Origin: Ostreococcus lucimarinus
Lineage: Eukaryota
Direction: 5' to 3' (one strand)
Length of the DNA: 64,000 nucleotides
NCBI GenBank assembly: GCA_000092065.1
Contig: CP000594.1
Position numbers and translations under genes: made by a program. The notes below the pieces were generated by a model, which did not search any database, was not told where the DNA came from, and saw nothing but the letters and a program-made list of their open reading frames with translations. Positions 1 to 64,000 of the stretch are shown here, piece after piece; within the stretch, counting starts at the first letter, position 1; each line of letters opens with the position of its first letter.

Positions 1-2
1 AG

Positions 3-239
3 ATGGTGAAGAAGGATTGGGTGAAGAAGGGCGCCGTCATCATCGACGTCGGTACGAACAGCGTGGACGATAAGACCAAAAAGGCTGGCTATCGCTTGGT
101 CGGCGACGTCGACTTTGCCGAGGTTAAGAAGGTGGCGAGCGCCATCACGCCCGTGCCGGGCGGCGTCGGTCCCATGACCATCGCGATGCTTCTCTCCAAC
201 TGCCTGGATTCTGGCAAGCGAGCCATCGCCAAGGCGTAA
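3..239 (+). CDS. C-terminal fragment of a bifunctional methylenetetrahydrofolate dehydrogenase/cyclohydrolase (FolD/MTHFD-like); the 5' part lies outside the window
   Basis: Translation ...AVIIDVGTN...[15 protein letters not shown]... matches the conserved FolD C-terminal NAD(P)-binding/cyclohydrolase segment. Stop TAA at 237-239. Confidence 0.8.
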
Positions 240-377
240 TCTCATCTTTCGCTCGTCCATGGGTCCTCTATTTTTAATACGTATCGTCGTTGAATTCATT
301 CTTCACTCTCGTTCGTCCCCGCGTCCCGAAGTTCAAACGCCGACCAGCTGTCGCCAGTCATCGCCGCGCCCTTCGCC

Positions 378-2756
378 ATGCGGGGCGCGCCCCCGCCCCT
401 GTACCCGTGGCAGGCCGAAGCGATAAACCTCGTCGCCGCGTCGCGTCGCTCGCTGTGCTACACGGCGCCCACGGGCGGCGGTAAAAGTCGCGTCGCCGAT
501 GAGTTGTTACGACTGTCCCTGACAAACTTTCCCGCGGCGAAAGCGCTCGTCGTGCTGCCGTACGTCGCGCTCGTGCGGGAAAAAGTGGCGTCGTTGGAGT
601 CGTTGTTACGCCCGCTCGGGATCAAGGTGAGGGGCTACGCCGGGGTGGAGTGCGAGGGGGCGCCGTTGGGGAGCTCGAGAGAGCGCTGCGCGGTGACGAC
701 GATTGAAAAGGCGTCGTCGTGCGTCAATAGACTGTTCGAAACGGGCGAGATATCGCTGCTCAGCGTCGTGGTGGTGGATGAGCTGCACATGGTCAGCGAA
801 GACGAACGTGGGTGCGCGCTGGAGGGGATGTTGGCGAAGATACGACACGGAGTGAAGTCGGGAAAGGTGTCGAGCGACGGCCCGCAAATCGTGTGCATGA
901 GCGCGACGGTGGGAAAGTCATCGATGGAACGCTTAGCGAGGTGGTTAGACGCGGAGATTTACGTCAGTCATCATCGGCCGGTGGAGTTGAAAGAGTACGT
1001 GGTGTGCGTGGGTGGGGTGTATGCGAAGGAGAATCGAGGTGAGGCGGGCTGGGAGCTGACGCGCGTGGCCGATTCGCCGTCGCGAGTGGAGTTGGAGATC
1101 GTCGCCGAACTGGTTGGTCAAGTGTTCGTCAACGCGCACAGCTCGTTGGTATTTTGCTCGAGCAAGAGTCAGTGTTCAGTTTATGCGACGAAATTGGCGA
1201 GCTTGCTTCCGGTGAATCCGAACACGGCGCACCTGCGAGAAGAGTGCGTGGCGAGACTCTACGAAGCTGCGGAGGGCGAGCCCGACCAAGCGCTAGTAGC
1301 GTGTGTTCGCTCCGGTCTCGCGTGGCATCACGCCGGATTAACGACGGCAGAGAAGAGAGTAATCGAAGAGGGCTTTCGAGCTGGTGCGATTTTAGCGCTC
1401 ACATGCACGACGACTCTTGCTGCGGGCGTCAACTTGCCCGCTCGCCGTTGCGTCATCCTTCGCGGCTTCATCGCCGGTTTACCGACGCCTTCGATGGCTC
1501 AGTACAAACAAATGGCTGGTCGAGCTGGAAGAAAAGGGCAAAGCGATTTCGGTGAATCTTTCCTAGTCACGACGAAACAAGAGGCCGTGGATTGGGCGCG
1601 AAATCTAGTACTCGGCGAGCTACCGGCTTTGGAGTCGCGTCTGTTTCCTCCTGCAATCAAGCGCCATGACATGCCCGTGACGCCAGAACAACGACGGTTT
1701 TATCTCGAATCCATCGCGTGTGGAGTACTCAAGACAAAGGAAGACGCCGGTGAGCTGGCTTGTCGCACGTTTGCTTGGACATCTGGACGCGATAACGCGT
1801 CAATTCTCGCCCGTCAAAGCCGAGCGTTGAAGGAAATTTACGAAAAAGGGCTGGTTGTCGCGCGCTCCGGCGCGCATTGCGCTGAGTGGTGCTCTACTCC
1901 AGAGGGATTCGCGTTCTACAAGTGTACTTTACCGATAGCACACGCTAAGACGCTGCGGAAAGAGTTGTCTTTCGCGCTTACGAATGGATTGAATCTTTCG
2001 ACGAAGACGCACTTGCTATTCTTTTGCGTGTCGAACGAAACCAACGTCTTCGCAGCAAACTTGAATTGGCACGCGTGGAGCGATTGGATGAGTCGATACG
2101 ACAGTATTCATGAACTTGGGGAGAAACATTTGAATGTCACCCGACAGTACGCAGAAAGAGCGCAGCATCGACAAGGGATATCAGACCAAGCCAAGGCGAC
2201 TCGGTCGCGCCATGAGCGTCTCGCTGCGGCGTTGCTGTTGAGCGACGTGTTGGCGAGCGACGACACCACCGTCGACATTGCGCGCAAATGGTCAACGTTA
2301 TCGAACAATCCCGTCAACCGTGGGATGATTCAATCTCTTCAAAACAGCGCGGCGACGACGGCGGGCATGGCGAGCGTGCTGTGCGAACAGTGCGGCTGGC
2401 ACGCGCTCGCAGGTCTTTTGCAAAACGTTAGCGAAGAGTTGCAAGCTGGCGCGCGACGAGAGCTATTACCGCTGATGCGTCTCGAAGGCATGACCGGCGC
2501 AAGAGCACGAGCTCTACATAACGCCGGACTAACGACGCCTGCGAAAATCGCGGCACTTCAGAGCGATAAGTTTGACAAGCTGCAAGATGCTTGCCTGCGT
2601 TCGCTGACGCGATCGAGAAACGGCGGCTTGGATCAAGCCATGCGTACCACGGCGTGGAGAATCGCAAGCGCTCTCGTGCAATCGGCTCGTGAAGCGACAA
2701 TCGAGGAGGCGAAACGGGCGTTGGAAGACGATTCTAACGCTGAATGGTTAAATTAA
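378..2756 (+). CDS. HELQ: HELQ/Hel308-family superfamily-2 DNA helicase
   Basis: Motifs TAPTGGGKS (Walker A), VVVDELHM (DExH), MSAT, HHAGLT..EKRVIEEGF, TLAAGVNLPARR, QMAGRAGR. C-terminal helix-hairpin-helix region (LMRLEGMTGARARALHNAGL). Collinear with human HELQ over the helicase core. Confidence 0.85.
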   Translation: MRGAPPPLYPWQAEAINLVAASRRSLCYTAPTGGGKSRVADELLRLSLTNFPAAKALVVLPYVALVREKVASLESLLRPLGIKVRGYAGVECEGAPLGSSRERCAVTTIEKASSCVNRLFETGEISLLSVVVVDELHMVSEDERGCALEGMLAKIRHGVKSGKVSSDGPQIVCMSATVGKSSMERLARWLDAEIYVSHHRPVELKEYVVCVGGVYAKENRGEAGWELTRVADSPSRVELEIVAELVGQVFVNAHSSLVFCSSKSQCSVYATKLASLLPVNPNTAHLREECVARLYEAAEGEPDQALVACVRSGLAWHHAGLTTAEKRVIEEGFRAGAILALTCTTTLAAGVNLPARRCVILRGFIAGLPTPSMAQYKQMAGRAGRKGQSDFGESFLVTTKQEAVDWARNLVLGELPALESRLFPPAIKRHDMPVTPEQRRFYLESIACGVLKTKEDAGELACRTFAWTSGRDNASILARQSRALKEIYEKGLVVARSGAHCAEWCSTPEGFAFYKCTLPIAHAKTLRKELSFALTNGLNLSTKTHLLFFCVSNETNVFAANLNWHAWSDWMSRYDSIHELGEKHLNVTRQYAERAQHRQGISDQAKATRSRHERLAAALLLSDVLASDDTTVDIARKWSTLSNNPVNRGMIQSLQNSAATTAGMASVLCEQCGWHALAGLLQNVSEELQAGARRELLPLMRLEGMTGARARALHNAGLTTPAKIAALQSDKFDKLQDACLRSLTRSRNGGLDQAMRTTAWRIASALVQSAREATIEEAKRALEDDSNAEWLN

Positions 2757-2814
2757 AACCAGGCTAGTAGGCATAGGTAGAATTAGACGTAGAGAATAAT
2801 AGGCAGCGGCGCGA

Positions 2815-3768
2815 TTACTGAAACGGCAAAGAGATGCCGAGCCCCTCGTTACCCGGAGCACGGTACTTCTTCTTGTTCGGAGTCGTCAATCTAAAGCTCT
2901 TGATCGTCTCGTCGAACCCACGGGCGAGCTCGTCCCAGTAAATCTCGGGGGCGCTCGAACTCAGCGTGTACAAGTACCCATCCCGCTCAACCGTCACGCC
3001 GTAACTGTGTCGAAACGTCGTCGCCTCCGGCTCGCGCAAATTCGGTGAGCCTTGCGATATGTACTCGTAGTAATAATACGGCACATCATCGATGACGTTG
3101 ATGATCGCGTTATCCACCTCGGCCAGACTCACGCGCTGTCCGCTCGCCACCCGTCCCGTGGCTTTATCCGCCAGAACCGCGTTCGCCACCTGCTTCGCCG
3201 TCCACTCCTTCACGGCTTTCGATTCAAGCGCTGGGGGCGTGTTGCTCACCGTCACCACCGTCGTCAACGGTCCTTTAAAACTCAACAACTCGTACACGAT
3301 GCGTTGCCGAGCGTTCGGCGACATCGGCTCCGCGCTCGAGTACGTATCCCGCTCTCGGCTCACCGCCCAACTGATCGGCTTCCCGCTCTCCGCTTCCACC
3401 GCGTACGTGAACTCATACGCCAAACTCTCGCTCACCACGCGCTTCTTCTCGAGTTCGCGAACCTTCGACGCCGTCGGCGGCGCCGCCGCTTCGATCGCCG
3501 CCGCGCCGTCGATCGCCGCGTCGTCCTCCTCCCCGCGCGCGCCCGGCGCCGAAACGACGCTCGCGACGCTCGCGAGCGAGAGCACGTGCACGAACGCCCG
3601 GCGCGAGGGCGCGTTCGCGCGCGCGGTGTCGTCGCGCGCGTCGTCCCCGACGACGGCTCGACAGGATAGGCCGACGCTCTGGCGCCGCGCGACGGCGCGC
3701 GCGGGACGCCTGCGAGCGTCCAAGGACGCGAAAACGCGCGCGAGCGATGCGCGAGACATCGCAAGCAT
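2815..3768 (-). CDS. PsbP-like (PsbP/Mog1 fold) domain protein with an Arg/Ala-rich N-terminal organelle presequence
   Basis: C-terminal half (YYYYEYI...FRHSYGVTVERDGYLYTLSSSAPEIYWDELARGFDETIKSFRL) fits the PsbP-family signature (..yYE...rH.l..v.dGklY.l...a.E.rW......l..v..SF.l). N-terminus MLAMSRASLARVFASL... resembles a transit peptide. Confidence 0.55.
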   Translation of the reverse strand: MLAMSRASLARVFASLDARRRPARAVARRQSVGLSCRAVVGDDARDDTARANAPSRRAFVHVLSLASVASVVSAPGARGEEDDAAIDGAAAIEAAAPPTASKVRELEKKRVVSESLAYEFTYAVEAESGKPISWAVSRERDTYSSAEPMSPNARQRIVYELLSFKGPLTTVVTVSNTPPALESKAVKEWTAKQVANAVLADKATGRVASGQRVSLAEVDNAIINVIDDVPYYYYEYISQGSPNLREPEATTFRHSYGVTVERDGYLYTLSSSAPEIYWDELARGFDETIKSFRLTTPNKKKYRAPGNEGLGISLPFQ

Positions 3769-3872
3769 GTGTGCGGGCGAGGCGGGGGGCGTCGGGAAGT
3801 GCGGCGGTTTCGCGGCGGCGACGGCGCGGCGACGAATTCGCGCTGTGCTTTCGCGCTGCTAATCATAACGTT

Positions 3873-6077
3873 CTAGTTAACTAAGTCGACGTCCACGATC
3901 ACGGGGATGTGGTCTGATGGAAATTGCGCGTTTGGTAACGCGGTGTGCGCGAGGACGGCGGACATGTCGGGGAGCGGCGATGTGGCGCGCGACGCGAAAT
4001 CGCTCGTCGAACACCACACGTAGTCCAACGCGCCGACGAATCCGCCGACGTAATTCGTCCATTCGAGGAATCCACCGGCAGAGAACAGTGGTCGCGCGGT
4101 TCGCAAGTGTGCGCCACAGCCGATCGGGACCGCGCTGGCGTCGGGGACGACGGATGAAGCGAGCGCGGCTTGCTTCGCCGAGACGGCGGCGAAGCCGTCA
4201 TCCTGCGCTCGCTTAATATCACTAAACGCGCGACGAGCAATCACGTGGTCGTCGGCATCCATCGTTAACCCAGGCGCGAGTCCACTCTCGCGTCGAAGTG
4301 TGAATGCAGCGACGGCGTGACAGTTTTTCAACGTGCATCCGCATTTGACGTGCTTCTTCACGGCTGCGATTGCGTTTGCGTCGTCGCTCGATTTTTCGTC
4401 GCATTTACACGACGCGCCCCACTCTTTATCCAGCGTACGAGCGCAAAGAGACATGAAAATACCTCGTTCTGCGAGCGCTCGTAACTCAAAGGTATTGGTG
4501 ACTTCATCAAAGTTGCGATTGAATGTCTCGTATCCTGTACCATCGTCACAAATATAGAAGAGATCTCGAGCGGCGTCTCGCGATGACGTCCCGCCCCACC
4601 GAAATAGACTACCACGAACCCAATCCTCGTCACTCGCGGAAATCTCGCCTTTGGTGAGATATCTGATGACGCCATCTTCAGGCTCACCGTTAAAATCGCC
4701 GCACAATACGAGTGGATCGCCGGCGGCGAACGCCGTTGCCCGAGTCGTAAATTCGTGAGCTTGCAAGACTCGTAAGTGCATCGCCCCTGGGTGAAAAAAT
4801 AAGTGAGTGTTACCGACGCACAACGACTTGCCGCTCGCGCGTACTTTCACGCGCGCGAGCTGCGCAATGGACGTGATCTTTTTGAGAGCCATAGCCAACT
4901 CTGCGTTATCGTCATCCGCGATCCAGCGCCGCAAAGCTTTGTCTCCGATTTCCGTGAGTTTGATCGCTTCTTCGCGCTCGATGCTTTCAAACTTGCTCAA
5001 TGCGAAGAACATCGCGCATCCTTCCAACGTCTGACCGCTCTTACCGACCCAATCTGTCGCGATATATCCGTTTGCAGTGAGTACGGGCACGAACAACGTT
5101 TCGTGGTACTTCTTGTCCACTTCTTGTAGCGCCACGACGTCGGCTTTTGATCGTAAGATATCTTCCAATACTAGCTGCAAGCGTCGTTCCACTTTAGCCA
5201 ACGCCGTGTCAAAGTAAGGAAACATCGTTCCCCAAGTGTGCGCGTACGCATCGGCCAACACGTTGTACGTCATGATACGATAATCCGCCGACGTCTCGGC
5301 GCTCGGCTCCAACCGTCGCAACGCCTCCGACCGATCAACGCCCAGCCGCGTCACAACGTTCGTAAACTCAAACCTCTCGTCCAAAGCCTCAACCGCTAAT
5401 CTTTTACCGAAATCCTCTTTTGTGGGCGTGTACACGCGCCCTTGGCCGACGATCTCGCCGTCCGCGTACCATCGCCAGTCGACTTCGTCGTGCTGGCAAA
5501 ATTCCAATCCGTGCGCGGTCGCTGGAAGCGGATATCCCACCATGGCGTAGTCCACGCTCGAGCACCCCGCCATCTCCGGCGCATCTAATCGTACGAGATA
5601 CGATATCCGCGTCTCGCAGTCATCGATCGTGAGGACGCTTCCCTCGGACCACGCTTCGGCGTGCGTAGCGCTCCCAGCCACCGGCGCCCCGTCGCGCTCG
5701 AGCGTCACCGTCGTGGTTCCAGAAGCCGTCTTTCCCCGCGCCAGCGTTTTCAATAAGCGCTGAAAACTCTTTTCTATCGGTTCCGCCGCGTCGCGATGCA
5801 GCGTCTTCGATGTGCCGTCGCGCATCGGCACTTTTATCGTCACGCGCTGCTTTTCGACAAATCTTTTGACGTCGACGTAAAGTTCGTCGCAGGGCGCGTC
5901 GGACATCGCGGACGAAGGCTTCGAACGCGCCGCGACGCGCGTTTGACGATGGCGCGAATCGGGGCGAGGGAGACGGGCGGTGACGAGGGATGCGCCTCGC
6001 GGCATTGACGAGCGCGCGAGTGCGGCGGCGGCTGGACTGGAGCGCCGTCTATTCATAATAAAAATAATCTCTATCAC
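3873..6077 (-). CDS. Endonuclease/exonuclease/phosphatase-family deadenylase, CCR4/nocturnin/2',5'-phosphodiesterase-12-like. The true start is probably internal, e.g. the ATG at 5906.
   Basis: The catalytic motifs typical of this enzyme family are all present: YRIMTYNVLA, VVALQEVD, LCVGNTHLFFHP, LVLCGDFNGEP, FPSDHIPV. The long N-terminal extension resembles an organelle presequence. The ORF's 5' end abuts the NRAMP stop only 10 nt away, so the annotated start is an over-extension. Confidence 0.7.
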   Translation of the reverse strand: MIEIIFIMNRRRSSPAAAALARSSMPRGASLVTARLPRPDSRHRQTRVAARSKPSSAMSDAPCDELYVDVKRFVEKQRVTIKVPMRDGTSKTLHRDAAEPIEKSFQRLLKTLARGKTASGTTTVTLERDGAPVAGSATHAEAWSEGSVLTIDDCETRISYLVRLDAPEMAGCSSVDYAMVGYPLPATAHGLEFCQHDEVDWRWYADGEIVGQGRVYTPTKEDFGKRLAVEALDERFEFTNVVTRLGVDRSEALRRLEPSAETSADYRIMTYNVLADAYAHTWGTMFPYFDTALAKVERRLQLVLEDILRSKADVVALQEVDKKYHETLFVPVLTANGYIATDWVGKSGQTLEGCAMFFALSKFESIEREEAIKLTEIGDKALRRWIADDDNAELAMALKKITSIAQLARVKVRASGKSLCVGNTHLFFHPGAMHLRVLQAHEFTTRATAFAAGDPLVLCGDFNGEPEDGVIRYLTKGEISASDEDWVRGSLFRWGGTSSRDAARDLFYICDDGTGYETFNRNFDEVTNTFELRALAERGIFMSLCARTLDKEWGASCKCDEKSSDDANAIAAVKKHVKCGCTLKNCHAVAAFTLRRESGLAPGLTMDADDHVIARRAFSDIKRAQDDGFAAVSAKQAALASSVVPDASAVPIGCGAHLRTARPLFSAGGFLEWTNYVGGFVGALDYVWCSTSDFASRATSPLPDMSAVLAHTALPNAQFPSDHIPVIVDVDLVN

Positions 6078-6086
6078 GTTTGCCCG

Positions 6087-7796
6087 TCAGAGCGAGTACA
6101 CCGCGGCGGTGGCGGGATCCGGTAATAAGTCATCGTTGTTCCACATCGCGTCGTCGAGCTCTTCGTCGGATAAGTTGGCGTCGCCGGGACGCTTCATGCG
6201 AACCGACGTGCGCGCGCTCAGATTTTGATGCACGGGTCGCAAGGTGAGGTAGAGGAGGGTCGCGATGTATACGCCGAGCATGCTGAAGATGATGAGACCT
6301 AAGAACACACCCGCGAAAGAGCCCCACACGAGCTTAGACTCGACGATGGCCGTGGAGATCAAAATCACGTTGGCGCCGATGATTCCGCCGGAGAGCCAGA
6401 TGGTGTAACGCAACCGCTTCGCCGACACCGCCATGGGACCCATGATTCGCTCGCTCGCGGTGAACTTGATGAGGGGAATCAGCGCATACGGGAGCTGTAT
6501 CGCTAAAATTGTTGATGATATCACGATCAAGGACTCGGAGTACTTATCGCCAGCGGCCAAAACGACGATTAAAGACGGCACGATGGCGCACATGCGCGTC
6601 ACAAACGCTCGAAGCACCGGGTTGACACGAAGCTCCAAGAACCCATCCATGACGAACTGACCGGCATACGTTCCAGTAATAGTGGAACTTTGCCCCGACG
6701 CGAGCAGCGCGGCGGCGAAGAAACCTTTCGCCGCCGTGCCGAGCACCTCCTTCAACATTTGCGGCGCGTACTGCAACGGACGCTCGCGCACCTGGCGCAT
6801 TTCCTCCGGATCGGTCAAGTGCGCGTAATTCGACGCCGCGACGATGACGACGGCGAAGTTGATGAACAACGACACCGAGAGCGCCATCCCAGACTCGACG
6901 ATATTGTACTTCTACGCCATCCTCAGACTCTTTTCGCCTAAACTAAACCCGCGGCTCAACACCAGAGCGCTGTGCAAGAATAAATTATGCGGCATCACCA
7001 CGGCGCCGACGAGAGATACGGCGATATACAGCGCCTTGCTTCCCGGCAATCGAGGCAACACAATCCCCGCCACCACAGAGGACGCTTTCGCGTCCACAAA
7101 CGTGACTTCAGCCAAGAAACACAACGACATCACGCCGACGAGCGCCGCCATGAACGCCTCCAACTTTCGCACCCCGAACGACTGCAACCCCAAAAACACC
7201 ATCGTCGACATCGACGTCAGCACCACTCCCACCCACGTGGGAATTCCAAATATCAATTTCAGCGCCAACGCCGTGCCGATGACCTCCGGAACATCGCTCG
7301 CGATGATCGCCAGTTCCGTCATCGCCCACAGCGCGTACCGCGTCGGGTCCGGATACTCCTCCCGCATGCACCGCGCCAGGTCCCACCCCGTCGCCAGCGC
7401 CAGCCGTATCGTCAGACCTTGTATGTACCACCCCCCCAGCGTCGCCCAGAGCAACACCCAGAGCAATTTATACCCGAACAGCGTTCCCGCCTGCAAGTCG
7501 CTCTCAAAGTTCCCCGGATCCACGTACGCGATGCACATCAAAAATCCCGGTCCCATGAACCGCCACAGCGTCTTCAGGTTGAACCGATGATCGTCGTCGT
7601 CCAGGCCCTCGATCTCGACCCCCGCCGCGGCGCGCCGCGCCCCGTCCTCGCCTTTCGCGCGCGCGCCGTCGCCGCGCGCGTGCCATCGCGTCCCCGTCCC
7701 CGCCGTCGTCGTCCCGCCGTCGTCGTCGCCCTCGTGCGACCGCGCGGCGCGCGCGGCGCCGTCGAGCACCGGCGCGTCGTCGCGGTCGTCCTCCAT
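6087..7796 (-). CDS. NRAMP-family divalent metal (Mn2+/Fe2+) transporter. The reading frame is broken by an in-frame TAG at 6912-6914.
   Basis: DPGN motif (FLMCIAYVDPGNFESDLQAG), MPHNLFLHSALV, and the conserved ...KYNIVESGMALSVSLFINF segment. ORFs 6912..7796 and 6087..6887 are in the same frame. They are separated only by a TAG sitting where homologs have Asn (human ...REANKYFFIESCIALFVSF). Confidence 0.8.
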
Positions 7797-8462
7797 CGCG
7801 CGCGCGCGTCGGCGCGCCGTCGCGGTGTCGCGCCGCGGTGTCGCGCCCGCGGTCTCGTCCCGAGCCTACAACACGGACGACTCGCACACCTCGACGCGCG
7901 CGACGCCGCCGCGCGACGCCGCACACGCGCGCGCGCCGCGCGCGGACCTCGCGCGCGACGTTCCTCGCGCGCGCGGCGTCCCGAAGCGCGCGCGCGATCG
8001 CGCGACGCGACGCGACGGCGACCGAACGCGATCGGTTCGCGCTTTGAATCGTCGCGACGACGACGATGTCGACGTCGCCGACGCGACGATCCTCGCGACG
8101 AGGCGCGCCGACGCCCGACGGCGAGACGATGGACGATGGAGGCGGAATCGCGCGCGACGCGCGCGCGGCGGCGTCGCGGGCGAACGTGAAGGTGCGATTC
8201 GATTTCGGAAACCTTTTGAGAATTTGAATTTCGGACGGCGACCGACGCCGAGCGGAGGCGCGCGCGGATCGAGGATCGAGCGAGGCGCGCGATCGGCGCG
8301 CGGCGGAGACGGCGGTGGACGACGGGCGCGAAAGCGCGGGCGCGATGGGGCGGCGCGCGGGAGGGATCGGACGGGCGGGGAAGACTGACGGCGACGCGCG
8401 CTCGAAATCGACAGGTCGAGACGGAGGAGGGGAAGGAGGACGCGCTGGGACGAGGACGGCGG

Positions 8463-10736
8463 GTGCGAACGGCGAAGCTCGAGACGGGGGACGATGGAAG
8501 GAACGGGAGCTCGACGCGCGCGGGGTCGTCGACGCCGAAACGGGGGAGTTCGGTGGAGAACGAGCCGGCGTCGAAGAGCGACGGGACGACGACGGTTTCG
8601 GCGTTGAGCGTGCTCGGCGTGCAGGCGCCGCGAGTCGTGGGTAAGCGAACGCCCAGGAAGCCGTCGAGCGCGTACGTTAACTTTGAAAATGCGGCGGAGG
8701 TTCTAGTTTCGCTGTCGCCGCAGATCAACCGCGAAGCGGTTCGCGCGGCGCAGCAAAATAGCCCGAGTAGGAGCTACGCGACGAAGAGTCAAATCGCGGA
8801 CTTGGCGTTGGGTAACGTGACGACGCCCAGACGAAAGCGCGCGCGGGCGTTGTTCCCGGATGAAGTGTTCACGACGAGCACGGCGAACGGTTCATCGCCC
8901 GCTAGAAGGAAGAAGCCGATGTCGGCGGCGGATGAAGACACGCTCTACGGCGCTCTAGACGGATTGATGACGCTCGCAGAGAACGTCGCGGCTCCATCGC
9001 CGCAACAGACGGATAGCATGAAGAAGAAACGTAAGCAAGGTAGTGGACGACCGCGCGGCTCGTACGGGTCACCTTCACGCCACCTGCCGCCGTTACCGAA
9101 GTATGCGCTCAAGCCGACGCCGATGCCGGTCGGGAAGAAGATGTTGAAGATAAACAGGCCTCGGCGCCACGTTTCGCGCGAGATCGAATCTGTTGGTCTC
9201 GGCGCGGCGTCCTCACTCTTTCACGATCATCGTCTGAGCGAAACGGCTGAGGCGACGACGACGACGCAAGGAGACAACCGGGCGCGTTTGCTCATCGGTG
9301 CGCACGATCCGTTGACGAGACGCTGGGCAAACGCCAACTTCTTCACCGCTGGTACGGACAAGGGCTGGTTTGAAGACAGTGGCTTCTCACGATGGTTGCA
9401 GCACATTGGTAAAGGCGATATGCGCGTCGCTACGCGCGAAGAATGGCAAAAAGTCCGTCGAAAATTACCAAAGACGAGACGCCTTTCGCTCAAATTTTTG
9501 AAGGACGAGCGTGTGGACTTGGAGTATTTCCGACACGCCGCGCGCGAGATGACAAACTTGAAATTGCACGGTACGGTTCTAACGGATGAGCTTAAGGCCT
9601 TAATGCTCAAGTGGACGGGTGGCGTTCCGGTCCCGTCGCCGCTCGAAGTCGGGCAAACGGTGTTGGCGGTGCATCCCCGATTCCATTCGCCGTACATAGG
9701 AAACATATTGATTGTCGAGCGCGCCACCTGTCGCGTACAATTTGCACGTCCAGAACTCGGTGTCGAGCTCGTCCGAGACATCGATATCATGCCAGTAGAC
9801 GCCAACCAAGAAGAGATGGATCTGATTGCTGCGGGGACCGCGGAACAAATCGAAAACGAAGCCTTCAACGCTGGTTTCCGAGGAATTTACGATCCGCTGC
9901 CGGTGGTCGGTGGCGGTGGCCACGCCTACGGCGCCGGCGTCGCAGTTGCCGCACAAATGCGTGAGATGGACGTCCGTTTGCTCAACGAAGCTCAACAAGC
10001 TCTCGAGCGCAAGCGCGAGCTCGTCGATGCGTTGCGGATGAAGAATGACGCCGCGGAGGAGTTCAAAAAGAAACCAGAACGCGTCAAGCAAGCGGCGGAG
10101 ACGAACGGCGAAGCGCTTAAATTCCAACGAGAATACGCCGCCATCGTTCTCGCCTTGCGCGGCGCCAACGCGGAGTTGGAGGGTGCTTTAGTTCGCTTGC
10201 GGCAGCAACAGGGATATCACGACAAACCCCTCGGGTTGTGGCGGAAAATCAAGAGTCAGAATTTGGGCGACGGTCATCGCGCTCTCTCTCGATTCGCCCC
10301 ACCATCCGCGACGCCGAGCTCGGACGAACTCTACGCTTCGACGGCGGAAGACATCGTCGCCACCGCCGGCATGGGCGCTCGTCGCATCGTTTACCACGTG
10401 CAAACCACCACCAACGCCGGCGCCGAGAGCACGGCGACGCTCAATCCGAGTCTCCAGGAACCTCTCGGAACCGGCGCCACTAAGTCCGATCTCCCTCCCA
10501 CCGCCGCCGACGTCGACGCCGAAAAGCTCAAAGTCACCCAGCTCGTCACCGCCATCGTCCAGGCCGCGCTCACCATCAAAGCCTGCGCCGACCGCGGCGC
10601 CAGCGCGAGCGTCCTCGACGCCTGCCTCCGCCGCGTTTCCGATTCCCTTCGCCCCGTCGCCGTGAGCAATCGCGCCGCTTTCGACGCCGTCGAGCGCGCT
10701 CTCAAAGACCTTCGCGACGTCTTTCTCATCCGTTGA
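8463..10736 (+). CDS. LIN9: LIN9/ALY (always-early) homolog, a MuvB/DREAM-complex subunit. The 5' end is uncertain because the ORF has an alternative-codon start.
   Basis: DIRP-like segment (REEWQKVRRKLPKTRRLSLKFLKDERVDLEYFRHAAREM), a Tudor-like block (VGQTVLAVHPRFHSPYIGNILIVERATCRVQFARPELGVELVRDIDIMPV) and a C-terminal helix (FQREYAAIVLALRGANAELEGALVRLRQQQ). These are collinear with human LIN9 (EEWRHIRRLMGKPRR..., YRVTFDRTGLGTH..., FQRRYATIVLELEQLNKDL). Confidence 0.75.
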   Translation: MRTAKLETGDDGRNGSSTRAGSSTPKRGSSVENEPASKSDGTTTVSALSVLGVQAPRVVGKRTPRKPSSAYVNFENAAEVLVSLSPQINREAVRAAQQNSPSRSYATKSQIADLALGNVTTPRRKRARALFPDEVFTTSTANGSSPARRKKPMSAADEDTLYGALDGLMTLAENVAAPSPQQTDSMKKKRKQGSGRPRGSYGSPSRHLPPLPKYALKPTPMPVGKKMLKINRPRRHVSREIESVGLGAASSLFHDHRLSETAEATTTTQGDNRARLLIGAHDPLTRRWANANFFTAGTDKGWFEDSGFSRWLQHIGKGDMRVATREEWQKVRRKLPKTRRLSLKFLKDERVDLEYFRHAAREMTNLKLHGTVLTDELKALMLKWTGGVPVPSPLEVGQTVLAVHPRFHSPYIGNILIVERATCRVQFARPELGVELVRDIDIMPVDANQEEMDLIAAGTAEQIENEAFNAGFRGIYDPLPVVGGGGHAYGAGVAVAAQMREMDVRLLNEAQQALERKRELVDALRMKNDAAEEFKKKPERVKQAAETNGEALKFQREYAAIVLALRGANAELEGALVRLRQQQGYHDKPLGLWRKIKSQNLGDGHRALSRFAPPSATPSSDELYASTAEDIVATAGMGARRIVYHVQTTTNAGAESTATLNPSLQEPLGTGATKSDLPPTAADVDAEKLKVTQLVTAIVQAALTIKACADRGASASVLDACLRRVSDSLRPVAVSNRAAFDAVERALKDLRDVFLIR

Positions 10737-10854
10737 CGCTTTTAACCACCACCCGCATCCCTGCGTCCCAATCCGCGCGCGCACCGTCAAAACGCGCCGC
10801 GCGCGCCGTCGCCGCGTCCGAGTCCCGCGAGAGCTAAAAGCGCGCGACGCCATC

Positions 10855-12033
10855 ATGCGCGCGAGCGTCGCTTCCGGCGCCGTCGCCGCCGCCGCGCGTC
10901 GCGCGTCGTTCCGGAATTCCGTCGACAATTCAGTGGCGTCCCTGCGACGACCGAAGCGCGTCGCGACGAGCGCGCGTCGACGCCGATCGTCGACACCGCG
11001 CGCGCACCACGGACCGATGACCAATCTGCAGTTCACGCCGGACAGCGCGCTCGCGGGAGGGCTGATTTTGGGGTCGATGGTGGTGGCGAAGCGATTGAAT
11101 TCGGGACGCAATTTGGGCGTGAGCGGGGACACCAAGGCGTTCGCGCGAGGCGAGGGTCGAGCGACGAGCGCGGCGTTTTTGATCGGACTGCTCGCGGCGG
11201 GATACGCGGCACCGATGATTCTGGGCGCGCAGGCGGCGGTGCCGATGGTGGACGCGACGCGAGCCATCGCGGCGGGCGCGCTCGTCGGAGCGGGGAGCTC
11301 GCTCGGAGGCGGGTGCACGAGCGGACACGGAATCTCTGGGATCGGACGATTGGACGTGCGAAGCGTGGCGTTCACGTGCGTGTTCATGGTCGTCGGTGCG
11401 ATCACGGTCGCGGCGACGGGAACGATGGATGAGTTACACGTGTCGCAAGCGACGAAGACGATCGACATGCTCGCGCGCTCGCCCGAGGCGAAAACGATTT
11501 TGTACGCCAAAATTTTCGCCGCCGGTGCGGCTGTCCAAGGCGTGCTCTACGCGCTCGCTAAGCGTGAGGGCGGAGGAATCACGGACGTCGTGAAGAAGCT
11601 CGAGCTCGTGAGCGAGTCCGTCGCCGGACTGTTTTTCGGTCTCGGTCTCGTCGTGAGCGGGATGACGAATCCGGCGAAAGTCGCCGGTTTTCTCGCAGTC
11701 ACCACTCAAGCTTTCGATCCGTCCTTGATGTTCGTCATGGGCGGCGCGCTCGCCCTCGTGGTTGTTTCTATGTTCCTCGCGAAGAATGCCTTGGGCGTCT
11801 CTCGTCCGGCCATGGCGCGAGAGTTCTCGACTACTCCGAAGTACGTCGACAAGTCTGTTTTGATCGGAGGCGCGCTCTTCGGCGCTGGCTGGGGCTTGGG
11901 CGGCGTTTGCCCCGGCCCGGGCCTCGTCAATCTCGTTCTGAACTCCGGTCGCGAGATCACGCTCTGGTGCGTCGCGTACTTTGCCGCGCAAGCCGTCCAA
12001 CAAAAGCTCTCCTCCCAGTACTCTCTCGAATAA
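10855..12033 (+). CDS. YeeE/YedE-family (sulfur/thiosulfate transport-like) membrane protein with an N-terminal presequence
   Basis: Two internal repeats, each with the family's GxxCxxG motif (GGGCTSGHGISG and GGVCPGPG), flanked by hydrophobic helices. Arg/Ser-rich N-terminus. Confidence 0.7.
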   Translation: MRASVASGAVAAAARRASFRNSVDNSVASLRRPKRVATSARRRRSSTPRAHHGPMTNLQFTPDSALAGGLILGSMVVAKRLNSGRNLGVSGDTKAFARGEGRATSAAFLIGLLAAGYAAPMILGAQAAVPMVDATRAIAAGALVGAGSSLGGGCTSGHGISGIGRLDVRSVAFTCVFMVVGAITVAATGTMDELHVSQATKTIDMLARSPEAKTILYAKIFAAGAAVQGVLYALAKREGGGITDVVKKLELVSESVAGLFFGLGLVVSGMTNPAKVAGFLAVTTQAFDPSLMFVMGGALALVVVSMFLAKNALGVSRPAMAREFSTTPKYVDKSVLIGGALFGAGWGLGGVCPGPGLVNLVLNSGREITLWCVAYFAAQAVQQKLSSQYSLE

Positions 12034-12111
12034 CCGCCGTCCCGCGGCTGCAATACCAAACTTCACAACGTACCCTCACACCCCCGCGCGCGCGGCGCCG
12101 TGCGATCAGCG

Positions 12112-12540
12112 ATGCTCTCGACGCGCGCGCGAGCGGCGCCGCCCTCCTTCGCGCGCGTCTCGAGCCGCTCGCGTCGCGCTCGCGTCCCCGCGGCGTCGCC
12201 GCGCGCCGTCGAGTTCGGCGCGCGGGACATCGCTTCCCTTCCTCGCGTCGCCGCGTCGTTCGCATCCGCCGGAAAACTAAAGTCGCCGGCGCCCCAGCGC
12301 GCGTCTCGCGACGTCAAAGCCCGCGGCGTGCCCGTTCTCTCGTCGCTTCCGCTCGTCGGCTGGGCGTTTTCGTCCCCAGTCGTGCTCGTGGTCTACGTTT
12401 TCGTCGCGATTAGGATGTATCTCGGCTACGACAGGACCACGTTCGGAAGCGGCGTGCCCAAGATCGCCATGTGCGGCCTGTGGCCCGTCTTGGCCGCGCT
12501 ATCGGCGTCGTTTCGCGAGAATTTAAAGCGCTCTTTGTAA
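12112..12540 (+). CDS. Hypothetical small membrane protein (~140 aa) with an organelle-type presequence and one transmembrane helix
   Basis: ATG at 12112. Arg/Ala/Ser-rich N-terminus followed by a hydrophobic stretch (LVGWAFSSPVVLVVYVFVAI). Codon composition is not the Arg-rich low-complexity seen in spurious GC ORFs. No family recognised. Confidence 0.3.
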   Translation: MLSTRARAAPPSFARVSSRSRRARVPAASPRAVEFGARDIASLPRVAASFASAGKLKSPAPQRASRDVKARGVPVLSSLPLVGWAFSSPVVLVVYVFVAIRMYLGYDRTTFGSGVPKIAMCGLWPVLAALSASFRENLKRSL

Positions 12541-12857
12541 GACTTGAGGATTTGAATGCGCCCGGGACAGGCGTCAGAACGCGACGCGACGTCGCGTCGT
12601 CGCGCGCGCGTCGTCGGACCCGCGCGCGCGCTCGAAGGCGGAAAAGACTCGCGCGCGCGATCGCGCGCGCTCGAACTCGCGCGAATCGCGACGCGCGCGT
12701 CGATAGGCGCGCGTGAACGTCGACGCGCGGTGACAGTTGCGTCGAGTAAATCGCCGCGCGGCGGCGCATGCGCCCTGGCCGATCGTCGCTCAGCGGACAG
12801 AGTTTGAACGAAGAACACCGCGCGCGCGCTCACGCGCGAGGGAGGACGTCGCTCGGG

Positions 12858-14261
12858 ATGTCGGCGTCGAACAAGCGCGCGTTCGTGTTCACGTGCCTGG
12901 GCCTCGGGTTGGTGTTCGCCGATCAAAATTTGTTAGCGCCGAATTTGACCGCCATCGCGAACGATTTGAATCTGTCGCCGAATGAGCGGGACTATAAATT
13001 AGGCGGGCAGATCGCGTTCGCGTTCTTCTTGCTCGGCGCGCCGGCGGCGGTGTTGATCGGGTCGATGGCGGATTACTATCCGCGCACGAAGCTCTTCGCG
13101 TGGACGATGCTGTTGGGATCGTGCCCCAACGTCCTGGCGTGGATGCCGGGGGTGACGACTTTTGGTCAGTTGTATTGGTTGCGCGCGCTGACGGGAATCG
13201 CGGTAGGCGGCGCGGCGCCGTTGACGTACTCCTTAATGTCAGACTTATTTCCGCCGAGCGAGCGGACGAAGATGAGCGCGGTGACGGGGCTATCGATGAC
13301 GCTCGGGATCGTCTGCGGGCAAGCGATCGCGGGATTTTTGGGGGAGTCGTACGGCTGGCGCTTGCCGTTCGCGGTGGTGGCGATTCCGGCGATATGCGTG
13401 GCCATGGTGCTGATGTTCTTTGTCGAGGAGCCCGAGCGCGGGGCGATGGAGGCGCCGCCGGACGAGGAGGCAAGTCTCGAGCAAGAGTCGCTCGTCATCC
13501 AATCGTCCTCACGACCCTCGACACCGCCGATACCACCGCGAGGGCTGCACTTCAGCGCGACCGCGGCGAAGATGTATGCGCGAAAGTTGCACGGCATCGT
13601 CTCCGTGCGCACCGTGGCGTTGTTCTTGGCGCAAGGCGTGTCGGGTTGCGTGCCGTGGAGTATGATCAACACGTTCTTCAACGATTACTTAGCGCAAGAT
13701 AAGGGGTTAGGTGTGAAGCAGAGCACGTCGATGCTGATTTTATTCGCCGTCGGCGGCATGTTAGGGACGATTTGGGCCGGGTGGTACGGCCAAATTCTTT
13801 TCAACAACAAACCGGAGAACGTATCGATTTTCATGGGATCGAGCGCAATCGTGGGGGTGTTCCCGGTGGCTTACTTGGTGTTGGCGAATTACGACAACTC
13901 CGCGTCCGACATCGCGATCAAGTCGATCTTATCCTTTATTTCGGGAGGCATCGCTTCGTGCGTCGGCGTGAACATTCGAGCGCTGTTGCTCAACGTCCTG
14001 CATCCCATGAATCGCGGCACCGCGTTTTCCCTCTTCATGCTCACCGACGATTTAGGCAAAGGATTCGGACCTCTCGTCGTCGCCGGCTTCGTCGCCGCGT
14101 TCGGTCGCGAGACGGCCTTTTTCATCTCGGTTTTGTTCTGGATTCCTTGCGGGTGTCTTCTCGCCGCCTCGTGCTACACGCTGAAACGAGATTTACAAAC
14201 CGCCGCTGCGCGTTACCAAACAGAACGCGCCGAAGAAAATCGTTCGGTTCGATTGGATTAG
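12858..14261 (+). CDS. Major-facilitator-superfamily transporter, Spinster (SPNS)-like
   Basis: 12 predicted helices, a GxxxDRxGRK-like loop (GSMADYYPRTK) and the Spinster-like N-terminal region (LLAPNLTAIANDLNLS). The ORF begins at 12768; the first ATG in a sensible context is 12858. Confidence 0.7.
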   Translation: MSASNKRAFVFTCLGLGLVFADQNLLAPNLTAIANDLNLSPNERDYKLGGQIAFAFFLLGAPAAVLIGSMADYYPRTKLFAWTMLLGSCPNVLAWMPGVTTFGQLYWLRALTGIAVGGAAPLTYSLMSDLFPPSERTKMSAVTGLSMTLGIVCGQAIAGFLGESYGWRLPFAVVAIPAICVAMVLMFFVEEPERGAMEAPPDEEASLEQESLVIQSSSRPSTPPIPPRGLHFSATAAKMYARKLHGIVSVRTVALFLAQGVSGCVPWSMINTFFNDYLAQDKGLGVKQSTSMLILFAVGGMLGTIWAGWYGQILFNNKPENVSIFMGSSAIVGVFPVAYLVLANYDNSASDIAIKSILSFISGGIASCVGVNIRALLLNVLHPMNRGTAFSLFMLTDDLGKGFGPLVVAGFVAAFGRETAFFISVLFWIPCGCLLAASCYTLKRDLQTAAARYQTERAEENRSVRLD

Positions 14262-14337
14262 CCCTTCTTCGCGCCCGCTGTAGATTATCCCTCATTTCAA
14301 TCCGACGCGCTCGCGTCACTAATCCCCTCGCCGCGCC

Positions 14338-15228
14338 ATGGCGCCCTTCAACCTGAAAACGATCAGCGTCACCCGCGCCCACCACGGCACCTTACATCGG
14401 CTCCAACACGACTCCGAAACCTTGAGCTCGGTCGCGACTTTCGCCGTGTTCGTTCCCGGCGCGGTCGAAGACTTCAAAGACAAATTCCCCCTCTTGTTGT
14501 ACCTCTCCGGATTGACGTGCACGGACGAAAATGTGGCGCAGAAAGGGTGCGCGTTCGAGCACTGCCACGCGCGGCGCGTGGCCATGGTCATGCCGGACAC
14601 GTCACCGCGAGGAGACGACGCGGCGGACGACGAGGCGTGGGATTTAGGGAAGGGGGCTGGATTTTATGTAGACGCGTCGGCGGCGCCGTGGTCTCGACAC
14701 TACAAAACGTACTCGTACGTCACGAAAGAGCTGCCGAAAGTGCTGCGGGCGTGCGATTTTGCCGATGCGTTGGATCACGAGCGAGTGTCGATCTCGGGGC
14801 ACTCGATGGGGGGACACGGGGCGTTGACGTTGGCGCTGAGAAATCCAAACGCGTACGCGAGCGCGAGCGCGTTCGCTCCGATTGCTAATCCGACGGCGTC
14901 GGATTGCCCGTGGGGACAAAAGGCGCTCAAGGCCTACCTTGGGAGCGCGGATTGCGATGAGGCGAAATCGCACGACGCGACGGAGCTCGTGAAGAGCGTC
15001 GAGGCGGGCACGTTTAAGATGCCGATTTTAATTGATCAAGGCGCGGCGGACTCCTTTTATAAGACGCAGTTGCACCCTGAGCGTTTCGTGGACGCGGCGA
15101 AAGAGCGTGGATGTGATGTCACGTATCGTCTGCACGATGGTTACGATCATAGCTACTTTTTTGTTTCCACGTTCATGCGCGAGCACATCGAGTTCCACGC
15201 CGCGGCGCTGGGAAGTCTTAAAATTTAA
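14338..15228 (+). CDS. S-formylglutathione hydrolase (esterase D)
   Basis: Near-collinear with human ESD: LYLSGLTCTDEN, MPDTSPRG, GAGFYVDA, GHSMGGHGAL (GxSxG), FAPI.NP..CPWGQKA, HDGYDHSYFF. Confidence 0.9.
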   Translation: MAPFNLKTISVTRAHHGTLHRLQHDSETLSSVATFAVFVPGAVEDFKDKFPLLLYLSGLTCTDENVAQKGCAFEHCHARRVAMVMPDTSPRGDDAADDEAWDLGKGAGFYVDASAAPWSRHYKTYSYVTKELPKVLRACDFADALDHERVSISGHSMGGHGALTLALRNPNAYASASAFAPIANPTASDCPWGQKALKAYLGSADCDEAKSHDATELVKSVEAGTFKMPILIDQGAADSFYKTQLHPERFVDAAKERGCDVTYRLHDGYDHSYFFVSTFMREHIEFHAAALGSLKI

Positions 15229-15282
15229 TGACATTGATAATCGGTTGTGAAAGTAATTATACGGTTGAGAAGGACCGCTTGA

Positions 15283-16559
<1,277 letters not shown>

Positions 16560-16678
16560 TCAGTGGCGACGCGCGAACGCGAAGGGGACGTTTTTCGCGA
16601 CGACGATTCGACGACGACGGCGCGGGAAACGACGAGGCGTCGCGACGGACGGCGCGCGGAGTTACAAGCGAGCGTCCG

Positions 16679-16906
16679 CTACGGCTTGGCGCTCGCGAGG
16701 GGGGCGACGTACTGCGTGGACTGCTGAAACGCCTCGATCTCGCGGTGAATCGCGTCGACGGCGTCGGGCTGGACGAGGACGCGACGCGCGTCGAGGTCGA
16801 CGACGACGAACTTGCGCTCCGCGGGCGCGACGTCGTTGAGGTGGAGGATGTACTGCTTGATGGGGACGTCGGCGGTGATCATGACGCCGTGGACGGCGGA
16901 GACCAT
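16679..16906 (-). CDS. GTF2H5: General transcription factor IIH subunit 5 (p8/TTDA/Tfb5)
   Basis: MVSAVHGVMITADVPIKQYILHLNDVAPAERKFVVVDLDARRVLVQPDAV aligns with human GTF2H5 [45 protein letters not shown]. Length ~75 aa as expected. Confidence 0.75.
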   Translation of the reverse strand: MVSAVHGVMITADVPIKQYILHLNDVAPAERKFVVVDLDARRVLVQPDAVDAIHREIEAFQQSTQYVAPLASAKP

Positions 16907-17020
16907 GGCGCGCGCCAGGCGCGGTCTGCGGGTCGCGGCGACGACGCGCGCGGCGAAGGGAGAAATGGGCTAAAACGAGGGCTAAAACGAAGACCGATGG
17001 CGAGGTCGGTGATGGCTAAA

Positions 17021-18064
17021 TCATGGCGCGCCGTAGAGCCGCGCCCACGGTGGACGCGGGGCGTGGACGTCGACGCGGAGGTTGGATTTGGGGTGGCGAA
17101 ACGCGACGCGCTCGGCGTGGAGCAACGCGCCGGCGACGCGACGCGCGGAGAAAGGCGCGTCGATCGGTCCGTCGCGAGTCGCGGCGATCGGTCCGCCGTA
17201 TCTCACGTCGCCGACGAGCGGAAGTCCGAGCGACGCGCAGTGAAGTCTGATCTGGTGCGTGCGACCGGTGAGCGGGGAGCAACGCGCCAACGCGACGCGG
17301 TGTCGTCGGCGGTCGGCGTCGTCGGCGGTCGGCGGTTCGCAAAATCGCAGCGCCACGCCGTCGGTGATCACGCGCTCGACGATGATCGTGGTTTCGGCGT
17401 GCTTGACCTTGACCTTTTTGTTCCCGGGAAGCGCGCGGCCGATGTCCGCGGCGTCGTAGAGACGGAAGAGGCCGTATTTCGCGCGGCCCCAACCCGTGAA
17501 TACTCTGCGATGATCTTCAACGCCGTCGTAATCCGCCGTCGCCGCGCACAGCGCGACGTACGTCTTCTGCACCGTGCCGTCGGCGAATTGCGCCGACAAG
17601 CTGCGAATGGCGTCTCGATTTCGCGCGACGACGAGACATCCGGAGGTGTCGCGGTCGAGTCTGTGAACGACGCGCGCCGACTCCGAGGCGTTGAACGGCA
17701 CGTCCCGCGTCGTCGCGCGGTTATCGACCGTGGTCGCATCATCGCATTTCACCATGCCTCGCTCGACGAGGCGTTCTATATCGTGCACGTACGTCTGCGC
17801 AGGCTTGTTCAGGACGTAGACGTCGTCGTCGACGTACACCGCGAGCAACGGGACGCCGGCGGCTGCGTCCGCTCTCGCCGCGCGTTCGCACGACTCCGCG
17901 CGCTCGCCCTCGATCGCGCGCGCTGCATCACTCGGCGGCCCAGGACGGAGCGTCGGTTTGGGATATTCGGTCGACATCTCGCCGCGAGGCGATAAATGAT
18001 GAGACGCAGGGCGAAACCTCGAGCGTCCAGCGTCGCAAACTTTTGCGACGCGAATGACGCTCAC
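17021..18064 (-). CDS. RluA-family pseudouridine synthase; the probable true start is the ATG at 17977
   Basis: Catalytic motif HRLDRDTSGCLVVARN plus the conserved downstream KTYVALC block. The ORF's 5' GTG start is an over-extension. Confidence 0.8.
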   Translation of the reverse strand: MSVIRVAKVCDAGRSRFRPASHHLSPRGEMSTEYPKPTLRPGPPSDAARAIEGERAESCERAARADAAAGVPLLAVYVDDDVYVLNKPAQTYVHDIERLVERGMVKCDDATTVDNRATTRDVPFNASESARVVHRLDRDTSGCLVVARNRDAIRSLSAQFADGTVQKTYVALCAATADYDGVEDHRRVFTGWGRAKYGLFRLYDAADIGRALPGNKKVKVKHAETTIIVERVITDGVALRFCEPPTADDADRRRHRVALARCSPLTGRTHQIRLHCASLGLPLVGDVRYGGPIAATRDGPIDAPFSARRVAGALLHAERVAFRHPKSNLRVDVHAPRPPWARLYGAP

Positions 18065-18074
18065 CCCATTTTAC

Positions 18075-19052
18075 CTACGGTACAGCACAGTGACGACCGC
18101 CGATATACGCATACGTCGGTCTTTCATAACGTGGAATCCGCGTCGCACTCTTGAGGTAGCGATCGATCGGCGGTTCGCGAGCGACGGCGGTTAAGAATTC
18201 ACCACACCGCGGCAAATTCAGACGCGTCGCGAAATCGGGCACTAAATCCTCCTCCGCGAGCTCGAACAGCGTTTCGAATAAAGCTAAATCGACATACGTC
18301 AACGACTCGCCGACGAGCCGCGAATTTCCGTTACGCTCTAGGATTTCCTCGAACACGCGCAGCGCCTGCCGCGAACGCGCCGGCACCGATAAATTATTCA
18401 CGCGATGCGTCTCTTGAAACCTCGCGCACTCAGCGTCTTCGCGTCTTTCAATGCTCTCTTTCAATGCCCTCGCGCTGTACAGCTGTCCATCGTGCGTCAA
18501 TCCGCCGTTGCGAATAGTGTGCCAATATTGCATAAAGAGTTCGTCGACGCGCGCGCGCTCATACTCGTTCGCGCCGTCCAAACTCAACTCTCGCCCCAGG
18601 TATCTGATTATCGCCGTTTCGTGGGAAACGTCGTTCGCACACCCATCGATGTCTACCAAACTCGGCGTCTTCCCGAACGGCGTCTTCGGTTTCACTTTCG
18701 GCCACGCGAGGTAGCCGACGACTTCGACCGCGTGCGGCGCTCGCGCGAGTTCGAGCATCATCCGAATTACCTCGGCGCGATTCCGCATCGGCATGTACTG
18801 CAGCCAATATTTCGCAGCCTTCGCGCCGTCGCCGTCGCAGTGGCGGTACATCACCGCGTGGACGTCCGTGCTCCATAAATCTTTCGACGCGAAGAGTTGC
18901 TTTTTCAACGCCTCGGGCGTGATTTCCGCGAGCGTTTCGTCGCGTTTCGCGCGCGCGGCGACGCGTCGCGCGCGCGCGCGCGTCACAGTCGCGCGCGGTC
19001 TCGTCGCGCGCCGCGCCGCGCGCGGCGTCGGCGCGGGTCGCGCCGCGAGCAT
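18075..19052 (-). CDS. Glutathione S-transferase-fold protein with an Arg-rich N-terminal presequence
   Basis: Thioredoxin-like N-domain and helical GST C-domain pattern (KPKTPFGKTPSLVDIDG...ETAIIRYLG...RARVDELF...). The class cannot be assigned. Confidence 0.5.
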   Translation of the reverse strand: MLAARPAPTPRAARRATRPRATVTRARARRVAARAKRDETLAEITPEALKKQLFASKDLWSTDVHAVMYRHCDGDGAKAAKYWLQYMPMRNRAEVIRMMLELARAPHAVEVVGYLAWPKVKPKTPFGKTPSLVDIDGCANDVSHETAIIRYLGRELSLDGANEYERARVDELFMQYWHTIRNGGLTHDGQLYSARALKESIERREDAECARFQETHRVNNLSVPARSRQALRVFEEILERNGNSRLVGESLTYVDLALFETLFELAEEDLVPDFATRLNLPRCGEFLTAVAREPPIDRYLKSATRIPRYERPTYAYIGGRHCAVP

Positions 19053-19110
19053 CGTTTTAAAGATGATTTCAGGAGAAACAGGATGATAAAGTGATATTAC
19101 AGCGCGCGCG

Positions 19111-20821
19111 CTACGAGGACGCGAGACGCTTGGGAGAGACGTCGACCGCCACGGCGTCGACGAACGCCACGCGATCGTCGTCGATGACCTCTAAGTCGGG
19201 TGCGAGTAACTGCACGTAACGGTCAAAGTAAATCAGTTGTTTGATCAAGATGCCGAACGCTTTGGGGAGTTTGATTTTGTTCTCCTCGGCGGCGACGATC
19301 AAGTCGGAGGCCAACTGCGTCACTTGCTGTTGGTCGACGGTCACGGCGGCGCGAGGGGTGCCGTCGAAGGTGTCTTCATCGACAAGAACAGTCGGTTCGA
19401 TGGAATCTAAGGTTTCGTAGACTTTGCGTAAATCATTAGCGAATTTCTTGACGTCGACTTCGCCGTCGGTGGCCCCCATCGTCACCAGCGCGAGCGCCAT
19501 GCGCTCGTAATCGCGCGCGGCGGTGGATTGGAAAAAAGCTTGCACCGCGCCCCAAATTGACGGGGAAATTTTGCCGACGATGCCGAAGTCGATGAAACCA
19601 ACGCGCCCGTCCGGACAAACGATCAGATTACCCGCGTGCACGTCGGCGTGAAAACTCTCGCACGCCAGCACGCTGCCAAACCAAACGTTGAGCGCGTTGA
19701 TGAGCGTCGCCTCGGGATCGCGCGTGCTCACCGAACGAATCGCCTCCAAGTCCGTGAGCGGGACGCCAGAGAAGTACTCCATCACCATCACTCGTTTACC
19801 ACTAAATTGTTTGTACACTTGCGGCGCCTTGGCGATGTTCGTCAGTTCCGCGTCTTCAAGGTATCGTCGAAAAGCGTCGACGTTTTGCGCCTCCTTTCTA
19901 AAATCCGTCTCCTCCAACATCGACTCTCGAATGTCTCCGACGATGTCCACCAACGATGTTCGCGAGAGTTCAGGATTCAAAAACTGTAACACCTTGCTCA
20001 CGATTTAACACAAAGCTCAAATCCGCCTTGAGCGTGTCCTCGACGTTCGGTTTCAGCACCTTGACGACGACGTCTCGCCCGCTTCCGAGCAGCGTCGCTC
20101 GATGCACCTGCGCCACGCTCGCGCTCGCCAAAGGCACCGGATCGATCGTCGCGAACACATCATCTATAGAACGTCCCAAGTCTTTCTCGATCGTCCGCTT
20201 AATGATGGAAAAATCCGTCACCTCGGTCGCGTCCAGGCACTTTTGAAACTCCTCCACGTACTCCTTCGGAAACACGCTCGGCGCGCTCGCGATGAACTGT
20301 CCCAATTTCACGTACGTCGCCCCCAGCGCCTCAAACGTCCGTCGCACGATCACCGGCGCCGTCGGCGGGTTCTCCATCGACAACTCCCCGAAAGATCTCA
20401 CCGCCAGCGCCGCGAGCGACTCCACCGCGTTCAGCGTCCTCGCCACGCCCGGCGTCCCCGCGCCCGCCGCGATGCCCGCGATTTCGCTCATCAGCACCCT
20501 CGCCTCATCCGCCCTTCGCAACGCCTCCCGCGCGTCGAACGTCGCGCTCGCGCTCGCGAACGGGTTCGCCTCGAACGCGTTCCCGTCGTCGCGCGCGCCG
20601 GTCTCCCCCGGGATCGACCGCGAGCGCGCGCGGCGCGTCACGATGCGTTTCGACGTCATCGCGTTCGCGCGCGTTTTCGACGTCATCGCGTTCGCGCCTC
20701 GTCGCCGCGCATCGCGCGACGCCGACGCGTCCGCAACGCGCGCGATGTGCGCGCGCATGCTCGCGCGCGGGTTCGATCGTCGCACGCGCCGCGCGTCGCC
20801 GAGTGCGGCGCGCGTCTTCAT
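19111..20821 (-). CDS. ABC1/ADCK (UbiB-family) atypical kinase. Reading through needs a +1 correction at about 20002.
   Basis: ABC1-domain motifs: ATYVKLGQFIASAPSVFPKEYVEEF, ASASVAQVHRA, VVKVLKPNVE, ...ADLSFVLN / SKVLQFLNPELSRTSLVDIVGDIRESMLEE.DF..EA.N, MEYFSGVPLTD, HADVHAGNL, GFIDFGIVG. It is split into ORFs 19970..20821 and 19111..20001. Confidence 0.85.
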
Positions 20822-20892
20822 CGCGTCAAAACGCAGCGCGACGAGCGACCTCGTCGCACGCGCGCGCGCACGCCGCGTCGGAAGCGACTCGA

Positions 20893-21129
20893 ATGGCGTG
20901 GACGAACTTCATCATCACCGCCACGGGCCTGATCGCCGTCGCGTCGCTGATGCGCACGGACGTGCGACAATCGTCACGAATGTTGAGACAGAATTTAAAA
21001 ACCATTCGACGCTGGGTCGAGGACGGCGCCGAGGCGACGGCGAAGACGAGCGAAAAAACCCTCGGGGACACCGCGGTCGGGAAAGCGATGAAAGAGATGC
21101 GCGACGAGGCGATGAAGAAGAAGGATTGA
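20893..21129 (+). CDS. Candidate small (78 aa) N-terminally anchored membrane protein; hypothetical
   Basis: ATG at 20893. MAWTNFIITATGLIAVASLM (one TM) followed by a charged tail ending KEMRDEAMKKKD. Noticeably AT-richer, protein-like codon usage compared with surrounding Arg-rich spurious ORFs. Lies in the ABC1/EXS intergenic region. Confidence 0.35.
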   Translation: MAWTNFIITATGLIAVASLMRTDVRQSSRMLRQNLKTIRRWVEDGAEATAKTSEKTLGDTAVGKAMKEMRDEAMKKKD

Positions 21130-21283
21130 GGACGAGGTTGAAAGGCTTTTTGAGATTGGCGCAGACGCGGCGAGGTCGACGTCGAACGAGGGAGAGGTTT
21201 GCGTCGATCGATACGCTAGGCGGAAGTGCGGTCGAACTGCGTTCGGTTGGAGGGCGACGCGCGGAGGGGCGATCGAGGACGAG

Positions 21284-22498
21284 ATGAGTTCGCCGTTCGG
21301 GGCGAGGATCGAGACGCCGGCGTTGAGCGGGAAGTCGGCCAAAGCGATGCGGAACGCGAGCGCGGCGTGGGGTTGGACGTGTGTGCTCGTGTTGATGTAC
21401 GAGGCGCTGGTGCGAGGGATCGATGAACGGCGCGTGCACATGCTGAACGTGTATTATCAAGCGCCGACGGTGGCGACGCTGGCGTGTTTGATGTGGGCGC
21501 ACAACTTGCGAGTGTGGCACCGGTTGCGATTGACGCCTTCACCGTTGATTTGTTTTGGGGTTGAGCAAAACGAGTCGGTGACGTTTGAGCACGTGTATCG
21601 ATTGGCGCACGCGAGCGCGTTAGCTCTCTTGACCTCGGCGGTTTTGTTTCTATACGCGTACGACGTGGACGAACCGTTCGCCGCGACGACGATTTTGTTG
21701 GCGACGTATTTCGTTCCAATACTCGTCGCCATGTGGCCAAATAGAACGAAAGGGCTTGGAGAATTACGGTCGTATACGCGACGGTTGCTTTATAACTGCT
21801 TCACTCCCTTGGTGCGGCCGGTCGGGTTCGCTGATTTCTTCTTCGCCGACATCTTGTGTTCGTTGGCGAAATCTTTGAGCGATTTAGAACGCGTTGTTTG
21901 CAGCGTGCGACACCGCGTGATGCTCATACACACCGCCGCGGGTAAGTGCGGTGATAGAAGTATCATGATTCCCGTCGTGCTCATCATACCGTCCGCGATT
22001 CGACTGCTGCAGTGTCTGAGGCAGTTTGCCGACACGCGCGAGCCAAAGTGTCTGTACAACGCATTCAAGTACACGAGCGCGTTCCCGGTCATCATCATCT
22101 CCGGATTCCGGCACTTCATCGATCACGACGATTGGGTCTTCTTTTGGCGTCCGCTTTGGATCGGGTTTTGCGTGTTCAACACGTGTTTTAGCTTTTACTG
22201 GGACATCAAGCACGACTGGGGGCTGTCGTTGCTCGGCGGCGGCGCGCCTCGGCGACCCGGCGAGAAATTTCCGTTTGGATTGCGCGAGCGTCGCATTTAC
22301 GGCGCACCCAAGGTGTATTATCGGGCAATTTGGTTGAATTTCTTCTTGCGGATAAGTTGGACCTACAAGCTCGCGTCGCACTTGCGACATCATAGCGCCG
22401 TGCTCTGGCTCGTTACCGCCGCTGAAATCACGCGACGATTTCAATGGTCGTTGTTCCGCGTCGAGGTGGAATATTTGAGACGATTGCAGCACGCGTAA
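21284..22498 (+). CDS. EXS-domain (ERD1/XPR1/SYG1 C-terminal) membrane protein
   Basis: EXS signatures FADFFFADILCSLAKSL, PSAIRLLQCLRQFADT, LYNAFKYTSAFPVII, plus multiple TM helices. No SPX domain is seen. Confidence 0.75.
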   Translation: MSSPFGARIETPALSGKSAKAMRNASAAWGWTCVLVLMYEALVRGIDERRVHMLNVYYQAPTVATLACLMWAHNLRVWHRLRLTPSPLICFGVEQNESVTFEHVYRLAHASALALLTSAVLFLYAYDVDEPFAATTILLATYFVPILVAMWPNRTKGLGELRSYTRRLLYNCFTPLVRPVGFADFFFADILCSLAKSLSDLERVVCSVRHRVMLIHTAAGKCGDRSIMIPVVLIIPSAIRLLQCLRQFADTREPKCLYNAFKYTSAFPVIIISGFRHFIDHDDWVFFWRPLWIGFCVFNTCFSFYWDIKHDWGLSLLGGGAPRRPGEKFPFGLRERRIYGAPKVYYRAIWLNFFLRISWTYKLASHLRHHSAVLWLVTAAEITRRFQWSLFRVEVEYLRRLQHA

Positions 22499-22567
22499 AT
22501 AGCATTCTAGTACCGATATAGGTTATTATCACAACATCACGACTCTCTATCGATCCGTAAACACCCG

Positions 22568-23333
22568 CTATTTCGCGTGCGCGGTGAGCCATTTCAGGCA
22601 CACGTCGATGTTTGTGGAATTCTTGCAACTCACGTTGTAGCAGCACACCTCCCTCCCGGTCGCGCGTTTCAGCTCCATCGCCTCCACCACGTCCTGCACG
22701 CGCACCGCGCTCTCTAAATCGCTCTTATTCCCGAGCACCAACAACGGAATCTCCCGCAGCGTCTCCCTCTTGAGCAACCCGTGCAGCTCGTTCCTCGCCG
22801 TCTCAAACAATTCCTTCGCCGCCGCATCCACGACGTACACCACGCAATCCACGCCTCGACAGTACCGTTCCCACGTTCCCCGAAACCGTTCCTGTCCACC
22901 GAGATCCCACGTCTTCACGCTCACCCCATCCCTACGCAGTCTCCGCACGTTGAATCCCACCGTCGGAATCATATCCTCCTCAAACGTCCCGCCGCTCAGC
23001 GCGTCGATGAACGACGTCTTCCCGGCGTTCTGCAGCCCTGCGCGCGCGCGTTCGCGAAACGTCTTCGTCAGTCCCCGCGCGCGCGTCCCCGCGCCGTCCT
23101 CGCGCGCGATCGAATTCGTTTCGTCGCGATTCAAATCAAAGTCCGACGCAACCGCCATCTTAAATCGCTCTCGCGCGCGCCGCGTCTCGCGCGCCGCGTC
23201 TCGCGCGTCGCCTCGCGTCGTCGTCGGCGTCGCTCGACGCACCGATCACGACGATCTCCATCTCGCGTCCGAAGAACAGCGCGCGCAACCACGCGACGAA
23301 GGCGTCCCAGTACGAGCGCGCGTCGTCGCCCAT
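22568..23333 (-). CDS. ARL8: ARF-like small GTPase ARL8. Two exons: 23333..23243 and 23077..22571.
   Basis: Exon 1 encodes MGDDARSYWDAFVAWLRALFFGREMEIVVIG. Exon 2 encodes LQNAGKTSF..DMIPTVGFN..WDLGGQERFR..WERYCRG..VLGNKSDL...CCYNVSCK. The whole is collinear with human ARL8B ([26 protein letters not shown]...). Confidence 0.85.
23078..23242 (-). other. Spliceosomal intron of 165 nt in ARL8: GTGCGTC...GCGCGCAG, with a GGACTGAC branch-like motif
   Basis: Splicing joins the N-terminal amphipathic-helix exon to the G1 motif exon (..VVIG|LQNAGKT), restoring the ARL8 N-terminus. Confidence 0.8.
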
Positions 23334-23905
23334 CGCGCGTCGAGGTGTGAGGGGGACGACCGCGCGGCATCGCGAGACATTACGCGCCGCGCCGACGCGC
23401 GTGCATGGATCCCGCGAGACCGTTTTCGACGTGCGTGAGAGAAACTCGCGCGACGCGCGCGATGCGACGTCGCGCGCGACGCGGCGGCGCGGGCGCGCGA
23501 CGCGGCGGCGCGATGGATGACGATCGATTTGAGATTTCGCGAGCTGTCGAGTGATTAAAAATAAAACGACGACGCGAAGACGCGGACGCGCGACTGACGA
23601 GGGCGAGGGCGAGGCGAACAGGACGGTGGTCGTGCCGCTCGAGGACGAGAGACGCGCGAGGGCCGTGGGAGGGGCGCTCGGGGTGGATAAGGAGTTGCAA
23701 CCGAGGGTGGTGCGAAAGACGGTGACGACGCGCGAGAGGGAGAACGGGGACGGTTGGGAGGTCGTCGCGACGTTCGAGGCGAGCGAGTTGAAGGCGCTGA
23801 GGAGTGCGGTGAGTGGGTATTACGATTTGTTGACGGTGAGCGTGCGGACGGTGGAGGCGTTCGAGGAGGAGATTTGAATCGGCGGTACGGGCGAGAACGG
23901 GCGAG

Positions 23906-26900
23906 ATGCCGACGCGCGAGTATCAGATGAGCGATTATCACACGTACGAGGCGATCGGGAAAGGGAAGCACAGTACGGTGTATAAGGGGCGACGGAAGAA
24001 GTCGATTCAGTACTTTGCGATGAAGAGCGTGGAGAAAGGACAGAGAAATCGAGTGATGCACGAGGTGCAAGTGATGAAGGCGTTTTCCCACGAAAACGTG
24101 TTGAAATTCATCGCGTGTTACGAGACGCAAAATCATCTGTGGTTGATTCTGGAATACTGCGTCGGAGGTGATTTGTTGACGCTGCTGTCGCAAGATCTCA
24201 AGCTTCCCGAACCTTCCATCATGACGTTCGCGCGCGATATGTTCGTCGCCGCGCGAGAGTTGCACAGTAAAGGACTGGTGCACTGCGATTTAAAGCCAAG
24301 TAACATGTTGCTCGACGAAGAAGGGCGGATTAAGATTTGCGGATTCGGACTCAGTCGCAAGGTTTCCACTGTCGTGGCGTCTTCGGGTACGCCCACGCAG
24401 CTGTCGCGTCGAGGGACACCGTGTTATATGGCTCCGGAGATGTTTACACAAGAGGGCGTGCACTCGTACGCGACGGACTTGTGGGCGTTGGGGTGCGTGC
24501 TGTATGAGTGCGCCACCGGACGACCCCCGTTCACGAGTACGTCGTTGACATCATTGATCGAACAGATTTTAGAGCACGAGCCCGCACCGTTGCCCGCGGC
24601 GTATGGTACGACGTTTAAGAATTTGGTCTCTGGGTTGCTCATCAAGCGCCCGCACGCTCGTTTGACGTGGGACCAAGTCATTAACCATGAATTTTGGACC
24701 GAGCGCGGAGGGCAATACTTGGACGATCTTGGTGACTTAGTGACGCTTAGACTCCCACCGCAGCCTTCATTCGACGCGCTCGCGGCTAAACTGAAGAGCG
24801 AGGATTTGGCGGCGAGACTGCGAATGCTTGGAAACGCAAGAGCGTCGGGGGCGGTGGACGTGCGCGATTCTTTCATGCCCGTCTTGACGCAAAGTTTACG
24901 AGATAGCGTAAACGTCTCGCGACTGTCGAGGATTGCGCGTTCAAATTTGGAGCGAGAAGAAGTCGGTTCGTACGCGCCTAGCGGTGCTGCAGCTATCGAA
25001 GGCGACCCCTTGCAAGTCGCTGCCATTCACGAAGACGTGGAGTTGGAGAATCCAGACGCTGAGCTCAACTTCACCGCTCCGAGCGGGAACGACGATTTGG
25101 ACGTGGACATGGAAACCGAAGACGTTATCATACCTTCAGCTCCCAAAACGCCTCCTAGGGGAGGTCGTCGTGGTGACGATGATTACGCAGATGAAAACAG
25201 AGCAGAGAACTTTGCCGATCCCGCTGAGTCGTTTGGTGACGAGATGCAGTCGGACAGCGATGACGCAACTCGCATCGTGCTCACACCTTCCGACCGCGGA
25301 CGCTATGTTAGTAGACACGCGTTCGCCGGGCTTCGACGAGTCGCTCGTTACAGACGGCAGATGATGAGTTCGAAGAAACGTCGTCTTCGATGCGTCGCTT
25401 GGCGCCGCTTCCGGCGGAGACGCCGGCGGTGATCGGGAGGACAGAAAGTAGGATGCCTTCGCTGGCGGCAAGGAATGATGTGCTGGCAAAAAGTGTCGAT
25501 TACGACAAGTTCAAGAAGCTGTGCACGCATTCGACCGATTTGACCGTGCGACCCATCGTGTCCAATCACAGAATTGAAGTGGTGAAAGACGCGCCTCACG
25601 ATCCAGAAAAGTTGCCCTTCAAAGAATTGAGCGTGGACAAAATGTTGGCGACTTCTCAGAGCGAGCTCGAAGCGTTTCTGACTCGTATTTACCGCTCCGT
25701 GGCGCACCCTTCAAACGTTCAAGAAAAAGTTAACACTTTGGCTTATTTCGAGACGTTGTGCACCGAGGCGTCGAGCGCGAACGTCTTGGCGAATTCATCC
25801 TTGATGTCAATGTTCGTCCGAGTGCTCGGTAGCAGCAAATCTCCACCGTTGAAGATCAAGCTTTGCAGCATCATGGGCTTGTTGATGCGACATGCGACGC
25901 ATATTAGCGATGAGTTCGCGAAGAGTGAGGCTGCAAAAGTACTGGCGGGCACTATGAGCGACGAAAACTCTCGCGTGAGACGCCGAGCTATGGCGGCGCT
26001 CGGGGAACTGTCGTTTTACGTCGCGACGCAGCAGAGGCCAGACGCATCACAAGTATGGGGTATCACCGACAGTGTGATTGAGGTCTTCATCAAGACGTTA
26101 GAAGAGGAAGAAGATGAAATTACTAAGCACTACGCGTGCAAGAGCATCGAGAACATAGTCTCTCACGAGGGCTCAACGTGGATACAAGACGCATTCGCGG
26201 AGTGTCGCGTCGTAAGTGTTTTGTTTTCAATCGCGACGAATGACGCCGTAGACGACCAGCTTCGTGGTACTTCGGCAAGTGCGCTCGCAAGAATCGTTCG
26301 GCTCAAGTCGGAAACGCTTCACCCACTGGTCGGCGAAGAGGATTGCGATGGTTCAAATGCACGCGATGGCCTGGTGAAAATGCTTAGAGATCGTGAGAGA
26401 AAAGTACAACAGGCGGCACTCAACGTGTTGTGTAGAGCGCTGGTGGATGAAAAGTCGCGCTTGATTGCCACTATCATGGAAGTTCAAACGCTTTTGCCCA
26501 TTCTTGCTGGATTGTACGAGCGAAGTCAAACGCCCATCATCAAAGCCAAGTCGTTGCTCGCGATGGCGCTTTTGATTCGCGCGCATCCAAAATGGTTGCA
26601 ATCGCTTTGCAAGGCGCGCGTTTTGCCGATGTTGGATCGTCAACCGACGCAAATGGACCCTTATTTACAAGAATGTTTCGATACGTTCGTCACCACCGTT
26701 GTGGCCCTCGTGCCGGTCGTGAACACTGGTATCTTGCAGTACGTCGAGCGATCGCTCTCCACGGGATTGTCATCGGAAAACGCCATGCGACCGCAAGCGT
26801 TTGAGTTATTTCCTGTGCTCATTCATTTGCTGCAATCGACTGTCATGCGACCAAAAGTATTGACCAGTGCGTTTGTGATCGACATTGCGAAGTACATTCG

Positions 26901-27720
26901 CGCCGCTGAGGCTGAAGAGCATTACCCTGGTCGCGACGAGCTTCGCGTGGGAGTTATGGCGTTGCTCGAGACGTGCGCACAGTGTACGAATGAGTTGATT
27001 CATAAGGTTGATGCGTTGACGCGTCACTTATTACCGGCGCTGTGCGACTTACTCGAAGGAAGTGCGCACGTTGAAACTCGTTTCTTGGCGCTGAAGCTCA
27101 TCTACGAACTCTTGCTGCCATTGCGTTTGGATTTGGATATCGCCACGCAAAGCGGTCTCGATCGAAAAGTCGTTGCGCACCACTTGGACCAGCTCTTGAT
27201 GCAAGACTTGTTCCCGATGTGCCCTGCGTTGATCGATAGTGAAGACCCAATCCCATTGTACGCTTTGAAACTTCTCAGCGGCACGCTGGAGATTGAGCCC
27301 GCGCTTTGTCGCGAAATCATCGCCTTGGGTTTGGCGCCAAGATTCTTTGAGTTTCTCTCGCTCGAGCACACGAACAACAACGAGCACAACATACATCTGT
27401 GTCTCGCCCTCGCTCGATGCAAAGCGCTCAGCACGCAATCATTGTGGGACTTCGACGCCCCTGCGAAAGTCGCGCAAGTATGTGCGTATAGCTACGAGCG
27501 AAACGTCACGCAGTTTGTCGAGCCCGCGCTCGGCATCGCCGCCACCCTCCTTCGCCGCGCCGCCGCCGACGCGCCTCGCGCCGCCGGAGACGCCGTCCCA
27601 TCCGAAATCACCCCTCTCCTCGAGGTCGCGCCGACGCTTCGTCGGCTTGCAGCGACCATACCCGACGGTGCGCTCGCGCGCGATATCACTCATTCCCTCG
27701 ACACCTTCAACGCGCATTAA
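23906..27720 (+). CDS. ULK4: ULK4-like Ser/Thr (pseudo)kinase with a C-terminal ARM/HEAT-repeat region. Probable exons 23906..25306 and 25354..27720.
   Basis: N-terminus YEAIGKGKHSTVYKGRRKKSI...NHLWLILEYCVGGDL...HCDLKPSNMLL matches the human ULK4 kinase domain. The DFG position reads GFG (KICGFGLSR), consistent with a degenerate activation loop. Downstream are ~750 aa of ARM/HEAT-like repeats. Confidence 0.75.
25307..25353 (+). other. Candidate 47-nt micro-intron in the ULK4-like gene: GTTAGT...CGTTACAG, with in-frame TAG TAG inside
   Basis: It changes frame from the kinase exon (...TPSDRGRY) to the ARM exon (TADDEFEETSSSMRRLAP...). It removes Arg-rich read-through nonsense. The donor is close to the canonical GTAAGT. 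Confidence 0.5.
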
Positions 27721-27721
27721 T

Positions 27722-27726
27722 TGTAA
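27722..27726 (+). terminator. Putative polyadenylation signal TGTAA 2 nt downstream of the ULK4-like stop
   Basis: The same pentamer is found 5-45 nt downstream of the stops of SND1 (35791-35795), 3R-MYB (29320-29324), mL41 (43101-43105), the 43210 gene (43963-43972) and the twinfilin-like gene (60795-60799). In reverse complement it follows ABC1 (19097-19101) and TFB5 (16662-16666). TGTAA is the chlorophyte poly(A) signal. Confidence 0.4.
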
Positions 27727-27979
27727 CACAGAACTCGCACGCGAGTCAACAGCACGCTGTCAACTCACACACAGATGCTCATTCGGTCAACAATCGACCG
27801 CACACCACGCGCGCGTCGCCGCACGACGTCGAGCGACACAGGGAGCCGTAACGGAACCGCACGGAACGTCACCTTCCGCCGCGCGCGAACGCTCGCGATA
27901 GACAACCGACGCGCGCGTTGTCGCAACGTCGACCGGGACACGAAGCGTTTTTTCAACCGTCGCGCGCCTTCGCGTCATC

Positions 27980-29280
27980 ATGCCTCGAGATCACACCCGC
28001 GACGCCAAGCCGTGGACCGCGGAGGAAGATGCAGCGTTGTTGACGCTACAAGGCGCGCATGGGAACAGATGGAGCGAGATCGCGCGCGCGATGGGCACTC
28101 GGAGTGGACAACAGTGCGCACAGCGGTGGCGACACAAGGTCAACCCAGGGATCCGACGGGAGCGGTGGAGCGAGGAGGAGGATGAAAAGGTGCGAATGCG
28201 GTTCGATAACGTGAGCAAATGATATTGGTTACATGCGTTGTGTGCGCAGAACACAATTTTGGTCGCGTGGCGGGAGAGATATCGTCGAGTGGTCCCGCGC
28301 GGTCCCGCGTCGTCTCAAACGATTTGACTGGACGAAGAGAGCGATTTGATTTGACGTGACAGTTGAAGACACTGAAAGAGCGCTACGGGTCGAGATGGGC
28401 AACGATCGCGCGTGAAATGGGTGGTCGCACGGATCAGCAATGTATGGGACGGTGGAGACGACATCTCGATCCGACAGTGACTCGCGGCGCGTGGGCTCGG
28501 GACGAAGACGAGCTCTTGTGCGGGTTGTACGACGAGTACGGTCCGCGATGGTCATTCATCTGTCAGAGCGTTCCGGGTCGCACCGCGCAACAATGTCGCG
28601 CGCGATGGTTTCAAGTCGACGGTAAGCCCAGGGAAGAGCGCGATCATCGCCCGTCCAGGCGGCAATCGCCCGTCGAGACTTCATCTCATGGACCCGCGGA
28701 GGATCATCCAGCGCGGCGATTTTCCGATCATGAAGGGTTGGTGACGCGTACTTCGATCGATTCGATGCCCATGGCGAGTCTGTCGCCAACACCAGTCGCT
28801 GAAAAACGACCATTCAGTCACATTCTGGCCGAAGTCAGCGCGCGCACGACGCAAAAGACTGGATCGTTAATAGAATCCGCCTCCATAGCGACTGCGCTCG
28901 GGCGCGCTTCGCCGGCGACTCTCTCAAAGCGCAAACAAGTATCGACAGCGCTGGATCCGATGTCGCTTTGGCGCGACGTCGGCGGTACGAAAGCCGTCGG
29001 TAGCTTGGCGCCGACACTCGTGGAAGATGGTAAGCGCAAACGCGGACGCCCGTCGAAGACGGTGGACGCGCCGCGGTCGCCGATGGCGAGGCTTTCGGTA
29101 CAATCTCCTCGCGCATCATCGGTGTATGCACCGCGAACGCGCGCGCGAGCGTCGACGGCATCTGCATCATCCAAATCTACGCCTCATTCGTCAGTGATTG
29201 GTCGATCGACAGAAGAGGATAAACTCTCCGTTTTGCTCGGCGTCGCGCTCGGTCGAAGCGACGGCGCGGCGCCGCGTTGA
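27980..29280 (+). CDS. R1R2R3-type MYB (3R-MYB / c-Myb-like) transcription factor. Exons 27980..28189 and 28363..29280.
   Basis: Three tandem Myb repeats: WTAEEDAALLTLQGAHGNRWSEIARAMGTRSGQQCAQRWRHKVNP; WSEEEDEK|LKTLKERYGSRWATIAREMGGRTDQQCMGRWRRHLDP (spanning the intron); WARDEDELLCGLYDEYGPRWSFICQSVPGRTAQQCRARW. Confidence 0.8.
28190..28362 (+). other. Spliceosomal intron of 173 nt in the 3R-MYB gene: GTGCGAATG...GACGTGACAG
   Basis: The donor falls immediately after the EEDEK codons. Splicing fuses the two halves of Myb repeat R2 with the correct W/W/W spacing. Confidence 0.8.
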
Positions 29281-29380
29281 ATCGGCTAGGGAAAAATAAT
29301 GTTGGTTTGCTGCTCGTGTTGTAACGACAAACTACGAAGAGAAAAACGTTTTTATGAGCGCTGGATTCGGGAGTCGATAG

Positions 29381-30108
29381 CTACGCCGCGACGCACTCGA
29401 GGAGCGCTTGAAAGTCCGCCTCCTCGTTCGCGTCGGGGAGGGCGTCAAAGCGCGCGTCGTCGAGCCACGCGAAATCGTCGATGTCAATCCCATCGAGGTC
29501 ATCTTGACTTTCTGAATGAATCCCCGATTCTGATTCCGCGCCGCGGGCGAGGTCGCCGTCCAGGCTCCCGAGCGCGCCCTCGACGTCGTCCGAGTTCGCG
29601 CTCGGCGAGTTCGCCCGTCGTCGTCGTTTGCGGTTGGCATATTCATCGCGCTTTTCTCGCCGGCGCGTGGCTCGTCCCCGCGCGTCGCTCCAAACGGGCC
29701 CTCTCCGACGCGTCGACGAGACGAATCCCTTCGTCTCCTCTTCGCGTCTTCGATAGCCCTCGCGACGCGCGCGAGTTCCGAGCGCGTAGTCCGGCTTCGC
29801 GACCGCGTATAATCCGCCCCCGACGACGACGGCGTCCGCGCCGGCGTCCGCTCCCCATCGCTCGCGCGCGACGACGCCACCCTTCCGTCCCATCCCGCGC
29901 GCCGCTCGCGCGTCAGCTCCGACAGCGCGTCCTTCAGCACCGCGTTCTCCGTCGCGAGCGCGCGCGTCAACCGCTCGAGCGCGTCCACGCGTCGCCGCGC
30001 GTCCCGCTCGAGCGCCCGCTTCCGCGCCCGCGACGCCGCGCTCGCCGCGCGATTCGCCTCGAGTCGACGCGCGCGTCGCGTCGCGTCGTCCGCGTCGCGC
30101 GTCGCCAT
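29381..30108 (-). CDS. bZIP transcription factor with the basic region at its N-terminus and an acidic C-terminus. There is an internal -1 frame discontinuity, probably near the A4 run around 29652-29655.
   Basis: ATG at 30108. RRARRLEANRAASAASRARKRALERDARRRVDALERLTRALATENAVLKDALSEL gives an N-x2-AA-x2-S-R-x-RK basic motif plus a Leu heptad zipper. An acidic tail (DDLDGIDIDDFAWLDDARFDALPDANEEADFQALLE) is in a second frame (ORF 29381..29893). Confidence 0.55.
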
Positions 30109-30167
30109 CGCGCGCGCGTCGGCGTGTGCGTCGACGCGGTCGGCACCCGCGGCGTCGGACGCGTGGT

Positions 30168-30220
30168 CGCGCGTTTCGATTGGTCGGCGGCGTGCATCGC
30201 GCGTTTCGATTGGTCGGCGC
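30168..30220. promoter_or_regulatory. Tandem duplicated ~31-bp element (CGCGTTTCGATTGGTCGGCG x2), each copy containing a CCAAT box (ATTGG on the + strand). It sits in the divergent promoter between the bZIP gene (-) and the ARID gene (+).
   Basis: A direct repeat is visible at 30168-30190 and 30199-30220, 60-110 bp upstream of the bZIP ATG at 30108. CCAAT is the NF-Y consensus. Confidence 0.4.
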
Positions 30221-30550
30221 ACGTGCGTCGATTCGCGCGTTTTACACCGCGCGAACGCGATGTGCGCATATATGCGACGCGGGTAAACCCTACACGTGCG
30301 CGCGTGTGTCCGTTCCGTGTGTGTGTTACGGTCTCGCATTTGAACGCGTCGCCGCGGGATCGCGCGCGCGCGCGGTCACACGACGAACGCGCGCGCGGGA
30401 TCGCGCGCGCGCGCGACGTCCGACGCGACGCATCGACGGCGACGCGTTTACATCGACGCGCGCGACGCGCGAAATCGGCGCTCGAACGCGACGGACGCGC
30501 GGAGCGACGGTATTAACACGCGCGGACGACGGGGCGACGGCGCGGGCGAT

Positions 30551-31461
30551 CATGGAGGCGACGACGACGACGACGACGACGGGCGCGGGAGAGCGCGACG
30601 AAGCGCGGCGATCGCTCGAAGCGCTCGGTGAACGCGAGTTTCTGGATGATTTGGTGCGCGGCGACGCTCGAACGCGCGAACGGGGACGGAATAGGGGATA
30701 TTAAGAATGCGGACGCGCGAGGGCGATTGGCGCGCGGCGCGAGGGGCGGACGCGCGAAGCGCGCGACGAGGACGCGGGCGCGGCGACTGACGACGACGCG
30801 ATCGACGGTGATTGGTTTTCGCGATAGATATTGACGCTGAGGAAGGATCCGGCGCTCGCGCGAGAGGTTCCCGAGGGCGTGGGTGGGTGACGACGCGCGG
30901 CGCGAATCTCGTCGGAGCGGCGAATCGTCGCGATTTCGGAGGCGCGCGCGGCGCGTTTGATTCGGCGCGGCGCGGACGAGCGATCGAGAGACTGACGACG
31001 AGGACGACGACGCTCGATCGCGAATCGCAGACTACTCGCAGTTCCCGCAGCGCACGGTGAATGGTTTTAAACTGGATTTGTTTGGGTTGTATCACAACGT
31101 GTGCGCGCGGGGAGGTTTTCCCGTGGAGACGAATGGGTCGGCGAGCAAGGTGCCGTGGTCGTGGAGCAAGGAAATTTTCAAGGGCATGGCGAACTGGACG
31201 GACAACCATCGGTGCACGTCGGTGGGGCACGATTTAATCTGCAGCTATCGCAAGTACTTGCTCGCGTACGAGCAGGCGCACCCGGAGGACGTCGACACGA
31301 GCGGCGCGCCCGTGGACGCGAACGCGGTGCCGCGCGGCGAGCAGACGATTCGAACGCGCGTGGCGACTGGCGCGCCGCAACGACGACGCGCGGGCGAAGG
31401 CGGCGCGGGAGGGAGTGGACGCGGGCGCGGACGGCCGCGCAATCCCGACGGCGGCGGTGGA

Positions 31462-31499
<38 letters not shown>

Positions 31500-32790
31500 A
31501 CCGCCGGGATTGCCCTCGCGAGGCGGGAACAATTTCAACTTTTCCATCGGCAATCGCGTGCGCGTGTACTGGCCGAGCGATAACGATTGGTACTCGGGGA
31601 TGGTCGTGATGCAGGAGACGACGCCGGAGGGGGTGGTTTACAGTAAAATTGATTACGACGATGGTGATGAAGAAGTTTTGAATCTTTCAAACGAGATTTG
31701 TGAGTGTTTGGACGACGACGAAGATGGATTAGTGTATCGCCCGAGACCGAGCTCGAGGCGAGGCGCGAACACGGGCACTCCTGGGCAATTGGCGTTGGAG
31801 TACCAAGGTGGACACGAGCACGAGACGATGCGGCAGCCGATATCTATGGAAGAAGTCCTCGAGGCGATGAATCGTCGGGAAGCAGCGCGAGGTTTGTTTG
31901 AGCTATCGGCGGAACCGCACGAGGCGCAGGAAACGTTTCGGCTCGGGTACATGATGGGCGTTCGTCGCGCCGCGTTCAAGGCGGTGGATGTCATGCAAAC
32001 CATGCTGGCGAGGGCGTTTCCCGAGGGTGATCCGATGCGGGATTTGGTGACGAAAGAAGATTTGCACAAGGCGGTGGTGGATGGCACGTACGAGGCTGAT
32101 GCGGAGAGCGAGCTCGAGGAGGAACCGCCGGAGGATGAAGCGAACGATCCCATTGAGACGAAGACGTACGATCGCCCTTGGCCGAAAGAAACTAATATCC
32201 CCACGGAACAGGAAGTGTCGGACGAATTAGAAGCCATGCGCGCCGCTGCAAAAGAACGGCAAGCGCAAATGCAGCAACCGCTCGACGCGGATGGGAACCC
32301 AAAATTGGTCTTCAAGGTGAAGCGATCGCGCGAGTCGACGGACGATTTAGTCGCTTCGGCGGATGGCAAAGACGTCGCGATGGACAATGCTGACAAGCAA
32401 ACGGAAGGAACGAAACCAGCGGTGGAGATGACGACTGGTACTGATCCCACCGGCGGAGAAGATGAAGAACCCGACGCGAAACGCCCTGCGCCCGAAGACG
32501 CCGCCGCGAGCGCCACGCCGCTCGGCGACCAACGCCGCATCGCCCTTAATAAAGTCGTCAATGTCGAATACGGCGGCGACAAGACCGTCCTTCGCTGGCT
32601 CGACACCCACGGCTGGGGTCATTACGCCGGTTCGTTCGCCGTCTACGGCGTCTCCCGCCGGACCCTGAACTACCTCTCGATGACAGATTTGGAAAACATT
32701 CAAGTCGACGCGCCGGCGCGCGCGCAAATGTTCAGAGCGCTCGATCGCCGTCGCAAGCGCAACGAAAAGTACCGCTTGAACGGCACATGA
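30551..32790 (+). CDS. ARID + RG-repeat + Tudor-like + C-terminal SAM domain chromatin protein. The 5' exon structure is unresolved.
   Basis: Candidate exon 1 from the ATG at 30551 (MEATTTTTTTGAGERDEARRSLEALGEREFLDDLVRG). ARID core in frame from ~31036 (KLDLFGLYHNVCARGGFPVETNGSASKVPWSWSKEIFKGM...YRKYLLAYEQ). GRGRGRGRGRGRGRGRP tract. Tudor-like block (FSIGNRVRVYWPSDNDWYSGMVV...YSKIDYDDGDEEVLNLSNE). SAM-like C-terminus (LRWLDTHGWGHYAGSFAVYGVSRRTLNYLSMTDLENIQV). Confidence 0.6.
31463..31499 (+). repeat. Perfect hexanucleotide microsatellite (GGGCGC)6 within the coding sequence, encoding (GR)n
   Basis: gcgggcgcgggcgcgggcgcgggcgcgggcgcgggcg read directly from the sequence. Confidence 0.9.
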
Positions 32791-32925
32791 CTTTTCATCG
32801 CAATTTGCATAGCACTTTTTAGCGTTTCATAAAAACTTTCCACGCGTTCGCGACGAAGTCCATCCGCGTCTCGTCGCGCGGCGCCGCACACCGCGACGCG
32901 ACATCCATCGCGAGATCGCGTCACC

Positions 32926-35787
32926 ATGTCCACCGGATGGCTCCGAGGCGTCGTCAAAGCCGTCCCCAGCGGTGATCAAGTCATCATCGCCGCACCGTGC
33001 GCGCCAGGGGTGCGTTCGCGCGCCGTACCGACCGATTTCGTCGCGCGATGTCGACGCGACGGTTGCCCGATCGCGCGAAACTGACCACTCTCGCGACGAT
33101 TCTCGCGCTCGCAGGCCCCGCCCGGCGTCGAAAAAACGCTCACGCTCGCCGGTATCGTCGCGCCGCGTCTCGGTCGCCGCGACGGGTCGAGCGCGGACGA
33201 GGCGTTCGCGCGCGAGTCGAGGGCGTCGCTGCGGCGCGCGCTCGCGGGACGACGCGTGTCGTTTCGCGTCGAGTACGCGGTGGAGTCGATAAATCGCGAG
33301 TTCGGCGTCGTGTTCACGGAGAGCGGGGAAAACGTGAGCGTGATGCAAGTGTCTAAGGGGCTGGCCAAGGTGAAGGCGCCCGGGGGGAACGATCGAGCGG
33401 TGGCGAACGCGGAGGAGTTGGAACGACGCGAACTCGAGGCGCGAGAAGCCGAGGCGGGGATGTGGAGTAAGGATCCCGCGGTGCTCGCGGCGGCGAGTCA
33501 GCGAACGGTCGTGCAGGCGATGAAAGCGGAGGACGTGCTGGGTGCGTTGCGGATGAAACCGACGCCCGCGGTGGTGGATTACGTGCTGAACGGTGGGACG
33601 GTGAAGCTTGTGCTGACGGGGGACGGCGCGACGCGCGATCAGAATATCACGTTGTCTATCGGTGGGATTTCAGTGCCGTCCGTCGGGCGCAAGGGGGCGA
33701 AGAACGAAGATGGGACAGATCAAGGTCCAGAGCCGTTCGCGCTCGCGGCGAAGCATTTCACGGAGATGGCGCTCCTGCATCGAGACGTGCGGGTGATTTT
33801 GGAAGGTCTCGATCGTCGTAATAATTTCATCGGTTCAATCTTGCCCGCGGACGTGAACGATACGTCGTTCGTGAACGTCGGCGAAGAGTTGTGTCGGCTA
33901 GGTCTCGCGCAAGTGCACGAGGCGAGTGCGGCGGCGTTGATCGGTGGCGCGGCGACGCTTCGCGCGGCGGAGAAGATGGCCAAGGATCAGCAGTTGCGAC
34001 TTTGGCATGGATACGTCCCGCCAATATCTTCCTTGAACGCGATGACGACGAAAGTCTTCGATGCCAGAGTAGTAGAAGTCATCAGCGGTGATTGCATTTC
34101 CGTGGTGCCGACGTCAGGGCCGGATACGTCTGAGAGACGAATCAATCTGTCGTCGATTCGGGCGCCTAGAATTTCCAACTCACGAGATGACAAGTCCAAT
34201 CACGAACCTTGGGCGATAGAGGCAAAAGAGTTTTTGATCTCGCGTCTGATCGGGCGCACCGTATCGATTAATATGGATTACGCACGCAAGATTGGAGAAG
34301 GTGCGAACGAACGAACGTTGCACTTCGCCACGGTGAAGCTGCCAAACAACAAGACGGGCGGTGACCCGCTCAACGTTTCAGAGATGCTTCTCATGCGCGG
34401 TTTCGCGTCGTGCATTCGTCACCGTTCTGAGGAAGAACGTGCGGCAGACTACGATGAGCTCATCGCGGCGGAAAAGAAGGGCGTGGAGAGCAAAAAGGGA
34501 ATGCACAACAAGAATCGCGAGGCGCCTGTACACAGGACGAATGATTTTAGCATCAACGCGCATAAGGCGAAGACGTTTTTGCCGTTTTTGCAACGCGCGG
34601 GTAAGTGCGTCGCTATGGTAGACTACGTCGCCGCTGGACACAAAATTCGAGTTTCAATTCCCAAAGAAGGCGCGGTGATCGCCTTTTGCTTGGCGGGCGT
34701 TCGCTGTCCCCAGCGCGACGAGCCGTACGCCGCCGAGGCGTTGGCGTACACGCGTTCTCGAATTCTTCAGCGAGAGGTGGAAATCGTGGTAGACTCCGTG
34801 GATAGAACTGGAATTTTCCTTGGCACCTTATTTGCGGACAACGGGCGATTAAATCTCGGTGAAGAACTCCTTCGAGCCGGATTAGGAAGCTTGCACCCGG
34901 CGTTCCCGGTGGATCGCGTTCACTACGGTCGCGCGCTCGCGGACATTGAAGCCGCGGCACGGGAAGTCAAGGCTGGTTTATGGAAAGACTGGACCCCTCC
35001 GATCGTCGAAGTAGACGGGCCTGAGGATAGTTCGACCGGCGAACTCGTGCGAGTCGGCGTCACCGAGTGCGTCGCCGGGGGCCGATTCTTCGTGCAGAAG
35101 TTAGATGGGAGTAAGATTCAAGAGGTCACGGACAAACTCGCCGAGCTTTACGACGGCGTGGACACGAGCAAGCCGCACGATGGCGTGTTCGAACCAAAGC
35201 CTGGCGATGCCGTCGCCGCCAAGTTCACCGGAGATGACAAGTGGGCGAGAGCCATCGTCACCGCGAAGCGCGTCGGTGATAAGCCCGTCAGCGTCTTCTA
35301 CTGCGACTTTGGCAACGTCGAGGACATCGGTTTCAATCGTCTTCGACCTTTGAAGGATCCAACGGTCACCACAGTTGCTATCCCACCCATGGCCAACTTC
35401 TGCGCGCTTTCCTTCCTCAAGATTCCTCGCATCGATTCCGATTACGGCTACGCCGCCGCTTCGCACGTCGGCAAACTCATCTCTGGCCAGGCTTTCCACG
35501 CCCGAATCGACGCCCGCGATCGTTTCCCCACCACAAAACCATGGGAAATCGACGCACAGCCCGCGTTCTCGCTCACATTATTCCCCGACGCCAACGCTCG
35601 CGCCGCTGAATCCGTCGCCCTCGACCTCCTTCGCGCCGGCTTTGCGCGCGTCCACCGCCGCGCCGCCGCCCGTCGTCTCGATCGCGACGTCTTCGACGCC
35701 ATGGTCGACGCCCAGGAGTCCGCGCGTCGCGCGAGGGTCGGTCAGTGGGAGTACGGCGACGTCGATTCCGACGACGACGCGTCTTAG
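32926..35787 (+). CDS. SND1: Staphylococcal nuclease and Tudor domain-containing protein (Tudor-SN/SND1). Exons 32926..33009 and 33115..35787.
   Basis: Exon 1 MSTGWLRGVVKAVPSGDQVIIAAPCAPG. Exon 2 APPGVEKTLTLAGIVAPRLGRR...four SNase-like repeats...Tudor block (GDAVAAKFTGDDKWARAIVTAKRVGDKPVSVFYCDFGNVEDIGFNRLRPL) and a fifth SN-like domain. Collinear with human SND1. Confidence 0.9.
33010..33114 (+). other. Spliceosomal intron of 105 nt in SND1: GTGCGTTCGC...CTCGCGCTCGCAG, with an AACTGAC branch-like motif
   Basis: Joins ..AAPCAPG|APPGVEKTLTLAGI, matching human ..GQPRGGPPPERQINLSNI. An in-frame TGA lies inside the intron. Confidence 0.8.
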
Positions 35788-35938
35788 CCTTGTAATCGCG
35801 TTCGCGTCTCCCGTCGCGTTTGAACGCGCCGCGCAGGCCGCGCCAAAACCCTGTTCTGGATAAGAAAAGCGAACAACGACGCGCGCGCGCCGCACACCGC
35901 GTCGCGCGACGCCGCCCGTCGGCGCGCACACGACGACG

Positions 35939-37399
35939 ATGCACTCGCACGCGATGCGCGCGCGCGCGCCGCGCCCGCGCGCGAGCTCGCGCGCGTCGAC
36001 GCTCGAAAGCGCGCGCCGAGGCCGATGCGACGGGACGGGACGACGCGCGCTCGGACGCGTCGCGCGAAGCGCGAAGCGCGGCGACGGCGTCGCGACGCGC
36101 GCGCAGGGCGACGTCGACCTGCTGAATCACCTGGGAAAGAAGCGCGTGGTGATCACGGGGATGGGGGCGGTGACGGCGCACGGGGACGACGTGGATGAGA
36201 TGTACGAAAAGCTGTGCCGAGGGGAGAGCGCGATCGCGACGATCGATAAATGGGACACCGGAGAGATCGGAACGAAGTTCGCGGGGGAGATAAAAGCGTT
36301 CGATTGTGGGGATTATATGAATAAAAAGATGGCGCGCAGGGTGGATCCGTACATTGCGTACATGATCGTCGCGGCGAAGCGAGCGCTGGAGTCGGCAAAG
36401 GTGAACTGGAACGACGAGTCGGGGGAACATTACGTCGATAAAGCGTTGAGTGGATGTCTGATTGGTAGTGCGATGGGGGGGATGCAAACATTCGCGACGG
36501 CCACGGAGAATCTCGTGACGCAGGGACACAGAAAGATGAACCCGTTTTGCATTCCGTTTGCGATTACGAATATGGGAAGCGCGCTGACGGCGATGGATAT
36601 TGGATTCATGGGGCCGAATTATTCGATCGCGTCCGCGTGTGCGACGGGCAACTTTTGCATCTTGAATAGCATCATGCACATTCAAAACGGAGAGGCGAAC
36701 TTGATGCTCGCCGGGGCGAGCGACGCGGCTGTCATTCCCATCGGTATGGCGGGTTTCTCCGCGGCGAAGGCGTTGAGCACGCGCAACGATGACCCCGCGG
36801 CGGCTTCGAGACCGTGGGACGCGAACCGAGACGGATTCGTTATGGGTGAAGGTGCGGGCGTTCTCGTACTCGAATCTTTGGAAAGCGCATTGGCGCGCGG
36901 TGCGCCCATCGTAGCTGAAGTTTTGGCCGGGTTTGCGACGTGTGACGCTCACCACATGACTGAGCCTCGACCGGATGGCGTGGGCGTCAACTTTGCCATC
37001 GACAAGGCGCTCGAGATGACTGGCGTGAAGGCGGAAGATGTCAACTACATCAACGCTCACGCCACGTCCACGCCGGCCGGCGATATGGCGGAACTCCGTG
37101 TGTTGCAAAAGAAGTTCAAGGCGTCGGGGGCGAAGATTAATAGCACCAAGAGCTTGATCGGGCACTTGCTCGGCGCAGCTTCCGCCGTCGAAGCCGTCGT
37201 ATGCATCAAAGCCATCACTAGCGGCGAAGTTCACCCCAACAAGAACCTCGAAACCCCAGATGAAGGCGTTGACACCTCGATGTTGGTTGGCACAACGAGA
37301 GAAAAGCTCGACGTGAAGGTTGCTTTGTCCAATTCTTTTGGCTTTGGCGGGCATAACTCGGCGGTCCTGTTCGCTCCGTACAAGCCTAAACGCTCGTAA
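35939..37399 (+). CDS. 3-oxoacyl-[acyl-carrier-protein] synthase II (KAS II/FabF-type) with an Arg/Ala-rich organelle presequence
   Basis: Active-site Cys (SIASACATGNFCI), His-His (INAHATSTPAGD, KSLIGHLLGAAS) and C-terminal NSFGFGGHN, after a ~60-aa presequence. Confidence 0.9.
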   Translation: MHSHAMRARAPRPRASSRASTLESARRGRCDGTGRRALGRVARSAKRGDGVATRAQGDVDLLNHLGKKRVVITGMGAVTAHGDDVDEMYEKLCRGESAIATIDKWDTGEIGTKFAGEIKAFDCGDYMNKKMARRVDPYIAYMIVAAKRALESAKVNWNDESGEHYVDKALSGCLIGSAMGGMQTFATATENLVTQGHRKMNPFCIPFAITNMGSALTAMDIGFMGPNYSIASACATGNFCILNSIMHIQNGEANLMLAGASDAAVIPIGMAGFSAAKALSTRNDDPAAASRPWDANRDGFVMGEGAGVLVLESLESALARGAPIVAEVLAGFATCDAHHMTEPRPDGVGVNFAIDKALEMTGVKAEDVNYINAHATSTPAGDMAELRVLQKKFKASGAKINSTKSLIGHLLGAASAVEAVVCIKAITSGEVHPNKNLETPDEGVDTSMLVGTTREKLDVKVALSNSFGFGGHNSAVLFAPYKPKRS

Positions 37400-37496
37400 A
37401 CGACGCTTGATAATGTTATAAGAACTAGTCACCTGAATCACCGAACGTTCCTTCGTGCGTGCGCTTATATTTGATTGCCTAACGTATTGCAAATTG

Positions 37497-40400
37497 CTAA
37501 AAAATCAAATCAAGACCAAATACGGCGCTGATGACAAATAATACACCGAAGGCGAGCGCGACGGCGCTCGATCCACGAGCGATATAGCTCACAAACTTGG
37601 GATTATTCTTCTCCAACGCTGCCGTACCCGCACCAATGCAGTACGTGTACGTCCCCATGGCGATAATGGTTCCGATGAAGAACGTCGCCAAAAAAGAAAT
37701 CGCCTCGACGCGAGGGAGCGCCAGGGCAGGTAAAAGCAGAAACAATGAATCCGGTTGTAATCCATGGATGGTGCCAGTAATATACGTCCATGAGATGAAG
37801 CTGCTATCGCGCTTCGCGGGCACATCGCTCCCATGCGAGTGCGAATGCGAGTGTGAGTGTGAGTGTGAATGTGAGTGCGAGTGACCGCCCATGCTTTCCC
37901 AAAAGCCAATAGCGCCAATAATAATGAGCGTCAAACCGACGATTCCTTGTCCAAACTGACCGATAACTTCCAAGTTGAGCGGTAATTTATCCCTCAAAGC
38001 GATGAAAATACATCCAAATAAAATTTGACCCGTGTTATGCCCGAGCCCCCAAAGCGCGCCCATCAACGCGTTTTGCGCTCTGCTCGGTCCCACTGTCAGT
38101 GGCGTGAGTGCCGCTAAGTGGTCTGGCCCCGTGAGCGTGTGCAAGCAACCGGCTAATAGACCAGCCCATGCAGACTTAAACGCCGTGATTACGCTCATCC
38201 AGTGTGCGACGTGCAAATGTTTGACCCAAATGGCAATCGCTTCGCTGCACACCGAGTACGCTGCGCCCAAGCAACAAAACACGGTGAACGTCGTGAGGGC
38301 CACGGTAGTACTCTTGGACAACGGCTGTCGCCCGAACGTGACAAGCAAACGCACTGAGTTCATCGCCACCATGAGGGTCGCGCCTTCGTGCAGCAATACC
38401 GCCAACCATAGCGGAAACGCGCCGAAGAGAGCGGGAATAGCTGACCCCAAGATTGATACCACGGCGAGTGCGATGTTTTGTCGTAAAGTGCGTCGCGTGC
38501 GCTCGGCGATGGAAAACAGCTCTGGTAATTGAGAGATGCCTCCTTCGTCTTTAGTGAGCAACAGTACATCCGCCGCACTCGCGGCGGCATCGCTCGGCGT
38601 CGACGCGATGGCGACGCCGACATCCGCGGCGGCGAGCGCTGGGGCATCGTTGATACCATCGCCAACCATGGCCACGCGAGGATATTGCTTGGATTTCACG
38701 CGCTCTCGCATTGATTCAACCAGTGCAAGCTTTTGAGACGGAGTCAATCCGGCGTGTACGTCTTCCGGTTTCAACTTGATCTCCTCAGCCATGGCTATGG
38801 CGCTCGTCTTGTTGTCGCCCGTGAGCATGGCCAACTCCATACCCGTCGAGTCGCTCGCCACCTCCCACCATCTCCGTCGGCACTTGCCAGTACGCAGGGA
38901 CTCGATGGCATCGGGCGCCTGCAAATTAAGCGTATCACTAAACCTAAACAGCGCCGGGCTTTCGCCCTCAATCGCGAGCACAGAGAGCACTTCGCCCTCT
39001 TGCGCGATGACCTCGGCGGAGCATTCCGCAGCGCCAGTGTTACACAGCTCGAGCGCAAACTCGGAGCTACCGAATCGCGCACGCTTGCCGTCGATCGTGC
39101 CTTCCACACCACTCCCCGCGATGACTTTGTAATCCGTCACGGGACCGACGTCTGGCAAAATGATCCCCCGCGCCGCTTGCGTCACCGCGGCGGCAATCGG
39201 GTGGGACGAACCGCGTTCGAGGCTCAGCGCGTACGCCAGAGCCTTGACTGACGCGCTCGGAGCAGTGTCGTGTTGCGCACCGTCTTCAAATTGTGTGATA
39301 TTCGTGCAGCTCATTTGCCCCGTCGTGATGGTTCCCGTCTTATCGAGCGCCACCGCGCCGACTTCGGCCAAAGCGTCGAGAGTCAAGCCGCCTCGAATGA
39401 GCACACCTCGCCGAGCCATGGCCCCGATGGCCGCCACGTACACGAGCGGCGACATCAACAATGCACACGGCGCTGCGGAGGATAAAAACGCAAAGCTGCG
39501 ATACATGGCACCGCCGCGACCCAAAAATGGAATCCCGAGCACCATCGGCGCCGCGGCCATGGTAATAAAGGTGATGGCCAATATCGCCTTACTGTAGCGG
39601 TCTCCTATGCTATCGATCAATCGTGAGACTTTCGGACGACGCCGCTGCGCAGCCTCGGTGAGTCGCGCGATTCGCGCCGGTGTGCTCTCCTCGCTCGATC
39701 TCAAGCTCTTCACCACGAGCACGCCGTCGGTGTTCATCGCGCCGGCGGGAATCTCATCGCCGTATCTCTTCATCACCGGCAAAGCCTCACCGGTGATGTG
39801 TTGAATGCTCACTAACGCGCTGCCGTGGACAACCATACCATCCAACGGCACTTGCTGTCCAGCCTTGACGAAAATCATCGTCCCAACGTCGACGTCCGCC
39901 GCGGGCATCTCTCGGAGCGTCGTCAAATCCGGCGTCCCATCGGCGAGCAACTGCACGACGTCCGCCGTCGTGGGCACCGTGCCCCACAACGCCTTCAAAT
40001 CCCCCCGAGCGTGCAGCGTCAATCGATCCTCCACGAAGTGCGCCAGGGCGAAGAGCACCAAGAGCAGCGCGCCCTCCATCGCGCACCCCAAGAGCACGGT
40101 GCCGAACACGGCCAACGTCGTGAGCACGTGAATGTTCACGTTCCCCACCGCGAGCTCGTACGTCACGTCCACAAACTCGGGCGTCCCCGCCAACACGTAA
40201 ACCAGAATCGTGCACACCCGACTGACGTTCGCCGCCATCGTCGTCTCCACCAATCCGCCGCCGCCGACGTGCGTCGCCACGTGCGCCGCCCCCGCGACGA
40301 GAAACAGCGCCCACGACACCACCGCCACCGCCGCGTTCCCGCGCAGGAAATCCGCCACCGCGTGCAAACCAGTGGCGTTAAACATCGCATCCAGCGCCCT

Positions 40401-40889
40401 CTCCGTGCGTCCGCGCGGTGCAAACTCCCCGGAGCTCGTCGCCGCCATCATCCCCGCCTGCGACACGAACTCGTCCTCGTCCGCGCTCATCGCGCCGTCC
40501 ATCGCCCGCGCGCCCCGCGCCTTACCGCACGAGTGCCCACAACACGAGTGAAATTCCCCACCGTGCGCCCGCGCGCGCTCGAAACCGCGTCGACCGCCTT
40601 CCCCGCGCGTCCGCGTCCCGCGTCCCGCGTCCACCCTCGCGAACCTCCCCCCCCGCGCCCCCACGACGCGCGCGCGCTCGCGATTCGACGCCGCGCGCGC
40701 GCTCGACGCGTCCATCCGCGCGCTCGCGCGCGTCCGGTCGCATCTGTCTCGCGCGCGCGTCCCCGTCGCCGCCCCCGTCGCCGTCGCCGCGCGCGCGACA
40801 ACGATGCGCGTCGCCGTCGTCGCGCGTCCGCGCGCGCGCGGCGCGCCCGCGAGCGCGCGCGGCGAGGGCGCGATCGCGTGCGCGCGCAT
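37497..40889 (-). CDS. Single 1130-aa ORF joining a P1B-4 (HMA1/CoaT-type, SPC/HEGxT) heavy-metal P-type ATPase to a C-terminal HupE/UreJ-like metal permease domain that carries an (HS)7 loop
   Basis: ATPase motifs: HSCCGHSCG metal site, ITGEALP (TGEA), AAPCALLMSPL (xPC), DKTGTITTG, MLTGDN, GDGINDAPAL, LLHEGATLMV. With no intervening stop, the C-terminus then reads LHTLTGPDHLAALTPLTVG...GLGHNTGQ...GGHSHSHSHSHSHSHSHG...HGLQPDS... This fits the HupE/UreJ H-x3-G-x-DHL signature plus ~6 further TM helices. Confidence 0.8.
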   Translation of the reverse strand: MRAHAIAPSPRALAGAPRARGRATTATRIVVARAATATGAATGTRARDRCDRTRASARMDASSARAASNRERARVVGARGGRFARVDAGRGTRTRGEGGRRGFERARAHGGEFHSCCGHSCGKARGARAMDGAMSADEDEFVSQAGMMAATSSGEFAPRGRTERALDAMFNATGLHAVADFLRGNAAVAVVSWALFLVAGAAHVATHVGGGGLVETTMAANVSRVCTILVYVLAGTPEFVDVTYELAVGNVNIHVLTTLAVFGTVLLGCAMEGALLLVLFALAHFVEDRLTLHARGDLKALWGTVPTTADVVQLLADGTPDLTTLREMPAADVDVGTMIFVKAGQQVPLDGMVVHGSALVSIQHITGEALPVMKRYGDEIPAGAMNTDGVLVVKSLRSSEESTPARIARLTEAAQRRRPKVSRLIDSIGDRYSKAILAITFITMAAAPMVLGIPFLGRGGAMYRSFAFLSSAAPCALLMSPLVYVAAIGAMARRGVLIRGGLTLDALAEVGAVALDKTGTITTGQMSCTNITQFEDGAQHDTAPSASVKALAYALSLERGSSHPIAAAVTQAARGIILPDVGPVTDYKVIAGSGVEGTIDGKRARFGSSEFALELCNTGAAECSAEVIAQEGEVLSVLAIEGESPALFRFSDTLNLQAPDAIESLRTGKCRRRWWEVASDSTGMELAMLTGDNKTSAIAMAEEIKLKPEDVHAGLTPSQKLALVESMRERVKSKQYPRVAMVGDGINDAPALAAADVGVAIASTPSDAAASAADVLLLTKDEGGISQLPELFSIAERTRRTLRQNIALAVVSILGSAIPALFGAFPLWLAVLLHEGATLMVAMNSVRLLVTFGRQPLSKSTTVALTTFTVFCCLGAAYSVCSEAIAIWVKHLHVAHWMSVITAFKSAWAGLLAGCLHTLTGPDHLAALTPLTVGPSRAQNALMGALWGLGHNTGQILFGCIFIALRDKLPLNLEVIGQFGQGIVGLTLIIIGAIGFWESMGGHSHSHSHSHSHSHSHSHGSDVPAKRDSSFISWTYITGTIHGLQPDSLFLLLPALALPRVEAISFLATFFIGTIIAMGTYTYCIGAGTAALEKNNPKFVSYIARGSSAVALAFGVLFVISAVFGLDLIF
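37834..37883 (-). repeat. Imperfect hexanucleotide repeat (TGCGAG/TGTGAG/TGTGAA)n encoding the (HS)7 His-Ser tract of the ATPase/HupE protein
   Basis: gcgagtgcgaatgcgagtgtgagtgtgagtgtgaatgtgagtgcgagtga on the + strand. Confidence 0.9.
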
Positions 40890-41326
40890 CGTTCGACGCG
40901 CGCGTCCCGGACGCGGCGCGCGCGGGCGTGTGACGCGCGTCGCGACGCGATCGGACGCGCGCTAGGGAAGCCGCGCGTTCGCGGCCGACGATCGCGCCCG
41001 TAATCGCCATTTCGCGACGCCCGACATGGATTTATTTCGGGACGCGCGCGTGGAGATGATAGGTTTAAAACGTCCTCGAACGCGCGTCGGAGGCGCACTT
41101 TTCGCGCGCGCGGGCGATGGATGCGCGCGCGTCGACGACGCGGGGGGCGCGCGCGGCAGAGCGCGGCGGGTCGCGACGGCGACGGCGACGGCGCGGACGG
41201 TCGCGGCGAAGCCCGGACGAAGGCGCGTCGACGCGCGCGCGGCGCGCGGACGCGAGCGACGCGACGCGCGGTCGACGAGAGGCGTGAGTTCGAGTTGGGT
41301 GTTGACGGTGGATGTTGACGACGGCG

Positions 41327-42694
41327 ATGGCGTCGTTTTCGAGCGAGGCGCTTCGCGCGTGGCGCGCGGGGGACGAGGAAGACGCGCGCGAACGCGCGGC
41401 GTTGATCGCGGCGAGCTCGGGGGGCGACGGCGGCGCGGATGGGGCGCGGGGGGGGGGCGACGACGGCGGCGCGAGGGCGAGCGCGCGAGGACGACGCGCG
41501 CTCGCGGCGGCGGCGTGCGTCGCGGCGCTGGTGGGCTTGGGGGCGTGCGCGCGCGCGCACGGTGCGGAGATGAGCGGGCGCGAGCGTGGGGTGCGCGCGG
41601 CGGCGCTCGGTGGGGAGGCGCGTTCGGGCGGGACGCGGCGGCGCGGCGCGCCGAGACGCGCCGCGCCGAGACGCGCCGCGGCCGCCGCGGCCGCCGTCGG
41701 GCAGAGCGAAGCCGAGAGCGGTCTAGTGGTGTTTAATGAAGCGCCGGAGTATACGTGCGCGAAACGGAATAAAGCTTTGAGAGAGGCTGCTTACGCCGCG
41801 AGGATGGGGTCGCCGTGGACGCCGGGGTGTCACTCAAAGCTAGGCGAGGAGGGGTGCACGAAGATTTCAGACGCCGGCGCGCGACTGGCGGCGTTGAGCG
41901 ATCACGTGTACGTCATCTGCATGAAGTGCGATAAAATAGTGCTCCCATTGCAGTGGGCGGGGAAGGTGACGACGGTGCACGGCGCCGACATCGATCCGTG
42001 CTACGGGCGCGCGGCCGCGGATCACTGGCACAAGGCGTCGATGTCGCACGTGCACGCGCTCCTCGACGCCGTCAAGTACCAGTACAAGACGGTGACCATC
42101 GTCGAAGAAGATGCGATAACGGTTTCACCCGATCGCGTGGACGCCAACGCGGGGTTCGACATCGACGGCTTAGAGCACGCGATCAAGAATGACTCGAGTT
42201 GGAACACCGTTCGCGTGGGTTACAGACCATTCTTTTTCGAGCAACAGTCTGCAAACGTCCCAGTCGGTTCGACACCGCATTACGCCTGCCCGCTGGCGTG
42301 TAAGTGCCACGAAACGACGGCGAAAAACGCGTGCATCGTGCGCGAGAATGGATGTGACATGCGAAGCAGCGACTTTTACATGATTCGCATGTCGCAGTCG
42401 CGCGCCATCAGAAAAACCGTCGGCGCGGGGAGCACGATCGACATGGAAGCTTTACGCAACGTGCATCATCAAATGTACGTGTTGCCGCAGCTCAGCTACC
42501 AAGCGAACCTCGATCGCACGCGCGAGCAGCAAGTGAATATGGCTCGACGATTCAGAGACTTGTGCTTTGTGCCGAAAACTCCGTCCGACGAAGTCGTGCA
42601 AGACGCGGCGACGGCGGAGCGCGAGTACGAAGAGCGAGTGAGCACCATCGAGTCCGCGGACTCGACGCGATATATCACCAAACCACAACGATAA
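41327..42694 (+). CDS. Hypothetical type-II membrane protein with a Cys-rich luminal domain; possibly glycosyltransferase-like, family not recognised
   Basis: ATG at 41327. Signal-anchor ALAAAACVAALVGLGACA. The downstream domain has many Cys and no low-complexity Arg tracts (e.g. HVYVICMKCDKIVLPLQWAGKVTTVHGADIDPCYG). Confidence 0.4.
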   Translation: MASFSSEALRAWRAGDEEDARERAALIAASSGGDGGADGARGGGDDGGARASARGRRALAAAACVAALVGLGACARAHGAEMSGRERGVRAAALGGEARSGGTRRRGAPRRAAPRRAAAAAAAVGQSEAESGLVVFNEAPEYTCAKRNKALREAAYAARMGSPWTPGCHSKLGEEGCTKISDAGARLAALSDHVYVICMKCDKIVLPLQWAGKVTTVHGADIDPCYGRAAADHWHKASMSHVHALLDAVKYQYKTVTIVEEDAITVSPDRVDANAGFDIDGLEHAIKNDSSWNTVRVGYRPFFFEQQSANVPVGSTPHYACPLACKCHETTAKNACIVRENGCDMRSSDFYMIRMSQSRAIRKTVGAGSTIDMEALRNVHHQMYVLPQLSYQANLDRTREQQVNMARRFRDLCFVPKTPSDEVVQDAATAEREYEERVSTIESADSTRYITKPQR

Positions 42695-42812
42695 CCACTC
42701 AGCTCGCGTCCATCGATTGTAGTCTCACGAGAGCCACTTAGCGAACGTCGCGCCGCCGCTCGACCTCGCCGCGCGCCGCGCGCCCGACCCTCCCCACTCC
42801 GCGGCGCGCGTC

Positions 42813-43055
42813 ATGGTCTTCGCCACCGCCGCCGCCCTCGCCCGTCGCGCCCGTCGCGTCGGTTTCAACGCCCTCACGACGAAGCTCGCCAAGAAGGGTT
42901 TCTACAAGGGCAAGGGCGCCGTCTCTCCCGGCGTCCGCACGCGCACCGGCCGGTTCAAGGTCGTCCCGTGGAAGCGTCCCGAGTACGTCGTCCCCGCCAG
43001 CGCGCACGGCGTCAGCGCGTTCGCGCCCTACGTCGAGCGCGCGAGCGTCAAGTGA
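42813..43055 (+). CDS. MRPL41: Mitochondrial ribosomal protein mL41 (MRPL41/yeast MRPL27 family)
   Basis: KKGFYKGKGAVSPGVRTRTGRFKVVPWKRPEYVVPASAHGVSAFAPYVE aligns with human MRPL41 [51 protein letters not shown]. The size of 80 aa is appropriate. Confidence 0.65.
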   Translation: MVFATAAALARRARRVGFNALTTKLAKKGFYKGKGAVSPGVRTRTGRFKVVPWKRPEYVVPASAHGVSAFAPYVERASVK

Positions 43056-43147
43056 TCGCGCGCGCGCGTCGATCGATCGCGCGCGCGCGCGCGTTCGCGC
43101 GCGCGCGGTTTGTAATTCATTCGTAGCGTCCTAGTCGTCGTCACACG

Positions 43148-43154
<7 letters not shown>

Positions 43155-43180
<26 letters not shown>

Positions 43181-43209
43181 ACGCGACGCGACGCGACGCG
43201 ACGCGACGC
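43155..43209. repeat. Pentanucleotide microsatellite (GACGC)11 immediately upstream of the ATG at 43210
   Basis: gacgcgacgcgacgc... read directly from the sequence. Confidence 0.9.
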
Positions 43210-43929
43210 ATGCGCGCGGTGCCGTGCACGTGCAAGCGCGGCGCGGCGTCCGCGCAGCGGCGCAAGCTGGAGAAGCGCCGGGACGCGCGCGAGGTCGAGC
43301 TCGAGCGCGCGCGAAGGCTCGAGGCTCGAGCGCGCGCCGAGGCGTTTCGACCGCCCGCGCCGGCGCCGGCGGCGACGAGCGAGCGAGAGGCGACGGCGCG
43401 CGTCGAGGAGGCGCGCGATGACGCGCGCGCGAGCGGAGAGGCGCTGCGACGGGCGAAGGAGGAGGCGAGGGCGAGCGAGGCGTGGGACCCGAACCGAGGG
43501 TATAAAAAGTTTCCAAACGTGACGGCGCTCTTCGCGGAGTACGACGCGAAACGCGCGCGATGGGTGGAGACGAAGCTCGAACGCGCGCTGACGATTTGGG
43601 GTGAGGTGACGGGGGGGGAGTTTAAGACGCTGGAGGCGTTTAATTGGTACTACGGGGAGGATTTGGACGCGCGCGACGGCGCGAACGCGAAATCCGTGAC
43701 GTACATGCTGCCCGCGGTGATGAAAGCGTCGGCACCGCGCGCGGTGGCGGAGATATGCGAAGTCGCGTGTCGCATCGGTGCGCCGAGAAGCGGTGCGATC
43801 GATTTAGGGGACAAGCTGCGCGCGCAGGCGGTGGCGAAGCTTGAAGAGGCGGCGGAGTTTGATTTGCTCGAAGACGACGAGTTGGAGACGCTCGAGGCGT
43901 TGAGGAGTTGGGTCGTGGAGGAAAAGTAG
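43210..43929 (+). CDS. Hypothetical protein (239 aa); no family recognised
   Basis: ATG-initiated ORF. The second half has non-repetitive, protein-like composition (WDPNRGYKKFPNVTALFAEYDAKRARWVETKLERALTIWGEV...). TGTAA motifs lie 35-45 nt after the stop. Confidence 0.4.
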   Translation: MRAVPCTCKRGAASAQRRKLEKRRDAREVELERARRLEARARAEAFRPPAPAPAATSEREATARVEEARDDARASGEALRRAKEEARASEAWDPNRGYKKFPNVTALFAEYDAKRARWVETKLERALTIWGEVTGGEFKTLEAFNWYYGEDLDARDGANAKSVTYMLPAVMKASAPRAVAEICEVACRIGAPRSGAIDLGDKLRAQAVAKLEEAAEFDLLEDDELETLEALRSWVVEEK

Positions 43930-44044
43930 GTGGGAAGAAAACTTCTGTGTTGATGTATTTATTGTAATGTAAGAACTCGGTTGCGTTGAAGAATTCATTA
44001 CGCGGGCTTTTCGGTGCAAAAAAGTACGCTCGCGCGGGTGCGTT

Positions 44045-44937
44045 TTAAAGCGCCGTCGGGCGCCCACCGTCGACGCCGTCGCTCGACGCCTCGGCGGAGG
44101 CGCTCAAATACCCTTGCGCCCACGCCTCGTCGCGACTCCATCCGTCCTTTCCAGATGAAATCGAATTCACCGCCGTGGGCTTGGGTTCAGACGTGTACGA
44201 CGGTCTAGCGCTCTCGACGCGCGAACCGACGGCGTCGAGAAGATCGTTCGCCCACGGCGCGCCCGGCATCACTCCCGACAGATTGGGATCGGCGAAGTGG
44301 GTCTCATCTTTCGGAGCCACCACGTACTCTCCCAATCGACGCTTGATCGCGTTCAGAGCCATCTCCGCTCGAAGCGTGCGCTTTTCAAGTCTTCTGTTCT
44401 CCGCGTTCAAGCTGAGCACTTCGCGCTCGAGCGAAAAGTCGTCCACGAGCATCTTCGCGCGCTCTAAGTGCATTTGCTCCACCTTCGCCCGCAACCGCTT
44501 GCGGTCGGCGCGCGCGGGCCAACCGAGAACCAAATTCCCAAAAAAAGCGCCGAAAAACCCACCCTTCATCACCCGTCGCGTCTCCGGCTTGAGATTCATC
44601 CACTCCTTTCTAATCGGCTCCGTCACCGGCTTCAACAAATTATTAATCTGCCTCGCCGTCGGCCCAAAGTGATCGACCGCCACGTTCATCGACGGCTGTA
44701 TCAACTTCGCCTTCTCATTCATCTCCTTCGTCACCACGTTCTGCGTCGACTGCGCCCACGTCGCCGTCGTCGCCGTCGCTCGTCTCGTCAGCTCGCTCGC
44801 CTTGTCGAACCACTTCCCCCACCCCCCGCCCTTGCCGTCGCCACCGCTCGCGCTCGTCGAGGCCCCACCGCTCGCGCTCTGCGCGCCGCTCGCGCCGTTC
44901 GGTTCCTTGATCGACCGCACCGCGCGTCCGCGCGCGC

Positions 44938-44974
<37 letters not shown>

Positions 44975-45151
44975 GCGTCGTCCCGTCCCTCGTCGTCGCG
45001 CGCCGTCGTCGCGCGTCGTCGCGCGTCCGCGAAACGCGCCGGGTGCGCCGCGATCGAGTCCGCGCGCGCCGAGTCCGCGCGGCGGCGGCAGCATGGCGCC
45101 GCCGTCGTCGCGCGTCGGCGTGCGCGGACGCGCGACGACGCGTCGCGTCAA
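44045..45151 (-). CDS. Hypothetical coiled-coil protein with a poly-Thr tract; start uncertain (ATG near 45093)
   Basis: T12 run encoded by (TCG)n on the + strand at 44941-44973. The C-terminal region has amphipathic/coiled-coil character (KRLRAKVEQMHLERAKMLVDDFSLEREVLSLNAENRRLEKRTLRAEMALNAIKRRL). Confidence 0.35.
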
Positions 45152-45429
45152 CGGCTCGGTCGGACGAGGACCGCTACACAGCGCAATTGGAGGTACTTTA
45201 TGACCTCAGCGTTCATATTAGGACGGTGCGTGTACCTATTTACCGGACGAGGACTGCGTCGTATCGGTAAACAGTGCGAGCGACTGACGCTTCAGTCGCG
45301 GTCGCGCGACGGACCCGTCGTCGCGCCGCGGCGCGCGCGACGGACCGCGAGCGAGGCGTCGTCCGTCGCTCGACGTCCGCGCGGCGTTCGCGCGCGCGAT
45401 CGAGGCGCGCGCGCGTCGCGACGGACGAC

Positions 45430-48400
45430 GATGGTGTTCGAGCGGTTGTTGGCGGACCAACTGAACGCGAGGCTCGGGCGCGTGCTCGAGGGCGTCGATC
45501 GCGACGACGTGCGCGTGGGCGTGCTGAACGGAGACGTGCGGATACGGCGGGTGCGGGTGCGGGCGTCGGCGCTGACGAAGATATTGGACGAGCCGAGCGC
45601 GCGGGTGCGGTGCGGATTCGTGGACGAGCTGCGCGTGCGCGTGCCGTGGAGGAACTTGGGGAAGGAGGCGGTGCGAGTGACGTTTCACGGGGTGTACGTC
45701 GTGGGGGAGATCGATGTGAACGGAGACGACGAGGCGCGGGAGAGCGAGGAGGAGCGGAGGGAGAGACAGCGGGTGAAGGCGTTGAGGACGGCGCGCAGGG
45801 CGGCGGACGCGGCGGAGCGGGCGTGGTTGAAGTGGAATCCGGCGGTGAACGCGGAGGCTTTGGAGGCGGAGGACGGCAGGGAGAGCGCGCAGGATGGGGT
45901 GAGGAAGAGGAGCGCGATCGCTGGGCTCATCGACGTCGCCCTGGCGAACGTTCTGATTGAAATTTCAAACGTGCACGTCAGAATCGAGGGCGAGTACGGA
46001 GCGGGCGTTCCGTGGGGAATGGGACTCGTGCTCGAACGCGTGTCGCTGACGACCGTTGGAGAAGATTTCGAAAATGACTTCAAAGTCGGCGGTTTCGCCG
46101 ACAGTTTACGAAAGATGATTGCGTTAGAGCGCGTCGGCGTGTACGCCGATTTCAATTCGCCGTCAGTCGCGTCAGAGACGCCGGACGGTTGGCGAGGCAT
46201 CCGCGAAGACCAATTCGTGCGGCAAATGTCCGCGGTCTTCAATACCGAGGTTGGCGAGCGCATGAAAGAAGGCACCAGCGGCGATGTCGTGATACCGCAA
46301 TCGTACGTATTCGGACCGTTACGAGGAACGGCGACGTACGCGAGAAGAGGTCACGCCGAGGACACCAACACGCCGCTGCATCAATTACGGATGGATATAA
46401 ATTCTATTCAAATCAGCATCAAGTCAACGCAGCTTAAGGTGTTTTACAACATGTACTCCAATTTACGCACCAGTCGCGTGCGGTACACGTATGCGCATAT
46501 ACGCCCAAGGGTCGGCGTCAAAGGAAATGCGCGTTTATGGTGGCGTTTCGCGGGCGCCGGCGTTCAGATGCACGTCGACGAAATACGTAAACGGCGTGGA
46601 TTGGACTTTAAATCTAGTGTTAGCGCTATGGTGCGCATAACTGAGGCTCGCCAGCGTTATATTCCTTTATACGTCAAGCATTTGCGCTCTGCACCGCCAC
46701 CTCCAGAGTGTCTAATCGCCGAACGCGCCGAGCGACGCAATAAGCTTTGGCCACCTAAACTGAAGATTGGGATGTCGACAGAAATTGATGAAATCGAAGA
46801 AGGTATTCCCCTGCAGAGTATTATTACTTTCCGAACGCTGGCGCACGTAGAATACCGGGAGTCTGGCGGGGTGAAAGCGGCGGTAGCGAGAGAACGAGCG
46901 GCTCGCTTTGGCAAACGTCGGGTCGTCAGAGCAGTCGTCGGTCTCGCGGGCGGTGGTGCGAAGAACACGGCAAAGGTATTGAAAGGGCTGTCGGCGCCGA
47001 TTCGTGGTCTTGCTCGAGCAGTTAACAAACGCGACTCGACAGCATTATTAGTCGAGAGGCAAAAGCGTTTGCGAAAGTCGCAACCGGAAGAAGATGATGA
47101 TTCAAACTGGCGAGAAAGTCTAGAGAATACGGTGCAATTGAGCCAGCGAATGGTGGCTCTAGAAGAAGAAGCCGTGCACTCTTCGGTTGAGCTATCCGGA
47201 GTGGTGAATGTTGAAAAAGTATTAGTTTGCATGGTTGATGACGAGGTTGACAATCCAATCGGTGAGCAGGAGATTTTTAGAATAGGTGTCCATGAAGTCA
47301 GTTTGGGAACGCTGCGAGGTTCTGGACGACGAGAACAACGCGTTTCTATCCGCCGATTGGCGATCGTAAGCCCGGAAGGGACACTACTCGATTCCAGTAA
47401 GACCACTGATAATGAAGAGAGAGCGACCTCTCTCGATCGTTCACAAGTTGCGTTATGGGACAAGGCGTCCGAGTGTAACGCGGTGCAATTGCAAATAGTC
47501 AAAGGCGATGTCGAGACAGAAGAAGATATCTTCATAAAGTTTCAGATGAGGCAGTCGATCGTGCACTTATTGCGAGAGCCTTTAGATAGAGTGGCGCGAG
47601 TGGCTGTGCGACACAAAGTGACGACGGCATATCTCGAATCTTTCATTTACGACGATGAAGCGAAACAGCGCAATCACACACACTCCATCGAAAAGCAGGC
47701 AGATGAGTTCAAAATCAGACCAAGAGTGCGATTAGACGCGCGAGTTCACGGTCCCGTGATTATTTTGGATGGCGACGGCGTAAACTTACGCATAGACCTT
47801 GGTACAACGGTAATTGAGTCTATGACGCCAGTTTCAGCTGGCATCGAGAGCTCACTAGCAAAAGAACACAATGTTTTCTCATTTCAATGCACAGGATTCC
47901 AAGTCGGATTTATCGACGATGAATGGGATACGAATTCGAACCGACCTGTGGAAGATGAACAGATAATACTTCCGCTGTTGAGTGCACCGTCGTCAAACAC
48001 CGTCGTGATTCAAAATTTGAATGCCGCATCCGATGCGCCGAATCTCAAGGTGCACTCAAAGTTCAGCGCCATTGATATTTCGGTTTCTCCTGTGCGAGTG
48101 TTTAAGATCCGTTCTTTGGTCAAGGCATTGAAGCCAACAACGTCCATAAGTGAGGAACACGTCGCCGCGGTTGTCACCGAAAACGAGGTCCGAGTGCTGC
48201 TGCTGCAATTGGATGAAAGCGGCGAAGTGTGTTGGATACCGGCGACGATATCGTTGCAAAACAATAGTTCTATGGATATTAGAACGATTAATGGGCTCAA
48301 AAGTCGAACAATTCACATCAACCTCATGGAAAGCAACGGGGCGAGCAAATTGCGAAGTGACATTTGCGCGAAACTCTCCTTGCACAAGGACGTACTCACT

Positions 48401-51400
48401 ATCGGTGAAACTGTGCATTCTTTGGACGAGTTAATGATTTCAGCTATGTCGGATGATAGTCTCAGCGTGATGTTTGATATTGACGATGATGATGCGAGAT
48501 CTCGCGACACGGTCCTGTTCGATGCATGGTACGCACGGATTAACGGCGTCGCTCGCGAAAATATCACTAGGCTGACAAATGCTGCAAAGAACGGCAAGCT
48601 GTCGAAGACTCAAGTGATTTTAAGTGTCGGCGCCGAAAAGCTGTCTGTTCATGTTTTTGCACCTCTCAAAGCACATCCATCCGAAGATGATTCCGCTGTG
48701 ATAAATGACGAATCAGATTCTGAACGAGCGCTCGCAAGCCTTTGTTTCGACGAGCTCAACTACGACTCGTCGTTGGCTCGTACCGTGAAAGTCCATCATA
48801 TAAAAGCAAACTCACTCGTTTTGTACGACAGATATGCAAGTGAAGGTCTTGGACGCGAGTGCATCGCCGGAATTGGAGGACAGGGCTCCGGTCAACCCCT
48901 ACTTACAGTCACGGTCGCCGTTCGCCATCAGAGCGATCCCCAATATTGCGGATTGGACAAGCTGATCGAAGTCGACATTCACAAAGAGTTAGTGATGAAT
49001 ATTCGTCGGCCCACGCTCCTTGCATTGATCTCGTTGAGATTCAGACTGCGTCCACCCGGTTTCAAGATTATTAAGATCATGCCTGATGTATCGTCGCGCA
49101 TCATGATTTCTGGCAAGCTCGTAAAACGGATCAAACGCGAGATACGCGTGAACGTTGCGGCAGTGACTGCGAATGGCTTTTATGATCACGACAAAGAGAT
49201 GGATGTTCCTGTGCTAGTGTTGCGTGCCGAAGATTCGTATTGGAGCACCATTATCAGTCCTCCAACACGTGAAACAAGCGTAAGCGTTGGCACCATAAAA
49301 CTTGCGACGGGACAGATGCAAGCTCGGGGCGCTTGGAATCTACAACCTTCACCCGAGTCGAGCTCAAACATCATACTTTTACGTAATGACGTGTACGACA
49401 GAGGAGAAGAATTAGACGGGGCCGATGTGTCGTGGGAGATCGAGCTCGGAAATTTGGACATAGTTATGACTCCTGAGATGAAGGAAATTGGATCGTGGTT
49501 CGCATTCTTTCGTCAAATAAGACCTGATCATATTGAAAAGTACGTCCACCCATGTGCACGACCTCGAGCTGGATTTCAAGTGCTCAAATCCCGTCTCTTG
49601 ATCAAGATGGACGATCAAAGGATCACCTTGCCCGTCGCCCTCAGCGAGGGCGAGTCAAATCACGACGTCGTCATCAACTCAGGATGTGTAGAAATCACCA
49701 GATCATTTTCTTCGAAAGCAATCAATGAAGCGCATTCAATATTTTGGCAAACAACGGCATTGAGCGTGTCAGAGTTTGAAGTAAGTGTCATCTCATTTGC
49801 GGAGAAGCGGAGAGAAAGCGTTTCTAAAATTACGCAGAAGCCGTTTGGTGTGAAATTGTCTTTGCGGAAGAGAATTGACAGTGGCCCCGCAATCGTGAAT
49901 GAACTCGATGATAAGAACAAAATCAGAGTGCAGCCTATTTTCCTCGACTTATCCGGTAGCGAATTTCGATGTGATCCACGATTCCATCAAGAACATTCAG
50001 TTGAGTAAAGTTCGGCCGAACGTCAAAGTGGAAAATCCTATCAGATGGGGTAGCGTCGGACCGCTCCCTGTTTCAGACGTGCTCGCGCCGGCATCGTTGA
50101 AGTCGATGGAATTGAGCGTTATTCTGAGCAGCGCAAAACTCCGCGTCTTCCGGCTACCGATGCAAAGTCGTCCCCTCTCAACGATAAAGGTAGTTGGCGT
50201 CGACGTGTTTGTCGTAAAAAACTTGAATCGCAAGTCTGGAATCAATCTCGACGCTACCGTGGATATGATTGGCGTCGACGATAATTCTCGACAATCCCAG
50301 AACCTTAAAGTCAAGCACGTTCTCTATGCGGGTTCTCCGAAATTACCATTGCTTCATTTGACGCTCGGTGTGAATGATGACAGCACGCGCCTGCGAATTT
50401 CGCTACAGCATGTAGAAGTATTGCTGCGTGTGGGAATCATTTTGGATACCATACGGACTTTCGCACCTCGAAAATTTGGAGGGGTCTTTTTAGCCAGTAC
50501 GATTCTTCCTCAAGACATTAAGTGCGTGCACGGCAGTGACTTCCATCTCGATAAGGATGTCACTCTGACGAAAAGTACGAGACTGCTGGCCGACGATCCC
50601 AAAATTGTTGCTGGCAAATATGTGCTGCGCGGAGGTGGACATACCATAAAATTCGCCGATGGCAAAGGAGCGATCATTCGTCATTATTCCCATGGCTCTC
50701 GACGCAAGACGATGCCACGCATTATTATCGGTCATGGCGCAACGCTGAAGATTGAAAACGTCACCTTCAATTGTACACGCTCAACATTGTCAAGGTTTAT
50801 CAAAATGATGCCCGGCGGTAGTTACTCCCTCGGTAAGAGTGTTTCCTTTGACGAGACCGAAGAAGAGTTGATACCGGTTCACGATGGTCTTGTTGAAAGC
50901 ACACCAGTTATTGATGCCGCAACAAAGCGTGCAGAAGAAGGACCAGGGCGAAGAATGAAGGAAATTAAAAAGAAACCGCTGTTGGTCGAGGTGGATGTGT
51001 CATGCGTACATATAGTCATCGGTGAAGAATTGAGAGCTGATCAGATCAACTTGATGTTTGGAGTCGATGTGGCAATAATTCGGGACGAAGAATTGAACAC
51101 GACGGGAACTTATCAGCTACTTCGTCTTCGTACGAAGGACACTATGAAACCACCGCTTCTGGAACCAGCAAGCGTGACAATGCACGTTGTATCGCGTGAT
51201 GGCGGCACCACAACTTGCACGGGGTGTGTGACACCTATCAAGATGCAGTTGAGTCCCAACAGGATTTGTATCTTGAAGAATTTCACGGAACGTATTGAGC
51301 GATCATTTGCAATTGCGCCCATCTTGCAAACCGGCGTGTATTCGTGTGTCTGGGCAGGACATGCAACCACTTTAACAAAAAAAGTAACTGAGGCGGGTGT

Positions 51401-54400
51401 GCTCCGACAAAATCAAGCCGGTAGCAATACTTCCTACTCTATCTGGAGACCCGTTGCTCCACCTGGTTACGCCATACTATCTGATGTCGTGAAGTCTGAA
51501 GGAGGAGCTCCTGAAACGCAAGTTTTGATCGTTCGGGATGCGCCCGCTCTGTGCACGTTGCCAGAGAGATTTGAGAAAGTCAAAGGCACCGCAAATCCTT
51601 GCCTGTGGCGCCCGATCGCACCGACGGGTTTCGTGAGCTTAGGCGATATTGCGTCAGTATCGGATGCGGATGAACCGTCGCTGGACGTCGTCCGGTGTAT
51701 TCGAGAAGAGCTCGTGACGAACATCGGTCAAGCGTCTACACTCGCAAACTTTCGCTTGTACGGAGATTTCAGTCAATCGAATACAACGTTGTGGCAAATG
51801 AATAACAGAGTCCGCGGATTCGTGGTGGTCTCGAAGTCGAATATTCGGCCTTACGCGTACGACATTCGCTCCCCTCCTGGATTTCAACGCAAAGTTTCGA
51901 CGGGAACCAAGGAGAAGATAAAGCTGCAGGAAAAGGAGTGCGAGTGTGCCACCGCGGTGAATTTCAAAAAGATTGGCATGGCACAAAACGCGAAGTCAAC
52001 TGTTGGGTTTTGGGAAGTCATTCCGCCTACGGGTTATGTATCCACCGGACACTGCATGAGTGTGGGCAAACTTCCGCCTTTAAGCAGTAGAGTGTTCGCG
52101 GACGATAAACGTACTTTTCGACAACCAGAGTCATATGAAAAAGTTGCTTCAGCGCGTACGTACGGCACCACACAGCGTTTGACAATTTGGAAACCAGTGC
52201 CATGCGCCGGGTTTGTGAGCGTCGGGTTTGTTGTCACCACTGAAGATAACGAGCCTTCTGTGAATGACTCGATCGTCTGCGTCCGAGCAGAATTGGTATC
52301 TTACATGCATCAAAGGAACTGGACTACAGACAACTCTGTTTGGACAGTTGACGAAAATGCTACAGACACCACGCACTTCTGGATCCACAAATGATCACAC
52401 GAAAAATTTCGTTATGAGTGTTTTGACGACTGGCATGACGCCCGATTTCGGCTTTGATATCGGCTTCCTAGAAAGCTCTTCGTTAAGGGGGCAAGTACAA
52501 ATGCCAAATTTCATTATGAAATTCGACGTGCCTCTTGTGAGCGTCGGACTCTCATTTGAAAGATTGTTTCGCAACCAGATGCTCTTCTTGCTTCGATTGG
52601 AAAAAACGAAGTTGAGTTGTACGAAAACGTCGAAATTGAATCTGTCGTTAGATTCTTCGCTGTCTCTCCTGCATAGAAATACGCGACTGGGATACAGTCT
52701 AGAACCCATTGTGGCGCCGTGGAAGTTTTCGGTTCTGTTGGATGACTCAAAAAATGATGTTTCGGGCGTGAATCCCGCGGGGTTGGACATGTTCATTGAA
52801 AGTAAAAAGAAGATTGAGATAATCGTCAATCAAGCCTCCATAGTTGACGCAGTGGATGCCGTGATGCAGTTTAAGAAACCACGCGACAAAAACTCAAAAA
52901 TTGCACATTTGTTGGCTTACGAAGCCGTGCAAAACAACGTCATTGTGAATTCCACGGGACGCGACTTATGGGTTCGCGAACTGAATGGCAATATACAAGA
53001 AGTACCGCCTGGAAATAGCATTTCGCATTTGGTACATGCCGCTGAAACCGAAGCAAATTCTGGATTCGAGAGTGCATCAAATGAGCAGACGATGCGCGGT
53101 ATGACTGACGTCGTTGATGACATGAATCATCACGGTGACGAACAGCTCATTATCGCATACCTGATGATGGATATCGTGGCAATTGACTCGTTGGATGACT
53201 GGCTTTACCCCCGCATAACTTTCAAGATTTGGGATGAGGCTTTGCAGGGTCATCGTACCGATCCATTACCCATCGGCGTTACGCGCGGCTCAGCAAAGTT
53301 ACCGATCCCTCATCCTTTTTTCCATCGCGATAGTGATAGCGAGTTCATCAACAATGACGATATCACCATTATCGTCGAAATTTCTCATATTGGGCCAAAT
53401 GGCGAAACATTGAGCTTCAGTGGTGACTTTGAAGCTCCAATCGAACAACAACGCGGTGGATGGATTGGCGGTAAAACTGGAAGCTGGATAGACTGTGCTG
53501 CAGGCAATGGTGACTCCGTGAGAATTAAGCTGCGCGCTCGAGTGGTGGAAGGTTTGAATGGCGACGCCAGTCACAGAAACGGTAGAGTTGTATCAACTCT
53601 TAAAGAGTCCGCAGAAAACGATTATCAAGAGTAAATTACAAGTTGAATCACCACCTCTCATCGTGTGTCGTACGAATGACATGGTGAAGCAATGGTGGAC
53701 AAGAGATCATCAGCAAAGTAAAAGTGCCCTAAGTGCTTGGAAGCCGCACGTCCCATCGACGTATGAACTCGAGACGAGATATAAGTTTTGTTCGAGTAGA
53801 GCTGAAAACGAGTATAAACTCGTACCTTTTGGGACCATCCTCTTGCCCGGCCTCATCGCGCCTCGCAGTGCGCTCATGGCAGTTGTCTTAGAACATAATT
53901 CAGATCAGCGGGCACCGACTGCTTTTCCCTCGGGGTTCGAAAATATTTGGACGAGCGATAAAAATGATGTCTCATTTTGGAAGCCCATTGCACCAGACGG
54001 TTACGTTGCAGTTGGTAACGTGGTTGCGGCGAGCGCCGAAATGCCTTCCACCGATTGCGTCGTTTGTGTTCGCGAGGATTTGACAAAACTTGCAGAAGTG
54101 CCTCCGGATGTTGCATGGAAATCGAACAGACGATTTCGCAATAATGATGAAAGAGAATTGGCGCTTATTCAAAACGGCCAACTGAGTACTGGTGGATGGT
54201 CGTTCTTGAAGGAGAAAATCAAGCGCACGAGTCCAGGCGTGATTTCGAACGTCATTCCATCTATGCATAGACTTAATGACAGGATGTGCATTCATTCTTT
54301 GGATGACGAAGGTATTCGCGAGTTTTGGATCGATAACCGCACTCATATAGATCATATAAAGCAAGAATTACAAGCTGGAGAGTCAATTCTCGCCATTTCG

Positions 54401-57400
54401 TTTTCTCCTTCCGGGCCGTTTGAGCAAGTGCGTCTTAATCTAGGCGCTTCACACGTTGTTCGTCACAAGACTCACGATTTAGTCTTTGACAGTCAAAAGG
54501 GGCATCTTTTGAGCTATGTTTCGTGCGAAAACGAAACAGATTCTGATATATTCGTTGATGTTCATCCAGCTATGAAGAGAGAACTCACGACTTCTAATTT
54601 GGACATATCTCTGAGTGAGAAGTATGAGTCGCCGAGCGATGTCGCGGATATAGAAGTATTTGAATCGGAACGATATTACCCGTTGAGAGGATGGCGTGCT
54701 CCAAAAGACGCTATCGTAAAAGCTCGTTATAGCAGGCATAAAAGTGGACGAGGTTCGCAAAAACGGTTTCCAGACGTCAAAGCTCCAAAAGGTTTCAGAT
54801 TTGAAGGACCGTGGGAGCTCGACAAACCACCAAATCTGGTGAATGACGACGGTTGGGCGTACGGTGCTATTTGGCTAAGGAAGTGGCCACCGCCTCGTGG
54901 ATCAGACAAAAGTAAAGGTCGTGCAACCCGTCGCCGACGATGGTTTCGTCGTGTCGTTCGATTGAAATCAGCTGAAGAAATTGAATCGCGCGTTTCCCTT
55001 CATAACATGAAGCGAGATTTCATCGAAGATTGGCACGGCACGTTGGCGGTACACGGACGTCTTACGCTACCTTCTTGTTCACGAACCGAGTCCTACATGT
55101 TGGCGTTACGCACGGGGGCTGACGTCGCATCAATTACCGCTCCGTCGTTTACCGAGAGAGATGACGCGCTGGATATTCGTGACGTGTTATCAGAGCAAGG
55201 CAACTGTGCGCTTGCTTACAACAACCTGCACGATCACTTTCTTTTGGTCAAAGAAGAATTGTCGAATGATGTGCAAAGTAGCGCGATAGGTGCTATTCCA
55301 GGCGTCAAGATTCGTGTCGTTGCCCCTGTTCACGTTGTCTCATTGATGGATTGTCCGTCGCAAGTTGTTTTGTACGCCAATGGCGAAGAAAGAATTGCCA
55401 TGCATCTTGCCGCGAACGAAACGAAACGTATCACGGCGATCGATGCAAACTGTGATACAATAGAGGTGCTCGTGTCTTTGTTCGAAGATTATCTCAGCCT
55501 TAGTAACGACAGGCCGCTGCGTCTAGATGTCACCCCGGCTGGAAGTCCACCGGCGCCACAGGTAAACTGGTTGAACATCAAAGGCTATCCGTATGTGGTT
55601 TCTATGCTGTTGATGGAGACGTGTAGAACTAGAATGGCGGGTGATAAATTCAACGATGATCCTTCGCAGCATCTCTTGAGTCTGACGTATCGCAATGTGC
55701 TGATGGTTACAAATGCATCACCGATCGACATTAAGTGTTTGGCGTGGGTCGCTGGCACAAGTACGACAAACGCGCACATAGATGCATACGTTGGGGTACC
55801 CAAAGGCGAGTCGCAACCTGCCATGTTTCTGAAATCGAGTGCGAAAACCCTCGCCAAAGTTTCGAGCAAAGAATTTGTGCTCGGTTTTTGTATCGATTCG
55901 TCTCCAGTACTAGTGAAAATTTCACCAAGTTCTGAGCCCGTGATGTTTACGCTTATGACAGCAAGTGGGGACGAACTTGCCTTTCAATGTTCCGTAGTAT
56001 TATGGGAGGGTCAAAACACCAACGCCGCGACATGGCCAACGCTTGAAGTTGTTTTACAACCCGTGCTCGTGGCGATCAACTTGACTCGAATTCCTCTCGC
56101 GATTCGCTCAAACACTATGGAACACAAGATACTCGAGCCAGGTTCATATCCCACGCCGTTTTCTTTGGATATTAAGTCTTCGAAAAGCGTAGACGAAGTT
56201 GAAGCCGTGCTTAATCAAGCCGCGATTCAAATAGCGGATATGTCGTGTCATTCGGAAGGAAAAGATATACTTTGGAGTTCGCCGCTGCAGAATTTGGTGC
56301 GCTATTCTGGAGCGATGTGGAGCATCCCACAAGGTGCCTCCCCCTTGGCGGATGAAATTAATGCATTTAGAAGACTTGGAGGTATCGACGAGTCTGGCGA
56401 AAACGTAAATTTCAAGGCACCTATCATCGTTCAGTTTCTTGTCGAGCGCGGTGAGCACGGTTGCTTCAGGGTCTTTTTTAGGGGGGGCGACGGAGCATCT
56501 CTGCAGAAGGCGCCAATCATGATCAAAAACCATTTGCACGAACCTTTACTCATTCGACAAGTGAAAGCGAACGACTTTGAGGACGTAGAAAAGAAGTCGG
56601 TGCAAAAGTCCACCGTGCGACTACTGCAAGGTATTAAGAAAGCCTCACACGGCGTAGGACAGTCTTTTGCAATTCGCCCGTTCTCAGCGATATCTTGGGC
56701 GTGGAGCGTCCCAGGTATTCCTATGAGATTGGACAACTTGAAAAAACAGGAGCTCGAGGCAAACGCCGCGGAGCTCGCATTTCGAAAGCGGAAATTTTTG
56801 GAGATATCGAACAATACAGGGGATCACGTCATCATAGAGATAAACGCGTTCAGCTCGCGATTCAAGGGTTTCATGCACCTCGGCGACATGCAATTTGGAG
56901 AACTAGGCAAGCGCACGTTACACGCAACGATTATTGGTGAATGGCGTGACGCATCGTTCGTGATCTTCGTGGTTGATAAAACGATAACGTTTGACAACTT
57001 TTCTTTCACGACTGAAATGACGAATCAAGCGAAAGCATTGACGTTGTACGCGCGGCAGCAAGAAACGCACATCTCTGTCAATTTGGCTGGCTTCTCCGTA
57101 ACAATCATCGATCGCCTCCGCGACTCATTCGTCGAGTTATTCCATCTCACGATCGACGACGTGATGATCAGGCACGGAATCAACTTGAATCAACAGCAGT
57201 TCTGTCTATAGTTATCTCAGAATTGGTGCACTGCAGATAGATTTTAGCACGCATGACGCAAGCTATCCAGTCTTCGTTTGGCACGACCCGGCGGACGGGC
57301 ACTTGCTTGAAGCGTACGCTACTTTGAGTATGAATTCTCATATCGGTGGTGACTCGATCGATGTTTATCACGTCCAACTAACGACAACGAAGAAAGGCCT

Positions 57401-58739
57401 CGTGATTCGCGCCGGTGAAGATCTCGTCTGGACAATCTTGAACTTTTGCAGACTCCTCCAAACGCAACTTCCACAACGCAACGCTTCAGCAGGTTCCGCC
57501 ATCGCGCCACGCGAAACGTTTGTTGGAAAGCAAACCTCACAAGATAGTTTGCTGAATATCGCCACTTTATACGTGGAACCGACATCTTTTGTTGTCACGT
57601 TTGCTCCAAATTCCGATATCCGACCTGCAGACGCCGACGCTCGGATGATCGCCGCGTTGACGTTTGCAAGTTTACAGCGCCTGCATTTGGTGCTCAACAA
57701 ATTTGATAAATTCGATGAGAGCATACTTCGTTCGAATTTGATTCGCGAATTCCGAAACTATTTCAAGTCACAAATGATAGCGCAAACGCTCAGTGTCATG
57801 ACATCGATGCACACGCTGACAAACGTTTCCACGGGTCTAGATGCAGTGAGCAAGGCGGTCGAAACCGGCTTCGGCGTACTCGCGCCTTCTCGTACGGCGC
57901 CTTTGGCTCGTTTGCCATCTTCTGTCGTCGGCCGAGGAAGCAGAAGCGACGGTCAGGGCAACTTTGCGAAAAGTGTATTCGTTGGTCTGAAACGACTGGG
58001 GGGTGGTATTTCTAAGGGAATTATCGGCCTTTTCGTCAGCCCTGTAAAAGGTTGCATGGAAGGCGGCGTCGTGGGCGGGTGTAAAGGATGCGCTCGAGGC
58101 GTCGCCGACTTGGTAGCTAAACCGACCGCTGGCGCGTTAGCTCTCGCCTCAAAGACGGTCGAAGGCGTAGCCAATGCCGCTAAAGGCGTACAGACTGCCG
58201 CGTGGGACATCATCACCACGAATAATGTCTCAAAAGCGTGCATTAAACGCCTCCCCATCGCCGTGCGATCGGATGGCATCATTCGAAGATGGGATGCGCA
58301 CGACGCGTTGGGTGTTTATTGCATGCGCACATGCGTCGTGTCCAGTCGAACACTGGGCATTTCTTACTGTCCGGGCGTGAAAGACTCATTCTCCTCGATG
58401 CATGACATTTTCGGTGAATATTTGTTGCTTGTCACCGACAAGCGCGCGTTGTGCGTTCGGACGCCGGAGATGGACGGGGCCATGCCGGCGCGCGCGCCGA
58501 CTTGCGCGTGGTACATCTCTTGGAGTGATGTGAGCTCGATATGGATCGAAAACTCTGTGATCATAAAGTTGCAGATGAACGTCACGAGTGAGGGCGACAC
58601 TTCCAACCTGGGTGCGCAGAAGCGTGAAACCGAATCTTGTTTTTCGATTCGCGCTAGAGCCCAAGACGAGGCGGCGAACATCGAAGCCGCGATGCGTCAA
58701 AGCTGGAACGCCTACCTGGATACAACAGAAGAAGAATAG
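45430..58739 (+). CDS. VPS13: VPS13-family bridge-like lipid-transfer protein (>4200 aa), interrupted by about three micro-introns and one single-nucleotide frame shift
   Basis: Chorein-N start MVFERLLADQLNARLGRVLEGVDRDDVRVGVLNGDVRIRRVRV...VPWRNLGKEAVRVTFHGVYVV aligns with yeast Vps13 [22 protein letters not shown]...GIWSGDVKLKNLKL. Then comes >12 kb of VPS13-type repeat sequence, including six W[KR]P.AP.G[YF]V.[LV]G..V repeats. The gene is split across ORFs 44468..50008 (real from 45430), 49899..52394, 52264..53634, 53558..57211 and 57303..58739, each +1 relative to the previous. Confidence 0.9.
50005..50053 (+). other. Candidate 49-nt micro-intron in VPS13: GTAAAGTTCGG...GATGGGGTAG
   Basis: The donor GTAAAG overlaps the ORF-terminating TAA. 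The 3k+1 length moves reading from frame 2 to frame 0 and gives ...RFHQEHSVD|VGPLPVSDVLAPASL... Confidence 0.45.
53631..53703 (+). other. Candidate micro-intron in VPS13 with donor GTAAAT at 53631. The acceptor is ambiguous: 53703, 53718 or 53724, all giving 3k+1 length.
   Basis: The donor again overlaps the terminating TAA of the upstream ORF. Any of the three AG acceptors restores the downstream frame (..DYQE|DHQQSKSALSAWKPHVP...). Confidence 0.35.
57211..57247 (+). other. Candidate 37-nt micro-intron in VPS13: GTTATC...GATTTTAG
   Basis: Gives ...NQQQFCL|YTHDASYPVFVWHDPADGHLLEAYATLSM... The downstream frame is open from 57189 although the annotated ORF starts at 57303. Confidence 0.4.
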
Positions 58740-58789
58740 AATCACAATTAATGATAGTACTAGCAGTAATTCGCAGTGCGCGCGCCGCG

Positions 58790-59491
58790 TCAACGCCCTA
58801 ACCCAATCTTTTTCAACAGCGATTTTGATTCGCTCGCGAGCGCCAACCTCTCCGTGAGCTCGTCAATCTCCTCCTCCGTGAGCTCCGTCTTCACCTGATC
58901 GCCGTCCGGCGATTTCCCTTGTATCTTACGCACGAGATAAATGATGGAATCCCGCTCGTCGTTCGCCTTACGCAGTCGCTCTTGAAGACTTTCCAACAGT
59001 TGCGTCTCCCGTTCGTCCGTCGGCGCTCGCGCCTCCCTCGACCCATCTCCCCGCTCATCCCGCGCCTTCGTCTCGCGCGTCGCCACCATCTCCATCGCAT
59101 CGTTCGCGCCTCCGCGCCTCGCGCTCCCTCCGTCGTCCGCGCGCGCCGCCGCGCCTCGCGCGCCGCCGAACCATCCGAATCCGCGTCTCCCCCTCGCCTC
59201 CATCGCCGCCGCCCGCGCCGCCTCCCGCGCCGCCTCCCGCGCCCGTATCCTCGCCTCGATCCGATCCCCGATCGACTGCCCCCCCCGCTCGCCGAACACG
59301 TCGATGTACGACGCGTACCACGCCCGCGGCGCCGCGCACAGCGTCATCAACCCGAGCGTCATCCACGCGATGCACGCCCTCGCCCGTCGCGTCCCGCGCT
59401 CGTGCGTCGCCCGCGCGTGTTGCGGCGTCACCTGCGCGTGTCTCGTCGGCGCCCGCGCGTCGCGCTCGCGTCGCTCGACGCGCGCGCGCAT
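58790..59491 (-). CDS. Hypothetical small protein; weak. Possibly real only in its C-terminal half.
   Basis: The C-terminal segment DSIIYLVRKIQGKSPDGDQVKTELTEEEIDELTERLALASESKSLLKKIGLGR is non-repetitive. The N-terminal half is Arg/Ala low complexity. Confidence 0.25.
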   Translation of the reverse strand: MRARVERRERDARAPTRHAQVTPQHARATHERGTRRARACIAWMTLGLMTLCAAPRAWYASYIDVFGERGGQSIGDRIEARIRAREAAREAARAAAMEARGRRGFGWFGGARGAAARADDGGSARRGGANDAMEMVATRETKARDERGDGSREARAPTDERETQLLESLQERLRKANDERDSIIYLVRKIQGKSPDGDQVKTELTEEEIDELTERLALASESKSLLKKIGLGR

Positions 59492-59545
59492 GTTTTCTTC
59501 GATTCGGCGCGACGTCGAGTGGCGCGCGTCGCGTCACTTCGCGCC

Positions 59546-60754
59546 ATGTCGCTTCGACTCCGCTTCGCCGGCCGCGGCGTCGGCGGCGCGGACGACGCGC
59601 GCGAGCGCGCGAGCGACGATCGCGTCTCCTTCGGCGTTTTGCGGCTGTGCGTCGGTCGAGGGACGTTCGCGCGGTGGAAGAGCGTGCTCTTGCACTTTAA
59701 TCCGGAATCCGCGAGCGTCGTCGCGCGCGGACGCGCGAACGCGCAGAAGCGCGCGGTCGAGGTGCGACGAGCGAGCGCGCGACGCGCGACGAACGAACGC
59801 GCGACGCGACGAGCGAACGCGCGACGGCTCGCTGACGATGCGGGCGAAAACTTTAAATCGATGCACTTCATTCGCAGGAACGGTTATCGCCGTTTTTCGA
59901 TGTCGATGACGTTTGAGACGCGAGAGGCGTGCGATGCGGATCGAATCGTCGAGGCGCTGGCGCGCGTGGTGGTGGACGACGGCGCGCTGGGCGCGGAGGG
60001 GGAGACGCCGAGCGATTTTGAGGCGCGCGTGACGACGATGAAGGCGGACGTGGCGGCGCAACTGGACGAGGCGAAGAAAATGTACGAAGAGAGGGCGAGG
60101 ACGGGAGGCGCGCCGCGACGATTGACGCTGCGAGAGATGGATAGGAAGATGAGCTTCAGGGACGTCGCGAACGCGGTACGCGCGGACGCGGGAGCGTTCA
60201 ATTGGTACCTGGTTCGCGGAGACGCGAACGGCGCTTCGGAGGTGTTTAACGCCGGCGGCGGGAGCTTGGACGAGATGAAGAAATCGTTGGCGTCCGACGA
60301 GGTGTTTTTCGGGCTTCTGCGCATGGGTTTCGGGCGCGGCGCGTTTCGGCGCGTGAAGCACATATTCATTCACTGGTCCGGCGCCGACGTCAATCCTTTG
60401 AAACGCGGCCAACACAACGCGAATGAGGAGGCGATTCGCAAACTCGTCGGACCGGTGAATCTGAGCCACTTCGCGACTGAGATGGATGAGATGAATCTAA
60501 ACGATTTACTCGACAAGGTGAAAACTAAGGTGGTGCTGGACGGCGAGGCAATCGACGATGTGGAAGATCTGTTCAGTTTGGAATCGTACATGGTTTCGTG
60601 CGAAGACGACGCCGAGGCGATGAAGCGTGAATTTCCCGACGCGATACGTGAAGGCGACGGCGAGGAAGACGAGCAAGAACCAACGTTTGAAGAGGCTTTG
60701 GAGTCCGTGCGGGATAAGTCTCAGCCGTACAATTGGATGTTGTGCACGCTTTAA
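59546..60754 (+). CDS. Twinfilin/coactosin-like protein with ADF-H (actin-depolymerising-factor homology) domains. An N-terminal exon may be missing.
   Basis: Second domain NWYLVRGDANGASEVFNAGGGSLDEMKKSLASDEVFFGLLRMGFGRGAFRRVKHIFIHWSGADVNPLKRGQHNANEEAIRKLVGPV fits the ADF-H pattern. The first ~60 aa (RVSFGVLRLCVGRGTFARWKSVLLHFNPES) repeat the central part of that pattern. Confidence 0.55.
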   Translation: MSLRLRFAGRGVGGADDARERASDDRVSFGVLRLCVGRGTFARWKSVLLHFNPESASVVARGRANAQKRAVEVRRASARRATNERATRRANARRLADDAGENFKSMHFIRRNGYRRFSMSMTFETREACDADRIVEALARVVVDDGALGAEGETPSDFEARVTTMKADVAAQLDEAKKMYEERARTGGAPRRLTLREMDRKMSFRDVANAVRADAGAFNWYLVRGDANGASEVFNAGGGSLDEMKKSLASDEVFFGLLRMGFGRGAFRRVKHIFIHWSGADVNPLKRGQHNANEEAIRKLVGPVNLSHFATEMDEMNLNDLLDKVKTKVVLDGEAIDDVEDLFSLESYMVSCEDDAEAMKREFPDAIREGDGEEDEQEPTFEEALESVRDKSQPYNWMLCTL

Positions 60755-60841
60755 AGCCGGCGTTCTCTCCATAGCGACGCAAGGTACCGTAGTTTGTAAA
60801 ACAATTGAATAAAAGTTAAAGTTAAAGTTGTTGTCACATTT

Positions 60842-63800
60842 CTAAACTTCGCGCTTCGACTTCTTGCCGCGTAAGATTCCCGCCGCCTTTGCTGATTTCA
60901 CGACGCCACCAAGCTGCGCGCGAGCGGCAACTTTTTTGCTATTGCGTCGATTCAAAAGTTTTGGATCAAGCGGCCAATACGCGTACGGCTCGAGCTTGGT
61001 TTGCTTCGAGTAGACGTCACCAGTCGTCTTACCCTTCGCCTTGTACAAATCAGCGCTGTGGCGCTCGTGCGTCGTGCGCTGCCGTTTGACACCGTTGGAA
61101 TTGTGCGTACCAACCGTACGCGAAGACTTGCCGGTAGCATTCGTCCGCGCGGTGGCGGCGCCTCGCGATTTACCAGTTTTGGACGTGTAACGTGAGCGAC
61201 CGCCTTCAGACGCGTTGTCTTCCTCTTCTTCGCGTCGACGCTTCGCGCCTTTCGCTCTCTTCAACAATCATGAGCTTGCCATCAGCGCCCGTACGGTAGC
61301 CACTGTCATCGTCATCGTCTTCGAACTTCACACGACGACGTTCTCCTTGCGGTAGCATCGATCGGCGCATGGCGCTATCGTCCAACAAATCAAGCGGGGC
61401 GTCGCCGGAAGCAGGAAGTCGTGCACCGCCCGTCGCGCGCTTCGCAGCCGCGGCTGCGGCGGAACGAGGACCCTCGCCACCACCTCGTCTAGAGGCTGGG
61501 GCAAAAGATCCTCCATCACGACCTCCGCGTCCACTTCTGCGCGATCGGCCGTCGTCGCTGTCGTCGCCCTCGTCGTCGCTGAAAATGTCGCCGTCGCGCC
61601 ATTCTGAACGTCTCGCCGTTCGCGTGGACTTGGCGCCGTGTTCACTACCTGCAACGGACGATTTCTTCTTCTTTTCTAATCGTGTCTCCTCGCGCTTGAT
61701 GTGCGCGATAAGTGCCATGTGTTCTTTTGGCATGCTCGCTTCGACGACTTCGTAACCACAACGTTTGCACATGCGTTCCAACACGACACGCACCTTGAGC
61801 TTGAAGCGATTCTTCGAATCTTCCGACCAATGCAACAGCGCTGGGACAAGTCGCGGAAGTTCGGCGGCGAGATCTTGTTGAGGTAGACGCACGACGACAA
61901 CCTTCACGAAGCCGAGGCACGACTTGACCACTTCGCGAGATTTTCCTTCGAGCAACGCGCACACTGCCGGTAAGAGTTCAGGAACGGTGGACACGAGCGC
62001 AGAGGAAAATTCGTAGAGCAAACGAGCGAGAGCCATGATGGTGGCCGATTGCATCTGAGGTGACGAGCCGACGATGCCAGCGAGCACGGTGAGGAAAAAT
62101 CGTCGAACGCCCACACCCATTTGCTCAGTCTCCATCGCCTCGTCGTCCTCCTCCTCTGTAGCCGCGCCGAGCCAGGCGGCGACGCCTGCGTTACCAGAGC
62201 GCGCAACTCCGCGTGCCGCTTCTGCATTCTTGCGCTCGATTGATCGTGGAATGCTTATCAAGAGCTGATACGCCAGCGTGCGCGTGCGCGCGTTGGTTTC
62301 TTTTGTGGCGAGAATGAGTTCGGAGAGAAGCACAGTGAGCGATCCAGTTTCGGCGATGCTCCCGGCACCGTCGCCGCCTTCCTCAGCGTCCGCCGCAGCG
62401 TCGCGTTCTTGAAGCGCTGGTAAAATCTTACCGATAACTTTCAATCGATACCGTCGCGCCGATGGTAAGCAACAATCAACGCCAGAAACGAGGAGCTCTT
62501 CGATTTCCGCCGCGCGCGGTTCAAGCCACTTCCCGTCTTGTGCCTCGCACAGCTCGTTGAGCAACTTGTATGCGCGCTTTTGAATCCACACTTTCCTTCT
62601 CCAGACACGCGGGTTTGGCAATTTTGTAAACCATTTCCAAGCCCTGATCGTCCAAGCCGGAAACGAGCGCGAAGACGAGATCCATGAAGGTGCACCTTCG
62701 TGCGGTCTTGTCGTCTCCGCCCTCCACCAAAGCGTCCGGCGCGCCCGGATCGTCCGCGGTCACTTTGACGAGTTTGCGCAGTACAGTCCTGAAGAAGCCG
62801 CCCAACTGCGCTTGATCGGTCACTTTTGCAAATGCACCGATTGTATGCGACAGCTCACCACGTCGTGACGTCGGTGACGAAACGAAGAGATTAAAAAGAA
62901 TGGGCAAAAAGTTCCGAGCGTACTTGCTCACCGCCGCGAGCTGCGCTTCGGCGATATCAACCGTGAAAGTCGCGGGCATTTGATCATCGTTGGGCTCACC
63001 CGCGGCGATTGTGGACGCACCGTCACCGGCTTCGTCGTCATCGTCGACTTCGTACACACCAGCGCCGATTCTTCCTTGACGAATCAAGCGCTTCAAGCCT
63101 ACGCAAATGGGCCCTTGCAAATCGATTCTCGAACTCAACGCATTGCCTAAATCCTTGGCAATCAACGGAAACGCGTCCGAGGCGTCGCTCGGCCAATTAG
63201 CAAACGCTGGAAACAGGCTCCAAAGTGCGTGCTCGGCGGCACCGCAGCGCTGCGCTTCGTACGAACTTTGAGAGTTTCGCGCGTGCTCGGCGCGAGCGCC
63301 CAACGCGCGCGCTTGCGGCAAAATGGCGTCAGCAAAAAATCCCATATTCGCTCCAACCAAACCAGAGCGCAACAACGGCACGAGCCAAAGTCGTCCAGTC
63401 TCTTGACTCGCTGCATTCATGACGTCTTGCTCGTCCACTTCCATGCCGTCTCCGTCGCCTTGACGGTTAGCGAGCTCGGCGTCGATGGCTTCTTCGAGTT
63501 TTAACGGAAGCGACGCGAGCACCTGCTCAGGACCTATGGCTTGAATCGCCGCCGTGATGCAGTCTTGCAGCTGTTGTTTGCACATCAACTCGCTCGCGTG
63601 CTCGCCCATCTCGCCGAGCGCGTTCAAAGTACCAGCCAAGATTGGCCCGGACGCGGGACCAAGGCGCATGAACGCGCATGTGGCGACGGGAATGGAAACA
63701 GCCCACGCGCCGCGATAGCGGAACCCGATCGCGGACTCAATGCTCGACGCCACGGACATCAACGTCGTCGGTTTGGACGGCGCGGACTTCCCCGCCGCTC

Positions 63801-64000
63801 GCGCAGATGCAATAGCCTTGATCCCTTCTTGCACCATACCGGAATCGATGCATGAGCGCACGAGCGAAATCAACGCTTCGGCGACCTCGGTCGCAACGCC
63901 CTCATGAGGCGACGCGAAGAGCTTCACGAGGGAATGAAACGTCGTCGGCAACGCTTTTGCAGAGGCTTGCGCGTCGATGGCGTGGAGCTTACACTGCGCG
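60842..64000 (-). CDS. RRP12: RRP12-like HEAT/ARM-repeat pre-ribosome export factor. Partial: the N-terminus lies beyond the window end. There are two +1 frame discontinuities, near 61240 and 62600.
   Basis: ~1090 aa of HEAT-like repeats across ORFs 62521..63951, 61206..62621 and 60842..61267. Basic C-terminal tail with the ...GDVYSKQTKLEPYAYWPLDPKLLNRR motif. Acidic/Ser block upstream. Confidence 0.55.

What the first reader, a model, noticed from the sequence alone, without database searches (positions are those of the whole stretch)
6888..6914. In-frame TAG inside an otherwise intact NRAMP transporter gene
The two NRAMP ORFs (6912..7796 and 6087..6887) are in the same frame and are separated only by TAG at 6912-6914 plus eight sense codons (KYNIVESG). 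Alignment to NRAMP2 puts the TAG exactly at a conserved Asn (human ..REANKYFFIES; here ..RMA*KYNIVES). This is not a homopolymer site, so it is a different kind of event from the indel-like breaks. It could be a base-call error, a strain-specific nonsense allele or recent pseudogene, or a stop that is read through or edited.
Basis: seen in the sequence. Interest (0 to 1): 0.5.

Follow-up and report, generated by a model that had tools for sequence, protein, structure and literature searches.

The report
Lone stop codon, likely sequence error
The stop codon that splits this algal metal-transporter gene is a single base found only in this copy of the sequence; every independent copy, including one of the same strain, reads tyrosine, so it is almost certainly a sequence error and not biology.

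Summary
A minus-strand NRAMP gene (7796..6087, 570 codons) has one in-frame TAG, codon 295, at 6914..6912.

The TAG is private to this sequence record. Eleven independent contigs of the same species, and one from a related species, read TAC (Tyr) there. Four of them match the window's NRAMP coding sequence at every other base.

Three contigs from sequencing run SRR23274481 carry the window's own genotype. They share 28 alleles with the window that no other contig has. Against them the window has exactly 10 differences in about 30 kb, all derived on the window's side:
- four substitutions, all G to C on the + strand, one of which makes the TAG;
- six one-base insertions, four of which break three other conserved genes (ADH_zinc_N, an ABC1 kinase, a ULK4-like kinase).

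The VPS13 gene carries at least three more window-only insertions.

Real mutation at this density is not credible, so the TAG belongs with the window's indel-like breaks as a defect of this record. TAG is an ordinary terminator here, ending at least seven neighbouring genes. Nothing supports read-through, editing or an old pseudogene.

The organism is Ostreococcus lucimarinus CCE9901 or an indistinguishable strain. A real culture-specific nonsense allele remains possible at about 9%. Interest is low.

The parts
6087..7796 (-). NRAMP (SLC11-type divalent metal transporter) coding sequence, 569 codons plus stop. It is intact apart from codon 295.
   Evidence: It is identical to contigs L012-L015 at every base except 6912.
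6912..6914 (-). In-frame TAG (codon 295). The same-genotype contig L016 and 10 other conspecific contigs read TAC (Tyr).
6912..6912 (.). The single window-only base: C on the + strand here, G everywhere else.
   Evidence: all 11 conspecific contigs read G. L004, from a related species, also reads G.
6912..7796 (-). N-terminal ORF, 294 aa. It carries the DPGN and MPH metal-site motifs; by my reading it covers TM1-TM6.
6087..6887 (-). C-terminal ORF, 266 aa, from the first ATG after the TAG (about TM7 onward).
3533..3533 (.). Context: window-only C versus G (PsbP G79 instead of A79).
15917..15917 (.). Context: window-only extra A. It breaks the ADH_zinc_N gene, which is 313 aa in wild contigs.
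16916..16916 (.). Context: window-only C versus G, intergenic.
20004..20004 (.). Context: window-only extra T. It splits the ABC1 kinase gene, which is 524 aa in wild contigs.
25288..25328 (.). Context: two window-only extra bases (T at 25288, G at 25328). They split the ULK4-like kinase-HEAT gene, which is 1270 aa in wild contigs.
26920..26920 (.). Context: window-only C versus G (Asp to His in the ULK4-like kinase).
28202..28330 (.). Context: two window-only extra bases (T at 28202, G at 28330).
49973..53560 (.). Context: window-only extra bases at 49973, 52385 and 53560. They break the VPS13-like gene, which is one ORF of about 4435-4511 codons in 8-9 wild contigs.

Best explanation
The TAG is a single wrong base in this sequence record (+ strand C at 6912 where the organism has G), not a property of the organism. 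The true codon is TAC (Tyr295), and the gene encodes an ordinary full-length 569-aa NRAMP divalent-metal transporter. The error belongs to a set of record-specific defects scattered through the window: G-to-C miscalls and one-base insertions. Shown: the base is private to this record, a same-genotype contig contradicts it, and it co-occurs with other private gene-breaking defects. Inferred: the cause is sequencing, assembly or later handling of the record, not mutation.
For: (1) Site 6912 is G in 11 conspecific contigs from different samples and sources (JGI, ENA, Logan), and in L004 from a related species. About a dozen further protein haplotypes in the 160-member cluster all have Y295.
(2) The window's NRAMP haplotype with Tyr295 exists as protein P0135. 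Its four contigs, L012-L015, match the window's coding sequence at every base except 6912.
(3) Run SRR23274481 carries the window's genotype. L016, L010 and L031 cover about 30.3 kb and share 28 alleles with the window that every other contig lacks. The window has 10 private differences against them, and they have none. L016 reads TAC and has the NRAMP as one ORF.
(4) The 10 private differences have an unnatural spectrum: four substitutions, all G to C on the + strand, and six indels, all one-base insertions. Four of the insertions break three conserved genes that are intact in 6 to 16 wild contigs. At least three more insertions break VPS13.
(5) Density: 10 differences in 30.3 kb. Measured laboratory evolution in the sister species O. 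tauri was 8 substitutions and 2 deletions per roughly 13 Mb in about 6000 generations. That paper corrected 2126 single-nucleotide and 3342 indel errors in an older reference, which is the same order of density as seen here (PMC4378021).
Against: No reads of the sequenced DNA were available, so the base was not checked at its source. I could not retrieve the public 708,927-bp O. lucimarinus record to see whether it carries the TAG. From my own knowledge, that genome was published as finished, which makes an error every 3 kb or so surprising. The defects may instead have arisen in whatever produced this copy. SRR23274481 is undocumented in the searchable literature. It could be a sister clone and not the same culture.
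Confidence: 0.88

Rival explanations
1. A real, very recent nonsense allele in the sequenced clone or culture line. A C-to-G change at Tyr295 truncates NRAMP after about TM6, giving a null or NMD-targeted allele. It would be tolerated, or even favoured, in metal-replete culture medium.
For: The TAG is truly in the window. The rest of the gene shows no decay, which fits a very young lesion as well as an error. Laboratory Ostreococcus lines do fix such mutations: a G-to-C nonsense change and a frameshift in two membrane-protein genes were confirmed by Sanger sequencing in O. tauri (PMC4378021).
Against: The same-genotype contig L016 reads TAC. The TAG is one of 10 window-only differences in 30 kb, with none on the other side. 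At the measured laboratory rate, about 0.03 real changes would be expected in 30 kb. No environmental contig carries TAG.
Confidence: 0.09
2. The TAG is decoded: programmed read-through, suppression, or RNA editing back to a sense codon, so a full-length transporter is still made.
For: Only that the downstream reading frame is intact.
Against: The stop is not conserved in any conspecific or orthologue; all have a sense codon. The context TAG-AAG-TAC is not a known leaky context, by my own knowledge of the TMV-type TAG-CAR-YYA motif. TAG terminates at least seven neighbouring genes whose ends agree with gene calls on wild contigs.
Confidence: 0.01
3. An old pseudogene, a TAG lying in an unrecognised intron, or two genuinely separate genes.
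For: None beyond the existence of two ORFs.
Against: The coding sequence matches four wild contigs at every other base. Wild contigs have one continuous 569-codon ORF, so there is no intron. The two halves cover consecutive parts of one Pfam profile.
Confidence: 0.01

Closest known systems
Reference-genome base and indel errors later corrected by resequencing, as documented for Ostreococcus tauri (Blanc-Mathieu et al. 2014, PMC4378021)
   Same: Same genus. Same kinds of lesion: single-nucleotide differences and one-base indels that break or distort gene models. Similar density: 2126 single-nucleotide and 3342 indel corrections in about 12.5 Mb, against 4 and 6 in 30.3 kb here.
   Different: Different species and record. 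Here the errors are inferred from independent contigs, not from reads of the same DNA. The spectrum is oddly one-sided: only G to C, only insertions.
Laboratory-acquired nonsense or frameshift mutations in cultured Ostreococcus (Ot06g00160 and Ot12g00990 in O. tauri, PMC4378021)
   Same: A G-to-C nonsense change in a membrane-protein gene of a long-cultured picoalga. A downstream Met could start a shorter product.
   Different: Those were validated by Sanger sequencing of old and new DNA, and they occur at about 10 per genome. Here a same-genotype contig contradicts the change, and nine other private lesions surround it within 30 kb.
NRAMP / SLC11 divalent-metal transporters (human NRAMP2 9f6n, plant NRAT1 8ont, bacterial MntH)
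   Same: Pfam PF01566 over the full length, DPGN and MPH metal-site motifs, and E-values of 2e-103 to 4e-47 against solved NRAMP structures.
   Different: Nothing unusual once codon 295 is read as Tyr. That position is variable across the family: Asn, Cys, Tyr or Leu.

Membership tests
NRAMP / SLC11 transporter | Match to Pfam PF01566 above the gathering score | tested here: met
   230.5 and 137.2 bits against a cut-off of 29.8, on profile positions 1-190 and 209-356.
NRAMP / SLC11 transporter | Metal-site motifs DPGN (TM1) and MPH (TM6) | tested here: met
   YVDPGNFESD and AVVMPHNLFLHS appear in the translation. The motif definitions are from my own knowledge of the family.
NRAMP / SLC11 transporter | Uninterrupted reading frame covering both halves of the fold | tested here: not met
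   Not met in the window, which has TAG at codon 295. Met in every other contig of the species.
Programmed stop-codon read-through or recoding | The stop codon is conserved at that position in relatives | tested here: not met
   All 11 conspecific contigs read TAC. Orthologues have Tyr or Leu.
Programmed stop-codon read-through or recoding | A known leaky context or stimulatory element 3' of the stop | tested here: not met
   The context is TAG AAG TAC AAT, which is not the CAR-YYA type. Downstream RNA structure was not examined.
Stop-codon reassignment (TAG as a sense codon) | TAG is not used as a terminator, and in-frame TAGs are common in conserved genes | tested here: not met
   TAG ends the Exo_endo_phos, MFS, GST, ABC1, SNase-Tudor, 1133-aa and 239-aa genes. 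Long ORFs of up to 1846 codons contain no TAG.
Unitary pseudogene | Further disabling changes or relaxed constraint beyond the first lesion | tested here: not met
   The coding sequence matches L012-L015 at every base except 6912.
Sequence or assembly error | The variant is private to the record and contradicted by independent sequence of the same genotype | tested here: met
   L016 shares the window's strain-specific alleles and reads TAC. There are 28 shared alleles, 10 window-only differences and 0 SRR-only differences.
Sequence or assembly error | Reads of the sequenced DNA disagree with the consensus base | not testable with these tools
   There is no access to reads. Runs SRR847306, SRR847307, SRR847308 and SRR23274481 are named as the test.

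The most novel reading that the evidence does not exclude
The TAG is a genuine, very recent knockout of the NRAMP metal transporter in the sequenced O. lucimarinus culture line, which would be an example of gene loss under metal-replete laboratory conditions. It would merely sit among unrelated sequence errors.
Probability: 0.08. Interest if true: 0.25.

Novelty: not a real feature. Interest (0 to 1): 0.04.

Why it matters
This matters mainly for quality control. Taken at face value, the record would lead an annotator to call the NRAMP gene of this model picoalga a pseudogene, or to split it into two genes. That would wrongly suggest that Mn/Fe uptake by this route has been lost. The same comparison shows that at least 13 positions in this 64-kb window are private defects that break or alter six genes. 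Any claim of gene loss, frameshifting or recoding drawn from this record should first be checked against reads or environmental contigs.

Tried and rejected
(1) P0129, a 266-aa metagenome protein starting at the same ATG as the downstream ORF, looked like a possible wild TAG allele. Its contig L002 starts only 14 nt upstream of the ATG, so it does not reach the codon and is uninformative.

(2) I first suspected that the window was the old O. tauri reference, because the error density matches PMC4378021, or a PacBio O. mediterraneus assembly. Both were rejected. The window's esterase equals XP_001421239.1 and XP_001421235.1 matches at 100%, both from O. lucimarinus CCE9901. O. mediterraneus has 56% GC.

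(3) An exact look-up of the window's PsbP protein found nothing. This was later explained by the window-only G79.

(4) I tried to fetch the NCBI 708,927-bp record through the esterase protein. It was not among the indexed places.

(5) A literature search for SRR23274481 found nothing.

(6) The literature on Ostreococcus NRAMP only notes that the gene is present. There is no report of a nonsense allele.

(7) The single metagenome DNA scan with TA[N] found only three contigs, all TAC. The protein-based look-ups were far more productive.

Full report
**Observation.** The minus strand of 7796..6087 is a single 570-codon frame with one internal stop. That stop is TAG at 6914..6912 (codon 295). Eight sense codons (KYNIVESG) follow, then the ATG that opens the 266-aa downstream ORF. 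Both halves hit Pfam Nramp PF01566 on consecutive parts of the profile, positions 1-190 and 209-356. The translation carries the DPGN and MPH motifs. With Tyr at codon 295, the protein matches solved NRAMP structures at E-values of 2e-103 to 4e-47. The description and coordinates in the finding are correct.

**Which residue the TAG replaces.** But this position varies across the family. Plant NRAT1 has Cys, and Micromonas-like orthologues have Leu. All Ostreococcus-like orthologues but one have Tyr. The nearest protein, P0001 (99% identical), and about a dozen other members of its 160-member cluster all read RMAYKYNIVES. At the DNA level, contig L001 has TAC. The TAG is therefore one C-to-G change on the coding strand, which is G to C on the + strand at 6912.

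**Population evidence.**
- A pattern scan of metagenome contigs that left the third codon base free found three contigs, all TAC.
- The window's own protein haplotype with Tyr295 exists as P0135 in JGI, Logan and ENA data.
- Its four contigs, L012-L015, match the window's NRAMP coding sequence at every base except 6912.
- In total, 11 conspecific contigs, plus L004 from a related species (92.7% identical), read G at 6912. None reads C.
- The three other differences between the window and L001 fall in a naturally polymorphic C-terminal transmembrane stretch and are shared with other haplotypes.

**Same-genotype evidence.** Three contigs from Logan run SRR23274481 are nearly identical to the window:

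| Contig | Window span | Differences from the window |
|---|---|---|
| L016 | 1..7828 | 2 mismatches |
| L010 | 8074..25779 | 1 mismatch, 4 gaps |
| L031 | 25750..30587 | 1 mismatch, 2 gaps |

. I then took the 28,812 positions covered by these contigs and by at least three other contigs.
- At 28 positions the window and the SRR contigs share an allele that every other contig lacks. They are the same genotype.
- Ten differences are private to the window.
- None is private to the SRR contigs.

L016 has TAC at codon 295, and the NRAMP is called there as one ORF running to the contig edge.

**The ten private differences.**
- Four are substitutions, at 3533, 6912, 16916 and 26920. In all four the window has C on the + strand and every other contig has G.
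- Six are one-base insertions, at 15917, 20004, 25288, 25328, 28202 and 28330.
- The insertions split ADH_zinc_N, the ABC1 kinase (524 aa in the wild) and the ULK4-like kinase-HEAT gene (1270 aa in the wild).
- Further along, the VPS13-like gene is one ORF of about 4435-4511 codons in 8-9 wild contigs. In the window, extra bases at 49973, 52385 and 53560 break it.

**Why this points to an artefact and not to mutation.**
- The asymmetry is 10 to 0. If changes were equally likely on either lineage, the chance that all ten fall on one named side is about 0.001.
- All four substitutions are the same directed type. Given the first, the chance for the other three is about 6e-4 under uniform types.
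- All indels are insertions.
- Several conserved genes would be inactivated within 30 kb. Scaled to a genome of about 13 Mb, that would disable a large share of its genes.
- In the sister species O. tauri, about 6000 generations in culture fixed only 8 substitutions and 2 deletions genome-wide. Resequencing there corrected 2126 single-nucleotide and 3342 indel errors in the older reference (PMC4378021).
- The density here is about 1 substitution per 7.6 kb and 1 insertion per 5 kb. That is of the error order, and roughly 400 times the real-mutation order.

The TAG is therefore most simply one more defect of this record. It is not a different kind of event from the indel-like breaks.

**Alternatives.**
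- A real nonsense allele cannot be excluded without reads. Ostreococcus cultures do fix such changes. But the same-genotype contig reads TAC, and the prior from the rates above is low.
- Read-through or editing has no support. The stop is absent from every relative, and the context TAG-AAG-TAC is not a known leaky one.
- TAG is a normal terminator of at least seven neighbouring genes, whose ends agree with gene calls on wild contigs.
- An intron or an old pseudogene is excluded by the continuous 569-codon ORF in wild contigs and by the otherwise identical coding sequence.

**Source organism.** The window's 296-aa esterase is identical to XP_001421239.1, and XP_001421235.1 matches window 1671-2753 at 100%. 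Both are Ostreococcus lucimarinus CCE9901 proteins on a 708,927-bp record. I could not retrieve that record. So I cannot say whether the defects are in the public sequence or only in this copy. From my own knowledge, that genome was published as finished, which makes such a density surprising. This is the main open point.

**Consequence if the TAG were real (inference).** By my reading of the motif positions in the sequence, the 294-aa product would keep only TM1-TM6 and so lack the second half of the transporter fold. The 266-aa downstream ORF would need reinitiation after a long ORF. The result would be a null allele.

**Verdict.** The most likely explanation is a base error in the record (0.88). 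A real strain-specific nonsense allele is at about 0.09, and recoding or other explanations at about 0.02. Interest is low.

Noticed in passing
window 15917, 20004, 25288, 25328, 28202, 28330: Six one-base insertions are private to the window. They are absent from the same-genotype contigs L010 and L031 and from 5-16 other contigs. They split the ADH_zinc_N, ABC1 kinase and ULK4-like kinase-HEAT genes, all of which are intact in wild contigs.
   Followed up: yes
window 3533, 6912, 16916, 26920: All four window-only substitutions are C in the window and G elsewhere on the + strand. All window-only indels are insertions and none are deletions. The signature is one-sided and systematic, and its cause is unknown.
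   Followed up: partly
window 44468-58739 (+): The VPS13-like gene is one ORF of about 4435-4511 codons in wild contigs but five ORFs in the window. Window-only extra bases lie at 49973, 52385 and 53560. The last junction, at 57189-57211, was not compared with any other contig.
   Followed up: partly
window 46000-58000: A 12-kb block of 47-51% GC sits in a region of about 60% GC, entirely inside the body of the VPS13-like gene. The 5' end of the same ORF is about 66% GC. The wild contigs align through this block at over 99% identity, so it is natural. The reason is unknown.
   Followed up: no
window 6280-6360 (NRAMP codons 476-505): The C-terminal transmembrane stretch of NRAMP is a hotspot of natural amino-acid polymorphism among metagenome haplotypes (F/S/V at 481, V/I/M/T at 497, S/G at 505). 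The rest of the protein is nearly invariant.
   Followed up: partly
P0134 (Logan contig, 539 aa): This cluster member joins an unrelated N-terminus of about 50 aa to this NRAMP sequence. It is probably a chimeric unitig from two Mamiellophyceae species.
   Followed up: no
window 10758, 12558, 43152-43171: Intergenic 12-bp, 3-bp and 20-bp (CGCGA-type repeat) length polymorphisms separate the window from wild contigs. These are ordinary population variation, unlike the one-base insertions.
   Followed up: partly
window 14338-15228 (+): The esterase (S-formylglutathione hydrolase) sequence carries two accession pairs, XP_001421239.1 and XP_001421274.1. The look-up lists a 708,927-bp contig as the longest one carrying it. 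This could be a duplicate gene or a duplicate annotation.
   Followed up: no

What the first reader, a model, noticed from the sequence alone, without database searches (positions are those of the whole stretch)
37497..40889. P1B-4 heavy-metal ATPase fused in-frame to a HupE/UreJ-like Ni/Co permease domain via an (HS)7 loop
One uninterrupted 1130-aa ORF contains a complete HMA1/CoaT-type P-type ATPase with an organelle presequence and an HSCCGHSCG metal site. It carries DKTGT, TGEA, GDGINDAP and the P1B-4-specific SPC-like and HEGAT motifs. It is followed, without a stop or frame change, by ~300 aa carrying the HupE/UreJ signature (HTLTGPDHLAAL...), six more predicted helices and a perfect HSHSHSHSHSHSHSH loop. 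Combining a primary ATP-driven pump with a secondary-transporter-like metal permease module in one polypeptide is not a standard P1B-ATPase architecture. The C-terminal module could act as a metal-delivery or selectivity domain, or this could be a recent gene fusion.
Basis: partly seen in the sequence, partly recalled or inferred. Interest (0 to 1): 0.7.

Follow-up and report, generated by a model that had tools for sequence, protein, structure and literature searches.

The report
Metal pump fused to nickel-type permease
A green picoalga (Ostreococcus lucimarinus) encodes, as one conserved protein, an ATP-driven chloroplast-type heavy-metal pump joined to a nickel/cobalt-type membrane permease that plants make separately, which suggests the two plant proteins work together.

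Summary
Window 37497-40889 (minus strand) is one 1130-aa ORF. It holds a complete P1B-4 (HMA1/CoaT-type) ATPase, one extra transmembrane helix, and a six-helix module with an HX5DH motif and an (HS)8H loop.

The module is not HupE/UreJ by HMM. It belongs to the UreH/SodT/plastid "NiCo" family (Arabidopsis CGF1/CGF2, rice ZN; Pfam DsbD_2 for many members).

The fusion is not recent and not an artefact:
- At least 67 protein clusters carry both modules, including O. tauri, Cymbomonas, Pyramimonas parkeae and MMETSP transcripts.
- All 40 informative marine metagenome loci have the ATPase directly upstream.
- dN/dS is about 0.1 or lower across pump, linker and module in most comparisons.

The window is O. 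lucimarinus CCE9901. Its public gene model (632 aa, partial) omits the module.

The linker helix matches the extra N-terminal helix ("TM0") of stand-alone plastid NiCo proteins. The fusion therefore replaced NiCo's transit peptide with HMA1. It puts the His-rich loop on the same side as the pump's ATP-binding domains.

Bacterial relatives of the module sit next to Ni-superoxide dismutase genes in 11 of 57 loci.

No paper I could search describes the fusion. Functional coupling is inferred, not shown.

The parts
37497..40889 (-). Whole ORF, 1130 aa plus stop: HMA1-type P1B-4 ATPase, TM0 linker and UreH/NiCo-type permease module
   Evidence: The exact protein was also found on a Logan contig. 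Residues 218-849 are 100% identical to O. lucimarinus CCE9901 XP_001421458.1.
40503..40889 (-). N-terminal Ala/Arg/Gly-rich region (aa 1-129), presequence-like. The true start codon is uncertain: the O. tauri model starts at the equivalent of M130.
   Evidence: Composition is A31 R29 G18 with 8 acidic residues out of 129, and GC3 is about 0.9. It is conserved in frame at 33-42% identity in other Ostreococcus clades. AF2 pLDDT is below 50. Targeting was not tested.
40524..40544 (-). CCGHSCG Cys/His motif (aa 116-122)
   Evidence: It is poorly conserved in orthologues, so a role as a metal site is weakly supported.
38340..40334 (-). P1B-4 ATPase core, helices MA to M6 with A, P and N domains (aa 186-850)
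   Evidence: Pfam and NCBIfam matches. AF2 pLDDT is about 90. Foldseek matches ZntA 4umw, CopA and sCoaT 7qbz.
39786..39794 (-). TGE (A-domain dephosphorylation motif, aa 366-368)
39465..39473 (-). APC motif in M4 (aa 473-475), a variant of the P1B-4 SPC motif
   Evidence: All 33 fused homologues have APC. The variant is reported for Ostreococcus and Micromonas HMA1 in PMC3922081.
39330..39344 (-). DKTGT phosphorylation motif (aa 516-520)
38640..38663 (-). GDGINDAP hinge motif (aa 743-750)
38376..38390 (-). HEGAT motif in M6 (aa 834-838), a P1B-4 signature
   Evidence: HEG[AS]T is conserved in the fused and in nearly all unfused relatives
38223..38315 (-). Linker transmembrane helix 'TM0' (aa 859-889) between M6 and the permease module
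   Evidence: Hydropathy and junction alignment. AF2 predicts a helix with pLDDT 55-64. The same extra helix is present in 50 of 55 stand-alone plastid NiCo proteins and has no room in the short (presumably bacterial) homologues. dN/dS is about 0.1.
37500..38207 (-). UreH/SodT/plastid-NiCo-type six-helix permease module (aa 895-1130)
   Evidence: Homology to CGF/NiCo/ZN proteins. All family-invariant residues are present. AF2 pLDDT is 81. dN/dS is 0.004-0.1.
38118..38141 (-). HTLTGPDH = HX5DH signature at the break of module helix 1 (aa 917-924)
   Evidence: D and H invariant, first H nearly invariant; broken helix
37833..37883 (-). (HS)8H His-rich loop between module helices III and IV (aa 1003-1019), encoded by an imperfect hexanucleotide repeat
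   Evidence: Fused homologues have a median of 10 His in this loop, stand-alone plastid homologues a median of 1. A His-rich cytoplasmic III-IV loop is described as typical of UreH proteins (PMC4284471).
37749..37766 (-). HGLQPD motif at the break of module helix 4 (aa 1042-1047), the counterpart of HX5DH in the second three-helix half
   Evidence: (G, P and D invariant)

Best explanation
This is the Ostreococcus lucimarinus orthologue of the chloroplast-envelope pump HMA1 (a P1B-4 ATPase). It is permanently fused at its C-terminus to the orthologue of the plastid 'NiCo' protein (Arabidopsis CGF1/CGF2, rice ZN). NiCo belongs to the UreH/SodT class of secondary Ni/Co-type permeases.

Shown:
- It is one ORF.
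- Both modules keep every catalytic or family-invariant residue.
- The fusion is conserved across Mamiellophyceae and Pyramimonadophyceae, including in assembled transcripts.
- Pump, linker and module are all under strong purifying selection.
- The linker is a transmembrane helix at the position of the extra N-terminal helix (TM0) found in stand-alone plastid NiCo proteins.

Inferred anatomy:
- HMA1 took the place of NiCo's transit peptide.
- The protein has 8 + 1 + 6 helices.
- M6 ends on the ATP side. TM0 crosses the membrane. The module therefore keeps its native orientation, with its His-rich III-IV loop on the same side as the pump's A, P and N domains. That side is most simply the stroma.

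Inferred mechanism:
- The protein is a single plastid-envelope metal-homeostasis unit. A divalent-metal permease (Ni2+/Co2+-type, by analogy with bacterial relatives linked to Ni-SOD) and an ATP-driven exporter of divalent metals act side by side.
- The (HS)8H loop concentrates or senses metal next to the pump's entry site.
- The pump would remove excess or wrong metals that enter through the permease (push-pull control).

By the Rosetta-stone principle, separate HMA1 and NiCo in plants are predicted to cooperate.
For: - ORF and motifs.
- ATPase family.
- Module homology to CGF/NiCo/ZN/UreH-like proteins at E about 1e-50, with all invariant residues present.
- 67 clusters hold both modules, including Cymbomonas P0165, Pyramimonas parkeae P0178 and MMETSP transcripts P0166, P0379 and P0380.
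- O. tauri models of 920 and 1000 aa include the module.
- The apparent stand-alone top hits P0002/P0003 begin inside the pump's M6 tail and share their cluster with longer pump-plus-module sequences, so they are fragments of fused genes.
- 40 of 40 informative metagenome loci have the ATPase directly upstream. In Ostreococcus-like loci it is in the same frame.
- No stops in four orthologous ORFs. dN/dS is 0.08-0.11 for the pump, 0.10-0.18 for the linker and 0.004-0.10 for the module.
- TM0 is present in 50 of 55 stand-alone plastid homologues, and the short (presumably bacterial) homologues have no room for it.
- Helix map from AF2, with pLDDT 84 (full length) and 81 (module).
- Ni-SOD genes (Pfam Sod_Ni, E 4e-41 and 7e-46) lie next to the module's bacterial relatives in 11 of 57 loci.
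- The UreH family is described as six helices with a His-rich cytoplasmic III-IV loop, with SodT next to sodN: PMC4284471.
- NiCo is an inner-envelope protein: PMC4780311.
- Ni-SOD occurs in Ostreococcus and Micromonas: PMC4460010.
Against: - There is no transcript or protein evidence from O. lucimarinus itself.
- Post-translational cleavage into two proteins cannot be excluded.
- Localisation, substrates and transport direction are untested for either module. The published direction of plant HMA1 (import or export) is disputed. Plant NiCo has been linked to iron through PIC1, not nickel.
- The AF2 linker helix has low confidence (pLDDT 55-64).
- If both modules keep their ancestral vectors, they move metal in opposite directions. 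That requires different substrates or regulation to avoid a futile cycle.
- Bacterial relatives of the module are almost never next to a P-type ATPase (1 of 57 loci), so there is no prokaryotic precedent for coupling.
- Some fused homologues (P0166, P0177, P0181) have few or no His residues in this loop.
Confidence: 0.6

Rival explanations
1. Polyprotein or targeting device. The fusion is translated as one precursor so that the permease can share HMA1's transit peptide and insertion route. It is then cleaved in the linker, giving two independent proteins with no functional coupling.
For: The module lacks a transit peptide of its own and begins exactly where the mature stand-alone NiCo begins, at TM0. 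The soluble part of the linker is short and conserved in Mamiellophyceae (TFGRQPL...), so it could be a processing site.
Against: No known processing motif was identified. Fusion would still be the ancestral state in many lineages over very long times. Cymbomonas also has a stand-alone copy with its own N-terminal extension, so separate targeting is feasible without a fusion.
Confidence: 0.1
2. Regulatory or metal-binding appendage. The module no longer transports. It serves only as a membrane-anchored His-rich metal-binding domain, functionally like the His-rich tails of plant HMA1, HMA2 and HMA4, that senses metal or delivers it to the pump.
For: The His-rich loop is greatly expanded in fused proteins (median 10 His against 1 in stand-alone plastid homologues). 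Topology logic places it on the pump's ATP side. P1B-4 pumps lack classical HMA domains, and no PF00403 match was found.
Against: All intramembrane invariant residues of the transporter family are retained, and the transmembrane parts are the most constrained part of the whole protein (dN/dS 0.004-0.03 in helices IV-VI). That is not expected for a mere anchor. Some fused homologues have few or no His residues in the loop.
Confidence: 0.15
3. Hand-over machine like KdpFABC. The permease module forms the ion entry or exit pathway and the selectivity filter for the pump, so metal passes between the two membrane domains within one transport cycle.
For: The concept has a precedent: KdpB, a P-type ATPase, works with the channel-like KdpA, and KdpFABC chains appear among the structural matches. 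The covalent tether is conserved and selection acts tightly on both membrane domains. The M4 motif is APC in all 33 fused proteins and SPC in 24 of 26 unfused relatives, which suggests the pump's ion site changed together with the fusion.
Against: There is no evidence of an interface between the modules, because coordinates and PAE were unavailable. The linker helix has low confidence. The pump retains a complete canonical ion-site set (PC, HEGxT), so it does not obviously need a partner.
Confidence: 0.1
4. Artefact. Two adjacent genes were merged by chance absence of a stop codon in GC-rich DNA, or by an assembly error.
For: GC-rich Ostreococcus DNA gives long spurious ORFs in many frames. 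The public O. lucimarinus model ends at M6.
Against: The same reading frame, without stops, is kept in four diverged Ostreococcus clades with near-saturated synonymous change (pS 0.6-0.8) and dN/dS about 0.1 across the junction. The fusion is present in transcriptome assemblies of other genera. There is no start codon plus transit peptide for a second gene. 40 of 40 informative loci are fused or adjacent.
Confidence: 0.02

Closest known systems
Plant HMA1 (Arabidopsis At4g37270) and bacterial CoaT/sCoaT: P1B-4 heavy-metal ATPases
   Same: The P-type motif set is complete (TGE, DKTGT, GDGxNDxP). M4 has xPC and M6 has HEGxT. There is no HMA (PF00403) domain. The fold matches sCoaT 7qbz, ZntA and CopA. 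The N-terminus is presequence-like, as expected for a plastid envelope protein.
   Different: M4 is APC instead of SPC (PMC3922081). There is no poly-His N-terminus. About 280 extra C-terminal residues form TM0 plus a six-helix permease.
Plastid NiCo / CGF1 and CGF2 (At2g16800, At4g35080) / rice ZEBRA-NECROSIS
   Same: The module is homologous over its whole length (40-47% identity). It has every invariant residue, TM0 plus six helices, and the HX5DH and HGLQPD motifs.
   Different: Those proteins are stand-alone with their own transit peptide. Their III-IV loop is mostly His-poor. Here the transit peptide is replaced by the whole HMA1 pump.
Bacterial UreH/SodT putative Ni permeases
   Same: Six helices, a His-rich cytoplasmic loop between helices III and IV, and the H-X5-DH signature. 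Identity to the module is 27-37%. They are genomically linked to Ni-SOD (PMC4284471).
   Different: They have no TM0 and no ATPase partner. Only 1 of 57 loci has a P1B-4 ATPase gene nearby.
HupE/UreJ (Pfam PF04955)
   Different: No HMM match for the module. Only 1 of 64 family members gives a weak hit (E 0.0048). It is a different family.
KdpFABC (P-type ATPase KdpB working with the channel-like KdpA)
   Same: It is the only well-studied case in which a P-type pump is combined with a module of secondary-transporter or channel type.
   Different: It consists of separate subunits, has an unrelated partner fold and transports K+ rather than transition metals. No hand-over is shown here.

Membership tests
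P1B-4 (HMA1/CoaT-type) P-type ATPase | P-type core motifs: TGE, DKTGT, GDGxNDxP | tested here: met
   Positions 366, 516 and 743. Pfam E1-E2_ATPase and Hydrolase match.
P1B-4 (HMA1/CoaT-type) P-type ATPase | Heavy-metal (P1B) subfamily HMM above the curated cut-off | tested here: met
   TIGR01525 scores 460.6 bits against a cut-off of 346.25. TIGR01512 scores 379.5 against 313.5.
P1B-4 (HMA1/CoaT-type) P-type ATPase | SPC motif in M4 | tested here: inconclusive
   The motif is APC at 473: PC is kept and Ser is replaced by Ala. The literature treats APC as a chlorophyte variant of IB-4 (PMC3922081).
P1B-4 (HMA1/CoaT-type) P-type ATPase | HEGxT motif in M6 | tested here: met
   HEGAT at 834, conserved in all fused and nearly all unfused relatives.
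P1B-4 (HMA1/CoaT-type) P-type ATPase | No classical ferredoxin-fold HMA domain; fold like solved P1B pumps | tested here: met
   No PF00403 match. Foldseek: 4umw at 1.4e-32 and 7qbz (sCoaT) at 9.5e-31.
P1B-4 (HMA1/CoaT-type) P-type ATPase | ATP-driven transport of Co, Zn, Cu or other divalent metals; plastid inner-envelope location | not testable with these tools
   Needs biochemistry and localisation.
HupE/UreJ (PF04955) | Match to the family HMM | tested here: not met
   No hit for the module at E up to 10. 1 of 64 relatives hits at E 0.0048.
HupE/UreJ (PF04955) | HX5DH-type signature in the first helix and six helices | tested here: met
   HTLTGPDH at 917-924 and six helices. The feature is shared with UreH, so it does not discriminate.
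NiCoT / NicO (HoxN, NixA, RcnA) | Match to the family HMMs (PF03824, TIGR00802, PRK10019) | tested here: not met
   No Pfam hit. Only sub-threshold NCBIfam hits for short stand-alone (presumably bacterial) relatives, 14-18 bits against cut-offs of 195-333.
UreH / SodT / plastid NiCo (CGF1/2, ZN; Pfam DsbD_2 for many members) | Full-length sequence homology to named members | tested here: met
   E 1e-44 to 1e-55 and 40-47% identity to proteins named CGF2-like, UreH-like TM domain, zebra-necrosis or nickel transporter.
UreH / SodT / plastid NiCo (CGF1/2, ZN; Pfam DsbD_2 for many members) | All family-invariant residues present | tested here: met
   36 invariant columns in the 64-sequence alignment include the query.
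UreH / SodT / plastid NiCo (CGF1/2, ZN; Pfam DsbD_2 for many members) | Six helices with a His-rich loop between helices III and IV | tested here: met
   AF2 helix map. (HS)8H at 1003-1019. Family description in PMC4284471.
UreH / SodT / plastid NiCo (CGF1/2, ZN; Pfam DsbD_2 for many members) | Pfam DsbD_2 (PF13386) HMM match | tested here: inconclusive
   The query itself gives no hit. 37 of 64 relatives hit, best E 2.9e-8. Bacterial relatives hit weakly.
UreH / SodT / plastid NiCo (CGF1/2, ZN; Pfam DsbD_2 for many members) | Nickel (or other metal) transport | not testable with these tools
   Only genomic association: Ni-SOD lies next to bacterial relatives in 11 of 57 loci.

The most novel reading that the evidence does not exclude
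The fusion is a Rosetta stone for green plastids in general. HMA1 and NiCo (CGF1/CGF2) would form one machine in the inner envelope, possibly with direct hand-over of metal between the permease and the pump, as in KdpFABC. The fixed topology (His-rich loop and ATPase head on the same, stromal side) would settle the disputed transport direction of HMA1 in favour of export. It would also reassign NiCo from iron import with PIC1 to a role coupled to HMA1.
Probability: 0.15. Interest if true: 0.8.

Novelty: new variant of a known kind. Interest (0 to 1): 0.5.

Why it matters
HMA1 and NiCo (CGF1/CGF2, ZN) are both chloroplast inner-envelope proteins whose roles are unsettled. Whether HMA1 imports or exports metal is debated. 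NiCo has no demonstrated substrate, yet it is essential for chloroplast integrity.

A fusion of the two that is conserved across prasinophyte algae, selected and consistent in topology is independent evolutionary evidence that they act together. It gives concrete, testable predictions:
- HMA1 and NiCo interact physically in plants.
- The two proteins have a fixed relative orientation.
- The function is nickel/cobalt-type rather than iron-type.

It also flags an annotation error, because the O. lucimarinus reference model is truncated. Finally, it adds a rare architecture: a P-type pump covalently joined to a secondary-transporter-type module.

Tried and rejected
- Pfam scans of the C-terminal 267 and 291 aa alone gave no family. 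NCBIfam has no model for this family and gave only trivial His-rich or sub-threshold hits.
- The afdb50 fold library was not installed.
- AF2 model coordinates and PAE are not exposed, so packing between the modules could not be examined.
- I looked for a bacterial precedent of linkage between a permease of this family and a P1B ATPase. Only 1 of 57 loci (L018) showed it, so I rejected it as a general association.
- I first took P0001-P0004 to be stand-alone Mamiellales copies. P0002 and P0003 begin inside M6, and their cluster also holds longer pump-plus-module sequences, so they are contig-truncated pieces of fused genes. P0001 and P0004 begin just upstream of, or at, module helix 1 on contigs of about 1.1-1.3 kb and are probably also truncated, though this was not shown.
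- Literature: Blaby-Haas & Merchant 2012 could not be fetched. Searches for HMA1+NiCo+fused, HMA1+UreH and HMA1+Micromonas+nickel found nothing describing the fusion. Hanikenne & Baurain 2014 discuss the APC motif but not the extension.
- The window holds no second copy of either module and no Ni-SOD hook motif.

Full report
**Observation**

The minus strand of window 37497-40889 carries one uninterrupted ORF of 1130 codons. Motifs lie at these positions:
- TGE at 366
- APC at 473
- DKTGT at 516
- GDGINDAP at 743
- HEGAT at 834
- HTLTGPDH at 917-924
- an (HS)8H run at 1003-1019

Pfam finds E1-E2_ATPase and Hydrolase domains. NCBIfam TIGR01525 (heavy-metal P-type ATPase) scores well above its cut-off.

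The His/Ser run is encoded by an imperfect hexanucleotide repeat at 37833-37883.

The M4 motif is APC rather than SPC, the repeat has eight HS units rather than seven, and there are seven additional helices rather than six.

The HSCCGHSCG motif exists but is not conserved among orthologues.

**Source organism**

Residues 218-849 are 100% identical to Ostreococcus lucimarinus CCE9901 XP_001421458.1, 'P-ATPase family transporter: cadmium ion, partial', 632 aa. That public model stops at the end of M6 and so omits the whole C-terminal module.

The O. tauri orthologues XP_003083297.2 (920 aa) and OUS49205.1 (1000 aa) include the module.

The gene is tightly packed:
- A ketoacyl-ACP synthase gene converges on it and ends 97 bp from its stop codon.
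- The next upstream ORF starts 423 bp away on the other strand.
- This leaves no room for a separate promoter for the module.

**What the C-terminal module is**

On its own the module matches no Pfam family, including HupE_UreJ and NicO.

A search of 5.8 billion proteins finds 322 relatives. The named ones are:
- 'Urease accessory protein UreH-like transmembrane domain'
- 'chloroplast zebra-necrosis protein'
- 'nickel transporter'
- At4g35080-like

They align at 40-47% identity over the whole module.

All 36 invariant columns of a 64-sequence alignment are present in the query. Of these 64 proteins, 37 match Pfam DsbD_2 and only one weakly matches HupE_UreJ.

The family is therefore the plastid 'NiCo' protein (At2g16800 and At4g35080, also called CGF1 and CGF2; rice ZN). 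It is an inner-envelope protein reported to interact with PIC1 (PMC4780311). It is essential for chloroplast integrity (PMC7168881).

A review of cyanobacterial metal homeostasis describes the UreH class as six helices with a His-rich cytoplasmic loop between helices III and IV. It names SodT, encoded next to sodN, as a member (PMC4284471). That is the anatomy seen here.

AlphaFold2 models (full length pLDDT 84.4, module alone 81.2) show six helices. Helices 1 and 4 are broken at the HX5DH and HGLQPD motifs, and the His-rich loop is disordered.

**Is the fusion real and conserved?**

BLAST of the pump and the module separately against all retrieved proteins finds 67 clusters that contain both. 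They include:
- O. tauri
- Cymbomonas tetramitiformis (P0165)
- Pyramimonas parkeae (P0178, from MMETSP0058)
- transcriptome-assembled ORFs marked complete (P0166; P0379 and P0380 in the P0183 cluster)

Single mRNAs spanning both modules therefore exist in related genera.

The highest-scoring apparent stand-alone hits P0002 and P0003 start inside M6 ('VALNSVRLL...'). Their cluster also holds longer sequences with pump plus module, so they are truncated fragments.

In 47 marine metagenome loci encoding close relatives of the module:
- All 40 with enough upstream sequence carry the ATPase immediately upstream on the same strand.
- In Ostreococcus-like loci it is in the same frame.
- The other 7 loci are cut too short to tell.

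Four diverged Ostreococcus clades have no stop codon in the orthologous ORF. Synonymous sites are near saturation (pS 0.6-0.8). dN/dS values are:
- 0.08-0.11 for the pump
- 0.10-0.18 for the linker
- 0.004-0.10 for the module

By amino-acid identity the module is the most conserved part of the protein.

A neighbour-joining tree places stand-alone core-chlorophyte and streptophyte proteins in one clade and all fused modules outside it. A Cymbomonas stand-alone copy sits next to the Cymbomonas fused copy.

A read of 1.84 billion representative proteins finds fused forms only among these algal groups in the best 150 matches, and none that looks bacterial.

The fusion is therefore ancient, at least as old as the common ancestor of Mamiellophyceae and Pyramimonadophyceae. 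It is not recent.

**The linker**

Between M6 and module helix 1, every fused protein has a hydrophobic helix (aa 859-889 here). Its presence is conserved but its sequence is not.

Stand-alone plastid NiCo proteins have a hydrophobic segment at the same distance upstream of helix 1 in 50 of 55 cases. In short (presumably bacterial) homologues the HX5DH histidine lies at about residue 14-20, so they have no room for such a helix.

I conclude that this 'TM0' is a plastid-specific addition. The fusion joined the C-terminus of HMA1 to the N-terminus of mature NiCo and replaced NiCo's transit peptide.

The topology then follows. This is inference, consistent with a rough hand count of K and R residues in the loops:
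1. M6 ends on the ATP side.
2. TM0 crosses the membrane.
3. Helices 1-3 bring the chain back, so the His-rich III-IV loop lies on the same side as the A, P and N domains.
4. The C-terminus ends on the opposite side.

If the module keeps the orientation of its bacterial relatives (loop cytoplasmic, which corresponds to stromal), the pump head is stromal. HMA1 would then export from the stroma.

**Function**

Bacterial relatives of the module (27-37% identity; Planctomycetota, Verrucomicrobiota, Myxococcota, Acidimicrobiia) lie within about 1.5 kb of a Ni-superoxide dismutase gene in 11 of 57 loci. The Ni-hook HCDGPCGVY is present in all 11, and Pfam Sod_Ni matched at 4e-41 and 7e-46 in the two examples checked. 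This supports a nickel-supply role for the family.

Ostreococcus and Micromonas are among the eukaryotes reported to have Ni-SOD (PMC4460010).

Only one bacterial locus (L018) has a P1B-4-type ATPase nearby. The pump-permease link therefore appears, on this sample, to be an algal innovation.

Fused proteins have far more His in the III-IV loop than stand-alone plastid homologues (median 10 against 1).

All 33 fused pumps have APC in M4, whereas 24 of 26 unfused relatives have SPC. This hints that the pump's ion site changed together with the fusion.

My best reading is a single plastid-envelope unit in which a Ni/Co-type permease and an ATP-driven exporter act side by side, with the His-rich loop next to the pump's entry side.

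The rivals remain open:
- cleavage into two proteins
- a purely regulatory His-rich appendage
- a Kdp-like hand-over of metal between the modules

**Novelty**

The fused protein is present in public databases for O. tauri and others. I found no paper that mentions it. One key review could not be read.

It is a new architectural variant built from two known families, not a new kind of system. Its main value is as Rosetta-stone evidence linking HMA1 and NiCo, and as a constraint on their relative topology.

Noticed in passing
window 38343-40238 (aa 218-849): The public O. lucimarinus CCE9901 model XP_001421458.1 (632 aa, 'partial') covers only this stretch at 100% identity. It omits the N-terminal region and the whole permease module, so the reference annotation is truncated.
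   Followed up: yes
L004, L011, L012, L013, L015, L019, L020, L022, L031, L034, L052 (bacterial loci): Ni-superoxide dismutase genes (Ni-hook HCDGPCGVY in all 11; Pfam Sod_Ni confirmed in L031 and L034) lie within about 1.5 kb of the UreH/NiCo-like gene in 11 of 57 bacterial loci. This is a SodT-type arrangement in Planctomycetota, Myxococcota and others.
   Followed up: partly
[not shown]
   Followed up: no
window 39465-39473 (M4 motif) and alignment A1: All 33 fused pumps have APC in M4, while 24 of 26 unfused relatives have SPC (one has CPC, one APC). The Ser-to-Ala change tracks the fusion in this sample. Coccomyxa, reported to have APC, was not checked for the fusion.
   Followed up: partly
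window 37833-37883; proteins P0121, P0244, P0245: Near-identical metagenome-derived proteins (97-99% identity) diverge or frameshift exactly inside the (HS)n-coding hexanucleotide repeat. This is either assembly error or real length variation at this microsatellite-like stretch.
   Followed up: no
L095, L097 (metagenome loci, probably non-Ostreococcus Mamiellophyceae; organism not identified): The ATPase part and the module are in different reading frames about 200 nt apart, which suggests an intron in the linker region in some lineages. Several other loci of this group show an intron-like frame change near ATPase residue 347.
   Followed up: no
L018 3030-4820 and 6001-6636 (Verrucomicrobiales MAG): This is the single bacterial locus where a P1B-4-type ATPase gene (ASPC, HEGST) lies about 1.2 kb upstream of a UreH/NiCo-like gene on the same strand, with one ORF between them.
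   Followed up: partly
proteins P0165 and P0029 (Cymbomonas tetramitiformis): Cymbomonas has both a fused copy and a stand-alone copy with its own N-terminal extension. The two modules are each other's nearest relatives in the tree, suggesting a lineage-specific duplication or fission.
   Followed up: partly
window 44468-57211, + strand: The low-GC stretch of the window (GC 0.47-0.51 at 46-58 kb, against about 0.6 elsewhere) coincides with a run of large same-strand ORFs. The first (1846 aa) matches VPS13_N and ATG2. This is probably one giant VPS13-like gene split by introns or frame changes.
   Followed up: partly
window 37497-40889: GC at third codon positions falls along the gene from about 0.9 in the first 300 codons to 0.44-0.74 in the permease module.
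   Followed up: no
window ~40430-40470 (aa ~135-147): A short acidic motif, S-A/N-D-E-D/S-E/D-F-V/L-x-Q-A-G-M, just upstream of helix MA is conserved across the fused Mamiellophyceae-type pumps (Ostreococcus and several unnamed metagenome clades). The rest of the N-terminus is not conserved.
   Followed up: no
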